The translations under genes were made by a program, and so were the position numbers. A stretch of 58,948 nucleotides of DNA, the filler included, from Jimgerdemannia flammicorona (taxonomy: Eukaryota): NCBI GenBank assembly GCA_003990765.1. It is 3 parts of 3 records of this genome, joined end to end, with 100 filler letters (N's around TTAATTAATTAA, not from the genome) between each part and the next. Parts side by side here need not be neighbours in the genome. Positions count along the whole stretch, not along the records: positions 39,374 to 58,948 come from RBNJ01001905.1; 2 more parts are not named here. One strand, 5' to 3'. Shown here in pieces: positions 1 through 58,948 of this stretch. Positions within the stretch are counted from its first letter, which is position 1. The number at the start of each line of letters is the position of its first letter. The notes under the pieces are model-generated. The model was not told where the DNA came from. It did no database searches and saw only the letters and a list, made by a program, of their open reading frames with translations.

Positions 1-10
1 AAAAAAAAAA

Positions 11-1381
11 GTAAACTTGACTGACTTTATTTCAAAGGAAATAAGAGGGGTATTTATACAAAATATAATTCAATAGTTACTAAGATATAAAGCTAAATAT
101 AAATTCCAATAACCAAATAAAATACTAGAACACAGAAAACTACCAAGTTTCAGTATCAGCACAGATAGTGTACAGGTTCAGAATGCTGGTATAATTTTGG
201 TGATATAGGAAAAGGGTGCTGAAATAATTCTGAGTCACATAAGGTCAGAATGCCAGTGAAGGAATAGCTGTTACACAGGAAAAAAATACTAGTATAATTT
301 AGTATAACTAAGGAACTTAGAGTAGAATATTCAGGACCATAGGGGCTTCATCTTCATCAGAGGTCAGAATATCTTTAAAGGAGATAAGATTGGTTTTATT
401 ATATATTTCACATATGTCATATGGGATGATACCATTACCAATGATGTCATCATGTTCAGTAGTAGTAGAGAGAGTGAGGAGATCTGGAGCTCTCTAGTCT
501 ATAAGATTCTCTTCTACAAAATAAGAGACAAATGTGGGGTCTTGAGGAGGTCTAATCTGAATGCTTGGGCCTTGGAATACTGAGATCAATCCTTGTAAGA
601 ATTGATCTAGGTTATCCTAGAGGATGGGATGCCAGAAGTCTTCTACTTTATCACTATTGAGAGTAAAGTAGACTGGACTTCTGTAGCCACTTTGGCTTCT
701 AGTATATTGATATGGTGGGCTGACAGATCTCTGAAGTCTGTGACTTTAGTATACTCCAAGTTGGGAATTAACTATAGTACATATCTGAAGATCTGATGAA
801 TCTTTTTAGCTGTCCTTATTTTATATATATCTATAGAGATGGTATCTTGTAACTCTTGAGAGCTGGTCTGTAGGAACTCCTAGCAGAAAAGGTTTCCTAT
901 TTTGTACTTCTGCCATATTTGGAGATATTTAGTAATAATGGTGATCCTTGTTTCTATTTTATAGCAGTAGAGGATAAAGTGATAAGGATCACCAGTACCT
1001 AGGTTAACACTAAGAGTCCTTATGGTGCAAGTCCTTATGGCTCTTCAGATGTCTTGAAACATTCTTTTTTCAACTGAGGGGCCTTGGTAGTTCCTTGACC
1101 TTAAGGTTTGGTAAGCAGTAGGTATTTTATTAATAGTAAGTCTTTAAGCTATTTTGGGATTAGTGGATCTTATTGAGTTGCTACTACTGTGGTTCCTTGA
1201 TCTTTCTTTTATATTTCTCAAGATGTCTGTACTGTAGTCACAATAACTCACAGTTGGTCATCATTGCTCATCTTGTAGCCTGGGTGAGTCATGCCATATG
1301 ATCTTCTTGTGCTCCAATCTGGTGGCTTGTAAGGAAGGCTGTCTCCTGTGCTGATATCATCATTCTGAGATCACTATTATA
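11..1381 (-). mobile_element. Long LTR of Ty3/Gypsy family B (copy 1, cut by window start), containing the degenerate accessory ORF at about 317..1125
   Basis: Colinear with 15660..17285 and with the reverse complement of 57130..58714. Ends in cattctgagatcactattata (decayed TGTAA terminus). No PPT adjacent, so it is a solo or 5' LTR. Confidence 0.85.
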
Positions 1382-1689
1382 ATATTAAGCTTAAGCCTAT
1401 TATTATAAACATTTAGTCTAGATTATTTAAATAATCTTATTAAACTTACTTTTTTTAATATAGATTTATAAAATAATAATAATAATAATTTATTTATTTA
1501 TTATTTATTAATATTATATTTAAACAATAATATAAAAATAAATAAATCTTTAAATCAAATCATTACAAGTACTAAAGTAAAATTATAGTTAAAAGTGTGA
1601 TTATTAAAAAATATTATTTAGTAAGATAAAAATAATAAACAAAAATAAAAAGACATCAAAACTTGGCCTACAGCTTCTCGAACTCAATG

Positions 1690-2330
1690 TTAACCGCCTC
1701 TGCCAGTTGCTGATGATGAAGTTCTCGTTGTTCTTGGTTCGGGCGCTATGTAATGATGGTTGGCGGAAGTTGACACGAGAAATCGTACGGGTTGCAAGGT
1801 GCACAGCATAACTTACTTCTTACTCCAGTTGTAGCTGCCATTGGCGAGGACCTTGTAGCGAACTTATGATGCATGAAAGCTTGAATAAAACGGCTCAATC
1901 GGTCTTGTAAGGAATCTCATGTTCTTCTACTTCCCCTGAAAGAAGTACGACTTAGCATACAGCCCTTTTGTCGGCTGCGTTATAGGCTCCTTGGCCCTCG
2001 CCCCCGCCTTGGTTAGCAGCCCTCCCACCCCTCCTCCCGCCATTCTTCGGCACGACGCCTCCTCATCGCTAGGGACATATTCTTCATCCTCCTCTTCGTT
2101 ATTATCGACGACGAATGCGTCCGACAACATCCTCGCGGCGTCGCCGACGTTATAGAAGCCGCGTTGATCATCGTGCCGAGGAGGCGAGTCGCGTTTGCGT
2201 GTTGTTTGGATTCCAGGTCGTCGACTAGGTGTGGGGGGGTACGGTGGTAGCTCGGGTTGAGGAGAATCGGAAATGGATTGATTATGAGAGCGAACATGGG
2301 CTTCTTTCCCAATAACAACCGAGCTATAAA
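1690..2330 (-). pseudogene. Possible small gene or pseudogene of unknown function (Pro-rich, then acidic)
   Basis: CpG-rich island with a minus-strand ORF (PPYPPTPSRRP...NNEEEDEEYVPSDEE) after a polypyrimidine/AG acceptor-like tract. No recognisable domain. Confidence 0.25.
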
Positions 2331-3383
2331 AATTAAAAAAAAAAAAACATATGTTTTTTCTGAGGGGAATTCGCGAAATGCGAAGAATACATTGCGTTCT
2401 AGAACGCGCAGCAAACGATCTGAAAAAAAAAACAATGCCTAAACCTACGCTAGCCTGATTCAGAGCCCACCAAACGTCTATTTGGGTCGCTGCGGAAATA
2501 TGAGTATCCCACCACCCCACCGCGTGTAACGCCAGAGGTCATGAGTTTAGATGGCGACATTACCAAAAAGATTTTGCCGTCCTCTACTATGCGAAAACAA
2601 GGCCATTCGACTTGTGTCGCATAGTAATTATATTCGCAACAAAGAAAATTTGTGTGAGAATATTACCCAGATCGTTTGTCGATAGTGTGTTCAGGCAATA
2701 GAGGCAGCTCAATAAAAAAAAAAAAAAATCCGTTCTTTCGAGTCACATTTGTTGCCGTCCCTTTGTCGCACCTGATATTTGGTTATAAGTCATGCATTTT
2801 GTCAATAAACATAGGAAACCAAATCTCCAATTCATTGTCATCCACGCGATCTATTTCTGTGTGAAAACCAACCTACACCTCTCATTATCATGAAGATTGA
2901 TACTAAAATGGCGTTGCTCCATCCCATTCTAAAACGATGTTCCAATACATGTAAACCCGAAATTCCCATCCCTATGGTCCATGCCGCATAAGGCGGTTTT
3001 GTGGGGACGATGCTTGGAAGATAGGTAACGTAATTGAACCTTCATACTTGCATGTGCCTTTATAATTTTGGGGTTCTGTTGCATGTGGCAATTGTTGAAA
3101 TTCCCATGCATATTAGTCTTTGTCTGCCGCTTTTGCAAATATATATATATCTATATATACCGAAGGTTCTTCACGCTGCAGCTTCTTTTTTTTTTTTTTT
3201 AAAAAAAAAAAAACACCATTCTCGTCATTACCAGAATCGACCACGCTTGGTGAGAAATACCGTAGGTGACTCATGCTAGCATACTATACACCGTCGGATA
3301 TGACATCTGCGGCATCGTGTTCGTAAAATCCCCTCATCTTCTCTCTTTTGTGTGTGTGACCTATTATTCTCTCAGTATTACAG

Positions 3384-6300
3384 ATGACAACCGCGGAACA
3401 AACTGCTCGAAGGCTCAGATTTCAAGGCGAAGGTTTCAGGCAAAGGGAACCCTTGACGGTGAGAATCAAGGGCATTCTTGCCGAATATCCGAAGGGATCC
3501 CAAATCCTCAGAGAAATACTGCAAAACGCAGACGATGCCGGGAGCACAGAACAGGTATACGTATATTTGGCTCTTCAAAGCACACGCTATGACATGCTCG
3601 CAACAAAGATTACGACGGGCCCATGCTGAGACAACATTTCTTTTCCATAGGTTTTTTTGCTGGACCATAATACCTATTCCACAACCGACCTCATCGATCC
3701 TACCTTGGCCGACTACCAAGGCCCATCCCTCCTAGCCAAGAGCAACAGCAAGTTCACCAAGAGGGACTTTAAATCTCTTCAGAACCTCGGCAACAGCCTG
3801 AAGCAAGAAGATCTCGACAAGACGGGCCGGTACGGCGTCGGGTTCAATGCCGTCTACCACATGACCGACGTGCCGATGATCCTGTCGGACGACCACTTTG
3901 TCATCCTCGACCCCCACGAACGCGTGAATTTCGGCGGACACTCGGGCGGCGAAAGTTATAATTTTGTGGCGGATAATTTCCAGGATGATTTCCCAACATC
4001 GCAGTTTGAGCCCTTCAAAGTTCTGGTCAAGGATTTCAAGCACCCGTTCGATGGGACAGTCTTCAAGTACCCTTTGCGAACCAAGAAGCACGCGGAATCA
4101 TCGGAGATATCAAAGGACCCGTGTCCGGTTGGAGACATTTTGGACATGTTCGACAGATTTCAAGACGAGGCAGCAGAGTCTTTATTGTTTTTGAAATACT
4201 TGGAGAAGATTTCGTTTTACGAACTGCTCAACGGCAAGAATGAACCGCAGCTGTTGTACGAGATTGAATTGTTGAATCGCGAGAAAGTCCGAGAACGACG
4301 GCAGCTGCTAGCTAGGAACGTGAAAAGCATCATGGCCAGCGTCGACAACGAATCTCTCCTTGCGAGTGCCGAAGAAACTCAATCGGTGGTCGAAGAAACT
4401 CGTCGATCCATATCATCGACGTATATCGCCAAAATTCGTTGCTTCTCCTACAAATCAGACGATGACAAAATATCTCGCTGGCTTATACAAAACTATCTAG
4501 GAGACGTGTCGAAGGCAGAACAACATTTCCTCGAAACATACGGCGTGCACCTCAAAGATGACAAATTCATTCCATGGGTTGGAGCCGCCGCGTGCTTGAG
4601 CGACGCTAATCAAGGCGGTGGAAGCCTGTTCTGTTTTCTACGTTTGCCTGTCAGTACGCCATTTAATGTCTACATCCACGGATTCTTCGCTATGTCAAGC
4701 AGTCGGCGCGAGCTCCCCATCCCGAGCCAGGATCAGTTGACTGACGATGCGCGGATGACCATTAAAGCTGAATGGAACCAGTACCTCTTCCAACACTGCA
4801 TCCCACAAGCTTGGGCTGATCTGCTGAAAGCGTTGACGGAATGCGACGATCCCGACGGCAACCTGATTATGCCGATTGATGATTACACGTTTTGGCCATT
4901 GGGGATTGATCGTAAAGACAGCGATCCCCACAGCAAAAATGTCGATAGATTGTGGGAGAGCATCTTGGACGACGTCATCGGCATCATCGCTAGCGACGAG
5001 ACCTCGGTGTTCCGAGGAATCACTTTTGGCAGCGACATTGGCCGTAGCTGGGTTTCCCTCGCAGACGGAGTTTTGGAAGATGAAGACTTCGACGATCATA
5101 CCTCTTTGACTACAGCACTAGCACGCAGCGGCCTACGTATGATACCAAACCTCCCGCAAGGTATACAGCATGTGCTAAAAAGCAAAAATATATTTCACAA
5201 ACGCGCTTCGCCAAATCTCGTCGGGGAGCATTTAAGAGGTACAGCAGATCGGTGGTCAACGATCCTCGGCGATGACGAAAAATTCATGTTGTTGAGGTAC
5301 ATGTTGAAAGATAGGGAGTATCAAACCTTACAGGGTTTGCCGTTGATCCTGCTCGCAGACGACAATAAGACGTATGCCAGTTTCAATGAGACAACACGAC
5401 CGCCAATTTTTATGGCTTCCGAGGACGAGCGCTTCTTGTTCGAGAAATGGGAGCCACGTCTCATGAGCCGCTCAATATCCCCGGCCTTTGAAACGCATGA
5501 TTTTGAGTCCATGTCGAGAGTCATCAATATCCGCCGCTGGTCGCTACAAACAGCAATCGATTGTTTGAACAGGGTATTTTCCACTGTCGAGAATAAGTCG
5601 GATGATGTGATCCCATGGCCTAACTTCACTGGGTATGGAATCGATCTGGACTGGCTTGGTCGTTTGTGGAAATGGATCGACCCCCAAACTAAGGACAACC
5701 TAGATCTGTTCGGCGAACTCTGGTTGATACCGACAAACCAAAAGTCGTTGTGCAAAGTACAATCTGCAAAGCCGATACTTTGGCACAATTCATCCAACGC
5801 CGTTCATCCACCAGCAGCCATTGTGCCTTTGCTCGAGAAACTGGGGTGCACGTTTGTCCTTGGTAGATTTCTTGTCCAAGAAAGCCTCTCTTCGGGATTA
5901 CGTGATGTCGTCGACGAATGTTCAAACGCCGAGGCTGTCCTGCAAGGGATCTCCACGGAAATTTCTGGCGCGCTGACCGAAGACGAAATTCGGCCATTGA
6001 GAGAGTATCTTGCTAAATATATCCGCCTTTTGCCCTCTCCCGGCCTCTCGTCGGCTTCGTTGAACTCATTGAAAAGGTTGCCCATCTTCCCCAAGCGCGA
6101 AAACGATGGCTTCCACAACACGCCAATCTCTTCATCAAGTGTCACTTGGCATGCGTTCGAATGCGCTAAAATCGGAGAGACCATTCTCTGCGCTCCCAAT
6201 ACCGGAATTATTGACGTTGGATCCCAAGATGTCAAGTATCTCGCCATCGACGTGGCACGCGTGAACTACCTTGAAATCGCAGAGTACCTCGGTCAACATG

Positions 6301-9300
6301 TACTCCCCTATTTAAAATCTCAATCCCTCAGCGTGGCGAATGTTTTGATTGACTGTATATTGGAGCATTTGCCGAGCCTTTTGGCAAGAGACGGAAACGG
6401 TGTCCTTCAACATCTTCGTGATCTTCCTTTCGTTACAGTCGGCACTATCTCCGGTGCTTCGAGTGGCAAGATACTTCAACCTGCTGAAACTATTGATAAG
6501 AATTCCGACTTGAAAGACTTCTTTCTATCGAGCGAAGAGGTGTTTCCCATCGGAAAATACGCCGCGACGGATGTGATGTCTCAACTTCACATGTTGGGCA
6601 TGAACAATGCGCTCAATTGTAAGATAGTCATCGATCGCGTTACATACTACGCTGATAACTGGTCTAAAAAAACGGAACTGAAACAAGCCATTTACAGTGC
6701 CTCAAAGGAATTTCTCCAAACGCTCGATCGATGCTATTCGAACGTGAAAGCGACAGCTACGGATTCAAACGACATTCAAGAGATGGAGAGAGTGTTATCA
6801 AGTAAGCAATGGATTCCAACGACTTTTGTAAATGAAGGAGCAAGAAGCCTGTCGACTGCCAACGGTTCTCGACATGAAGATGACAAGGATTTGGTCTCGA
6901 AAGTTATACCAATACTGGATTATTCTGTGAGGTCAGATCTTCGGCACGTGCTAGGATGGGATAAAGATCCACCCATAGACATCGTGATTAAGCAACTCTT
7001 GTCTTTGCTGAGACAATATTCTTTAACCGCAGCGCCCGAAATTCCGAGATGTCTGGAGAGCGTGTTCGAACACCTTGACAAAATTGCGAAGGACGACAAT
7101 ACAAATACAAATATCAATCATTTGAGGGCAGCCTTGCTAAACATGGAGTGGATTCCTGTCGACGGCAAGCTCTACAGGGTTTCTAAGGTGACGCTTTCAA
7201 CTCCATCGGGACACGATTTGAAACCGTACTTCATGACGGTTCCACAGTCGATAGGGAAATACCGAACCCTTTTCGAATCCTTTGGAGTTCCGAGTGTTCT
7301 CAGTACTCCCCAACTGATTGAGATAGTACAAGGCGTAAAAGACAACGTGAAAGAGACCAGGTTGACATCATCGGACTTCGACCTGGTGATGAATCTTATA
7401 ACAGAGATTACGAAAGATGGCTCGGATTGTATCAAAGCTCATGGCGATCTGTTCGCGCCGTCGGATGCCGACATTCTGACGGAAGTTTCTCTGCTCACAT
7501 TTGACGATATCAGCAAAATTCAACAATTGCCTTCCTCGTCTTCTGAGCACTTCCTATGGTGCCACAGCAAAGTATCACGCCATATCTGCGAAAACCTCGG
7601 GATACAATTGTTGAGCCAAAGATCGATGTATGGTGCTGACAACGAGACCGAGTCCTGGGAACAGGAAGAGTCGTTGACCACGCGGATAAGCAGCCTTCTC
7701 AGAGATTATCTTGACGATGCTCTATTCCGTGAATTTTTACAAAACGCTGATGATGCAAATGCAACGAAATTCTGTATTGTCTACGAACCAAACCCTCCTC
7801 CGTTTGAGGGCACTCGAACCCTTATATCGGCAAATATGGAGGCGTGGCAAGGTCCTGCACTGTGGCTTTACAACGACGGCGAATTCAGTGAAGGCGATTT
7901 TGAAGGATTACGACATGTTGGCATCGGCAATAAGAGAGAGGCTGATGGCGTTCGAATCGGCAAATTTGGTCTCGGATTTTTAGATTGCTACCACTACACA
8001 GGTAATTGTAACGATACATACTACAAACATGAACAATATGAAAAGAAAAAAAAAACCCCCCTAGCGGATAAGCATGAGTACTTATCGTTATTTATCCTCC
8101 AAACCGATTATTTCCAGATCTTCCATCGGTTGTAAGTGGGAACCACGCGATTTTCTTCGATCCTCATAAAGAGTACCTCCCACCCCCTGATGGCATCAAC
8201 ATGCCGGCAGGCCTTCGAACAAATTTCGTCAAAGGAAAATTTGAAGATCAGTTTTTGCCATACACTCGCCTGTTTGACTTCGACATGACCAAACCTTTCA
8301 AGGGGACACTGTTCCGGCTCCCGCTTCGAACCGAGGAGCTTGCTAGGTGTAGCAAACTAAGTAGCAAATTTTACCACAACAATGACATCAAGCAGCTGTT
8401 CAATGAGTTCCAAACTGAAGCCTCCCGTGGAGCCTTGTTATTCCTCAAGCATGTCGAGGAGATCGGAGTGTACGAGTTAGGGACCGACGGAAAGATGAGA
8501 CCGCTTTGGGAAGTAGCTGTGGATGGTCTGACGGATGATGTCAGACACCAACGGATGATGGTGGAGAACAACTATGAGTATACGACTAGCTTCCGTATGA
8601 ATCTTCGACTCTCTCTCAACGCAGGGCTGGTTCAACGCAATGAAACGGAGAAGTGGTTGGTCACCATGGGATTGTCCAAACCCACTCTTGATGCAGAGTT
8701 GCAGCGACTCGTGGATCTCAATCAACTTGTCGCTCATGTTGGCGTAGCTGGGATGCTCGAAACCTCATGTCAAGAGATGTCGAAGGGCCCGGGGAGCCTC
8801 TTTTCCTCCTTGCCTCTGCCAGTATCACTTACCGGAATCCCTGTTAATCTACACGGATACTTTGCCCTGACAAGCGATCGCCGAGCTCTCCTTTCACAAG
8901 CCAACGGCGCAACCGATGATCCTGGAAGAATTGACGGGCGAGGCCAGAGTTACCATCTTAGCAGATGGAACCAACTCCTTCTCAGTCAACAATTGCCAAA
9001 AATTCACCTACAATTCCTCCAAGAGCTTATCAAAGAGAATGAACTGGTGGGATCGACCAAAGGTTCCTTGATGGACGAGAGTACTGTGGTTAAGAAGTAT
9101 TTCAACTATTGGCTGACTAATGACGAAGGAAAAGTGTTCCATGATTATGGTAAACACTTGTGCGGTGTCGCAATGGAAAGCGGAGACGTTTTTTACACCC
9201 AGAATGGAGGCGGACAGTGGATCAGCTATCAGGAGGCTGTATTCGAGGATGACAAATTATTGTCCAAGCAAGATGCCAAGCAGCAGGGTGTTTTAAAAGT

Positions 9301-12124
9301 CATCAGCAACCTTTTGATCGAACGTGGCATCAACATTGTACAACTCCCTCGCATGTTACTCAAAAGTCTCCTTAAATGTGAAGATAAAACCGTGCTTCAG
9401 CAAGTCACCCCCAAGCTCGTCCGCGACAGCATCCGGTATGGCAAGTCATTTGTAGAGAAGATGGACGAGAAAGATTTCAGCGATTTCTTCGAATATCTCC
9501 TGGAAGACAAAGCCTTCGCAGACCTTAGAGGCTGCGCCATTTTACCGCTCATGAACAAGACGATGGGCACACTCAGAGGGGGCCGAGCTCAATTCTATAT
9601 TGCGAAAAGCGAAGAAATTGCACTTCTTCCCAATCACTCATCAAATTTAGTAGATACTAAACAAATCTCGGACGCCACCAGGGAAGCACTCAAGACCGTG
9701 GAGGCAGCCAATACCCTCAATGTGAAACAACTGGACTGCGATGATGTCATTGAACTGGTCTCAGGCATGTTGCGTCATGGAGATTACTTGGATTACGATC
9801 GTAATGGGACTAACATAAACGACAAGTGGCTTTGTGAACTATGGAAATATCTGGATGCAGCGAAAAACGTCAACATCGCGCCTTTCGAAAACATCCCAAT
9901 CCTGCCGACCATCAGCCCGAGGGGAATGCTAGTTTCCTTAAACAGAAGATTGCCTCGGCTCTACGAAGACAGCCAGAAATCCGATATCAACTCAATTTTG
10001 ACGAAAATGGGCACGGAACTCATCGAAAAGTCGTACTCCAAGTTCGAGATATTGTCCGATTTTGTGCTGAAGTTCTCCGCGCCGAATGTACTACAATGCA
10101 TACAATTGGCTAGGAAGAAAAAGAATTGTTCCGTCGAGGATTTACTATCAGAGCTGAACTCTGATGAGCGAAACACCCTGAGGACCTTCTTTCAAAGAAA
10201 TAATTACGACCTATTTGGTCTACCAAACACGCTTTCCTCGGAATTGCTGGAGACCCTCCGTCAGCTGCCCATCTTTCAGGCTCACTCATCCTCCTTGACC
10301 ATTGGCTTCAAACCCGCGACATCCTGCCATCTTCTCCCGCATAACCTCCCCGTATTTTCAGTGTCGCCCGGGATGGCCATTCTTTGTAAAGATTCCATCG
10401 ACAAAAATTTCGCGTCCAATATCAAGGTGCATTACCTGTCGGTCAAAGAACACTTGTTGTGCAACGTTCTCCCGTTGCTCCAGAACCCCCTGCCGGCCAC
10501 CAAGGTCGATGATTACGAGGCGTTTCTTTGTGTGGTGCTCCGTAATGCCGATTGGGAGCTCTTCAATGTGCTTTCGGAGCATCGGATCATCCCGAACAAC
10601 GAATCGGCCGACTACAGGCTTTTCAGAGCCTCGGAGCTTTACGATGACGCAAACACGATGTTTGCTGCCGTGTTTGCAGGGGCGGGAAAGTTTGTCGCAA
10701 GGAACATCAGGAGGTACCTCCCAAATCTCGAGGAAATGGGTTTTAAGACTGAGACCAACGTGTTGACGTTTATCGAGTGCGTTGACGAGGTTGTTCGTCT
10801 CTCAAAACTCGGGCGGGATCGGCCCCAGAATTACCTGGCCCGAGCCAAACAAGTGGCCTCTAATCTCAACGAGATCTTAAACTTTAAGCTAGATGAAGAC
10901 AAGTTGTCCCACCTTCTCGAACAAGAGTTCATTCCCTTCAACAACGTAACATTTACGGAGCTACCCCCTTTCGCGCACCAATTCCTTCCCTCCGTCGGCC
11001 CGCTCACTTCCCTTTCCAACTTCTGTCTGCAAGAATATCGCAAGGTTGTCTGGACCCAACGCCCTATCTTCGACAATATATGCAACGGCTTTATGCAAAC
11101 TGTTCAAGGATTCCGCGACCCACCTGTTAATATTGCCCTCGACCACCTCCACTGCCTCGCTCTCACGGTTTCCCCACAATGGCTCGAGAACCAGGACGCG
11201 TTTCACCGTTTACTCATCGCCACGTACCAGTTTCTCCTTGATCACTCCGACGATCCAAAATTTAAGCCCAAAATACGCGATCGCCTTTCGAGCACAACTC
11301 CCTTGTTCTTGAATGGCGACGACCCGACGGACCCCCAAAACTGGAAGCCCGCCAGGTACCTTGTCATTGACTTAGATTCCGATATCAACCCGCAGCTGCT
11401 CAAGGTTCACGAATTCCTTGTGCCCTACAAGAAGCTCTTAAGGCTGGGCGGCGCAAAAGACTACAAACAACTTCCGAAGGTAAACATCCCGAGGCCAAAC
11501 GGTGATCTGATCTATACCCTGCCGGTCCTCCGCAAGTTCGCCGATTTCCACCGTCGCGGCGACGCCGTCGCTATGATGTACAAGGACGTGGTTTTCCTCG
11601 TGGATGGCCGCCGGTTTTCAACTTCACGGATCTTCCTGGCCATGGTCAGCGACCATTTCAATAGGATGTTCCTCCAAGAACACAACAGCATGACGGAGCG
11701 TCTCCCCATTGAGATCGGTGTTGAGGGTGTGTCGCCCACCGCGTTTGGCATCATGCTAGATTACCTTCACACCGGCGAGCTCACCATCACGCTCGAGGGC
11801 GTTAACGTAGACAATGAATTCGCAGAGAACGACCTCCTGAAAGTGTATCTTGATCTGCTCCAGGCTGCGGATACATACGCGCTTGACCAGCTCAAGGAAT
11901 TGGTCGAGACGCGAATCGTCAATGATAAGATGATCAGTATCAACACTGTGCTGGACATTGAGCAGCATGCGGATATGTATCGCGCTTACTGCCTGCGTGA
12001 CTATTGCTGGTCATTCAAGCAGGATAATCAGAATTTGATGGTACTGGCGCATGGGCCGGAGGTAATCATTTCGGACGACGACGGCGAGGAGGAGGAGGAG
12101 GAGGGGGAGGAGGAGATCTTTTAG
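3384..12124 (+). CDS. Sacsin-like protein (two Hsp90-like sacsin repeat regions) with C-terminal BTB/POZ domain, ~2842 aa, 3 exons
   Basis: Exons 3384-3554, 3651-8001 and 8118-12124 join in frame through GT..AG introns. Repeat 1: [42 protein letters not shown]. Repeat 2: [77 protein letters not shown]...[12 protein letters not shown]...LLQAADTY. Confidence 0.93.
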
Positions 12125-12989
12125 GAGGATTAAGGTGTCCAAGGTTTATCATTTTTATTTAGGAGGTTGGTCGTCATATGGACAAGGTGTGTTGATTGCT
12201 CAGTTCTCGGGGCCTTCTTGTTCAATCGAAGCCTCAAGTTTGGTTTGAAAAATAAACGTATCGAATGGGAATTCTAAAGATTGAAGGGGGGGAGGACCTT
12301 TTGACCCTAGCTTTTGTTGATAGATATCCTTTACCAAACAAAACATTACTTCGGCATCGACGGCAGCACGTTTCGTGGCGGGGGCATTCTTGGTATCTGC
12401 GTTTCTGGGGAAGTGTGTTACTCAATACGCGGGCTGTTTAGCAGACTCCAGATTGTTAGCAAAGACCATTGCGTTCTGGTACTCAGGCCATTGGGCATTT
12501 CATAGTTCTACGTCGATTCTCTTCAAATATTCTTTAGTACGATTTTCTTCATATGTTTTTGTATTTTTAAGCGGTTCAAACAATGGTAATTATTTACAAG
12601 CTAAACGATGCCTTGCACTTGTTGGAACTGGACATTTTGTTGATGTGTCACATGACTTCGATGATTTATGGTGCGCGTTTGCGGTTCTGGCGGTGGATTA
12701 GTCCACAGGTGTGCTCGACCTCAAACCTGCCGAACGCAGTCGCAGCCTATGTCAATTGCTTAGAGAAAGGGATGATCGGGATCTGTGCTTTTGGTATAGT
12801 TTCCTTGGCTACTATTGAGAAAATACGTAGAAGGAAATCAAGAACACTTTCGATATAATAAGATATATGTATATACATAAAATAAAACTACCTTTCTAAG
12901 AGTGCTTTTTTTTTGTTTGGTACGTATGATTTTTCTGTTCATCACGAAACCATAACAAAGAATATGAATATGCAAATTAAGAAAAAATT

Positions 12990-15476
12990 ATATGGAATTC
13001 TGTAGACAGTCATCTTTCATTGAAGCTGGCAAAGATGGAGCTGATTGTTCATCCTGGACATTGAACAGCATCTGGCAGATTGGCACCTGGACCTGGCAGA
13101 GGGCTTGGGTGAACTTGGAGTACCTGTCCAAGGGGAGGAGATCTATAGGGTGTTGGCAATAACAAGTCTTGGGATGGCCCCAGGAGAGGAAGGTTTACCT
13201 TGGGATTTCTGGAAGAGAATGGTAAGAGTGGAGGTGACTTTGGAGAAGATAATATAGATATGTGATGAGGTTATTAGCTCAGGGACCTAGATTGGAGGGC
13301 AGTACTTGGGTCTTGTAGCTCTGTTGTATAAGAATAAGGAGAGAAGAGAGGATTGGAAGAACTGGAGGCTAATCATACTTCTGGATATAGATCACAAGTT
13401 AGTTACAAAGATTTTGGTGGCTAGATTGTAAGAAGTGGCTCAGCAGGTATTAGAGGTAGAGCAGAGAGGCTTTGTTAGGGGTCATTTGATAAGAGATGGA
13501 ATAGCATGAGTCCATAGTGTCATTGAAGGAGTCTATGCTACTAGAGTCAATAATTGGCTAGTATTTCTAAATCAAGAGAAGACCTATAATATAGTCTAGT
13601 GAGTGTGACTGGAGAGGATGCTGAAGCATATAGAGATCCCTCAAGAGTTTAGGTAATCTTTAATCAGTCTGTTAGAGGAGAGTCAAGCAGCTATTATAGT
13701 AAATAGATATAGAGGAGAGTCTTTTCTCCTGGGCAGAGGAGTGCTATAGAGAGACCCACTGTTGCCAATTCTTTATACTCTCTCTCTGGAGCCTTTGTTA
13801 GATAAGATTAGATACAGAGTAGAGGAATTGAATATTCTGGGAGTAAACTAGAAGGTGGGGGTCTTTGCTAATAATATAGTAATAGGGCTGAGCTCTGTAG
13901 AGAATATGGCAGTGCTGAAGAGTATAGTGAAATAGTATATATAAGAGATACTCAGATGCTAAGCTTAACTGGCATAAGTGTGAGACTTTGGTATTAGATA
14001 GAGAAATAGTAGAAGGGGATGTGATTGGAATAGTTGTCCTAGCAGGAGAGATAGTCTGATACCTGGGGATTTACTTCTCAATATATAATTCTCTGTTATT
14101 TCAAAAATAATAGAAGTAGTAGCTGATTGAGTAGAGTAACACTTTTCTGAGATAGGATAGCTGATATATCTCTTTAGCTAAAAGAGTGATAGTGTTGAAT
14201 ATATATTGGCTATCTAAGTTATGATATCTGGAATATTACTTGAACTTCCTAATATGAGTGATTAAGAGACTGTTGAAGATGATCAAAATGTAGATTTGAG
14301 TAAAGTAGTAGAGTCAGATTGAATGAGTGGTAATGACATTACCAGTAGATCAGAGAGAGCTAGGTCTAATGGACTTTACTAAGTACCTATACTGCTTGAG
14401 AGTATAGTGACTAAAGCAAGCTAGCAAGTTGAGGGGATAAGAGTAGGTACTCCTTATACAGAGAGTGTAAGAGGTATAGTTCTCTCTCTATAGTATATTT
14501 GGTGACTTGTTTTCTCTGGTGGTACTGAAGAAAAGCCAGAAGATATACTATAGAGGATTCTTTTGGAAAGTAATTAATAGTACTCAATGAATTGGTCTCT
14601 AGTAATAGAGTGATGAGAGAGAGAAGAACTGAGGACTTTAAATATAGAGGTGAGACCATCTTTTATTAGAGAATATACTAGTAGATGATTTCAGTTTAGA
14701 GAATGATATAGAATATCTTTGAGATCATAAGAGAGATTTGTAGTTAGAGACCTGATAGAGGGTAGGAATCAGCAAAGAATACATAGGACTAGAATAGTAT
14801 TTGGTCTTAGAGTAAGCAGATAGCAAGGTAGATTCTCTCTAAGTTCTAAGTAATATAGTGGAGATTATTATAGTATAATATAATATTGAACTATAGGTCA
14901 GGATATTTGATAGAAAGGGGTGCTCTGGAGTGTGAGAAGTATCTTAATATTAGGCAGAAGAATAGAGTAATACAGATACCTAAGCATTAGCTAGAGAAGT
15001 TTAAGATTATAGGAGACTTTTAAAAGGCTATTAAGGATTAATTGAGAGTATATCTATCTGAGCAGATTGAGGATAAGTGATTAACTATTGAATAGGTTCT
15101 GGCTATTTAGGTTGAACTTACCAGATATTGGCTACATATATGTATTTGAGGATAGTCAGCAGTTAGTACTTGTAATATAAGTTGTAAGGTAATTGTTGAA
15201 CCTTTTGAATGATTGGTAGTAAGGGTAGAGACCTGGAGGGAAGGCTCTATAGGAGACTTATAAAGAATATTTATAGACAGAGTAAGAGAAAGATTGGGGT
15301 TATAGGAGAGATGATGAATTTTTGGAGAGATATAAAGAGGGGAGGGGGGGAAGCTTCTTGTGAGATTAGATGAGAGATATATTTGTATATCTATATTAGT
15401 ATAATATAAATTAGATAGTAATAAAGTAGAAGTCTAAGTAACTATATATGTAAAATAAAATAAAATAAAATAAATA
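12990..15476 (+). mobile_element. Degenerate 5'-truncated non-LTR retrotransposon (L1/Tx1-like ORF2 RT to 3' end)
   Basis: Decayed RT motifs APGEEGLPWDFWK, WRLIILLDIDHKLVTKILVARL, FLNQEKTYN, GRGVL*RDPLLPILYTLSLEPLL and VFANNI (from FADD). Ends in a (TAAAA)n tail. Confidence 0.85.
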
Positions 15477-15659
15477 TACTATATAGAAATTGTTTCTGAG
15501 ATATATATTTGATAATTTATTAATAGATCTACTTCTTATTATATATTTGAGACTCATCTTACTGATATGTCTTAAGCATTAATATTATGTATTAGATATA
15601 TCTAGTATAGTTGTTATGTATATAGAAATATTCATACTATTTAGCATTCTATTGATCAT

Positions 15660-17285
15660 TGTCACATAGTAGTCGCTGAGTTCTTCAAATATGTCAGATT
15701 CTCTTCAAGGTGTATCTCTTAAACTAACTCAAGTTTGTTATAAGTAATTTCTTATTGGAGTGCCTTCCCAAGGTCTTATAGTCCTCAAACTTCTTATCTT
15801 TAAACTGTCTTGTTATCTCTTTAGATTGCTTGTAAGAAATTATATATATTGTACTGAGAGAAACTGACTTTATTTCGAAAGGATATTTATACAAAATATA
15901 ATTCAATGGTTGCTAAGATATAAAGCTAAATATAAATTCCAATAACTAAATAAAATGTCAGGATACAGAAAACTGCCAAGTTCCAGTATTAGTACAGATG
16001 GTTGCACAGGTTCAGGATGCTGGTATAATTTGGTAATACAGAAAAAGGATACTGGAATAATTCTGGATCACACAAGATCAGAATACCAGTGAAGGAATAG
16101 TTGTTATATAGGAAAAGGATGCTGATCCATTAAAAAAAAAAAAAAAAAAGGAAAAGGATGCCAGTATAATTCAGTATAACTAAGAGACTTAGAGCAGAAT
16201 GTTCAGAATCATAGAAGCTTCATCTTCATCAGAGGTCAGAATGTCTTCAAAAGAGATGAGGTCTATGAATGTTTTGTCTATCTCATCATATAGGTCATGT
16301 ATTTTGTATGCTTTGTACATGTTGTACAGGATGACATCATCACTAATGATGTTATCATATTTGGTAGCAGTGAGATCAAGGAGGTCTGGAGCTCTCCAGT
16401 CTATGAGGTTCTCTTCCACAAAATAGGGAACAAATGTGGAGTCTTGAGAAGGTTTAACCTGGATGCTTGGACCTTGGAATACTGAGATCAATCCTTACAG
16501 AAATTGATCTGAGTTGTTCTGGAGAATGGAATATCAGAAGTCTTCTACTTCATCACTATTGAGGATGATAGTGGACTGGGCTTCTATAGCCACCCTGGCT
16601 TCTAGTACATTGATACAGTAGGCTGATAGGTCTCTGAAGTCTGAGACTCTAACATACTTCAAGTTGGAGATTGACCATAGTACATGCCTGAAGATCTGAT
16701 GAATCTTCTTAGCTGTTCTTGTTTTACATATATCTATAAGAGTAGTATCTTGTAGCTCTTGAGAGCTGGTCTGTAGGAACTCTTGGTAGAGAAGATTTTC
16801 TATTTTGTACTCCTGTCATATTTGGAGACATTTGGTAACAATGGTGATCCTTATTTCCATTTTACAATAGTAGAGAATAAAGTAATAAGGATCTCCAGTA
16901 CCTAGGTTGAGGCTAGGAGTCCTTCTTATATGGATCCTTATGGCTCTTCTGATGTCTTGGAACATTCTTTCTTTGACTGAGGTGCCTTGGTGGTTCCTTA
17001 ACCTTGAGATTTAGTGAGCAGTAGGCATTTCATTTATGGTAAGTCTTTGAGCTATTTTGGGATTAGTGGGTCTTGTTGAGTTACTACTACTGTAGTTCCT
17101 TAATTCTTCTTTTATATTCCTCAAGATGTCTGTACTGTGGTCACAATGACTCACAGTTGGTCATCATTACTCATCTCATAGCCTGAGTGAGTTATACCAT
17201 ATGATCTTCTTATACTCTGATCTAGTGGCTTGTGGGGAAAAGCTGTCTCTTGTGCTGATGTCATCATTCTGAGGTCACTGTTATA
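15660..17285 (-). mobile_element. Solo LTR of Ty3/Gypsy family B (copy 2) with 4-bp TSD
   Basis: TGTCACA... start and ...GTTATA (decayed CA) end. TCAT on both flanks (15656-15659, 17286-17289). Homologous to the PPT-adjacent LTR at 57130. Confidence 0.9.
16189..17028 (-). pseudogene. LTR-encoded accessory ORF (280 codons, in-frame stops)
   Basis: ATG at 17028 is in frame with the stop at 16189. Contains RTAKKIHQIFRHVLWSISNLKYVRVSDFRDLS and ends FIDLISFEDILTSDEDEASMILNILL. TATAAAAG at ~17109-17116 upstream. Confidence 0.8.
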
Positions 17286-18409
17286 TCATATAAAGATTGC
17301 TATATTTTAAGACTATTATTAGCTCATTATTATTTAAATTATATACTATTATGTCTTTTAAATATATATATCTCTTTATTACTATAAGATATCATCTTAT
17401 TTATCAAAAATAGTTTTTTATCAATTTCTAGTATATATAGTATATTAAGAAAGATGCTGGTAAATTTTACAATATTACTATGAAGATATATCTCTATATT
17501 TCCCTTTTCTTAAGTATAAATAATATTGTTATCTCCTAGTTTAATAGGTACAGAGTACTCAAAAGGCTCATATGTAGAGAACTATTCTCTGTATGATATT
17601 ATATATTATATGGCTCTAGAATCTATTAGTCAGACATCATTATCATTAACTATATTTGTAATATATTTGCTACTAGCAGTGCTGATATTATTATTACTTT
17701 TTATTAGATGAAAAGTATTTTACTAACTAGAATTTATAGATAACAGATTGGTAGATTTGACAGTAAGACTGTTTGTAGATATAGATCTCATACTAGTGGC
17801 AGAACTAATAGTAGAAATATTATTATCTATATATATTACTTATATAAAGAATATATCACTATTGTCAGTTTTAGTAGTATTTATATTGCTATACTTCTCT
17901 TTACCTTGATAGTTCTTTCTACTGCTCTTATATTGCCGATACTGGCTTCTATATTGCTACTTATTTTACTGCTCTCCTTGTCATTTTTTCAGTAATAATA
18001 ATAGTACTTCCTATATCTATACTTACTACAGTATTCATAGTAATTATCATACTTAGTTGATTAGCTACTATTATATTGATTTTAGATTTGAGTTCATTGG
18101 TCTTATTACTTATACTTTTAATCTCATTTGATACCATATTCATAGAATCTGTAAAAGGTATTTTCATTATCATCACTACCATTTCTTTGGTATATTTTCT
18201 TAATTATAAGACTCATAATTACATAGATATAATCTATAAGTCTGCTATCTTTATATATGACTATAATAACAATATTATATGTATTCAGAAGTTCTCTTAT
18301 AAGTACTATAACCTTATCTTTATTACTAATATAATCTGTAGATATACTGAGAGAATTTACTTAATTTACCAGATCATTAACATAACTGATATATTTATAG
18401 ATACTCAGA

Positions 18410-19588
18410 CTTACGAGCTCCTTTCTCTGCTACCTTACTGGTCACAAGGTTTGGTAGGTGACCTTCCGAGTCCCCTTTCCCCTATTATTACCCCCTCTAC
18501 CTCGGGTTGGTTTGCTGTGCCTGCAGGGGCATGGTGGGAGGAGGGCAATAGTGTTGAGTTGCCCCTTTATCGGTGTCAGATCGGTGCTTCCTCCACTTTT
18601 TTGCGGATTCTGGTGCCTTCGGCTGTGTCTGGGGTATACCCGTTTTGGTGCGGCGCCTTTTTTCTTTTGCTGTCACCAACAAGGAGTTGTCTCAGTGTGT
18701 CTCGGGCTATGTAGGGAGTCGGCCGACCTTGGGCATCAAGTGCTCAGTATAGGTTACCTGTAGGTCCTTGGTGCCTGTGGTGGGGCCCTCTGGCTTTGGC
18801 GAGCTTCCCGGCAAGCGTGGTTCTGGCATAGGTGACTGTTTTTCGGGTGTTGTCGGGATGGGAGGGGAGATGGTCGTTACAGATAGGAGGAAGGGCAATT
18901 ACGGTGAACCAGTAGGGTGCCAGGCTGGGGGCAGTCATCGGGGCTGGGGCAGGTGCTGCTTCGGTGGGGCCTTTTGATTGATGTGGCATGGTTAGGTGGT
19001 AGGTGTCACTATTGGCTTCTTTTGGTGGTCAGCGGGGTTGGGCCCCAGTCATCAGGGGGGGTCAAGAGGCCTGAGGCTACTCATTTCAGGTATCTTGGCT
19101 GCACTTAACTGGAACCGGGAGCTGACACGGTAACGTGATCGAGGCCTGCAGGCTTGAGTAGTGGGGTATTGGGGGTTTCCTCCTGCCTCACATATAAGTC
19201 CTTTACTCACCTCAACTGGGAGAACCAGGCCCTACCCACTGTGTTGTGCTTTGAGGAGGGTTTTTTCTTTGCCTGTCATTCTCTTTGGGGTGGCAGGGGC
19301 TATTCTATTCGGCTCGGGCATGGCCTTGTACATATGTTGGGTTCTCAGGCGTGTGCTTTCGGTTGTTGGCATATGGTTGGGTTTCCCCTGGTAGTAGGGA
19401 GAGCATGGTACGCAGAATGAGGTGCAGGCACACAACAGCCCTGCTGCGCCTGGCACGGTCGAGCTGCTGGACAATAGCTAGCCTAGGTTAATGGGGGGGC
19501 AGTGCTTGGTGGGTGGTGGGGGAGGGTTTTGGCCTATATAGTCTAGGTTCTCTTCTAATAAAAATCCGTGGGACATGAGTCCATTAAA
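18410..19588 (+). mobile_element. Unclassified GC-richer insertion, possibly the 3' part of a non-LTR element
   Basis: Abrupt composition change from the AT-rich Copia relic. Ends in a G-rich tract, AATAAA and As running into the gap. No diagnostic domain seen. Confidence 0.3.
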
Positions 19589-19688
19589 NNNNNNNNNNNN
19601 NNNNNNNNNNNNNNNNNNNNNNNNNNNNNNNNTTAATTAATTAANNNNNNNNNNNNNNNNNNNNNNNNNNNNNNNNNNNNNNNNNNNN
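19589..19688. other. Assembly gap with artificial six-frame-stop linker
   Basis: N run with TTAATTAATTAA in the middle; identical structure at 39274..39373. Confidence 0.98.
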
Positions 19689-19699
19689 AAAAAAAAAAA

Positions 19700-21546
19700 A
19701 AAGAGACCAGACATCTCCATTTTCATCACATTCAAACCAAAGATCACCTTCTTCATTAGTATGAGTCTTTATAATCAACCACTTTTGAGATTCTGGATGT
19801 CATCTATTAATAATTAAAATAAAATTATATTAATAACTTTAAATATATTTTATATAAAATAAATAATATAATATTTATTACTTACTTGTCATTAATATTT
19901 TTAGCACATTCCTGAAGAGAATCTCCATCTTGAAATATATGTGGAATGATTTTAATCTGACCATATCTATATCCTGCAAATACTGCATGTCCAGCACCTT
20001 CAATATCACCCCAAGCCATCTTTTGAATTTAATAGTTTGAATATCAAGATTGATGTTGGTATCAAATTGTATAGATTCCTAAAATAAATTATTATAATTT
20101 AATAATTACAATTATAAAAAATATTATAATATTTTAAAAAAATAAATATACTAACCGATATACCACTATGCATTGGACATGTCCAAGAATCCTCCATTAT
20201 ATTAGGAGCACAGAGCAGTGGTCTATCATCATCAACATGACCAATACAGATTACATTCTGACAACTAGCAATATTGCACCCTTCATATACACGTCCGCCA
20301 GCACCACATTTGCAATAGGTTGAAAAAGAGAGACCACCAATTAGAGCACTGGAGATTGTCTGATAAAACAATTGAAGAATAAAAATATATATATATAAAT
20401 AGATCTATCAGTAGATAGAATAGAAAAGAATAGAGATAGCCAGACACAATGGAATGAAAGAGAGAGGGAATCATCATCAAGGCTGATAGCCAGACACAAT
20501 GGAATGAAGGAGGGGGAGGGAGGGGAACCATCATCGAGGCCGATAGCCAGACACAATGGAACACCCGTGAATGGAGGGAGGGAGAGAGGGAGGGAGGGAA
20601 ACCATCATCGAGGCTGATAGCCAGACACAATGGAATACCCATGAATGGAGGGAGGGAGAGAGGTAGGGAGGGAAACCATCATTGAGGCCGATAGCCAGAC
20701 ATAATGGAACACCCATGAATGGAGGAAGGGAGAGAGGTAGGGAGGGAAACCATCATCGAGGCCGATAGCCAGACACAATGGAATACCCATGAATGGAGGA
20801 AGGGAGAGAGGTAGAGAGGGAAACTATCATTGAGGCTGATAGCCAGACACAATGGAATACCCAGTAGCCAGACACAATGGAACATCCGGGAATAAAGGAG
20901 AGAGGGAGGGAAGAGGGAAACTATCATCGAGGCCGATAGCCAGACACAATGGAATACCCGTGAATAGAGGGAGGGAGAGAGGGAGGGAGGGAAACCATCA
21001 TCGAGGCCGATAGCCAGACACAATGGAACACCCGGAACACCTGTACACCCAGAATTCATATAAATGAAGGAGGGAGGGAGGGAGGGAAACCATCATCAAG
21101 GCTGATAGCCAGATACAATGGAATACCCATGAATGGAGAGAGGGAGAGAGGGAGGGAGGGAAACCATCATCGAGGTTGATAGCCAGACACAATGGAATAT
21201 GTACCCAAGAATGGAGGGAGGGAGGGAAACCATCATCGAGGCTGATAGCCAGACACAATGGAACACCCAGAACACAGGAGGGAGGGAACCCGTGAATGAA
21301 GGAGAGAGGGAGAGAGGGAGGGAGGGAGGGAGGAAGAGAGGGAACCATTATCGAGGCCGATAGCCAGACACAATAGAACACTGGGAAGGAATGAAAGAGG
21401 GAAACTATAAAGGAGGCAACAGCCAACCCACTCACCAAATTCGTTCGTTTGGGTTTGTGTAATACTTTGGCTACTTTAGCAATCAATGACCTCATCTTCG
21501 CTGGCCCAAAGGTGGACTTCTTTGCAGTTTGTCTTGTTCGGGCCAT
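19700..21546 (-). pseudogene. Spliced gene: histone H3 tail mimic + ADD-like PHD finger + downstream alpha/beta region, truncated by the gap
   Basis: Exon 21546-21436: MARTRQTAKKSTFGPAKMR...RTNL|GTGAGT. Phase-0 intron to exon 20359-20156: TISS...YCKCGAGGRVYEGCNIASCQNVICIGHVDD...IMEDSWTCPMH|GTTAGT. Further exons ~20078-19886 and from ~19803 (WLIIKTHTNEEGDLWF), which need one frameshift and one TGA. Confidence 0.75.
20435..21410. repeat. Minisatellite, ~74-bp unit, about 13 copies, polypurine (GGGA)n-rich
   Basis: Unit ccatcatcgaggccgatagccagacacaatggaacacccgtgaatggagggagggagagagggagggagggaaa, with starts at 20528, 20602 and 20676. Confidence 0.95.
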
Positions 21547-21569
21547 GTTTTGGCTAGAAAGATTAAAAT

Positions 21570-23230
21570 AAAAAGGGACCATGTGAGAATTGTAGAAAAA
21601 CATGATTCGGATTACCAGATCCTGTCCAACCACCTGCAAATAAATAGAATAACATATACCAGGTACTGTTTCCGCTGGGGTTGAATTGAGAGGCTGTTTT
21701 GGGTGGGGTTGAATCGAAGAACAGACAAGGGCCACATGAGAATGGTAGAAAAACGCGATTCGGATCACTGGATCCCATCCAACCACCCAGCAAATAAATA
21801 GAACACATACCAGATGCTGTTTCCACTGGAGTTGAATTGAACAGGGGAGGGCGGCTGTTTCAGGTGGGGTTGAATTGAACAACAGACAAGGGCCATATAA
21901 GAATTGTAGAAAAACATGATTTGGATCGCCAGATCCCATCCAAATAAATAGAACAACATATACCAGATGCTGTTTCTGCTGGGGTTGAATTGAGAGGCTA
22001 TTTCAGGTGGGGTTGAATCGAAGAACAGATAAGGACCATGTGAGAATGGTAGAAAAATGCAATTCGGATCACCGGATCCCATCCAACCACCCAGCAAATA
22101 AATAGAACACATACCAGGTGCTGTTTCCACTGGGGTTGAATTGAACAGGAGAGGGAGGCTGTTTTGGGTAGGGTTGAATCAAACAATAGACAAGAGCCAT
22201 GTGAGAATTGTAGAAAAATGCGATTCAGATCGCCGGATCCTATCCAAATAAATAGAACAACATATACCAGGTGCTGTTTCTGCTGGGGTTGAATTGAGAG
22301 GCTGTTTCGGGTGGGGTTGAATTGAAGAACAGACAAGGGCCACATGAGAATGGTAGAAAAATGCGATTTGGATTGCCAGATCCCATTCAACCACTCAGCA
22401 AATAAATAGAACAATACCTGTTCAGGCAGGGTTGAATCGAACAACAGATAAGGGCCATGTGAAAATTGTAGAAAAACATAATTCAGATTGCCGGATCCTG
22501 TCTAACCACCCAGCAAATAAATAGAACAACATATACCAGGTGCTGTTTCTGCTGGGGTTGAATTGAGAGGCTGTTTCCGATGGGGTTGAATTGAAGAACA
22601 GACAAAGGCCACATGAGAATGGCAGAAAAATGTGATTCGGATCACCGGATCCTGTCCAGCAAATAAATAGAACAATACATACCATGCTGGGGTTGAATTG
22701 AATAGGGGAGGGAGGCTATTTTGGGTGGGGTTGAATTGAACAACAGATATGGGCCATATGAGAATTGTAGAAAAATGCAATTTGGATCGCCAGATCCTGT
22801 CCAACCACCCAGCAAATAAATAGAACAATATATATCAGGTGCTGTTTCCACTGGGGTTGAATTGAGAGGCTGTTTCGGGTGGAGTTAAATCGAAGAACAG
22901 ACAAAGACCACATGAGAATGGTAGAAATGTGCGATTCGGATCACCAAATTGCGTCCAACCACCCAGCAAATAAAATAGAATATATACCAGATGCAGTTTC
23001 TGCTGAGGATGAATCAAACAACAGAAGGGGGATTGTTTGAATCAAACAATAGATAAGGGGTGCATGAAAATTGTAGAAAAGCATGATTCGGATCGCTCAG
23101 AATCAAATACAGATCCTGTCCAAAGTAACTAGAATGAATAATAATATGTACCAGATACTGTTTCCGCTGGGGGCCATTCTGGCTAGGTTGAATCGAACAA
23201 TAGACAAAGGCCATGTGAGTATATAGATTG
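21570..23230. repeat. Tandem array of ~143-161-bp units (about 11 copies, partly alternating as a ~304-bp dimer)
   Basis: Recurring ccatgtgagaa(t/g)gtagaaaaa..cgattcggatc..cagcaaataaatagaac..ggggttgaattga at ~21579, 21732, 21893, 22036, 22197, 22340 and onward. Confidence 0.93.
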
Positions 23231-24414
23231 CACGATTCGGCTTACTGGATCTTGGCTTGCTGGATCTCGGCTTGCTGGATCTCATCCAACCTACAAGATG
23301 CTATTTCTAGTTGGAGGCGATTGCAGAGTATGATTCATAATATTCAAACAACAATAAACTAAAAAGAGGAGCTTACTGATAACTAATGAAATCAGCCTCT
23401 TAGCTGATGCAGGCAAGCAAGCACACAAAATATAATACACGAATTGTGGCTTATTCCGTTTTTGGGTGATGCAAAAATTGCCCGCCACGCTCATTCTACA
23501 GAGGAGACTTTGGTATTTGTTCTATTCTCCCTTTGCCCTATATTTATTCTATGCACACCCCCCCTCTTCACTCTATATTTGTTCTATGTACCAGCTCTCT
23601 CTCTCTTTGTCTAGCATTTGTTCTATACACTCCCTTCATTCTATGCACAAAAATATTTTATTTTAATAAAGAATATATTTCCATCATAAACCCTGTACCA
23701 TATATTCTATGGTAGGATCTCTCAGAATAGGTGCATGCATCATATATATTTTCATGTACACTGTACCCTCTCATCCTTGGGAGGTGAAAATAGCCATTCT
23801 AGTACCATTGTTGAGAAGACAGCTTTCTGCAAAGTGCCACAATGCAGTGCATTCAGGACACTTGGAAGTCTACTGGTCAAGGGGACAATTCTTGCATATG
23901 TTTCACATTCTAGTATAGTGGGGTACTTTGTGCAATATATATATATTCGCTCATGTATATTGACAAGTATGAAATGATGTAAGGCAATGTGAATATCACA
24001 TAGATATTGCGACCAACCTATATGTCTGATAGAATAAACAATAGATAGAATTCAGATAATATATATAAAAGGAATTATGTATTAGGATAAATAACAAACC
24101 TGTAAGGCAGCAGTACTGCATGTTATAGCACAGTCAGTTTCTGTGTACAATACAGGTCACCGGTAATTTGATAAGAGAGTAAGGTCACTGGTATAGAGAA
24201 ATACATTAATATAGCTATCTAATATGTAATATTGAGAGAGAACTGGAATGAAAAGAGATACAAAGCTTTTCATAAGAGGTATGCTTGCTGTATGGAGAAA
24301 AGAAGTTATGGATGTGTAATACATTATTTATTTATCTTTAATATTGCATGACATCACAGTCAACTAGATGTAATATCATGTGGCATTACAATCAATAATA
24401 AACATACCATGGAT

Positions 24415-25090
24415 AACACGGGCAACACGGGCAACACGGGCAAGACGGGCAAGACGGCAAGATGGGCGACATGGGCAAGACGGGCAAAACCGGCAAAACG
24501 ACACAGGCAAGACAGGCAAGACGGGCAAGACGGGCAAGACGGGCAAAACGGGCAAAATGGGCAAGATGGGCAACACGGGCAAGATGGCAAGACGGGTGAC
24601 ATGGGCAAGATGGGTGACATGGGCAAGATGGACAAAACGGGCAAAATGACATGGGCAAGACCGGCAAAACAGGCAAAATGGGCAACACGGGCAAGACGGC
24701 AAGACGGGCGACATGGGCAAGATGGGCAAAACGGGCAAAACGACAGGGCAAGACCGGCAAAGCGGGCAAGATGGGCAACATGGGTAAGACAAGACGGGCG
24801 ACATGGGCAAGACGGGCAAAACGGGCAAAACGACAGGCAAGACGGGCAAGACGGGCAAGACGGGTAACACGGGCAAGATGGGCAAGACGGGCAAGATGGC
24901 AAGTCGGGCGACATGGGCAAGACGGGCAAAACGGGCAAAACAACACGGGCAAGACGCAGGTAACATGGGCAAGACGGGCAAGACGGGCAAGACGGCAAGA
25001 CGGGCGATATGGGCAAGATGGGCAAAATGAGAAAAATGACATGGGCAACCGGGCAACTGGGCAAGATGGGCAAGATGGGCAAGATGGGCA
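24415..25090. repeat. 9-bp GC-rich microsatellite-like array (GGGCAAGAC/GGGCAAAAC)n with higher-order variants
   Basis: Direct reading. The long ORFs in all frames here (GKTGKT, CPSCPS) are repeat artefacts. Confidence 0.95.
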
Positions 25091-25355
25091 GGCACTAATA
25101 GGGGTAGGCCAGGTGCACTAGATGCCAAGTACTTGAGGTGGTTGGGGCTCACAACCCATACCCACTCTTGGGTGGGGCAGGCTGGGTAGGAGGATCTAGT
25201 TACTCGGGTAGTGAGGTCGCAACTCACATCCTAAAGGTGCTTAAATTATTATTGGTTTGGAAATTGTAGTGTGAGAGTAGGGTGGGGTGAGATGCAGAAT
25301 GTGGCTGCTGGTATGGCATGAGGATTTTAGATAGTTAATAAATAGGGCTCTGGCC

Positions 25356-25625
25356 TATCCCTTAGATGGTAATGCAGCCAAATATGGCTGCAAATTTTTG
25401 AAAATTCATAAGTCTGAAAATAATAATAACTTTTCAAAAATATTTAAATTATTGATTTTTTATATATTTTTTTACCTTTGGGTAAAATTTTATATAAAAA
25501 TAAAATTTTGAATTTAGATGAATTGAGTTATATTTCTAACAGAAAATGCAAACTTGAAAAAATCAGATTTTCTCAATTAAAAAATCACTGCTTAAAAGAC
25601 GTTCTCATATACCATCTAAGGGATA
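25356..25625. mobile_element. MITE-like element with 16-bp perfect terminal inverted repeats
   Basis: TATCCCTTAGATGGTA (25356-25371) and TACCATCTAAGGGATA (25610-25625) bracket an AT-rich non-coding core. Superfamily and TSD unclear. Confidence 0.65.
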
Positions 25626-25644
25626 TAAAATAATTCTTCTATTA

Positions 25645-25805
25645 CTTAACTTTAATTTCTATCTGAGTAACTATTTCTCAAGTTTGAGACTTAATTTTTT
25701 CTACTAATTTTTGAGTCTTAACTTTTATTTCTATCTGAGTAACTATTTCTCAAGTTTGAGACTTAATTTTTTCTACTAATTTCTGAGTCTTAACTTTTAT
25801 TTCTA
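25645..25805. repeat. 72-bp tandem duplication
   Basis: atctgagtaactatttctcaagtttgagacttaatt at 25661 and 25733. Confidence 0.9.
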
Positions 25806-26659
25806 TTTCTAAGTATTGAAATCTGTTTTACTTTTTAGATAAAGAAGATAAGGACTTATATATTAACTAAATTAAGTAGTATTTCCTATATTTGAATTGT
25901 TTTTCTTACCTTTCTCAATAATTCTATATTATTTCTCACTTCTTTTTACAATTTTTGAATTTCTCTTTCTTTATTTTCAATTATCACATGATTTTACTAA
26001 ATAATTTCTAATTTTCTCTTTTAAATATATCATTCTATTCTTTGTTAGTTTTCATAAAAGATACAAAGTAAGTTTTAGTATCTACTTCTTATTTCTTAAT
26101 AATTTTAAAAACAACTTCATTTAACTTGTTTAATTTGCTATTTTCAAGCCAGTCTAATAATTCTTATGGTTCTCTCACTTGTTAATAAATTCTATCTTTC
26201 TTAATATTCTCTTTGGATAATTTTGAATAATCTAGTAAAAGTTTTGTTATTTTTTTCTTTAATTCTTTAATCTAATCTTTAAATTTATCTAACTTATTAA
26301 CTTTTTTTTATAAGTCCTTTTTATTTCTATCAAGCTCATAATTCTCTAAAAGAGTTTTATAATACCAATCTTCTAAATATATCAAGTTTTTACAAAACTC
26401 CTTAAATATTTTCTCAATATTACAATTCTTGAAATATGCTTTTTCATATTCTCTCAATAATAGAATAAGATAATTAAAGTCTTTTGCTATTCTAATTCTC
26501 TCCTCATCTATTCACCTTTACTTTAGATTTCTAAATCAAATATTTTTAATAGTTCTAAAACCAATAATATTTTAAATTTCAGCTTTTTAAATTATTTATT
26601 TCATCTAATAATTATTTATTTCTCTTTTGAAGTTCTGTTATTATATTATTTGTTATAAA

Positions 26660-27060
26660 TAGTGCTTTTAATAAATTGAATCAAATCAAATTTGATATCA
26701 ATTTGATTCAATTCAATTTGAATTAAGATCCAATTTAATTTAATTTGAAGTTTAATCTAAACTTAATTTTTTGAAGTTATAATTTAAATTGAATCAAATC
26801 AAATCAATTCAATTTGAATTTAAATATAGTAGTAATTCACATATGTAGTTTAATAAATAACAATATAAGATTAATGATATAAGATTAGAATTAAATCAAA
26901 CTCTCAATTTAATTTGATTGAATCAAATCAGATCTCTAATTTGATTCAACTTTGATTCAATTTAACTTCAATTCAAATCAAAAAATCCTCAATTCAATTT
27001 GACTCAAATTAACTCCAATTCAATTCGATTCAAATTGATTTGATTTATTTGGAAATACTA
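26660..27060. mobile_element. hAT-type MITE with 8-bp TSD
   Basis: GTTATAAA at 26652-26659 and 27061-27068. Imperfect TIRs TAGTGCTTTTAATAAAT / ATTTATTTGGAAATACTA. Internal AATC/GATT subterminal repeats. Confidence 0.75.
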
Positions 27061-27608
27061 GTTATAAATTTATATTTATTTTTCTTTTAATATATTTATA
27101 TATTTCTTTTTATAAAGTTATGTTAAGTATATTGATTATTTTAAAATAAATTTACTTTAAAACTATAATGGTTATTTTTCTTTAAGGTGGTTGTGAGTGA
27201 TAATAATCCAGTTATAGTATGAAATAAAGAAAATGTTTCCTGAAAAATTTATGTTCTGTCTAATTATGATGCATCAAAGTCCAATCAGTATCAGTGAGGA
27301 CTTTGCCAAAGCTGCCCAAGCAAGAAATCAAATTAGAAAGAGAAAGAAGAGAAGTATGAAAATAGAGAACATTAGGTTATACTTTTGGTTTGCTTACTCT
27401 AATCAATTTATATGGTGAATATTGAATAATTAAAAATTACGAGCAAAGCCACAACAAAAATAAATAATCGAGTGATGTCAAATGTTCATTTTGTCTGGTT
27501 TTGTTGCAGCACGCCCCATATGAGACCAATCCAGATAGGCCATAAGGTACTGACTTTTCACTGAATATATATAATTTTGTGAACACTGCCCCGGAATGCT
27601 AAATCTCG

Positions 27609-29251
27609 TTATATCTTACAGTCCAAAACCCCATACTCATACAATCCCGTCACCATCATCCTCCCCCGACCCCGATCCACCATCCCCGTCGTCGACGTCG
27701 AAAACTCGCTTCCATCATCCGAGAACAACGTCTCCATTGTCAACCCTTTTCCGCTCTCATCCCCCCACGTCACCTTCAACACACACGACCCAGGCCTCCT
27801 ATATCCATTGGGGTACCACTTCATCCCCTTAGGCACCCCATCCTCCGGAATCCTGGCCTTGGCGAACTTGAGTAAATCCAATCCATTCGGATGACCGCCG
27901 ACAATCACCTCCCCTGTCCCTTCATCATAATCCAGATTATCCACTGCCATCGCCACTTGCACCGACCCTTCGCGCCGTAGGATGGGCCACGTACTTCTCC
28001 TCTCGTTCATCGCCTTTACATTCTCCACCGCGAACCGATTGACCGCGGCGTTGTATGACTCACCCACGTAGATTGTCTCCCCATTCTGCGGTCCAGTCAC
28101 TCCGTTTGTGAACCTGAACCCGCGCCGCACGACCTCTGCACGCCCGACGCGCGCGTTGTAGAACGCCAGATCCGCCAGCGGCAGGAAGAGGTAGTTCTCC
28201 AGGAGCTTAGGGATCCCGCGAAGGAACATGTGGTCGTTGCTGACGAAGAAGGAGGGCGTCCCGTCGTCGGCACGCGTGTAGGGAACCACGTGGATGCTGT
28301 TGGGCGTGTGGATCCGTGGGTCACGGATCGTCTTGATGTGGTGCAGTCGTGGGGGAGAACAGGCGTCGCGGATGAGTCGAACGATATGAATCCAGGGACC
28401 GCCAGGGGCGACGTTGGCGATTAGCAAGGTTGTGGTATTGGCGGGGTTGAGTGTGTGGGTGTCGACGGCGATACCCAGCGGGTGGAGCGGAACGCCGAGG
28501 TCAGGGATGGGAAGCTTAATAGGGGTCACGTTGGGCTGAGATGAAGGAGGGTGAACGGTTATCATGGATGCATTTGTGTGCGTGAGATTATGTAATTTCG
28601 AGGTCCAAGTAACCAGTACAAAAAAAGAAAAAAGAACACCTACCTCCTCAAGATCATACATCCACACCTCCCCGTCCACCAAAGTATCATCAATGATGAC
28701 TTTATCCATTACGGTGTTATACCGTCTCCTCATTGAATCGCAGCTCAGGAACGCCAGCCCCGTCGCATGGTCTATCACGCCATCCTCGCAATACACCGGG
28801 CCTATCGACAGCGAAAAACAAATAATTAATCACCCGCAAATTATCCATAACCCAACGCGCGTATCAAAGAGAGATCAACCTACCCTCCACTCTCCGACAC
28901 TTCTCCAACCCGACGCTGGGCATTGGCCGTCCGCGCATGATCCCAAGCATCGTGACTGCGCGATGACGACGAACCGGTTGGGTCGAAATATCGTTACCAT
29001 GGGACGAGCGTGGGTTAGGTTGGGTTGGGTTTGGAGGAGGGGTAAGTATCGATAACGATGACGAGACGGATGATGAGCGCGCCAAAAGGAGGTGTTAACT
29101 TACTCGGTTTGTATAGAATCACGGCTATCAGCGCGAGTACGATGGTCGTTCCGCGCCAAGCAGTCCCGCGGTTGGCCTTGAGAGGTGTTGTGGACTTGTG
29201 CGGGGTTTTCAGGTCGCGTGGAGGAGCGGGCGAGATGGGATTTGTGGCCAT
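27609..29251 (-). CDS. Paraoxonase/arylesterase-like six-bladed beta-propeller with N-terminal hydrophobic anchor, ~434 aa, 4 exons
   Basis: Exons 29251-29104, 28955-28884, 28801-28644 and 28535-27609 (1305 bp). Motifs CED, LHPLGI, PNSI, FFVSNDH, FTNGV, AVDNL, VGGHP and STSTTG. Confidence 0.9.
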
Positions 29252-31636
29252 TTGGCTGTGCGGGAATCACGGTTACAATGAAGGAGTAACGTTAAACAGA
29301 GCGGGTAAAGGGGGGGAGAAGAAGGGTAAAAAACGAATTCAGGATCTTTAAATAACGCACCACAAGCCATGTGACGCGAAACCTCATTGGAACAGGAATT
29401 CATTTCGCGGGGAGAGCGAAGGGGATTGAGTTTCGGTCTCATATGCCATACGGAGTTGATTGGCCTGGCGCGGCAACACAAAATGTAATCGCGCGATGTA
29501 GGTATGTGTCAGACGGCACAGCCGCTCCGCGTTTCTCCGTAGCAAGCAGCGAGAGTTTATTTTGAGGCGGCCAAGATCCATAAAAGAAACGTAAAAAGCT
29601 TCTGCCGTTAGCACGCCCCAGAGTATGGGGAGGCGAAAGGGCGCCTCCTTGAGATCCAAAGTGCAATCCTTCTGGGTCAGTGTTCGCTGCCAGCCCGTAG
29701 CTCTCAGAAGAATACGAGCGGCCCTCAGTCTTGTCCAAGTTGGAAATTGGGTTTGCCATTCATTTGCTGTATCGGTTCTGTCGGTATTCCGGGAAGACAG
29801 TTCACAAAACCCCGCCTTTGGTCTATTCGAGAAACTACAACAGGTCCTTCAAAGATTGTTGCCAGTAACTCGCTTCTTATGCTCCATGAATCGATTTTCC
29901 CTGATCGTACGATTTCTCCACTACCCACATTCCTTGAAAGAGATGTACTTCGACATTGAAGGCGAATTTGGTTGATTCTCTATCATTTACGCATTGTTCA
30001 ACGGCTCGTTATGTGAAGTTTGGAATATATTGACCCCGGATTGCAATCGAATTCTTTTACATCTTATCTGTTCATCCTACAATCGCTTACTAGAATTAAT
30101 TCTGCAACTGGAATAACCCGGGATCACCTAACAAAAAAAATTCACAAAAAGAAGAATTCAAATGTGCGCTACCGCGCCAGCTCCTTTAGGACGTAGGAAG
30201 AGGCCGACCCTGTCGTCGACGCAGACGCGCTGACCTACAACGAGATCGAGGGAAAGCAGGCCGCTCTCGAGAAGGGGCCAGGCACTCGAGATTGGCAGAA
30301 TAATTGATCTTCGGAAATTGTTGCGTCCGTGCAGTGCAATTCGGGAGACCTGCATAAAACAGCGTCTTCACATGTCCAGAACTAGAACTAGACAATATTT
30401 GATAGCGACGGAAAATTTTCTGTAGATTGTTCTATACTGTATATACTTAATAATTTTATAAGTCTCCAAGGCTAGCTATGCAACGATGCTGTTCAGGTTT
30501 CGATTCATACTCTCTTTTCAAGGCACGCGTCTTGACATAATGTTCATCCTGCCTTTTGCAGGATATGAATGTGTCGTATTATGACTGCGAACAACGTGAG
30601 CATGAATGATGATGACGTATTCCAGCGCATTATGCATCACTTAATCTCGGTAGCGATTGTGCCAAGTGTCGTCTATGAATTGATTTGAACATATGCAACG
30701 ATACAACGGTTTTGAGCTTGGCGGCAGTTGTCGATGGACTGATGCCCGAAGATAATACTATAAATAGTATCACTTAACACCATTATGACTTGGTAATAGT
30801 TTGCTTGATTGCAAAAATTGAAAATAATAGAAGAATGTGCGTGGAAAATCAACACGGTACGCTGCTTTGAAGAGCTACTATGCCTTCGTTTTGGGATATT
30901 CGCATTGGTAGCGTGTCTTTTATGATGTAATATGTTCCATTGCCATGGGCTCTGGGGAGTTTCTTGCAAGCCCTCCAATCATGCTCGATCCATTTCAGCG
31001 CGCTACGTTCATAAGCTGGGGTTTGGTTCATTGACGCAATAGAATGACAATGTTTGATGAATCGGCGAATCTCACCGTCATAGCTGTTTCGCCACGACCA
31101 AATGGCTGGTGTTTATAATCCCTGGTTTTATTATAGCATAAAAAAATAAAAAAAATCTCTTGTTTGGTTTTGGTCGCATGTAGTTTATTTATTTATTTAT
31201 ATATTTATTTTAAATATGAAGTATCCTTTCAGTCTAAATGCCGTATAATGGATACAGCGCACACCCACGAAACGTGGTGATTCACCCCGCACTTCCTGGG
31301 CATTTGCAAACCGCGCGGGAACAGATGGCGTCTGAAAATCACGATGGTGGATCTTTGATGAACAATGCGGTTTCTACCACTACGCGCGGAGGCTGTTATG
31401 ACGGCGTGGTGATGTGAAGGAATGATGGTGGCTCGCCATGACGTCAAAAGCTTGTAATGGAGAAATGCAAAGGCTTGGGTTGGTCAGCGCTATATAATAC
31501 CGTTAGAAAGACCCTCTAGAACTCTAAGCTTAAGCTTGCACCTGTCTTCGAAAGCGAAAACCAACCCAACCATTTCAAATACTTAGAATCTCCTCCTCCC
31601 ACTACTCCACCCACCAAACCAAACCAAACAACCGTC

Positions 31637-33099
31637 ATGCCCAAGCCCAAAATCTGCGTTACTACCTGCGACGGTGCCACTGGCCACAGCGTCGTTGAGT
31701 GAGTGTCTCGCGCCAATCCTTCATTATTCGTTTTCTTTGTACGTTCATCCCCCCCGCAAATGCGACCGATGTAAATATTTATGCACGTTAAAATGGCACA
31801 GGTATCTGGTGACCCATTCCGACCACAAGAACAATGTCGAGTCCGTCTGCGCCATGGCCATCGACCCCCAGGCTTGCTCCGACCTTGGCAAGTTCGCTAA
31901 GGTCGTCTCCGCCAACCTTGAGAACGTCGACTCGATGGCCGAGATTTTGAAAGATTGCGACACTGGTATACTATATTGTTCCGTTGTTTTGTCGTTGTTT
32001 GTTATTTCATTTTGCTTGTCGTTTCGAATATTTTGGGTTGCCAATCACAAACCCTCCTAATCAATCCTCGTCTCCCAAACGTACGCACATACAGTCTACG
32101 TCATCCCCCCAGCCCGCGGTGACAAGAGGAAGCTGACCGTCAACATAATCGAGGCCGTCAAGAAGGCTAATATCAAGAACATTCTCTTCCTCAGCACCGC
32201 CGGTATCGACATGGCCGACCCGCAGAGGCACCCGAGGCTCAGGGAGTTCGTCGAACTGGAGTCCATGCTTCTCAAGTGTGCCTGCGAATCCAATGCGTGT
32301 CCTCACCACTATGCCATCATCCGGTACCGACATCTTCCCGTTTCTTCCCAATCGCAAGTTTTCTCCCATGGATCGGTAACCTTCTTTAACATGGCATTAT
32401 TATTTTTTCTCGATATATCTAGAGCCAGTTTCTACTTGCAGAATCTGATTCTCTATCAGGAACAGGCCCAGAAAGAGGGCAAACTTCCCATTCCGATCGG
32501 TCCCAACGGCAAAATGGCTCCCGTCAATCTTGACGATGTCTCTCGCGGTACGGCTCCCCTTCCAAAAAAGTATTCCTCCGACTGGTGCAGAATTGCTAAT
32601 CCATCCCCAATCTTCGGCGACTTTTTCAGTTGCTTCCATCATCCTCGCGCAGGATGGCGAGTCCGGTATGTCCGACATGGTCGTGGGTCAACTGATCGAG
32701 CTCACTGGCCCGGAGTTGCTGAATGGCCCACAATTAGCCGAAAAAGTGTCCCAAGCCGTCGGCAACAACATCCAATTCTCTGACATATCCCCGTCCGTAT
32801 CTCATGCACGCTATCTTAGGTCGTCGTTCACACGTGTCATCGGACACTCTAAATCAAACCCCTCCAATGTTTACAATAACAACAATAACAATAGGGAGCA
32901 AGCCAAGAAAATCCTCACTCAACGCAGCGACATTGACAAGTCGGAGATGGAGCTCCTCCTCGAGCTGTATGACCTCACCCGTGAAGGGAAGCTCGCTCGC
33001 CTCACCACCCTTGCCTACAAGGCCCTGATTGGCGAGAAGCCGTCCAACGCCGACACGTTCTTCAAGAATCACGCCGGCTATTTCAAGGGCGGGCAGTAA
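31637..33099 (+). CDS. NmrA-like NAD(P)-binding Rossmann protein, ~315 aa, 6 exons
   Basis: Exons 31637-31698, 31802-31965, 32095-32323, 32423-32547, 32630-32792 and 32895-33099 (948 bp). ICVTTCDGATGHSV, IIEAVKKANIKNILFLS, IIRASFYLQNL, APVNLDDVS, ELTGPELLNG. TATATAA at ~31491. Confidence 0.88.
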
Positions 33100-34606
33100 G
33101 TAGTAGTGAAAGGAGGTTCGCCCTTGGGGCGTGGGAGGTCGGTGCCGTGTGATCGATACAGGGAATGATCTTCAGTTGGAAGTCCGTGCGCGATAGGAGT
33201 TTGTGCGTCTCTCATGATTATGGTTTTGAAGGGGCTTGGTCTGTGTGTCAACAGGTGCGATGAGGTAGCGCGCGGTTCGATGAAAGAAACTTACCATATG
33301 AAAGTGTTTGCAGGTTTGCTGGCTTTAATTGTCATTTTTACCAAACAAAAACAAAAGGTTAAACGAACCGAAAAGAGCTCCGAAAGGGACAAAAAGAAAT
33401 AAAGTTGTTCAATTGGTTCCCCCAACAAGCAATATAAAAATATCGCGTTTTAATTTAAGCTATTTGAAAAAAAAATACCGCTCACGGAAGCTGGGCTAAC
33501 CGATGATACCGTTAAACACTGTCAGGTGTGCGGTACCATGCAACCACAGAAGGGTTGTGTAAGCAAATAAGCTTTTTTCGATCCTTCGAACGGACACGCC
33601 ACCTGGGCCAGGGTGCTAACCACGATATAGGTTTAAGCATCGTCAGCTGTGATGGAAGATTGCACGCAAAAGGAACCGCAATGGAGTACACCCTCCAAAA
33701 AAGCCGGTTTTTTTTTTTTTTTTTTTTTTTTTATGAAAAAAATTACTTTAAGCTAATCGGTGCGATCGCGGTATACACACACACCACCCCCCTTTTCTAA
33801 ACGCCGTCCGATCATCACAAGCATATGAAAGCCGAGATCGGAGTTTGCAAGCTGGACGGACTTGACGTCGGTACCGCCAGGTAGGATTTGGTGACTCATG
33901 TTACGCATATTACGCTATCGTGCATGGTTTTAAGATGATGTCGAAGAAAAAAAAAAAAAAACACTGTCATCATTTGCACATGAAAATTGCGGATTTGTTT
34001 CCTTGCAGGAGAGACCGAGTCTGAATAATCGAATATACCGAAAATTTCGTTCCAAATGTAGTTTTTTGTTTGTATTGTCAAAAATCATCCCCAGTTAGGA
34101 CGAGGTTTTTATTTACATTTCAAACCAGCGCTCCATTTTTTGCTGGGAATGCGCACGCGGCATCAGAAATGTACGCATGCAAAATTTCTTGCTGTATAAC
34201 CGATCATGTATGCGAGGAAAAAGGACGAAGGAATACATTGCCGACGAGAAAATTCGAAGGAATTACAGGCATACTAACACGGACAGGTAACCAAATGATG
34301 GAATATATCATGATTATATACGGCAAGGAATATTTCATCGTAAAGTGGCGTTATCAAGAAATGTCTTACTTACAAAGAAAATGCACGTAAGGTGGATAAT
34401 TTATGTACAAATTGCGAGAGGTGATAAAGAATGCGACAAGGTTACGAGGTTCCTGAAGGAAACGTTTGTATCGGTGACGTCGCTTTTGAAAAGGGGTGGT
34501 ACGTTCTATCACAATTTTGGAGAGAATGCGTGTATACCACCAACTTGAGGAAGTGGATTCCTCGATCGACGTGCGTCGCCTGATTATGCGGGGGTAAACA
34601 CAAAAG

Positions 34607-34637
<31 letters not shown>

Positions 34638-34677
34638 AAATAAATCCCAGGGCAAATGTCGCTGGATAGGGGGGGAT

Positions 34678-36195
34678 TTACAAGCGAGCGTCCCTGCCAC
34701 TCAAGTTTTGTACCCAGTGCTGAGCAAGCCACACGATGGGTGACACGCCAACGGAAATACTGCGGTAAACGACAATGACGCCACACAGCGCGATGATTTC
34801 CTTGACGGTCCCAGCGAGATTGAAGCAGGCCTCTGAAAGGTTCGGCGGTGCCGCGGGATTCTGTCGCACCAAGGCGAGGCTTTCTTCGTTGCGTGGTGAC
34901 ACCGAGGGTTTGGAGCGGGGGCGTCTCGGATGGACGGAAACGCGATCTTCCGTCCGACGGGCTTTGAGCATAGTCGGTTGGACGGTTGACTGGGCGGTCG
35001 GTCGAGCGGCCAGGCGGGCAGTTGGCTGGGTGGTCAGCACGGGACCGGCTGGGATGGTGGGCAGGCCTAGTGCCTTGGCTGACCGGGAGATCGTGACCGA
35101 GGCTGGCGAGCGAGTGCTTGTTCGAGAGCTTTGTCGGGAGCTGGCTGGGACGGTGGGAGGTGTTGGGCGAGCGCTCAACCGAGGACTGGCTGGGATGGTG
35201 GGCAGTGTCGGCTTGACGCTCGATCGAGGGCTGGCTGGGATGGTAGGCAGTGTCGGCTTGGCGCTCGCCCGGGGGCTGGATGGGAGAGGTGCTGGGAGAG
35301 GTGGCAGGGCTATCGGCAGCGAGCGCTGAGCTGTCTTTTTGCTTGGAACGTACTCAACCTGAATGACAGGGTTGAAGCGGAGCGACTTGGTAGGGATGTG
35401 CGGGATGCTCTCACTGCCGGGCAACGAGTTGGCACGCTTGGGTCGCGGGCGGCGGTCCTTGTCTTCTTCCGACGACGACTCGCCTCCAGTCCAGGATTCG
35501 CGGAGCAAGTTGAGTTCAGCCTGTCGGCCGCTGGTGTTGGCGCGTCGCTTAAGAGCGGGCTTGAGAGTGGAACAATGGGTCTTTTGCGTCGGGAGGGATT
35601 GGGATTTGACCGGAGGGCGGAATTCGGGTGTGAATTGTGTCATAACCTTCGCTGCGTGCTCATTAAGAGAGCAGCGCTCCATCAGATTGTCATTTTCATC
35701 ACGCTGGTAGAGCGGGCCATAGAGCCACGTAATATCGCATTCCTTTTGCCTGTAGATTATCGGAAGTAGACGGGTGTAGGGTGTTGGGTTATTCGCGGGT
35801 CACAGGCGGGGGAACGCCCAAAAAGTGATTTCACACGCTAAAAAGAGAATCAAAACCCTAAAATTTCTTCTTTACCAGTTAACCTCCGAAGGGTTGATCA
35901 ACCTATTTGCCTTTCCCAACTTGTCCGTGCAATTCCTGGCCATCTGTCTCCACAGCGCGTTCTCCAGCCTCTGCAGTCGGTACTCTTCCACCGACAACCG
36001 ATGTTTTTCCTTTATCGACATGGTCAACGGTCGACGCCACGGCCGCTTCTGACGCTCCGTCTCCATCTTGTCGTCGTTATCCATAAGTCGCTGTCGAAGC
36101 TCCGCAGCCTGCTGCTTGCTTTCATGGTATGAGCATACGAGGTCTTCGGCATCCCAACTATGGGAAAGGTAATCTACGCAAATGAATGCTTTCAT
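34678..36195 (-). CDS. DUF1752 / Reg1-like fungal regulatory protein, ~463 aa, 2 exons
   Basis: Exons 36195-35876 and 35749-34678. CVDYLSHSW, RLENALWRQ, INPSEVNW|QKECDITWLYGPL, LKPALKR and an RVxF-like KSLRFN; Pro/Ser repeats (PTIPASPR). Confidence 0.88.
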
Positions 36196-39100
36196 AATGG
36201 CTTTTTTTTTTTTCTTTTGGTATCTAGTGAAGAGTATGTACAAATAGTGTATGTACAAATCGTATCGTTTCAAACGTTAAGGTTTTTTTTTTTTTTTTCC
36301 TACGAGGGACTTAGGGTATTGTATAATCCGAACAAGGGCAAGGGAGGGTCCAGTGAAAGTAGAGGGGAGCTAAGATGTGAAGGTAGGAAGACTCCTACGA
36401 AATCGTAAAATCCAAACGGAGGGGTGGATGAAGAAGCAAGAGCGGAAGCGGCAGGTTGCTGTGTGTATTTGTAGTTGCGGAGGAACTGGTTTGTATATCA
36501 TTTAAGAATGACGATCGTGAGGTAGCACCCAATCAAGTTGGGCAAGATCCATCAATAAAAGAAGGAGGGCTGAAAAACTGAAAAACTAAAAAAAAAAAAA
36601 AAAATAGGGGCGGCTACATTTAACTATCCTGACTATCTTTGCTTCGGCGGCTGTGTCAATGAAGGTTGGGTTTGATCGTCTAGCGAAAATAGTTTATTGG
36701 CCACTTTTTAGGGCTGAAGCGAGGAGCATTTCGGATCAGGATGACGTATGACGAATTCGGGTAGGATTGTCGACGACTCGGGATATCTCCTGATTTTTCT
36801 AGCAGGATGGGAGCACAAAAACAATCTGGCAAAACGTCAAAAAACCATGCCTTGCACGCGGCGCACGCGGCCCTGGATAACCCATATTTAGAATGGAATA
36901 AAAAACTCCTCTCGCATGAGTCCCGCGTTATCACGCCGGATTGCTGCGGAGTAACTAAAGGTATAGGGGGAGAGACCCCATTGAAGACGGAACAAATTTT
37001 ATACCCGGTCAAAAAATTTTCCTCCATGTCAATTGGATTCCATGACCCAGATCAACTTTAATGAAGGACGGCTTCTAACCTACGGACTTCATCGAATCAC
37101 GTTTGCGAGAAAGGCTGCACATGTGTCTCGTATCTACCTATCCTGATCTCACGACTTCTCACAAATCGTCCTACCACTCGCGAATGGCCAAGCATTAAAC
37201 ATTCAAATATTCATGCATGCCTGCAAGAAAAAGTCCGTTGCTTACGCATCTTAACCTTACCGTCGCACACTTAACCTCGCCGTCGCACCTTTAACCTCAC
37301 CGCCACACAGCCGCCCAAGGGCAAAATACTAAACGGTGATCCAATTTTCCAGCGCCTACCGCCGCCGCTTATCCATTGAGCGACCCCCTATTCCCACGAT
37401 TTCCCGCTTTTTACCACCAATTTCGTCACACCTATTTTTCCCGCGGCACTTTCCAGGTCCCCCCCCCAACAGTCTAGAAGCCCTCATCGAATAATGCAAT
37501 TTACAACTTCTTATCTGCACATGCTTGAAACCTCTAAGCCGACCCTGACTCATCCCACAAGGCGACAAGTGCGTAGGCATTTCATGACCGCTTTGGAAAT
37601 TCTATCGGGTCTTCCTCGTGATAGCCCCATTTAAGTTTTCTGGTTACAGTAAAAAGCCGCGGGAGCCAGGACCCCGGGCCACGGTGTGTTTCGGGAGGGG
37701 ATCTATGGGAGGGACGTTTGTCACGTAAGAACTTTTGTGCGTTGCAAGACGAATTTTCCATTGGAATTCTCTCGCCGGGGGAGATGCTAAGCGTAGGATG
37801 GGTTGAAAGTACATAATTTTTACCAGGAATAATGCAAAGATTTTCATTATCCTCGTCTCGATAGCCAATAAAGCTTGGTAACCTATCGCACCGCTTCCAA
37901 CAAATGTTGTATGATTTACCGTTTACCGACGGTATCTCGTGTACTGGAATGTCACACCCATTCCGCTTGTGTACCGCGACTACACAACCCACAACCCAGA
38001 TGGCCACGATAGCCAACTTGATTCCCCCGCAAAAATCAGGCCCGGGTCCCGCACCCTGCGTGCGAAAAACGTAAACGCCGAGAGACGGGCCCGGTTACAT
38101 GGAATCTGGGTACCAGCGTCTGTAGGGCAAACAACAATGATGTTATGGGAAATGTGGGAGAGGACGAAAAATAGCACACTTCATATAACGGTCGTCGTAT
38201 GTTGTTTCTAGAGAGGGTTTCGTTGAAGCCGTCGGCAAATCTCATTGAATGGGAGCGGAGATGGTTTTGCTGGATTTAACATCCTACCGCGCCTTGCCGG
38301 GGTGATACGAGATGAGATGGCCCAGGGCTGTGGGCCGGCGCGTGACGTAAGACGGTTACGCGTTTGCCGGAAACCAGAAAGGGGCTCCGGTCTCAGACCT
38401 TGCTACTGGCAAGAAAAGAGAGATTGGTTGGTATCATGCGACCCAAGCGTCACCGTATTTTCATACAAAGTCCGTGCGCGTCGCGCGATTTTCGCGGCAA
38501 CATTGAAATAGCGCGTTGAAAATCTCAATTGTATCCACCAACCCTTGATGTTTTTTCCTTTCTATTCTCACGGCCGATCTCTGCGGGACTCCGCCTCTTT
38601 CTTTGTTGGCAACCTAATCGAGAAGAGTGTACAGACAGTGCGCTGCATGTAAATTTCCATGGCCTCCCATTTCATTCTGGCTGATAAGCTTAAAGCAAGA
38701 TGCAAAAGGCAACGGATTCCCAATCTTCTCCAGTCAGGTCGTGTTTCTTATCATTGTCCTAGCAACAGCAAACTAAACGATGCAAATTCAGGCAAGACCC
38801 GGCGTGGGATGACCTTAAGAAGGAACCGCCTCCTTAAAGAAGTTCGACTAGTTCAGGTTGCCATACTGTTCACATTCCGCATATAAAGATACAAGCTGAA
38901 TCAGCAGTGTTTTTGGCCAGTATTTTGGTTTATGGATTCGATAAAGTAAATTCGCTACTTTGATACCATGATCGACATGACCATTCCCCTTAAGAATGGT
39001 TTCGGATGATTTTTATTATCCAATCTCACATGCGTATGGTGCATATTGTGCATGGTCTCACCACCAAAACTCGACCAGAACGGGAAGGGAGGGAAAAAAG

Positions 39101-39273
39101 ATAACTCCCCTTTAGATTGACTTCTTTGAATGATGAGAAAGGAGGGCGCACACCATTGGGGTCATAAGGGCCATGTCTCTACACGCACATTCCTCGCAAA
39201 TGACGTATGCCGCCCAAAGGAAGGTCAGGCGTAAAATGCCACGCTCGCAGCACGATTTTTTTTTTTTTTTTTT

Positions 39274-39373
39274 NNNNNNNNNNNNNNNNNNNNNNNNNNN
39301 NNNNNNNNNNNNNNNNNTTAATTAATTAANNNNNNNNNNNNNNNNNNNNNNNNNNNNNNNNNNNNNNNNNNNN
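39274..39373. other. Assembly gap with artificial linker
   Basis: N run with TTAATTAATTAA. Confidence 0.98.
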
Positions 39374-41171
39374 CTTCACTTTCTCTCGATGGAAGACTAC
39401 TTTGTCAACTACCATCTCCACTCTCCCACCACTCTGGCTACAGATCTCTTCTACAAGACAGTGATGTCACCCTCCCTGGGGACCCCAACCAACCCACCAC
39501 CCAGTAAGAAGATCACCCATCAACTCCTCCTACCTCACCAACTTCTCCTGTATCTCTGTCTGTTGCCCTTCCTCAAAAACAAATAGCCAATGTCCAGCCA
39601 ACCCTACCCACACTGCAATCACCCACCCTATAGTGAGCCACCCATTGCCAACACCTTCCACTAGTCTAGATTTCAAATCCTCCCAGCAATCTTACTCACC
39701 ATCTGGTCTCCTTACTACATCCAGTCTATTCCCTATAGCTACCCAAAAGTCCCCCAATACCTCACACTCTCCCAGCCAATATTCTGGCATCTGCACAAAA
39801 CTCCCAGCTTGCCCTACATTATAATACTCCTCACAATCTAATTGGCCACCATCCACTAGATGCCCAGCATGGAAATTCAATATAATATTCCTTTGCAGTA
39901 TTTATCACCATACTACCCAGAACTTAGAAGGAAGCCACTACTATACCTCAGCACTCTAGGCCCAGATTTCTGCCCAGTCCCACTCCTTACCAATTCCCAC
40001 TGCCTGTCAACTGCTCAGCCAAAGATCCTGGCCAAGTCTCCACTAATACTCCACTCTATCACCAATATCAAACTCAGCAAGTGGAACCCCCCCTAGCAAC
40101 AGTCTGTTCCATCACCACATTGCAGGGCCCCATACCTTCTCTCCCTCATTACCTCACCAGCACAGGCCTATTCAGTGCACTCCATCTACCACCCCCCACC
40201 AGAAGCCCTTATACTATAGCCATCAGCTTCCATTCAGCCTCACCAGAGAGAGCAGGTCTCCTGAGGACCCCCAGGGTGAGAATCTCATCTCCCACACCTT
40301 CTGCATCAGTGGAACCCAACCTCCTCCTCATAGTTCAACTGCCCTTCTCAACCACCAAGCTTGCAGATAGTGTAGTCTTCTAGGAAAATCCACAAGACCT
40401 AGGCCTCTCCTAACCACTGACTCTACAAGAGTATCCCAACTAATCTGTGACCTTCTCTTTACCCAAATCCAATCCTGAGCCAGCTTCATTAGCCTCTTCA
40501 CCACCCAGGCCAGAAAGTCCAAGTGATATATCACATACCATAGCTTGGGGAACCAGTACATATTCAGGATCGACACCTACCCCACCAGAGAGATGTGATA
40601 ACCCCCCCAATCTCTCAGAGCCTCTCCCCAAATGACCACCTTCCTCTCTTACCACACCTGTGGCAAGACTGATCCATATATAGAAAGGAAGATACTGAGA
40701 TACCACACCACCTCTCCTGTGGGGACAATTGTTCCAATGACATCCCCTCCCACAACCCATTTCCCAACACCAATGTCTCATACTTATGCCAGTTGAGTTT
40801 CACCCCAGAGTGTGCCTCATACCATTCCACTGCATCTGTAAGTACCTAAACATCTACCACTGATCTAAGACCAACTATCATATCATCTGCAAAGGCCCCC
40901 ACCTTCTACACCACACTATACATAGAGAGCCTGGCCACCTTCTGACAGATCCTATCTATCAAAGGCTCTAGTGAAAGGACATAAAGAATAGGGGACAGTG
41001 GATCTCCTTGAGATACTCCTCTCTCTAAGGAAAACACCAAACCCCTGTGACTATTGCATATCAGCACCACCCTACTGCCCTCCAACAAACTCAACATAGA
41101 GGCCTGAAACTGTAGTGGGATACCAATTCTGTCTAGTACCTTATTCAGCCATATCTGCCAAACATGGTCAT
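39374..41171 (-). mobile_element. Degenerate L1/Tx1-like LINE, 3' part of ORF2 (downstream of the chromovirus insertion)
   Basis: RGVSQGDPLSPILYVLSLEPL, AFADDM, LNWHKYE and ILNMYWFPKLWY. Related to the 12990..15476 element. Confidence 0.88.
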
Positions 41172-41938
41172 TGTAATAACTCTCACTTCTACCTCTCTCT
41201 TATTCTTTGGATAATTAGAAAAGTGGACTATTACTTAGGGACTTAGTATACAATGTGTACCAAGAAGCCTTCAGTTTGAGGAAGTGCTTGCTTAAAGTAG
41301 TTGTAGTGGCAGTGCCTTCTGTTTCAAAGATCTTTCTCTTTTGTCCTATTTTGAGGGTTTTGTTCTTTGCTGTGCACAGACTGAATTCACCTTGGAATTT
41401 AAGTTCAATGGGTTTACTTAAGTCTTTGGGGATTTATATACTGGTCTTAGTTCTGGCAGAAGTTAGCTAGGCTTCTGGAGTTTAGTCAGAAACACTAGAG
41501 TCACTTAGATGTCATTACTAAGACTCAGGGAAATGTGTGTGTGTGGGGGGGACTTGATTCTTATATTAAGGACTGAACTAAAACTACTTTATTTTGGATG
41601 GAAACTGGGGGGTATTTATACATGTTGGTCTGCGATTTCTGACTAAGTATGAGTGACTAATTTGGTAACTATAATGAGGTTTGTGATCACAACCTTTATT
41701 AGGTGGTTTTTTGGCAAAGAACAACTTTGTAATCAGGACCTCAATTACTAGACAATGATCAGCTGCTGTAGCAACTAATTACTGTAGTACCGATTGTTGG
41801 GGATAAGCTGGATATCATTTTCTATGTCATTTTACATCATTCATTCATTTGTCACTCACTATTCATATGTTATGCTCGATCATATAATGATGTCATTACC
41901 AGGTTATGTAATTGCTCATTGTGCCTCATTCTATTACA
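41172..41938 (-). repeat. 3' LTR of chromovirus
   Basis: TGTAATAAC...CTATTACA, direct repeat of 53936-54703. Minus-strand TATAAATA at ~41613-41620 followed by AATAAA. Confidence 0.95.
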
Positions 41939-41950
41939 TTCTTCCCACCT
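41939..41950 (-). promoter_or_regulatory. Polypurine tract
   Basis: Minus strand AGGTGGGAAGAA directly before the 3' LTR. Confidence 0.85.
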
Positions 41951-42792
41951 TAGAAATCAACATTCTTGTTGATTTGGAAATTGAGAACCAGGGGAGAGAA
42001 AGGTGGCGAATCCTCCTCAGGGTTGTTGCCATCTTCTTCAGTAGCAGGTGGAGTGGTTGCTGATGGCTTGCTGTCTAGGATGGAGAAGTCAATGAGGTCT
42101 GCAAATGGTTCTTGTATAGGGATGGGTGCTGGTGTAGAAGTTCTCCATCTGATGTGGTTGGAGCCATCCAAGTAGGGTTCTTGGTCCTCATATCTGGGAA
42201 TATCCATTCGGATGGGCAGTCCTTTAAAGAGATCAGAGAGGCCTTGGAGCCATTGATCTGGGTTATCATTCAGAAGGGGGCTCTAGTAGGGTTTGCAGTC
42301 AGTAGACTGGAGGGTGATTCAGGAGTTGGCTTCTTGGGCTGCCTTGATCTCTAGTTCATCAACCTCGAAAAAGGAGAGGTTCTGGAAGTCCTTCAGTTAG
42401 ACATAGTTGAGGTTGGGGATTGCAAAGAGTGCATGGCGCATAATTTGATAGACCTTCTTGGCAAGTCTTTACTTATTTCTGTCTAGGTGGGTCCAATCAG
42501 AGACTTGGTCCATGGGCAGGTCCTATGCCTGTTAGAGGAGTTGATGGCCAATCTCGTATTCATGCCAGAACTCTAGACAGCTGGTGGTAAGGTAGGCTCT
42601 TTCGATGACTTCATGGCTGTTGAGGACATAATGTCCTAGGTCCTGACTAGAGAGGTTAAGGGCCTCTGAGCAGTGGTTCCTTCCTTGGATAGCAACCTGG
42701 ATGTGTCCAAAGAGGCAGTCAATCTGGCTTGAGAGAGGCCAACTATGGTGAGTAGTTTGGCAGCAGATAGCTTGGCTGTGGGTAGCAGGCAT
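41950..42792 (-). pseudogene. Extra 3' accessory ORF (281 codons with in-frame stops), homologous to the family-B LTR ORF
   Basis: ORF fragments 42532..42792 and 41950..42207 share one frame. Read-through gives EFWHEYEIGHQLL...RLAKKVYQIMRHALFAIPNLNYV*LKDFQNLS...NPDQWLQGL. TATAAATA at ~42857-42864. Confidence 0.8.
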
Positions 42793-43442
42793 TTATGTCT
42801 TGTCTTTTCTTTATGAGAAGAGGGAGATGAGAGTTGTGGTATATTCTTACCTTGGGTATTTATACTTATTCACCCATCTGATGTGACCTTCCTTTGGTCA
42901 TGCTTACTGGCAAAATATTTGATCTGTTGCTATAAGTGAGGTATGTGCTGGTCATATGAGAAAATTCTGATTTCAAAGATCTTATCACTCATAGTTATGG
43001 TTACACAGGGTTAACAGGTCTTGGTCCACTTTTTTTTTTATCTGGTTGGTGCATTTGTAAGGACTGGTCATTCTTGTCTAGGGTGAGGGCTCTCATTATC
43101 ATGGCTGGGGATTCAAACCTCTCAGAAATAGACTTTCTTATAATCCAAGGCAATTCCTAGTAACAATATCTGTCACATGGATAGACTTAGACTGGTTTCG
43201 ATATTGTCAGCTTTCCTAAGTTCCATATGAAGTGTTCATCATCATCTAGCAGAGATGACACAGATGGTATGAAATGAAGTTGTTCAAATATATTTTACTA
43301 TACTGTACTAGATTGTTCTTTTGCTTGGGTATCTTCTTGTTAGTTATCCATAGTATTCCTTTTTCTGTAATGTTCAGTATTATATATTTCTGGATAAAAT
43401 ATGTAGTATTCTTCTACTCACTATGTGCTCCAATACTTAGAG

Positions 43443-46400
43443 CTATAGTTCCTTCCTTTGCTGGGGGGTGAGTGTTTTCATATAGTCCTGGAGGACTTCA
43501 TGTATATTCTTCAGAACTTCTTCTTTTTCCCAGGTAGCATTGTAGGTGGGGTAACTCTTCCACTTGATCAGGAAAAACCACTTGACTGTTTTGGAATATT
43601 TGCAGACCTTGTGGTCAAGTACTTCCTCAATTTCAAATTCCTCATGATCATTGATCCAAATTGGGGGTGGTGGTGGAACTGTATGCTTAGGGAATGGGTT
43701 CTCATAGTAGTCTACCAATTGGCTAATATGGAATACTGGGTGTACTCAGACATTGTGGGGAAGTTGTAACTTATAGTTGACTTCACTGATTTTTTCCATG
43801 ATCTTGTATGGTCCAATTCTTCTAATACAGAGTTTCTTAGCTGATTATTATATCAGAGTGTCTGGATGGAGGTGGTCTGTTCTAAGCATGACCATGTCAC
43901 TAATATCATAGGAGGCTTCTCTTCATTTTAGGTTCACATACTTGGTCTAGTAGTCTTGTGCTTCTATGAGAGCATCTCTTGCCATTTGAGTAAGATCAGA
44001 AATGGTCTCAGCCAGATCTTGGGCTGCTGGGACTGCTGATTTTGCAGTAGTACTCGGGGTCCTTGAGTGTTGACTGTGGTTCAGGAAGAATGGAGTCTTC
44101 TTTGTAGAGGTTTGCTGACTGTTGTTATAGGCAAACTCAGCATGGGCTAGGTACTTGTCCCAATCATTTTGCTTATAACAGTAGAAGATACTAAGCATCT
44201 GTTTGAGAGTCCTGTTGGTTTGCTCAGTTTGACTATTAGTCTGAGGGTGGTAGGTAGTAGAGAACTTCAGCTTAGTTCTATGGAGAGAGAAGAATGCCTT
44301 CCAGAAGTTGCTTGTGAACTTGGCATCTCAGTCAGATACAATAGTGCTAGGTATGCCATATAGCCTGAATACTTGATTGAGGAAAATCTCAGCAATCTCT
44401 GGTACTGTAGCAGTAGTCTTGGTGGGTGCAAAATGGGCTTATTTACTTAGGCAGTCTACAAATACTATAATGGCATCCCATCCTGCCTTGGTCTTGGAGA
44501 GTTGGACAATGAAGTCTATTGCAATTTGGTCTCAGTTGTGACTTGGAATAGACAAGGGTTGCAGGAGTTCTGCTAGTAGCATGTTACCACTTTTGAACCT
44601 TTAGTATATCTCGCATGAGGCCACAAAGTCTTTGATATCCTTGGTCATCTTTGGCCAGTAGAACTCTCTTGAGAGGAGGTTGTAGGTCTTTTTAAAACCA
44701 AAGTGTCCTACTACAGAAGTATCATGGAGTTCCTGCATGATCTTGAGTCGCAGAGTATCATTATTGGGTACAACCACTCTGTCATGGTCCCTGTAGATAA
44801 GTCCATCATAGTAAGTGAATCTCTTGGCCATTTGCCTTATAGGTTCTGGAACCTCAGCCTCTGGGTCTTGGCAGAATTGAAGAAATTTCATCAGAGGGCT
44901 GTCTTACTGGTAGCCTTTCTTGATCATCTGGATGAGGTCTCCAATTACTTCAACCATGAAGACAAGTTCATCTTCCATGTACCTGGAGAAACCATCAGCC
45001 ACATGGTTGGTTTTGCCTGGGATATACTTGATTTCCATATCAAAGTTGACAATGATTTCCATCCAGTGGGCTTATTTGTGGGTCAGCATGGGCTGTGTGT
45101 AAATATACTGCAATGCATGGTGATCAGTATAGGCCATGAATGGTTGTTCTAAGAGGAAATAGTGCTATTCCTGGAGTGCAGTAATAATAGCCAGGAGTTC
45201 CTTCTTATGAGTAGTATACCAGGTCTCAGCTGGCTTGAGCTTTTGGGAAAGATAGGCCACTGGGTGGTCTTTTTGGCTGAGTATTGCTCCAATAGCAATA
45301 TCAGAGACATCTGTAGTCAGAGTGAATGGCCTGGTAGGGTCAGGTGCAATTAGCACTGGGGCCTCAGTAAGGAGTCTCTTGAGATGGTCCATAGCCTGGG
45401 TGCATTCTGGGGTTCATTCAGCTTTGATGTTCACTCCTTTGTGGACCAGGCTGGTCAGTAGAGCTATAATGGTAGAGTATCCTTAGATAAACCTTCAGTA
45501 ATAACTGGCAATACTCAGAAAGTGCTGGAGTAACTTGAGGGTAGTAGGAATAGGAATATCCTTGAGGGCTGATACCTTTTGGTGGTCCACATTGATACCT
45601 TCAGCAGAGATGATATATCCTAGGTACTCAATCTGGTCTTGATAGAACTTACACTTACTCATCTTGGCATAGAGCTGGTGTTCTCACAGAAGAGTCAGCA
45701 CTTGTCTGAGGTGGGTGTAGTATAGCTCTACTGTCTCACTGTAGATTAGTATATCATCAATATATACAAGGATACAGATATTGAGGAGTGGTCCAAAGAT
45801 GTCATTCATTAGATACTAGAAAGTTGCTGGTACATTGGTCAATCCAAAAGGCATAACTCAGAACTGGTAGTGTCCAAACTGTGTTTAGAAAGCTGTCTTC
45901 TCAATGTCCTTCTCATAAATGAGAATCTGGTAGTAGCCATTTTGTAAATCCAGTAGGGAAAAGGTCTTGGCCTTGAAGATTTGGTATAGCAACTCGTCAA
46001 TCCTAGGCAAGGCATACTAGTTCTTGATAGTAATCTTGTTGAGGGCTCTGTAGTCAATATATATTTGCAGAAAGCCATCCTTCTTCTTGACAAATAGAAT
46101 GGGGGCTCCAAATGGAGAGTAGCTGGGTTCAATATATCCTTGGGCCAGTAGTTTGGTCAACTCATCCTTGAGGGTCTTGAGCTCAGGTTGGACCAGTTGG
46201 TAGATATTCTTGTATGAGGGTTCAGATTCTGGAATAAGATCAATTCCATGTTGGATTTGGTACTTGGGTGGAAGTCCTTGGGGGTCTTGGAATATATCTT
46301 GGAATTCTTCAAACAATTCTTGAGCTTCTGTTAGAATTGGGCTACTTGTAGTTTCAGTGACTTCTTGTACTATACAGATGAAGTAGGTATTTTCCATTTT

Positions 46401-47309
46401 TTGAGAGAGTCTCTTCATTTGAATGGTAGAGATGATTTTGATTCCTTAGTGGTTGGTACCTTCCTGGGGTGTCAGGATGATCTTTCTGCCTTCATGGGTC
46501 AGGTTAACCTCATTGGTTCTCCAGTTGATGTCAGGGTTGTGCTGGGTCAACCAGGCTTTTCCTAGGATAATATCTTGTCCTGGGAGGTCTATAATGCTGA
46601 AGTCCAACTTCTCATTATATTTGCCAATCTTGAGCAAGAGATCTTCACAGATCTTGGTCAATGGTGTAGTCTTTCCATCACCAAAGATAACACTTCTTTT
46701 CTCAGTAGTTGGTCTGCTTTGGGCTCTAATCTTCTTGGTGGTCTTGGTGCTGATATAGTTTCCAGTAGCACTACTATCAAGCAAGACATTGATATTCTGT
46801 CTGTGGACTTGACCTGTGAACTTGATGCAACTGTCCTCCTTCTTGATAGTGTTGAGCTTTTTATCCTCATTATTGTTGTCCCAATTGCTGTCAGTCTCCT
46901 CAAAGTCAGTTTCTCCCCATCCTTTACAAGGAGGGTTGTCTTGTTTGGGTTCCTCAGTCTGTTGGGCTTGGTTTCTTTCAGTGTTGATTTTGAAAACCTT
47001 GAAGAGGCATGCATGGTATTCACTTACATATTCCATAAAATATATTTGAATAGAATGAGGGCATTGTCCACATAGTACATAACCATCTGCAATTCTCTTA
47101 TACCAGTTTTCATCATCTTCCTTCATGGTAGTGACCTTTTGACTAAGAGGTTTGTTGGTTGATCCAAACTCTTTCTTGCCATGGTCTGGCTGGGAAAGTT
47201 CAGGGACTTCTTCAATGGTGAAATCTTGACAGATTTCTTCAATAATTGCTTGAGCAATCCTTTGGACTGTTTTGACTTCAAATAATGTGTCTCCAAAGTT
47301 TCGTAAGAT
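43443..47309 (-). pseudogene. Chromovirus pol: dUTPase C-half, aspartic protease, RT, RNase H, integrase, chromodomain
   Basis: RIAQ...HGKKEFGST in frame with [34 protein letters not shown] (~45754-45771); TDVSDIAIGAILSQ; ELHD..VGHFG; WDKYLAHAEFAYNN; EFEIEEVLDH..FLIKWKSYP..NATWE. Confidence 0.92.
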
Positions 47310-48065
47310 GAGGAGGAAGAAGGCCCAGTGGGAGCCAAGGGAGCAAACCCAGAGCCAGTGTCAAAGCAAACGGAAGACATGTGGAAGAGCATGTATAAGG
47401 GGGACGAACAAAGAACATAACTGAAAATGCATCAGCCATTTATTGCCACATAAAAACGCGGTCCTTATACATATACAAAATACGACATCCTAAAAGGGAG
47501 GATGCACCACAACTCGGGGCGAACCGAATTAGGAACCACATGACTGCCGGAGATAAGCGGAGATAAAGGGGGAGCCAATCCCAGTTGCAGGATAAAAATC
47601 ACAAACAAACACAAACAAAACAAATCCAAATCGAGATTAAAAAACATCCTTGCCCCCTCCGGGGTCTTGCGCTCACTCCAGGGTCTCGGCCTTACTCCGC
47701 TCCCCTCCGCTGCCTTCGGCCCCTCGCTTTGCTTGGGCTCGCTACAGCTCGCTCCATTTCGGCCTCACCTCTCGCTCGCGCTCACCCCTCCGGGGTCTGC
47801 GGATGTTTTTTAATCTCGATTTAGATTTGTTTTGTTTGTGTTTATTTGTGATTTATATCCTGCAACTGAGATTGGCTCCCCCTTTATCTCCACTTATCTC
47901 CAGCGGTCATGTAGTTCCTAATTCGGTTCGCCCTGAGTTGTGGCGCATCCTCCCTTTTGGGACGTCATATTTTGTATATAAGGACCGCGTTTTTACATGG
48001 CAATAAACGGCTGATGTATTTTCGGTTACATTCTTTGTTCATTCCCCTTATACACGCTCTTCCAC

Positions 48066-49280
48066 ATATCTTCCGTTCGCTTTGACACTGGCTCTGGGTT
48101 TGCTCTCTTGGCTCCTGCTGGGCCTTCTTCCTCCTCTGCTGTACCACCTGCCCTTGGGGCCTCCGTCCTCATCAACAAGCTCATGGGTGAGGTTCTTCCT
48201 CCTCCTCCCCCTCCCCCTGCCTTTACCCCCGCCACTGTCTCGTTCAAGGCCTACATCTCGTCCGCCATCCTCTCCCTCCCTGTGGACCTTTGTCCTTCTG
48301 GTCGTCCGCTCCTCTCCCAGTTCCGGTCGGTTCTTGCCCTCTCTGCCAAGGAGGCTCATCTCCGCCATGACGTTGACGTCATTGCTCCACCCACCGTCTG
48401 CTACTCTGTTCTCCCCGAGGCCTGCCGCCAAGCCCTCTCTGAAGAGGTTCGTGCTGCCACTGCCACCGCCAAGCTTGCCACCACTGACGCTGCCGCCACT
48501 TCTGCCACTGCCGCTTCTGCCTCCTTCCACTGTACCTGTGCTGCTTTCATGGCCTTCACCTCCTCCCGCCTTTCGGATGCCGCCCCCTTCTGTGGTTTTG
48601 ACATCCGCGATGTTCCTTCCATCGCCACTGACATCAATGCTATGCATCGCTTCCTCCTTGCCAGCACCTCTTTTGTTGCTCGTCTGCACGAGCAGGAGTC
48701 GTTACGTGCTGCCGCTGCTGCTCGCGCTACTGCCACTGCTCCCCTGCCTGCCTCCCCCGAGGTTTCAGTTTCCGAGGCCATTCGCGCCGAGGCTCGCGCT
48801 ACTGCTTGTGCTGAGGTTCGTTCCTTCACCGCCGCTGCCGCCAAGGCCCCCTCCCCCGCCAAGACCCCCACCAAGCCCAACCAGGCTTTGTCGGCCTCTT
48901 CCCGGTCCCCCTCCCCCACCAAGGCTTCCTCCTCTGCTCCCCCTGCCCCCAAGCATGGCTGCCAACTTGGTTCTCACCCCGTTGGGGCCTGGCCTTGTGC
49001 TGTCTGCTCCGGTTGCCTCCACCATGCCTATTGGCACCCGGCCAAGTCCGTCTGCCCCCATGGTGGTATTCCTCGCGCTGCTGCCCCTTCGGCTGCTCGC
49101 TTGCCTTCGGCCTCCTCTGCCGGTTCCTCCTCCGCCTCCTCCACCCGTGCCCCTGAATGCAAGGGCTGCACGAAAGCCTGTGGCCGCAAGGTCTGGTACT
49201 CTGACGGGGTGTGCTCCCATTCGTCGGGTTCGCCGCCTTCAAAAAAAGTCAGAGGGAAGGGGAAGGCCTCCCGCTCTTAA
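48066..49280 (+). CDS. PLE ORF1, Ala/Ser/Pro-rich with two Cys/His knuckle-like motifs (~404 aa)
   Basis: Start codon reads ATA at 48066 here but ATG in the other two repeat copies (MSSV.FDTGSGFAPL). CAVCSGCLHHAYWHPAKSVC and CKGCTKACGRKVWYSDGVCSH; basic tail. TATATAAG at ~47975. Confidence 0.7.
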   Translation: MSSVRFDTGSGFALLAPAGPSSSSAVPPALGASVLINKLMGEVLPPPPPPPAFTPATVSFKAYISSAILSLPVDLCPSGRPLLSQFRSVLALSAKEAHLRHDVDVIAPPTVCYSVLPEACRQALSEEVRAATATAKLATTDAAATSATAASASFHCTCAAFMAFTSSRLSDAAPFCGFDIRDVPSIATDINAMHRFLLASTSFVARLHEQESLRAAAAARATATAPLPASPEVSVSEAIRAEARATACAEVRSFTAAAAKAPSPAKTPTKPNQALSASSRSPSPTKASSSAPPAPKHGCQLGSHPVGAWPCAVCSGCLHHAYWHPAKSVCPHGGIPRAAAPSAARLPSASSAGSSSASSTRAPECKGCTKACGRKVWYSDGVCSHSSGSPPSKKVRGKGKASRS

Positions 49281-49366
49281 ACTTCCCCCCGGCGTAGTTC
49301 TCCCCCGGTGTCCCTGTCCCTTCTCGGATTCCGTCGTCGCTTCTGGTGCGGCCTGAGTGGTTCCTC

Positions 49367-51295
49367 ATGTTGTCCCCCCTTTGCCTTTCCCAGTTGCTTG
49401 TTCCGAACTTTCGGGTTTATTCTTCTCTTGGAGCTCTCTTATCTCCTTCCTTCTCTTTGGCTGACTGCCCCCTTTCTCCCCTTCAAGTCTTTGCCTTATC
49501 CTTGGGTCCTCGCTTCGTTTTCCCTGCAACTCCCTCACAATTCTTCTTCACTGATCCAGCTCATCTAACACGTTTTCGTCATGCTCTTGACCTTGCCATT
49601 TTCTTTCAAGATCGTGGTAAGATGCCCTCTCGCTATTTTGTTCCTAGCGATTGGGTCCCCCCTTCCAATGTCTCTTCACACTGTGTATTCCTCAACATGG
49701 CTTGCTCATTGTCCATTCCCGGATGCGCTCGCTCTTGCTTGGTTTCGGACCGTGCTGTGCATACCGCACTTAAATCGGTCAAGCAATTGTCTATGCATTT
49801 GCTCACAGTCACTGATAAGAATCAGGGTTTTGCACTTATTTCTAAGTCGCTCTACCTTGATGGCCTTTCTGCCCTCCTTCGAGCCATGGCTTACGAGCCT
49901 AGTGCTCTTGAATTAGATGAGGTTCTCACTCTTTTTCAGGTTTCTCTGGCTCATGCTAGATCACTTTCAGATTCTCCGTTCGTGAACCCCATTTTTAACT
50001 TCTTCCAGGACTCTTTGTCCTCCCCGGATATTTCTCTTCCAGTTTTCTATGCTCTTCCTAAAGTTCACAAGCCTCTTTTGGCTTGGCGTCCTATTACGGC
50101 TGCTTATAGCTCTCCTACCACCGAGATTTCGAAATGGTTATCCTGCTTCTTTCTCTCCTGGATGGCTCTCTTACAACACTGTCTTGGGCCTGAGTATACT
50201 ATTCTTCATGATACTCAGGAGCTCACCCTTCTCTGCTCCACCATTGTGCCTGTTCACCGTTTTTCCCATTTGGCCTCTGGTGATTTTTCTTCCTTCTATA
50301 CTGCTATTCGTTTTGATGAGATTGATGATTGCCTTCGCTTCTTGGGTTCCTTGGTTTTTCCCTTGGATTCTCCAGTTTTGCTGGCTTCCATTGTTGAGCT
50401 TACGCTCCTCGTCTGCGGCTCTAATTATTTTGAGTCGGCCCTTGGCTCTTTTCACCAGACTTCTAGTATTGCCATGGGTGCGAATTGTGCCCCCACCCTT
50501 GCCAACCTCGTTGGCTTGGCCCATGAATTGCATGCATTACGTGATACTACTTCACCTCTTTCCATTGCGTTCCGGGCTGGGGATATCTTCTTTCGCCGAT
50601 ATATTGATGACTTTATTGTCTTCGCTGTTGCTGGCATTGATATCTCTAGTGTGTTCCTGGGTGTCTACCCTCTCCATCATTCTATTACTTGGGTGTGTGG
50701 TACAACTAGTATTCCCTTTTTGGACCTTTCCATTTCTCTTTCTCCCTTCCAAACTGTTGTTTATTCCCGCTTTCCCCATTCCCAACAGTTCCCTGACTTC
50801 TTGTCCAATCATCCTCATCACACTCTTCTTGAATGTGTTCATGGTGAGGCTCGTCGTCTTGTACTATGCTGCTCCCGTCGTTCTGATTGGGTGTCTGCTG
50901 TTCGGGTTCTTGGCAACTTCGTAGTCCATCGTCGTGCCTACCCAATTTCTATCGTTCGTGATCTGCTTGCTTCTGTTGAATGGTCTGTTGTTTGCTCTTC
51001 CCTTCTCTCTCCTCTTTATCCCCCCTCCCTTCCCTCCCTCCCCCCTTACTCTCTCCATACCCCCTCTTCTTTCTCACCCCCGATTCTCATTGTACCATTT
51101 GATCATGCTCGCTGGGTTGCTCAATGCCCTGATACCATCCTGCGCTCTTCTCTTTCACGCCATGGACTTTCATCTCTTTCCCAACGCCCTCTGATTGCTC
51201 ATTCACGTCTTCCTTCTGTTTCTTCTTCAATCCATCGCTCTCATTTTGCGTTTTCGTCACCTTCTGGTGCCTCCGGCTCTGCCGGAGAGGATTAA
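49367..51295 (+). CDS. Penelope-like reverse transcriptase, open frame, no GIY-YIG domain
   Basis: LSPLQVFALSLGPRFV, TDKNQGFALISK (DKG-like motif), FYALPKVHKPLLAWRPI, DFSSFYTAI, QTSSIAMGANCAPTLANL, RRYIDD, IPFLDL, SNHPHH and RPLIAHSR, then stop. Confidence 0.9.
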   Translation: MLSPLCLSQLLVPNFRVYSSLGALLSPSFSLADCPLSPLQVFALSLGPRFVFPATPSQFFFTDPAHLTRFRHALDLAIFFQDRGKMPSRYFVPSDWVPPSNVSSHCVFLNMACSLSIPGCARSCLVSDRAVHTALKSVKQLSMHLLTVTDKNQGFALISKSLYLDGLSALLRAMAYEPSALELDEVLTLFQVSLAHARSLSDSPFVNPIFNFFQDSLSSPDISLPVFYALPKVHKPLLAWRPITAAYSSPTTEISKWLSCFFLSWMALLQHCLGPEYTILHDTQELTLLCSTIVPVHRFSHLASGDFSSFYTAIRFDEIDDCLRFLGSLVFPLDSPVLLASIVELTLLVCGSNYFESALGSFHQTSSIAMGANCAPTLANLVGLAHELHALRDTTSPLSIAFRAGDIFFRRYIDDFIVFAVAGIDISSVFLGVYPLHHSITWVCGTTSIPFLDLSISLSPFQTVVYSRFPHSQQFPDFLSNHPHHTLLECVHGEARRLVLCCSRRSDWVSAVRVLGNFVVHRRAYPISIVRDLLASVEWSVVCSSLLSPLYPPSLPSLPPYSLHTPSSFSPPILIVPFDHARWVAQCPDTILRSSLSRHGLSSLSQRPLIAHSRLPSVSSSIHRSHFAFSSPSGASGSAGED

Positions 51296-51790
51296 AAAAC
51301 ATCCTTGCCCCCTCCGGGGTCTCGCGCTCGCTCCGGGGTCTCGGCCTTACTCCGCTCCCCTCCGCTGCCTTCGGCCCCTCGCTTTGCTCGGGCTCGCTGT
51401 GGCTCGCTCTGTTTCGGCCTCACCCCTCGCTTGCGCTCACCCCTCTGGGGTCTGCGGATGTTTTTTAATCTCGATTTGGATTTGTTTTGTTTGTGTTTGT
51501 TTGTGATTTTTATCCTGCAACTGGGATTGGCTCCCCCTTTATCTCCGCTTATCTCTGGTGGTCATGTGGTTCCTAATTCGGTTCGCCCCAAGTTGTGGCA
51601 TGTCCTCCCTTTTGGGATGTCATATTTTGTATATAAGGACTGCGTTTTTACGTGGCAATAAATGGCTGATGCATTTTCGGTTATGTTCTTTATTCGTCCC
51701 CCTTATACACGCTCTTCCACATGTCTTCCATTTGCTTTGACACTGGCTCTGGGTTTGCTCCCTTGGCTCCCGCTGGGCCTTCTTCCTCCC

Positions 51791-53834
51791 CTTCACTCAG
51801 CAAGGCAGATGTATGTACCTTTGGGGGCTTGCATTGCAATCTCTATTCATACTGTAGCATTGGTACATACTTAGTGGAATAGTGAGGTCTTGACTGCTGT
51901 AGAGGTCATATCCAGTATTGGTTGGGTGGACCTTAGTGGGGATGGTAGCCTTATACTATATCTTCTGTACTTTGATGACATTCTTGGGGTTCTTCTTTCT
52001 TGGACCTTCTCCAATAACAGTAATGTTCTGATTACTGGGTTTGTCTGTTCTGTTCTTCTTCTCAGGGCATCTGAATGAGATATGTCCTGTCTTCTTGCAG
52101 ATGAAGCACAATCCCTTTTCACAGAGCTACTTCTTTTCATCCTCAATGGGAGGTCTGGGTCCTCTGGGATTTTGCTGATTCCTTTGATCATTCCATTGAT
52201 CATACATATCTTTGGTCATTTCTTTGATCATTTCTCCTGGTAGGATTTCTCCTATCTTGGTTATTCTTTTTGTATTCTTGATTTCATAGAGCTTGTGTAG
52301 TAAGGATTTTGCAGACTCTTCTTTGTACTTGGGCAAAGCACCATAAGTAGTGGGGGCATCCTTGGGGAAGACCTTGTTCCTTGATCTTCTGGGTGAGCCA
52401 GTCTGGTAGGGCTGCAAAGAGATGGTTGGCTCTGGTACCATTGATGGCCAAATTTTTTTCCTAGTAGATAAGTCCAACAGTTTTGAGATAGATATCCATT
52501 CTGGTAGCAAAGGTCTCTAGATCTTCTTTGCCATTCTTGTGGAACTTTATCTGGAACAGTTTGTTCCAAGTTTCTTGTATATAGGCCACATTTCAGAATT
52601 TGGTCAGTAGTAAGGCCTTGAGTCCTGGGCCTGCTTCATGGTCATCCCAACCTGGTCTATTATTGGCAGGTACTTGTCTATTGACTTGAGGGCAGGCTTC
52701 TCAAGTTACTGAGTGTTGTTCCAAGGTTTATCAGAATTCAGCTGCTGTTCCTATGAAGAATGTGGCTACTGTTTCCACTTGTGCTACTGATGTGGCAAAC
52801 AGCTATTAGAGGGTACTGTTCTGGTTGTTGGTGAGCATTCCTATAGATACTCTGTTGTCATTCCATTGGTTTGCTCAGTAGCCTATGTCAACTGTATCGA
52901 TGAAGTTTTTGATGTCACTGTTTTTTCCACTGAATGTTGGGATTCACATGGTCTTGGTTGGCTTGTTCTGTTCTGCAATTTGTCCTACTATCTCTGCTAG
53001 TGCTGCTAGCTGGGTAGTCAGTACTGCAATATTGACATCTACCATTGTATTTACTATTGGTGGTGGACCTGTTGGGGTAGATTCTTCTGAAGATTGTTCT
53101 GCTTGATGGGGTTGTGGTGCTGTATGATTTGGAGTTACTTGATTCCCAGATATCAGGTCAAAGAGTCCTGTGAGAGAGAGTAAACCAAACCTCTGTATAG
53201 GTAGCTGAGTTGGTTCTGGGGTCTGTTCTTCTTGACCTGTAGTTCCTTGGTAAATTCTTAGGCCTGCTGTTCCTCATTGGCTATCATCAGACTGGTAACC
53301 TGTAGAGTCTTCATCTGACTCCCTTCCCTGATGAGATAGTACATCCTTGTACTGACTAGGTCCTTCAAAGAGGATATCAGTCTCTGGCTGAGTAGATGGG
53401 CCTGCTCCTTGTTCAGCAGTAGGGGATGGATGGCCTGCTTGCTCATTCTCATATCTGGTTATAGCAGAGATATAGTATACAACTAGCCTGTAGTAGAGGG
53501 AGGTCTTGGTTGGGGTATAATTATATCTGTCAGAGGCAATCTACTTGGCAGCTGCTTCTCTTACAGCAGGGGGTGTGATATATTCTAGAAAATCCTGGGT
53601 GGCTGCAGCAGTAGATTCTGGAGTCCTAGTGGTTCTAATGTGTCCTTGGAGGAGTTCATAGAACTTACAGCAGCTGACAATATTCCTAAGTCCTGGGTGG
53701 TATGTTCTAAAAGCCTGGTATAGATCATTATAAGTCTGGTCAATTACAAGCTGGTGGGTTCTTGGGTCTGTGGTTTCCTGGTACCACCTGGTCCTAATGG
53801 CAAGGGCTTCTCTGGCTCTGGTTTGAGGATCCAC
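51791..53834 (-). pseudogene. Chromovirus gag region and dUTPase N-half (51791..~51985)
   Basis: Between PBS and protease. ATIPTKVHPTNTGYDLYSSQDLTIP and IAMQAPKGTYICLAE* (from RLAERS) abut the PLE; gag is broken into short ORFs. Confidence 0.75.
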
Positions 53835-53920
53835 AGTTGATTCTGGGGGTTACTCCTGTCCAAGGTTGGTCTTGTTCCAACTTTAGGAGTATGTTCTTTG
53901 GTATCTTCTTGACTGGTAAT

Positions 53921-53932
53921 CCACTGCTACCA
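53921..53932 (-). promoter_or_regulatory. Primer binding site, probably initiator tRNA-Met
   Basis: Minus strand TGGTAGCAGTGG, 3 nt after the 5' LTR; resembles known iMet PBS TGGTAGCAG. Confidence 0.75.
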
Positions 53933-53935
53933 AGT

Positions 53936-54703
53936 TATAATAACTCTCACTTCTACCCCTCTCTTATCCTTTAGATAATTAGGGAAGTGGATAATTACTT
54001 AGGGACTTAGTACACAATGTGTACCAAGAAGCCTTCAGTTTGAGAAAGCACTCGCTTAAAGTAGTTGTAGTAGCAGTGTCTTCTGTTTCAAAGGTCTTTC
54101 TCTTTTGCCCTATTTCAAGGATCTTGTTCTTTGCTGTTTACAGACTGAATTCACCTTGGAATTCAGGTTCAATAGGTTTACTTAAGTTTTTGGGGATTTA
54201 TATACCAGTCTCAGTTCTGGCAGAAGTTAGCTAGGCTTCTGGAGTTTAGTCAGAAACACTAGAGTTACTTAGATATCATTACTAAGACTCAGGGGAATGT
54301 GTGTGTGTGGGGGGAACTTGATTCTTATATCAAGAACTGAACTAAAACTGCTTTATTTCAGATAGAAACTGGGGGGTATTTATACAAGTTGGTCTATGAT
54401 TTCTGACTAAGTATGAGTGACTAATTTGGTAACTATAATGAGGTTTGTGATCATGACCTTTGTTAGATGGTTTTTTTGGCAAAGAACAACTTTATGATCA
54501 AGACCTCAATTACTAGGCAATGATCAGCTACTGTGGCAACTGATTGCTGTGGCACTGATTGTTGGGGATAAGCTAAATATTGTTTTCCACATCATTTCGC
54601 ATTGTTCATTCATTCATCACTTGCTATTTATATGTCACACTTGATCATATGATGACATCATCACTGGGTCACATGATCACTTGTCGCATCTCATTCTATT
54701 ACA
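53936..54703 (-). repeat. 5' LTR of chromovirus
   Basis: TATAATAAC (decayed TG)...CTATTACA, followed by TSD GTCAT. Confidence 0.95.
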
Positions 54704-55460
54704 GTCATAGGCCTTCTTCTGGTCCAAAAAGACCAGTCTACCATCCAGTCCACAGGCCTGAGTCCCTTCAATGATGCCATGCACCGAGGCAGTTTCATCT
54801 CTGATAAGCCTATCTCCCACAAAACCCCACTGCTCCTCACCCAGTACCTGTTGAGCAACCTTCTGCAGCCTTGCAACAATTACTTTCATCATCAACTTCC
54901 AGTCTATATCCAAAAGTATGATTGGCCTCCAATTCTTCCAGTTCTTTTACCTGCTCTTATCTTTGTACAATAAGGCTACCAACCCTAAGTCCTGCTCTCC
55001 AACCCACTTACCATACAGAAAAACATGGTCATAGAGAGCAGCCATCTCTCCTAGCATTCCAGGGACCTTTGCCATCTTCTTCCAGAAGTCTCAAGGTAAT
55101 CCATCCTCCCCAGATACTGTCCCAAGCTTAGTAGCTGCAAGGACCTGCTAGATCTCCTCCTCTTGGACCAGTAAGATCAAGTCACCCAGGCCCTCTATCT
55201 GTGGTGGTTCCCACTCCTTCAATCACCTCTACATCAGTACTCCCTTATTCCTCACTCTACAGACCCCACTATCACTCCTTCAATATTCTCAAGATCTATT
55301 ACATGCTATGCACCAAATCCCCCTTGGTATTAAAGACCCCATCCTACTGATGTCGCATCCTCCTAGCTTTGAGGAGTCTAGACAAGTACCTAGTAGGCCT
55401 CTCTCCCTCCTCAAGCCCCTGCTACTACATATAGCCTGGCAGCCATTCCTCATATATGAG
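54704..55460 (-). mobile_element. Upstream part of the same LINE as 39374..41171
   Basis: DIDWKLMMKVIVARL, QWGFVGDRLI and LVFLDQKKAYD, continuing across the insertion into HVWQIWLNKVL. Confidence 0.88.
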
Positions 55461-57129
55461 TCTCATATAACTGTACTGTCAAATACCACTCAAGAAGAAC
55501 CAACACCAATACTGATGTACTCTCAAGGATACTCCAAAATACCCCTATCAAGACTATTCAACATGAATAAGAAGTTATACTATGGATTAATTAGCTACCT
55601 TAGGCAGTAGAAGATGCCCAACCACCTTGAACTCTAGATAATTACCATTATCAATCAGACTTGGAAACAGTTTGAACTAGACAAAACTATACTCAGAAAA
55701 GGAGGAAAGCTAGTAATACCTAAATATAAGAAGTATTAAGTAATGAAGGAAGTATATGAGCAAAGATATCTAGGAGGAATCAATATATATATATAACAAG
55801 ATAAAAAAAACTATATGGTGGCCCAAAATGGAAGAAAACCTGTACCAATTTGTCAAAGAGTATAATAAGTACCAAAAACAGAAATAAGAACAATAAGACC
55901 AGATATCTGGGTCATCAAGAATTAAGCCTATCCCCTTCCACTACATTATAATAGATATCATTGGGCCACTACCAGTAATACTATCAGGAAACTGCTATAT
56001 TATAGTTATTGTAGACCTCTTTACCAAATAGATAGAAGTAGGAGCATTATAAGAAGCCAATGCTCTCTCTATAGCTGACTTCCTGTACTGAGAAATCATC
56101 TACCACTATAAGATACTAAAGCAAATCACAACAGACTAGTACAGAATTTGTCAATAGATTTTACAAGATAATGTATTAGAAATATAAGATTCAGCACATC
56201 AAGACTACCACATACCACCCTCAAGGAAATGGACAGACAGAAAGAACCAACAAGACCCTCAAGAACATCCTGGCAAAGATCTCAGAGACATATGAGAATT
56301 GAGATAACTACCTCCCAACAACCCTCTCTGTCCTATGAGACATATACATAGTCACAGAGCACACACTTTACCCCAAGAGAACTGCTCTTCAGAGAAGAAG
56401 ATTCTGATGGAATCTTAGCTACAAATCTAGACCTAACTTGGAGACAGATTAATGCAGAAATCCAGAGACTATACCAAATCAGGAAGAAGACTGAAGATTA
56501 CATTATCAAGTTATAAGCACTGATAAGGAAAAATACAGAAAAGAATCACAAGACTCTAGAACTCATCTAAATCAGAGAAAATGTCCTACTGTATCAAAAT
56601 ATAGTAGAAGCCTTATAGTTGTGAAAACTGGAGCCCAAATAAGAAGGACTCTTCTATGTATAAGATATCAAGGGAACTATCTTTTGGCTTAGAAAAATCT
56701 CAGAGACTATACTGCCTACTATGGTATATAGGAACAGACTCAAGAAGTACTATAAATCTATATAAGAGAAGCAAAACATGATAACTCCCTGCAAGGTTCT
56801 AGTCTACAAATCATAATAGCATATCTCATGACCAGCAGGCTATCTATCTGAACCATTCTCTAAGGGATATAGCACTAGTAACTACTCATCTATAAGACTT
56901 TCAAAGTTAGAGAAGTTCAAACTGTCAACTGATTAATCAAGATCAGAATCAGGTCCTTGCTCTATATGAAGGGAGTAACCCTTCACCATCATGCCAAAAT
57001 ACAAAGAGAAGATGTCAGCCCATAAATACTACTTTTTGACCCCTTACTAGAGGTTATGGGATCAGCAAATTTTTCAGGACTGGACCAATGAATAAGGACA
57101 TTCAAGAAGATCCTTATTTAGGAAGAAGA

Positions 57130-58714
57130 TGTAATAGTGATCCCAGAATGATGACATTGGCCCAGGAGACAGCCTTTCCTTAAAAGCCACCAGATTGAAG
57201 TACAAGGAGATCATATAGTATACAAGATGAGCAATAATGACCAACTGTAAGTCATTGTGACCACAGTATAGGTATCTTGAGAAATATAAAAGAAGGATCA
57301 AGGAACTGCAGTAATAGCAATCAATAAGACCCACTAATCCCAAAATAGCTCAAAGACTTACCACAAATGAAATGCCTGCTGCCTGCCAAACCTCAAGATC
57401 AAGGAATTACTAAGGTATCTCAGTCAAAGAAAGAATATTCCAAGATATCAGAAGAGTTATAAGGACCCATACAAGAAGGACTCCTAGTATTAACCTGGGT
57501 ACTGCAGAACCTTATCACTTTATCCTCTACTACTATGAAATAGAAACAAGGATCACCATTGCTACTAAATATCTCTAAATATAGTAGGAGTATGAGATAG
57601 GAAACCTCCTCTGTCAGGAGTTCCCACAGGCCAGCACTCAAGAGCTATAAGATGTCATTTCTATGAATATATGTAAAACAAGAATAGCTAAGAAGATCTA
57701 TCAGATCTTCAGGCATGCACCATAATTGATCCCCAACTTGAAGTATGTTAGAGTCTCAGACTTCAGAGACCTGTCAGTCTACTATATCAATGCACTAGAA
57801 GCCAGGGTAGCTACAGAAGCCCAGTCTACTATCACTCTCAATAGTGATAAAGTAGAAGACTTCTGGAATCCCATCCTCTAGAACAACTCAGACCAATTCC
57901 TGCAAGAATTGATCTCAGTATTCTAAGACCCAAGCATCCAGATTAGACCTCTCCAAGACCCCACATTTGTTCTCTATTTTGTGGAAGAGAATCTCATAGA
58001 CTGGAGAGCCCAGACATTCTTGTTTCTGCTGCCACCAAATGTGATAATGTCATTAGTAATGACATCATCCTATACAATATATATAAGATATATAATATAT
58101 ATGAAATACATGACCTATGTGATAATGATAAATTCACAGACCTCATCTCCTTTGAAGATATCCTGACCTCTGATGAGGATAAAGCCCCTATAGTCTTGAA
58201 CATTCTACTCTAAAGTCCTTTAGTGATACTAAATTATATCAGCATTAGTATTCTGATATAATACTAAATTATGCCAGCACTAGTATTCCAATGTGACACT
58301 GAATTATTCTAGCACTATTTTCCTATACTACTAAAATTATATCAGTATTCTGAATCTATATAACCATTAGTGCTAACTCTGGAACTTATCAGTTTTTTCT
58401 TTCCTGGTATTTTATTTTAGTTATTGAAATTTATATTTAGCTTTATATCTTAGCAACTATTGAATTATATTTTGTATAAATACCTCTCTTATTTTCTCTG
58501 AAATAAAGTCAGTCTACTCAGTATAATATACACACTTCCTTACAAGCAATCTAAGAGATAACAAGATAGTTTAAAGATAAGAAGTTTGAGAACTATAAGA
58601 TCTTGTGAAGGTACTCCAATAAGAACTTGCTTATAACAAACTTGAGTTAGTCTAAAAGATATATCTTGAAGAGAATCTAATATATTTGAAGGACTCAGCA
58701 ACTACTATATAACA
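57130..58714 (+). repeat. 1.58-kb 3' LTR of family B (copy 3)
   Basis: TGTAATAG...TATAACA. Two TATA boxes (~57285 and ~58475), ~35-bp tandem repeats at ~58228-58350, AATAAA at ~58502. Confidence 0.9.
57372..58213 (+). pseudogene. LTR-encoded accessory ORF, copy 3
   Basis: MPAACQTSRSRN...INLGTAEPYHFILYYYEIETRI...EYEIGNLL...AKKIYQIFRHAP*LIPNLKYVRVSDFRDLS...NNSDQFLQEL; frameshift near the 3' end. Confidence 0.8.
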
Positions 58715-58948
58715 CTATATTACTTATCTAATATATTATCTAAAAGTTTGCTCTAGGTATAAATAGTTATTTGTATATAAAATAAATGGAGTAGTTATAT
58801 ACTAAATTAGTTATATATACTTAGCCAGAAGCTATAAACCATTACTTAGCCAATATATATAAATACTTTAGTAATTTTATTTAAAATAAATCAGTTCTTA
58901 GTTTAGTACAAAACACAAGTCTTTCTTTTATATATATTCTTCTAAGTT

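Follow-up and report, generated by a model that had tools for sequence, protein, structure and literature searches.

A decayed 3' accessory gene of Ty3/Gypsy retrotransposons in Jimgerdemannia flammicorona, internal in a chromovirus and LTR-borne in a second family

The reading frame ORF-A, found in the window, that is the whole stretch of 58,948 nucleotides of Jimgerdemannia flammicorona DNA that was analysed (filler included), is the decayed remnant of a genuine protein-coding accessory gene ('ORF3') at the 3' end of a Ty3/Gypsy element, and a chance frame is ruled out. Intact relatives of the gene exist, purifying selection specific to the reading frame has acted on it, and the encoded protein belongs to no known family in Pfam, PDB and fold searches. 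What is new is a previously undescribed conserved accessory gene, internal in one kind of Ty3/Gypsy element and LTR-borne in the other, together with the collinearity of the 3' ends of these two elements, here termed A and B.

Results

ORF-A within a chromovirus, behind the chromodomain and in front of the polypurine tract

Element A is a chromovirus by its pol domain order including a chromodomain, its LTRs with TG..CA ends, its target duplication and its polypurine tract (PPT). One frame comprises, in this order, the Pfam domains RVP_2, RVT_1 (E 2.8e-30), RT_RNaseH_2 (E 1.3e-29), Integrase_H2C2 (E 8.7e-21), rve, SH3_Tf2-1 and Chromo (PF00385, E 1.8e-8). A dUTPase is also encoded, and the element is flanked on both sides by the 5-bp duplication ATGAC. 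Its parts are the following:

53936..54703, minus strand: 5' LTR of element A, 87% identity to the 3' LTR
43390..47130, minus strand: pol of element A (protease, RT, RNase H, integrase, SH3-like domain, chromodomain)
42859..42864, minus strand: TATAAA (in GTATAAATACCC), candidate internal promoter, 72 nt before the start of ORF-A
42792..41950, minus strand: ORF-A (MPATHSQ...NVDF, then stop), 280 codons plus stop, decayed copy of the accessory gene
41939..41949, minus strand: polypurine tract GGTGGGAAGAA, directly 3' of the ORF-A stop, a layout also present in the metagenome contig L001
41172..41938, minus strand: 3' LTR of element A, start TGTAATAG (at 41938), end TTATTACA

In the 3' LTR, TATAAA and AATAAA are located near 41620 and 41593, with a spacing of 27 nt. 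The placement of ORF-A between chromodomain and PPT, as originally predicted, is evident from the end of the Chromo match near 43475, a non-coding spacer of about 600 nt between pol and ORF-A, and a stop codon (41950-41952) that touches the PPT. Since ORF-A has 280 codons plus stop and its counterpart in the family-B copy B2 has 279 codons plus stop, the earlier lengths of 281 and 280 codons are right. A neighbouring BTB gene shares 41% identity with a Jimgerdemannia flammicorona protein, its nearest named relatives being from Mucoromycota.

ORF-A is interrupted by six in-frame stops (codons 87, 90, 108, 132, 158 and 170). Soil-metagenome DNA contigs from four runs carry sense codons at four of these six sites (42534 A>G, 42525 A>T, 42319 T>C and 42284 T>C) in a check that comprised 40 of 470 listed differences, the remaining two stop sites lying outside those 40. 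Four or more of the six are confined to the ORF-A copy.

Intact relatives and selection

A profile search of 1.84 billion representatives returned seven proteins at E<=1e-3, of which six (P0001-P0006; 138-342 aa) are true relatives, each of them stop-free and encoded on a short metagenome contig. The seventh, P0007, was rejected as an ankyrin-repeat false match, and a second profile search added one further relative, P0010, with 325 aa. DNA context outside the window was provided solely by L001, a metagenome contig of 1535 nt and the one locus out of 151 pattern matches in a scan of metagenome contigs; when viral contigs were scanned likewise, none of 50 pattern matches was confirmed. L001 contains an intact ORF of 291 aa with TATAAAAG 80 nt upstream, and the stop is followed by the purine run GGAGGGAGGA and then by TGTAATAAG, such that the succession of TATA, ORF, stop, polypurine tract and TGTAATA repeats that of element A. 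ORF-A shares 53-59% identity with the L001 ORF and P0001.

Past selection had been proposed from protein similarity despite DNA divergence, and the comparison of ORF-A with L001 bears this out: over 265 codons dN is 0.33 and dS 1.68 (dN/dS 0.19), and the same alignment shifted by one or two bases gives dN/dS values of 0.94 and 1.26, respectively. Among the three B copies, dN/dS is 0.33-0.38, compared with a neutral simulation at the observed transition share in which the median was 0.54 and the 2.5% point 0.37, and here the selection signal is borderline.

Capture of genes by LTR retrotransposons is known, and the protein is devoid of any recognisable retroelement domain, as would be expected for a host gene or gene fragment that was captured once and has no function for the element. 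Such a passenger is nevertheless highly improbable, because the purifying selection is frame-specific and acted between copies with near-saturated synonymous sites, because at least three or four diverged subtypes have all retained the frame, because A and L001 agree in the placement of the gene beside PPT and LTR, and because the exhaustive search of the 1.84 billion representatives revealed no longer or host-like relative; an entry from a named genome was not among its results either.

Character of the encoded protein

The description of ORF-A as an unknown gene is upheld by Pfam, PDB and Foldseek searches, all of which ended without a significant match. Pfam yielded nothing credible for ORF-A and no family for P0001 at E<=10; when 11 rows of the family were searched, four Pfam families matched one row each, with a best E of 0.016. 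A PDB sequence search with P0001 found no match, and Albicin, the only row of the PDB profile search (E 0.77), was dismissed. Foldseek against PDB with the better of two AlphaFold2 models, itself poor, gave no match at E<=1e-3, weaker rows being disregarded, and the ESM Atlas returned only sub-threshold rows for P0001 (best feature score 0.82, TM<=0.39). A duplicate of gag/capsid was rejected as well, an hhalign comparison of the family with element A gag resulting in a probability of 0.1 and an E of 0.59.

A membrane segment was not found in any of seven intact relatives, in which the highest 19-residue Kyte-Doolittle mean ranges from 0.39 to 1.07, in agreement with the earlier remark that no env-like transmembrane segment is evident. 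A retroelement envelope (env-like ORF3) was rejected by the criterion of a signal peptide and/or a membrane-spanning segment. The pI of the same seven proteins is 4.05-4.94. Both AlphaFold2 models, one built from 11 aligned rows (mean pLDDT 41.8) and one from 12 (47.3), are poor; they place helices at about residues 20-190 and show nothing confident beyond residue 215. Neither the Pfam searches nor these two models revealed a domain known to bind DNA or RNA. Reading the alignment by eye, we noted 7-9 Arg/Lys among the N-terminal 40 residues and a leucine-rich motif at the C-terminus, and the tail contains two conserved hydrophobic motifs, F-x-D-L-I-x-F and P-x-[VI]-L-N-[FI]. Judging from the models and composition, the protein may be soluble and acidic, its N-terminus being rich in arginine, its helical body spanning about 170 residues and its acidic tail being disordered. 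Assignments of the tail as a clathrin box, a SUMO-interacting motif or an LC3-interacting F-x-x-L were rejected as unsupported, and the HP1-binding PxVxL is a misfit, its +2 residue being Asn.

Homologous frames inside the LTRs of family B

A tblastn search of the whole window (E<=10) with the ORF-A frame, X replacing the stops, produced 11 rows: one self-match, four on three copies of a second family, and six at E>1. The features of these family-B copies are as follows:

57130..58714, plus strand: family-B LTR B3, a 3' LTR, with the polypurine run AGGAAGAAGA in front at 57120-57129
57372-58213, plus strand: ORF-B in B3, with stops and one frameshift; TATAAA at 57285 upstream
58475 (TATAAA) and 58502 (AATAAA), plus strand: 3' module of B3, 3' of ORF-B
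55790..56755, plus strand: degenerate integrase 5' of B3 (zinc-binding part, core with YHPQGNGQTERTNK, C-terminal part)
15660..17288, minus strand: family-B LTR B2, with TATAAA at 17116 and TATAAA/AATAAA at 15891/15874
17028..16189, minus strand: ORF-B in B2, 279 codons, four in-frame stops, without frameshift
1..1381, minus strand: family-B LTR B1, interrupted by the window start
from 1125, minus strand: ORF-B in B1, ATG now ATA, one frameshift near 664

The relationship originally seen by eye between ORF-A and the family-B frame is significant in all three copies, at 32-34% identity. The matches comprise 57360-58016 (plus strand) in B3 with E 1.3e-27 and 32% identity over 219 aa, 16914-16393 (minus strand) in B2 with E 7.2e-27 and 34.5% over 174 aa, and 1062-664 and 694-542 (minus strand), in two frames, in B1 with E 3.3e-17 and 7e-4. 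The peptide strings quoted in support were retrieved, namely HFILYYYEIETR, AKKIYQIFRHAP*LIPNLKYVRVSDFRDLS and NPIL*NNSDQFLQEL in B3 and FIDLISF in B2. The common start with MPA applies to A and B3, and does not apply to B2 (MPT) or to B1 with its lost ATG.

The family-B copies are discrete units of 1.6 kb with TG..CA ends. Their start codon is situated 242-260 nt downstream of the LTR start and the polypurine tract, and since both of these lie upstream of it, the whole gene is inside the LTR; in B3, ORF-B occupies about positions 243-1084 of 1585, and TATAAA and AATAAA follow at 1346 and 1373. Family B thus presents the layout of a U3-borne gene, the ORF being wholly within the LTR and upstream of the predicted core promoter and poly(A) signal. 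Its tentative assignment to Ty3/Gypsy draws on the LTR ends, the purine run and the integrase remnant at B3, a full-length copy being absent from the window. This remnant matches the integrase of element A in just two short stretches, one of 85 aa with 29% identity and one of 46 aa with 41%, and a chromodomain was not detected in any of the three frames of this single decayed, truncated copy. The distinction of two Ty3/Gypsy lineages, the chromovirus A and family B, accords with these data; because the family-B interior consists of one truncated and heavily decayed copy, the lineage of family B and its lack of a chromodomain are weakly founded.

Small independent repeats, i.e. a non-autonomous element or a dispersed gene family, might be mistaken for LTRs, and B1 and B2 indeed have no internal retroelement sequence attached, lack matching target duplications (TTATA vs ATGAT for B2) and are 15.9 kb apart around host-like genes. 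We consider this very unlikely in view of the sharp TG...CA ends with short inverted termini, of the first 8 nt, identical to those of the A LTR, of the position of B3 directly behind a 10-nt purine run and an integrase remnant on the same strand, and of an LTR-type TATA-AATAAA module near the 3' end that is homologous to that of the A LTR.

Collinear 3' ends and the position of the LTR boundary

Similarity between A and B extends beyond the frame. The LTR start TGTAATA is common to A, B and L001, and the A and B LTRs share TGTAATAG. In a local alignment the A 5' LTR and the B3 LTR reach a score of 44 (shuffle mean 22.0, sd 2.3; 0 of 300 shuffles reach 44), the aligned segment being TTGTATAAATACC...TCTGAAATAAAG.CAGT. 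For the A 3' LTR and B3 the score is 34, reached by none of 300 shuffles; between the A 3' LTR and B2 the shared module is not significant (score 25, reached in 33 of 300 shuffles), and B2 has a deletion of 10 nt at its TATA-AATAAA module. The distance from the ORF stop to the TATA of the module amounts to 330 nt in A, 262 nt in B3 and 298 nt in B2. A module of TATA, 27 nt and AATAAA in the LTRs of both A and B makes the two 3' ends collinear, with the position of the LTR boundary as the sole apparent difference: with the boundary drawn elsewhere, the family-B gene comes to lie in U3, like sag of mouse mammary tumour virus (MMTV).

The accessory gene had originally been described as swappable. 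This view is not supported: the two 3' ends are collinear and have in common both TGTAATAG at the beginning of the LTR and the module of TATA, 27 nt and AATAAA. Cassette exchange would imply that two unrelated Ty3/Gypsy lineages acquired the gene separately, or that one acquired it from the other, by template switching of co-packaged RNAs; that the gene is placed differently with respect to the LTR would then reflect separate acquisitions. This would fit with the two short integrase matches and the missing chromodomain, with an ORF identity (32-34%) that is not below that of the integrase pieces, and with the ORF3 types common to unrelated lineages of bdelloid rotifer retroelements, as described in PMC5408684. 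On the other hand, what is shared exceeds the ORF and includes the LTR start, the style of the purine tract and the TATA-27 nt-AATAAA module, which follows the ORF at comparable spacing, such that any exchanged unit would have been a whole 3' end with its LTR rather than a gene cassette, and the decay of the B integrase precludes a phylogeny. We therefore regard cassette exchange as rather unlikely; a single ancestral 3' module with a moved LTR boundary would fit the data at least as well.

A candidate internal promoter

Ahead of the ORF, A (in 668 nt), L001 (in 375 nt), B3 and B2 each contain exactly one TATAAA. Its distance to the start codon is 72 nt in A, 80 nt in L001, 87 nt in B3 and 88 nt in B2 and B1, consistent with the TATA originally reported 65-90 bp upstream of each ORF. 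TATAAA is a common word in AT-rich DNA, and in the window its frequency is 0.62 per kb per strand. L001 and B3 also share AAAGACTTACCACAAA, a leader of 16 nt just 5' of the ATG (score 34, 0 of 300 shuffles), and L001 and B2 score 29, a value reached by 2 of 300 shuffles. The spacer of A does not contain this leader: compared with the first 240 nt of the B3 LTR it scores 19, a value reached by 264 of 300 shuffles, and its similarity to the region upstream of the L001 ORF is weak (7 of 300 shuffles reach it). Because the TATAAA spacing (A, L001, B) has been kept and the leader (L001, B) is shared while other upstream DNA no longer aligns, the idea of a separate promoter gains support. Five sequencing runs matched the stretch, each in less than one tenth of the sampled words, and none of the five is recorded as RNA.

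Spliced subgenomic RNA is the usual retroelement route for 3' genes such as retroviral env and accessory genes. The gene could likewise be without a promoter of its own and be translated from a spliced subgenomic, LTR-driven RNA or from genomic RNA, just as CERV of Caenorhabditis elegans Cer1 originates from a spliced mRNA according to PMC10309623. We judge this route improbable for the gene studied here, as TATAAA is held at 72-88 nt in A, L001 and B though the surrounding DNA is unalignable. By eye, no splice acceptor conserved between L001 and B was seen, an AG preceding the ATG in L001 and not in B. Furthermore, the family-B ORF is located upstream of the shared TATA-AATAAA module, and RNA begun there in the 5' LTR would lack a 5' copy of the ORF.

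Discussion

Taken together, we consider it fairly probable that a selected 3' accessory gene with its own TATA promoter acts in trans and came to occupy two different positions through a moved LTR boundary. The gene would be read from its own TATA into an mRNA of roughly 1.2-1.4 kb that terminates at the poly(A) signal of the LTR. Every family-B LTR, solo copies included, would then represent a complete unit of promoter, gene and terminator. AATAAA is positioned just behind the second TATA and so would be absent from genomic RNA begun at this second TATA.

Acting in trans on the expression of its own element appears to be the most likely function of the protein, although this assignment is a weaker one. 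It could activate transcription like foamy-virus Tas or handle RNA like Rev or CERV; that it serves as a structural component or in entry is unlikely. The 'transactivator or anti-silencing factor' of the original prediction would derive only from the acidic, hydrophobic-studded tail. As both structure models are poor and without a recognised binding domain, the activity is proposed from composition and motifs alone.

Retroviral systems offer parallels for both layouts, and the likeness in placement that had been pointed out is apt, with nef and tas as counterparts for element A and sag for family B. The sag (superantigen) ORF sits in U3 of the MMTV LTR. Family B is laid out in the same manner, its frame of about 280 codons lying wholly in a 1.6-kb LTR and upstream of the predicted TATA and poly(A) signals. 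Unlike sag, the accessory protein belongs to fungal Ty3/Gypsy elements, is unrelated in sequence and fold and lacks a membrane segment, and element A carries the gene outside the LTR. Foamy viruses possess tas/bel1 with an internal promoter, and primate lentiviruses possess nef. By comparison, the gene of element A likewise follows pol and runs up to the polypurine tract, is preceded by its own TATA-like element, and encodes a product with an acidic C-terminal part. It differs from tas/bel1 and nef by the absence of homology and of an env between pol and ORF-A.

Complex retroviruses illustrate how additional genes behind pol make a simple retrotransposon a regulator of itself or of its host. 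A more far-reaching view, which as a whole strikes us as unlikely, sees the family-B LTRs as self-contained genes for a trans factor that switches on the retrotransposon family or exports its RNA, and family B as the first 'complex' retrotransposon of fungi whose regulatory gene is transcribed separately. The 1.6-kb LTR would carry a promoter, a regulator gene of 280 codons and a poly(A) signal, the plus-strand primer site would have moved from behind the gene (A) to its front (B), and both LTRs, as well as solo LTRs after loss of the element, would keep supplying the factor. If LTR-borne copies are expressed, solo LTRs in these genomes would not be inert but protein-coding units. The internal and the LTR-borne layouts provide a ready comparison for movement of an LTR boundary and its effect on expression, and as natural intact copies of this selected protein family without known relatives exist, reconstruction is needless for testing.

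Extra genes behind pol have barely been studied in fungi. The one mention that we found is in Novikova et al. (2010; PMC2864245), where the legend of Figure 3 has an unlabelled 'add. ORF' of unknown function for some fungal chromodomain Gypsy elements. Element A agrees with that description in being a fungal chromovirus with an additional ORF, some of those elements likewise having a dUTPase; section 5 and this legend describe the 'add. ORF' without sequence, position or analysis, and the 25 genomes covered there do not include Mucoromycota (PMC2864245). CERV, as portrayed in PMC10309623, is also a novel, family-less accessory protein of a Ty3/Gypsy element and acts in trans on the RNA of that element; its mRNA is spliced, unlike that proposed here, and CERV serves as a model of what such a protein can do. 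In bdelloid rotifers, PMC5408684 describes ORF3s that are env-like, a GDSL esterase or a DEDDy exonuclease, that is a third ORF behind pol which, as here, occurs in more than one LTR-retrotransposon lineage per host group. Unlike these, the accessory protein matches no Pfam family and is encoded inside the LTR in one lineage. The dUTPase of element A has a parallel in three of the four A. vaga lineages described there (PMC5408684).

An accessory gene common to a chromovirus and a second element family

The decayed accessory frame ORF-A runs from ATG to TAA over 280 codons (42792..41950, minus strand), contains six in-frame stops (codons 87, 90, 108, 132, 158 and 170) and is part of element A, a minus-strand Ty3/Gypsy element of 13.5 kb flanked by the 5-bp duplication ATGAC. 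The ends of its LTRs are TGTAATAG (5') and TTATTACA (3'). With stops read through, the element encodes a CCHC gag, dUTPase, protease, RT, RNase H, integrase, an SH3-like domain and a chromodomain, and this domain set identifies it as a chromovirus. Its pol ends at about 43390 and is followed by about 600 nt with stops in every frame and then by ORF-A in a different frame.

Features of element A and of the element nested in it
41172-41938 and 53936-54703, minus strand: LTRs of element A, 87% identical to each other
41939-41949, minus strand: polypurine tract GGTGGGAAGAA, adjoining the ORF-A stop codon on one side and the LTR on the other
about 51824-51952 and 47157-47309: the two Pfam halves of the dUTPase
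47635-48137 and 51290-51792: direct terminal repeats (503 nt) of the nested element, 92% identical
48082-49356: nested-element ORF, 424 aa, no Pfam match
49346-51295: nested-element ORF, 649 aa, weak RVT_1 (E 0.0075)

The dUTPase is divided by a 4.5-kb foreign element (47310-51792). Part of each of its terminal repeats recurs inverted at 47310-47649, an arrangement that we take to be reminiscent of DIRS/Ngaro-type elements. Element A itself sits in a LINE-type reverse-transcriptase fragment (flanks 40676-41022 and 54765-55196), and both flanks match a single continuous inverted stretch at 13098-14086 with 66% identity.

When ORF-A was compared with the window by tblastn, all three copies of family B were matched (E 1.3e-27, 7.2e-27 and 3.3e-17; 32-34% identity across 133-219 residues), and nothing else in the window reached E<1. 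The similarity between the two frames that had been reported in the original prediction is therefore real, and the strings quoted there are all present.

Family-B units and neighbouring features
1-1381: B1, cut at the window start
15660-17288: B2
57130-58714: B3
3657-12124, plus strand: open frames of 1492 aa and 1307 aa, 65 nt apart, with Sacsin domains and a BTB domain
17392-17626, minus strand: Copia-type Pol_BBD domain (PF22936, E 6.9e-10), directly upstream of B2 on the same strand

The three units are about 79% identical (B1/B2 79.6%; B1 and B2 versus B3 79.0% and 79.7%), and their flanking DNA is unrelated from exactly the TG...CA ends outward. Immediately upstream of B3 lie the purine run AGGAAGAAGA and a heavily decayed integrase on the same strand; B3 is therefore taken as a 3' LTR, and the designation of these units as LTRs is reasonable. 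This integrase matches that of element A only in two short segments (29% over 85 aa, 41% over 46 aa), and no chromodomain was found in any of its three frames. The proposed placement of family B in a second Ty3/Gypsy lineage thus appears reasonable as an assignment from one heavily decayed copy.

B1 and B2 share their orientation, are separated by 15.9 kb and flank the two Sacsin/BTB frames. The best named relative of the BTB/sacsin-domain gene is a J. flammicorona protein (41% identity), followed by an Acaulospora protein (25%), which fits a host in the Mucoromycota. B1 and B2 resemble each other no more than either resembles B3 and so do not form a recent LTR pair. Farther upstream of the Pol_BBD domain, near 19.5 kb, there is a run of N.

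Intact relatives and past selection

With a profile built from the window copies and a first hit, 1.84 billion representative proteins were searched (cut-off E<=1e-3). Six of the seven matches are true relatives of 138-342 aa, every one of them stop-free; the seventh, an ankyrin-repeat protein, is a false positive. The second profile search added one further member (325 aa). All relatives lie on short metagenome contigs (619-4848 nt), and the alignment separates A-like and B-like members from at least one further subtype. One contig of 1535 nt, L001, carries an intact A-type ORF of 291 codons with TATAAAAG 80 nt upstream; its stop is followed by GGAGGGAGGA and then TGTAATAAG, the same layout as in element A.

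The past selection presumed in the original prediction was borne out by this relative: over 265 codons ORF-A and L001 differ with dN 0.33, dS 1.68 and dN/dS 0.19, as opposed to 0.94 and 1.26 when the nucleotide alignment is shifted by one or two bases, and the DNA flanking the two ORFs hardly aligns. Contigs of four soil-metagenome runs have sense codons at no fewer than four of the six ORF-A stops (among the 40 listed of 470 differences), two of the four being Trp as in L001. The listed runs containing parts of the stretch are labelled soil metagenomes, except one of coded organism, and no RNA run was found among them. ORF-A is a decayed gene rather than a chance frame. Among the three family-B ORFs, dN/dS is 0.33-0.38, and neutral simulation with the observed 90% transition share had its median at 0.54 and its 2.5% point at 0.37; the apparent selection signal is only borderline.

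Transitions make up 80-90% of the differences between repeat copies, and the family-B LTR majority sequence contains no CpG. Relative to metagenome copies, the window copy of element A (41171-43500) has A/T for G/C at about twice the frequency of the opposite change (one run, X1, versus the window copy: A>G 87 and T>C 66 versus G>A 45 and C>T 36). The pattern resembles that left by cytosine deamination in silenced repeats.

Collinear 3' ends and the position of the LTR boundary

Beyond the original prediction, the 3' ends of element A and family B are collinear. TGTAATA starts the LTR in A, B and L001, and the 3' part of the B LTR shares with the A LTR the series TTGTATAAATACC, spacer and TCTGAAATAAAG, with 27 nt between TATAAA and AATAAA. 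The 5' LTR of A scores 44 against B3 (shuffles: mean 22, sd 2.3; 0/300 reach 44), and the score of the 3' LTR against B3 was likewise reached by 0/300 shuffles; against B2, whose module has a 10-nt deletion, the 3' LTR is not significant (33/300). From ORF stop to module the distance is 330 nt in A, 262 nt in B3 and 298 nt in B2. The sole structural difference is the position of primer tract and LTR start, which lie directly 3' of the ORF in A but 242-260 nt 5' of it in B, whereby the whole gene comes to lie within the LTR, in the would-be U3.

The swappable gene of the original prediction implies a cassette exchanged between the two lineages; such an exchange, if it occurred, took in the LTR as well. 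One ancestral 3' module in which the LTR boundary shifted accounts for the arrangement at least as well.

Putative promoter, leader and transcript

In each lineage a single TATAAA occurs in the DNA 5' of the ORF, at -72 (A), -80 (L001) and -87/-88 (B3, B2, B1); in the whole window the motif has a frequency of 0.62 per kb per strand. Just 5' of the ATG, the 16-mer AAAGACTTACCACAAA is a perfect match between L001 (355-370) and B3 (57346-57361), despite only about 45% identity of the proteins. Its score was reached by 0/300 shuffles for L001 versus B3 and 2/300 versus B2; it is not kept in the decayed window copy of A. This 16-mer may act as an initiator or as a leader element. The LTR AATAAA lies just downstream of the second TATA, so RNA started there would lack it and RNA from the upstream TATA would carry it, which makes a separate ORF mRNA of 1.2-1.4 kb with its 3' end in the LTR plausible. 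In family B, one LTR alone would be enough to make it.

Protein features and possible function

In agreement with the proposed novelty of the protein, searches of Pfam, PDB sequences and folds returned no described family, sequence match or usable fold match, and no relation to the gag of element A was found. Two poor AlphaFold models (pLDDT 41.8 and 47.3) concur in helices at about residues 20-190 and a tail without structure. The intact relatives examined have a pI of 4.05-4.94 and no membrane segment. In the alignment the N-terminal 40 residues are Arg-rich; in the full-length L001 ORF and the database relatives P0003, P0002 and P0010 the first 120 residues are mildly basic and the protein becomes strongly acidic toward the C-terminus. 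The acidic tail contains two hydrophobic motifs conserved in the A-like and B-like subtypes, F-x-D-L-I-x-F and P-x-[VI]-L-N-[FI]. Trans-acting regulators such as foamy-virus Tas, Rev and Rex likewise combine an Arg-rich N-terminus and a helical body with an acidic tail that bears conserved bulky hydrophobic residues. Within the overall reading, regulation in trans of the element's own expression is the most likely role, a tentative assignment a little short of an even chance. Activation of transcription is put slightly ahead of RNA handling, and anti-silencing or copy-number control would fit the present data as well. The observation behind the original prediction is confirmed, and its interpretation as a swappable, separately transcribed regulator is partly supported. 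As described in PMC10309623, CERV of Cer1 is an example of a family-less accessory protein of a Ty3/Gypsy element that can be required for export of the element's RNA.

This new protein family fills a role already known, that of the accessory ORF3 in LTR retrotransposons, and the arrangement inside the LTR is an unusual second layout of such a gene. Full-text literature searches outside subscription journals found neither this family nor an ORF inside a fungal retrotransposon LTR described. An "add. ORF" of unknown function is drawn in some fungal chromodomain elements and dUTPase is described in others (Novikova et al., 2010; PMC2864245); section 5 and the term-matched passages of that article contain no analysis of the "add. 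ORF". For rotifers, Rodriguez et al. (2017; PMC5408684) describe ORF3 types common to unrelated retroelement lineages.

Elsewhere in the window, three tandem-repeat blocks (20460-21390, 21572-23250 and 24408-25090) consist of units about 74 nt and about 150-300 nt long with 70-83% identity; the long open frames on both strands there are probably an effect of these repeats.

What the first reader, a model, noticed from the sequence alone, without database searches (positions are those of the whole stretch)
47310..51790. Endonuclease-less Penelope-like element at an interstitial site, apparently attached to both ends of a break
Seen: PLE RT with no GIY-YIG at either end and no telomeric repeats. 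Both outer ends stop at the same sequence (GGCCTTCTTCCTCC, about 24 codons into ORF1) in opposite orientation, giving ~340-bp inverted termini. There is no TSD, and roughly 25-30 codons of target dUTPase are lost. Known: EN-deficient PLEs (Athena, Coprina) are usually telomere-associated. Inference: RT extended both 3' ends of a resected double-strand break using the same RNA 3' end, which would be a break-healing retroelement lineage with a separate Zn-knuckle ORF1.
Basis: partly seen in the sequence, partly recalled or inferred. Interest (0 to 1): 0.8.

Follow-up and report, generated by a model that had tools for sequence, protein, structure and literature searches.

The report
Break-primed, endonuclease-less fungal Penelope retroelement
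This is one of many copies of a fungal jumping gene with a telomerase-like copying enzyme but no recognisable DNA-cutting enzyme, and its ends suggest that it spreads by being copied onto both sides of broken chromosomes.

Summary
The 4.48-kb element (A'-B-A-ORF1-RT-B-A) belongs to an abundant family (125 RT matches scored, 85-100% identical) dispersed through a Mucoromycota-type fungal genome. The RT is telomerase-like and of the DKN, endonuclease-less (Coprina-like) type. No GIY-YIG domain, telomeric repeat, hammerhead or 30-40-nt tail was found. 50 of 57 ORF1 starts follow an inverted junction, 52 of 53 complete insertions lack a TSD, and target losses run from 0 to ~140 bp (76 bp here). 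At both ends the element stops at one base. Empty targets match the next five element bases above chance (91 of 225, 54 expected), as if each broken 3' end paired loosely with the RNA and was extended from a fixed site. The two cDNAs appear to meet in a 181-nt hairpin. The layout itself is the known one of endonuclease-bearing Penelopes; new is that it arises here without an endonuclease, in a fungus, away from telomeres. The source of the breaks (spontaneous, or a nuclease in trans) is untested. ORF1 is not a canonical Zn knuckle and may be joined to RT by a -1 frameshift. Verdict: new variant of a known kind.

The parts
47310..47649 (-). Inverted arm A' (short left cDNA), ending at the fixed terminal base; its inner 15 bp overlap the stem of B
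   Evidence: same left end in most full copies
47635..47815 (+). B, 181-nt imperfect hairpin with a perfect 15-bp stem; centre of the inversion, inferred meeting point of the two cDNAs
   Evidence: the 3' twin folds at -82 kcal/mol, z -3.9; forward, reversed or mosaic in other copies
47801..48136 (+). A, middle copy (5' pseudo-LTR with B); includes the first ~24 codons of ORF1
48137..48141 (+). Five bases just beyond the fixed end; inferred primer-alignment region that pairs loosely with the target 3' end
48066..49280 (+). ORF1, 404 aa, Ala/Pro/Ser-rich with predicted helices and two C-terminal Cys/His clusters; start codon decayed in this copy; no known family
49241..49287 (+). Slippery heptamer A_AAA_AAA followed after 6 nt by a hairpin (possible pseudoknot), in the ORF1/RT overlap; RT lies in the -1 frame. 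Frameshifting is inferred
   Evidence: heptamer in 39 of 40 copies; hairpin -18.4 kcal/mol, no shuffle control
49298..51295 (+). RT ORF (665 aa stop to stop here, 696 aa in several copies): DKN motif, RT motifs with YIDD, thumb; 231 aa from YIDD to the stop; no endonuclease
51290..51470 (+). B, 3' copy, starting at the RT stop codon
51456..51791 (+). A, 3' copy, ending at the fixed terminal base
47157..47309 (-). Target: C-terminal part of the dUTPase of a decayed Ty3/gypsy LTR retrotransposon (Pfam model 79-128)
51792..51955 (-). Target: N-terminal part of the same dUTPase (Pfam model 3-44); 74-77 bp between the two parts are lost

Best explanation
An endonuclease-less, Coprina-like Penelope-type retroelement that spreads by target-primed reverse transcription on both ends of pre-existing double-strand breaks. 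SHOWN in sequence: one fixed end base; target-derived bases beyond it that loosely match the next five element bases at both ends; no regular TSD; target loss of variable size; a junction inside hairpin B that differs between copies. INFERRED: (1) the RNA comes from a tandem (or circular) B-A-ORF1-RT unit, so the start site is followed by its own five alignment bases; (2) each broken, possibly trimmed 3' end pairs loosely with those bases and is extended from the fixed site, as telomerase aligns a primer; (3) each cDNA runs to the first B (short, ~0.35-0.5 kb) or a later B (one or more units); (4) the two cDNAs, one per end, anneal through the self-complementary B and host repair fills in. Short+long gives this window's layout, long+long a head-to-head dimer, short+short a solo A'-B-A. 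An aborted cDNA end can be primed again. ORF1 is probably the RNA-binding partner, and RT is probably made by -1 frameshifting.
For: No endonuclease in the copies; 111 of 150 nearest relatives are DKN-type and none of these has one. 52 of 53 insertions have a best direct repeat of 0-5 bp, like 600 mismatched control pairs. Losses at 15 filled/empty pairs: about -1, 0, 3, 3, 5, 9, 15, 16, 21, 24, 65, 77, 140, 1041, and one apparent ~250-bp overlap. At 45 ends with an empty homologue, the two terminal bases are element-derived (empty = filled in 13 and 14 of 45) and later bases are target-derived (33-40 of 45); empty targets match element positions +2..+6 in 91 of 225 (54 expected, p=4e-8), 44 of 110 at left ends and 47 of 115 at right ends. 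The match persists after a first mismatch (48 and 57 of 94 at +4 and +5). 261 of 261 A copies reach the terminus, so ends are not trimmed. All three predicted products exist: 54 short+long, 16 long+long with different outer flanks where both were seen, 1 clean solo among 75 junctions. The spacer is forward, reversed or mosaic; all 5 internal mosaics run reversed-then-forward. 10 of 11 ends that abut the same family sit on the 5' truncation of a same-orientation copy, in 7 loci.
Against: The origin of the breaks is not observed; a nuclease acting in trans plus resection would leave similar junctions. A second PLE family with a DKG motif is in the genome and its C-terminus could not be read. One insertion has an 11-bp TSD-like repeat (L042). 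Only 15 of 53 insertions could be set against an empty site with both flanks, several on one or a few 70-85% identical paralogues, so the 24-, 3- (L125), 140- and 1041-bp figures are weak. One shifted control for the pairing test was also above expectation (68 of 225; the other 45). The three A copies of one insertion share private variants (72 non-deamination sites), which fits one RNA serving both ends but also fits copying of a preformed DNA unit. All copies are decayed (3.5-10.5% from the column majority), so activity today is not shown.
Confidence: 0.65

Rival explanations
1. Same reverse-transcription steps, but the breaks are made by a nuclease: a GIY-YIG endonuclease supplied in trans by another PLE family, or an unrecognised nuclease in ORF1's Cys/His-rich end. 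The family would then be partly non-autonomous, or carry a new nuclease.
For: The layout is the one published for endonuclease-bearing PLEs; high copy number needs many breaks; a second PLE family with a DKG motif exists, C-terminus unread; ORF1 is of unknown fold (model pLDDT 44); one TSD-like case.
Against: A search with an endonuclease-bearing PLE protein gave 52 matches (of 470 candidates), none reaching past query residue 644, short of its endonuclease. The 34 GIY-YIG matches lie on 24 contigs, in frames of at most 382 aa, and none of these contigs is among those listed with PLE RT matches (compared by eye). No 30-40-nt tail at any of 95 internal-type sites and no continuation beyond 8 nt at 169 ends. 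TSDs are absent and the two ends are not tied to one cut. The second family's best matches are endonuclease-less relatives.
Confidence: 0.2
2. The element first makes a free linear DNA with inverted ends (fold-back or panhandle copying at hairpin B, in the manner of DIRS elements), and host end-joining captures it at breaks.
For: B is a strong hairpin; left and middle A share more private variants than left and right (23 against 6; 13 against 4 copies, p=0.025), as fold-back copying would give; deletions and 0-3 bp microhomologies are typical of end-joining; self-priming was proposed for palindromic junctions of EN+ Penelopes (PMC3846280).
Against: Ends are never trimmed into the element (261 of 261); the switch from element to target falls at one base while mismatches beyond it follow the target; fold-back alone would not stop at the terminal base; re-primed aborted copies lie in one orientation; no tyrosine recombinase or integrase was matched in either ORF.
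Confidence: 0.1
3. The inversion and deletion are a one-off rearrangement or an assembly artefact of this copy.
Against: 50 of 57 ORF1 starts follow the same inverted junction; 53 complete insertions have their own flanks; arms of one copy differ by about 7%.
Confidence: 0.02

Closest known systems
Coprina (EN- PLEs of fungi and others), e.g. Coprina-1_Alen (PMC13159263, section 17 and passages read)
   Same: No endonuclease; DKN motif; RT plus thumb; ~4.5 kb; ORF1 with coil and disordered regions upstream of the RT ORF; terminal direct repeats
   Different: Coprina-1_Alen sits only at chromosome ends between telomeric repeats, all in one orientation. This family is dispersed, has no telomeric repeats (0 of 169 ends), and carries an inverted arm
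Athena (bdelloid EN- PLEs), as summarised in PMC8557442 (introduction and Fig. 1 legend)
   Same: No endonuclease; ORF1 that can be set off by a frameshift with pseudoknot; priming on exposed 3' ends; chains of copies added to truncated ends
   Different: Athena uses reverse-complement telomeric repeats and hammerhead motifs to attach to telomeres; neither was found here
EN+ Penelope/Poseidon, Neptune, Nematis, Naiad layout, e.g. Pen2a_Av (PMC3846280 passages)
   Same: Two direct pLTRs plus an adjacent inverted pLTR overlapping by 15 bp; pLTR includes the first codons of the ORF; palindrome at the junction; tandems; a start of reverse transcription inside the ORF (shown for PAc, PMC11167929 parts 1-2)
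   Different: [quoted passage not shown] Here: no EN, no TSD, no tail, target loss, and target-RNA matching at both ends
PLE-X (Chara, Selaginella) and MjPLE01 (shrimp), EN-less PLEs away from telomeres (PMC8557442 passages)
   Same: No identified endonuclease; the Chara families are described as genome-wide; mechanism stated there to be open
   Different: PLE-X belong to the Chlamys clade, with CxC motif and hammerheads; this RT is DKN-type and has no hammerhead. No junction analysis of those families was seen in the passages read
Endonuclease-independent L1 insertion and twin priming (recalled, not read here)
   Same: Insertion at existing breaks with target deletion and no TSD; two primers giving an inversion
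   Different: In L1 this is a side route of an EN-bearing element, and the second primer lands at variable internal sites; here it is the rule and both primers use one fixed site

Membership tests
Penelope-like elements (PLE) | Telomerase-related RT with DK[GN] and PLE RT motifs | tested here: met
   Motifs conserved in 40 copies; relatives include EN+ PLE-type proteins; best fold matches are telomerases
Penelope-like elements (PLE) | Pseudo-LTRs, direct and/or inverted, including the ORF start | tested here: met
EN+ PLEs (Penelope/Poseidon, Neptune, Nematis, Hydra, Naiad/Chlamys) | GIY-YIG endonuclease at the C- or N-terminus | tested here: not met
   only 231 aa follow YIDD
EN+ PLEs (Penelope/Poseidon, Neptune, Nematis, Hydra, Naiad/Chlamys) | TSDs and optional 30-40-nt tail | tested here: not met
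   1 of 53 with a TSD-like repeat; no tail
Coprina | No endonuclease; DKN motif | tested here: met
   DKN named for Coprina-1_Alen
Coprina | RT falls in the Coprina clade | tested here: inconclusive
   Quick tree of 72 rows: query in an 8-row DKN set (support 95), outside the 10-row DKG/endonuclease set (97), on a long branch; no named Coprina or Athena reference was in the tree
Coprina | Location at telomeres, with telomeric repeats at the ends | tested here: not met
   0 of 169 ends near telomeric arrays, none in the element; host repeat TTAGGG. Telomeric copies elsewhere in the genome are not excluded
Coprina / Athena | Hammerhead ribozyme motif near the 3' end | tested here: not met
   No Rfam match; no canonical core in 40 copies on either strand; variant cores not excluded
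Athena | ORF1 set off from RT by a frameshift with pseudoknot | tested here: inconclusive
   Slippery heptamer, hairpin and -1 frame present, but in-frame ATGs at 49367 and 49622 allow separate translation
PLE-X / Chlamys | CxC motif, insertion in fingers, placement in the Chlamys clade | not tested
   No named reference sequences were available through the tools; the DKN motif and absence of hammerheads argue against
DIRS-type retroelements | Tyrosine recombinase and LTR-type RT/RNase H | tested here: not met
   No such Pfam match in either ORF; RT relatives are PLE-type

The most novel reading that the evidence does not exclude
An autonomous retroelement with no nuclease at all, whose telomerase-like RT aligns any free DNA 3' end on a five-base region of its own RNA, extends both ends of a double-strand break and reseals the chromosome through a self-complementary hairpin. 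It would show that the inverted pseudo-LTR architecture of Penelope-like elements needs no endonuclease, and would be a living model of the break-primed ancestor of PLEs and telomerase that reached hundreds of internal sites.
Probability: 0.5. Interest if true: 0.85.

Novelty: new variant of a known kind. Interest (0 to 1): 0.72.

Why it matters
How PLEs make their direct-plus-inverted repeats is an open question. PMC8557442 calls it very likely that endonuclease cleavage determines these structures, and PMC3846280 states that the EN-deficient PLEs of fungi and protists do not share this organisation. This family has the full architecture without an endonuclease, in a fungus, at many internal sites. 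Because no nuclease blurs the record, its junctions give a base-level reading of priming: a fixed start, a short loose alignment region, both ends primed, joining in a hairpin. That makes testable the long-standing proposal that EN- PLEs can prime at internal breaks, and gives a small two-ORF system for studying telomerase-like primer alignment. It also marks a source of deletions and 8-kb palindromes in this genome. Precedents for dispersed EN-less PLEs exist (PLE-X in Chara, MjPLE01), so this is a variant and not a new class.

Tried and rejected
Single-sequence search of solved structures: 0 matches; the profile found many RTs including TERT. Rfam and a hammerhead core pattern: nothing. The RNA around the start site does not fold better than shuffles (z -0.49), so no start-site stem is claimed. 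ORF1: no Pfam family, no homologue among the 8000 candidates scored, Atlas best score 0.83, low-confidence model with no fold match. Divergent sister families for a selection test: the 125 and 107 best RT matches were the same family. The short CCTAAC run at the truncation of L018 first looked like telomerase capping; the same run ends a second copy of the neighbouring repeat in L014, so it belongs to that repeat: rejected. RNA runs: no RNA holder listed; no reads were laid. Named Coprina/Athena references: 20 relatives looked up gave only one fungal (Racocetra) and one amoeba name; the careful tree did not finish and the quick tree is reported (71 of 151 relatives had both anchor motifs, the rest were left out). 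Three of 18 flank pairs (L113, L148, L161) were dropped because the matches did not reach the junctions or lay in tandem repeats. Two of the 169 'outer ends' proved to be internal sites with indels; the counts include them. Earlier findings of the scan: none. Not-in-print check: nine searches listed no paper on this family. The library lacks most subscription papers; the 2007 paper describing Athena/Coprina was not held, the 2017 Terminon paper was not seen, and the supplement of PMC8557442 was listed but not read, so a prior description there or in Repbase is not excluded.
Full report
Observation. The element spans 47310-51791 and reads A'-B-A-ORF1-RT-B-A. A is a ~336-bp block that ends 71 nt into ORF1. 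B is a 181-nt imperfect hairpin with a perfect 15-bp stem (-82 kcal/mol, z -3.9). The left arm overlaps B by that stem. The insertion splits the dUTPase of a decayed Ty3/gypsy element; 19 of 19 empty copies hold 76 bp that are missing here, with no duplication. The nearest named relative of a host gene in the window is from Jimgerdemannia (90% identical), the next named ones from Mucorales, so the host is a Mucoromycota-type fungus. Its telomeres are TTAGGG arrays at contig ends.

The family. Searches of the own genome gave 814, 704 and 871 first-look candidates; 14 full-length rows among 24 scored candidates, and 125 RT matches at 85-100% identity. In 60 regions fetched by RT position, 50 of 57 ORF1 starts follow an inverted junction, 5 a direct tandem, 2 something else. 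Forty copies differ from the column majority by 3.5-10.5%, mostly by CpG transitions: a past burst, now decaying. The arms of one copy differ by about 7%, so the layout is not an assembly collapse.

The proteins. The RT has the DKN motif and intact RT motifs. Of the 150 nearest relatives, 111 are DKN-type and none of those has an endonuclease; 20 have one; 36 of the top 40 are DKN without. A quick tree puts the query among DKN proteins and outside the DKG/endonuclease set, on a long branch and without named references. The predicted fold (pLDDT 85) matches telomerases best. No GIY-YIG domain was found in any frame of 217 sequences, with a working positive control. ORF1 has no known relative; its majority Cys/His pattern is CX2CX4HX4H plus a second cluster, not a canonical knuckle. 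RT lies in the -1 frame, and the overlap holds A_AAA_AAA (39 of 40 copies) followed by a hairpin. Frameshifting is inferred; internal ATGs are an alternative.

Target sites. Of 53 complete insertions, 52 have best direct repeats of 0-5 bp, like mismatched control pairs; one has 11 bp. Fifteen could be compared with paralogous empty sites on both flanks: losses of about -1 to 140 bp, one of ~1 kb and one apparent ~250-bp overlap; several rest on few or distant paralogues. None of 169 ends lies within 300 bp of a telomeric array. There is no tail, and 261 of 261 A copies reach the terminus.

Priming signature. The two bases after CCTCC are present at 91% and 94% of ends; the next four at 66, 47, 50 and 53%. 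The match resumes after a first mismatch (48 and 57 of 94 at +4 and +5, background 0.20 and 0.31). At 45 ends with an empty homologue, the first two bases are element-derived and the rest target-derived. The empty targets themselves match element positions +2..+6 in 91 of 225 cases (54 expected; shifted controls 45 and 68), equally at left and right ends. The simplest reading is that a target 3' end paired loosely with the RNA just beyond a fixed start, at both ends of each insertion.

Joining. Among 75 distinct inversion junctions, 54 join a short arm to a full unit, 16 join two full units head to head, 3 are short+short (one clean solo, two complex) and 2 are cut by contig ends. In the short+long class the spacer is forward in 44, reversed in 7 and mosaic in 3; all 5 internal mosaics, counting dimers, run reversed-then-forward. 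That polarity fits two cDNAs growing inward and annealing in B; it also fits fold-back. Dimers seen whole have different outer flanks, against simple hairpin duplication. Ten of 11 ends that abut the same family sit on the 5' truncation of a same-orientation copy (7 loci), as expected if aborted cDNA ends are primed again. Two copies lack the 3' B precisely (L116, L157), as if RT skipped the hairpin. The three A copies of an insertion share private variants, with a modest excess for left plus middle (23 against 6): the short arm may be copied from the 5' pLTR site, or later conversion may be at work.

Mechanism and rivals. Best (0.65): endonuclease-independent priming on both ends of existing breaks, with joining in B. 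A nuclease in trans or hidden in ORF1 (0.2) is not excluded: no endonuclease-bearing PLE surfaced, but a second PLE family with a DKG motif could not be read to its end. Capture of a free linear DNA (0.1) fits the deletions but not the untrimmed ends and the one-base switch. An artefact (0.02) is ruled out for practical purposes by recurrence.

Comparison with what is known. Papers seen: PMC8557442 (first tenth of the text plus passages), PMC3846280 (passages), PMC11167929 (parts 1-2 of 4), PMC13159263 (passages and section 17), PMC4700185 (one passage, not informative). The layout matches Pen2a_Av down to the 15-bp overlap, yet that paper says fungal EN- PLEs do not share it, while also noting that EN- PLEs may prime at double-strand breaks. 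PMC8557442 ties the inverted pLTRs to endonuclease cleavage and leaves open how the EN-less PLE-X families insert genome-wide. The element works like Athena/Coprina in priming on free ends and has a Coprina-type RT, but fails the telomere and hammerhead features, so it is called Coprina-like and not filed as Coprina. L1 twin priming and endonuclease-independent insertion are recalled, not read.

Verdict. Real, family-wide, and a new variant of a known kind: an endonuclease-less PLE with the architecture and spread of endonuclease-bearing ones, whose junctions record double-ended, alignment-guided priming. Interest 0.72; 0.85 if full independence from any nuclease is shown.

Noticed in passing
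window 43900-53900 (- strand): The target is a decayed Ty3/gypsy LTR retrotransposon with a dUTPase between the gag zinc knuckle and the protease; about 790 first-look candidates in the genome.
   Followed up: partly
L018:2753-3494 and L014:42-794: Another repeat whose ORF ends in a Cys/His motif like that of non-LTR elements (recalled) and whose 3' end carries 2-3 CCTAAC units; possibly a telomere-repeat-tailed LINE found at internal sites.
   Followed up: partly
L216 (G000:C24122:600-2376); also G000:C5076 and C34014: A second, divergent PLE family with a long N-terminal extension and a DKG motif; the contig ends before the C-terminus, so endonuclease status is unknown.
   Followed up: partly
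L155, L120, L128, L156: Complex loci with several partial terminal repeats added one after another at the fixed site.
   Followed up: partly
window 3651-12124 (+): A very long host gene with several Sacsin domains and a C-terminal BTB domain.
   Followed up: no
window 19589-19688 and 39274-39373: N-runs joining three contigs; the element lies wholly within the third, G000:C1905.
   Followed up: yes
window 48007-49356 and 49986-50924 (+): Second frames overlapping ORF1 and RT stay open for 450 and up to 541 codons in many copies; probably a result of the A-poor strand, not tested.
   Followed up: no
G000:C509, C6559, C1998, C17552, C24471: Contigs with several short GIY-YIG frames each, perhaps mitochondrial intron endonucleases; not read.
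   Followed up: no
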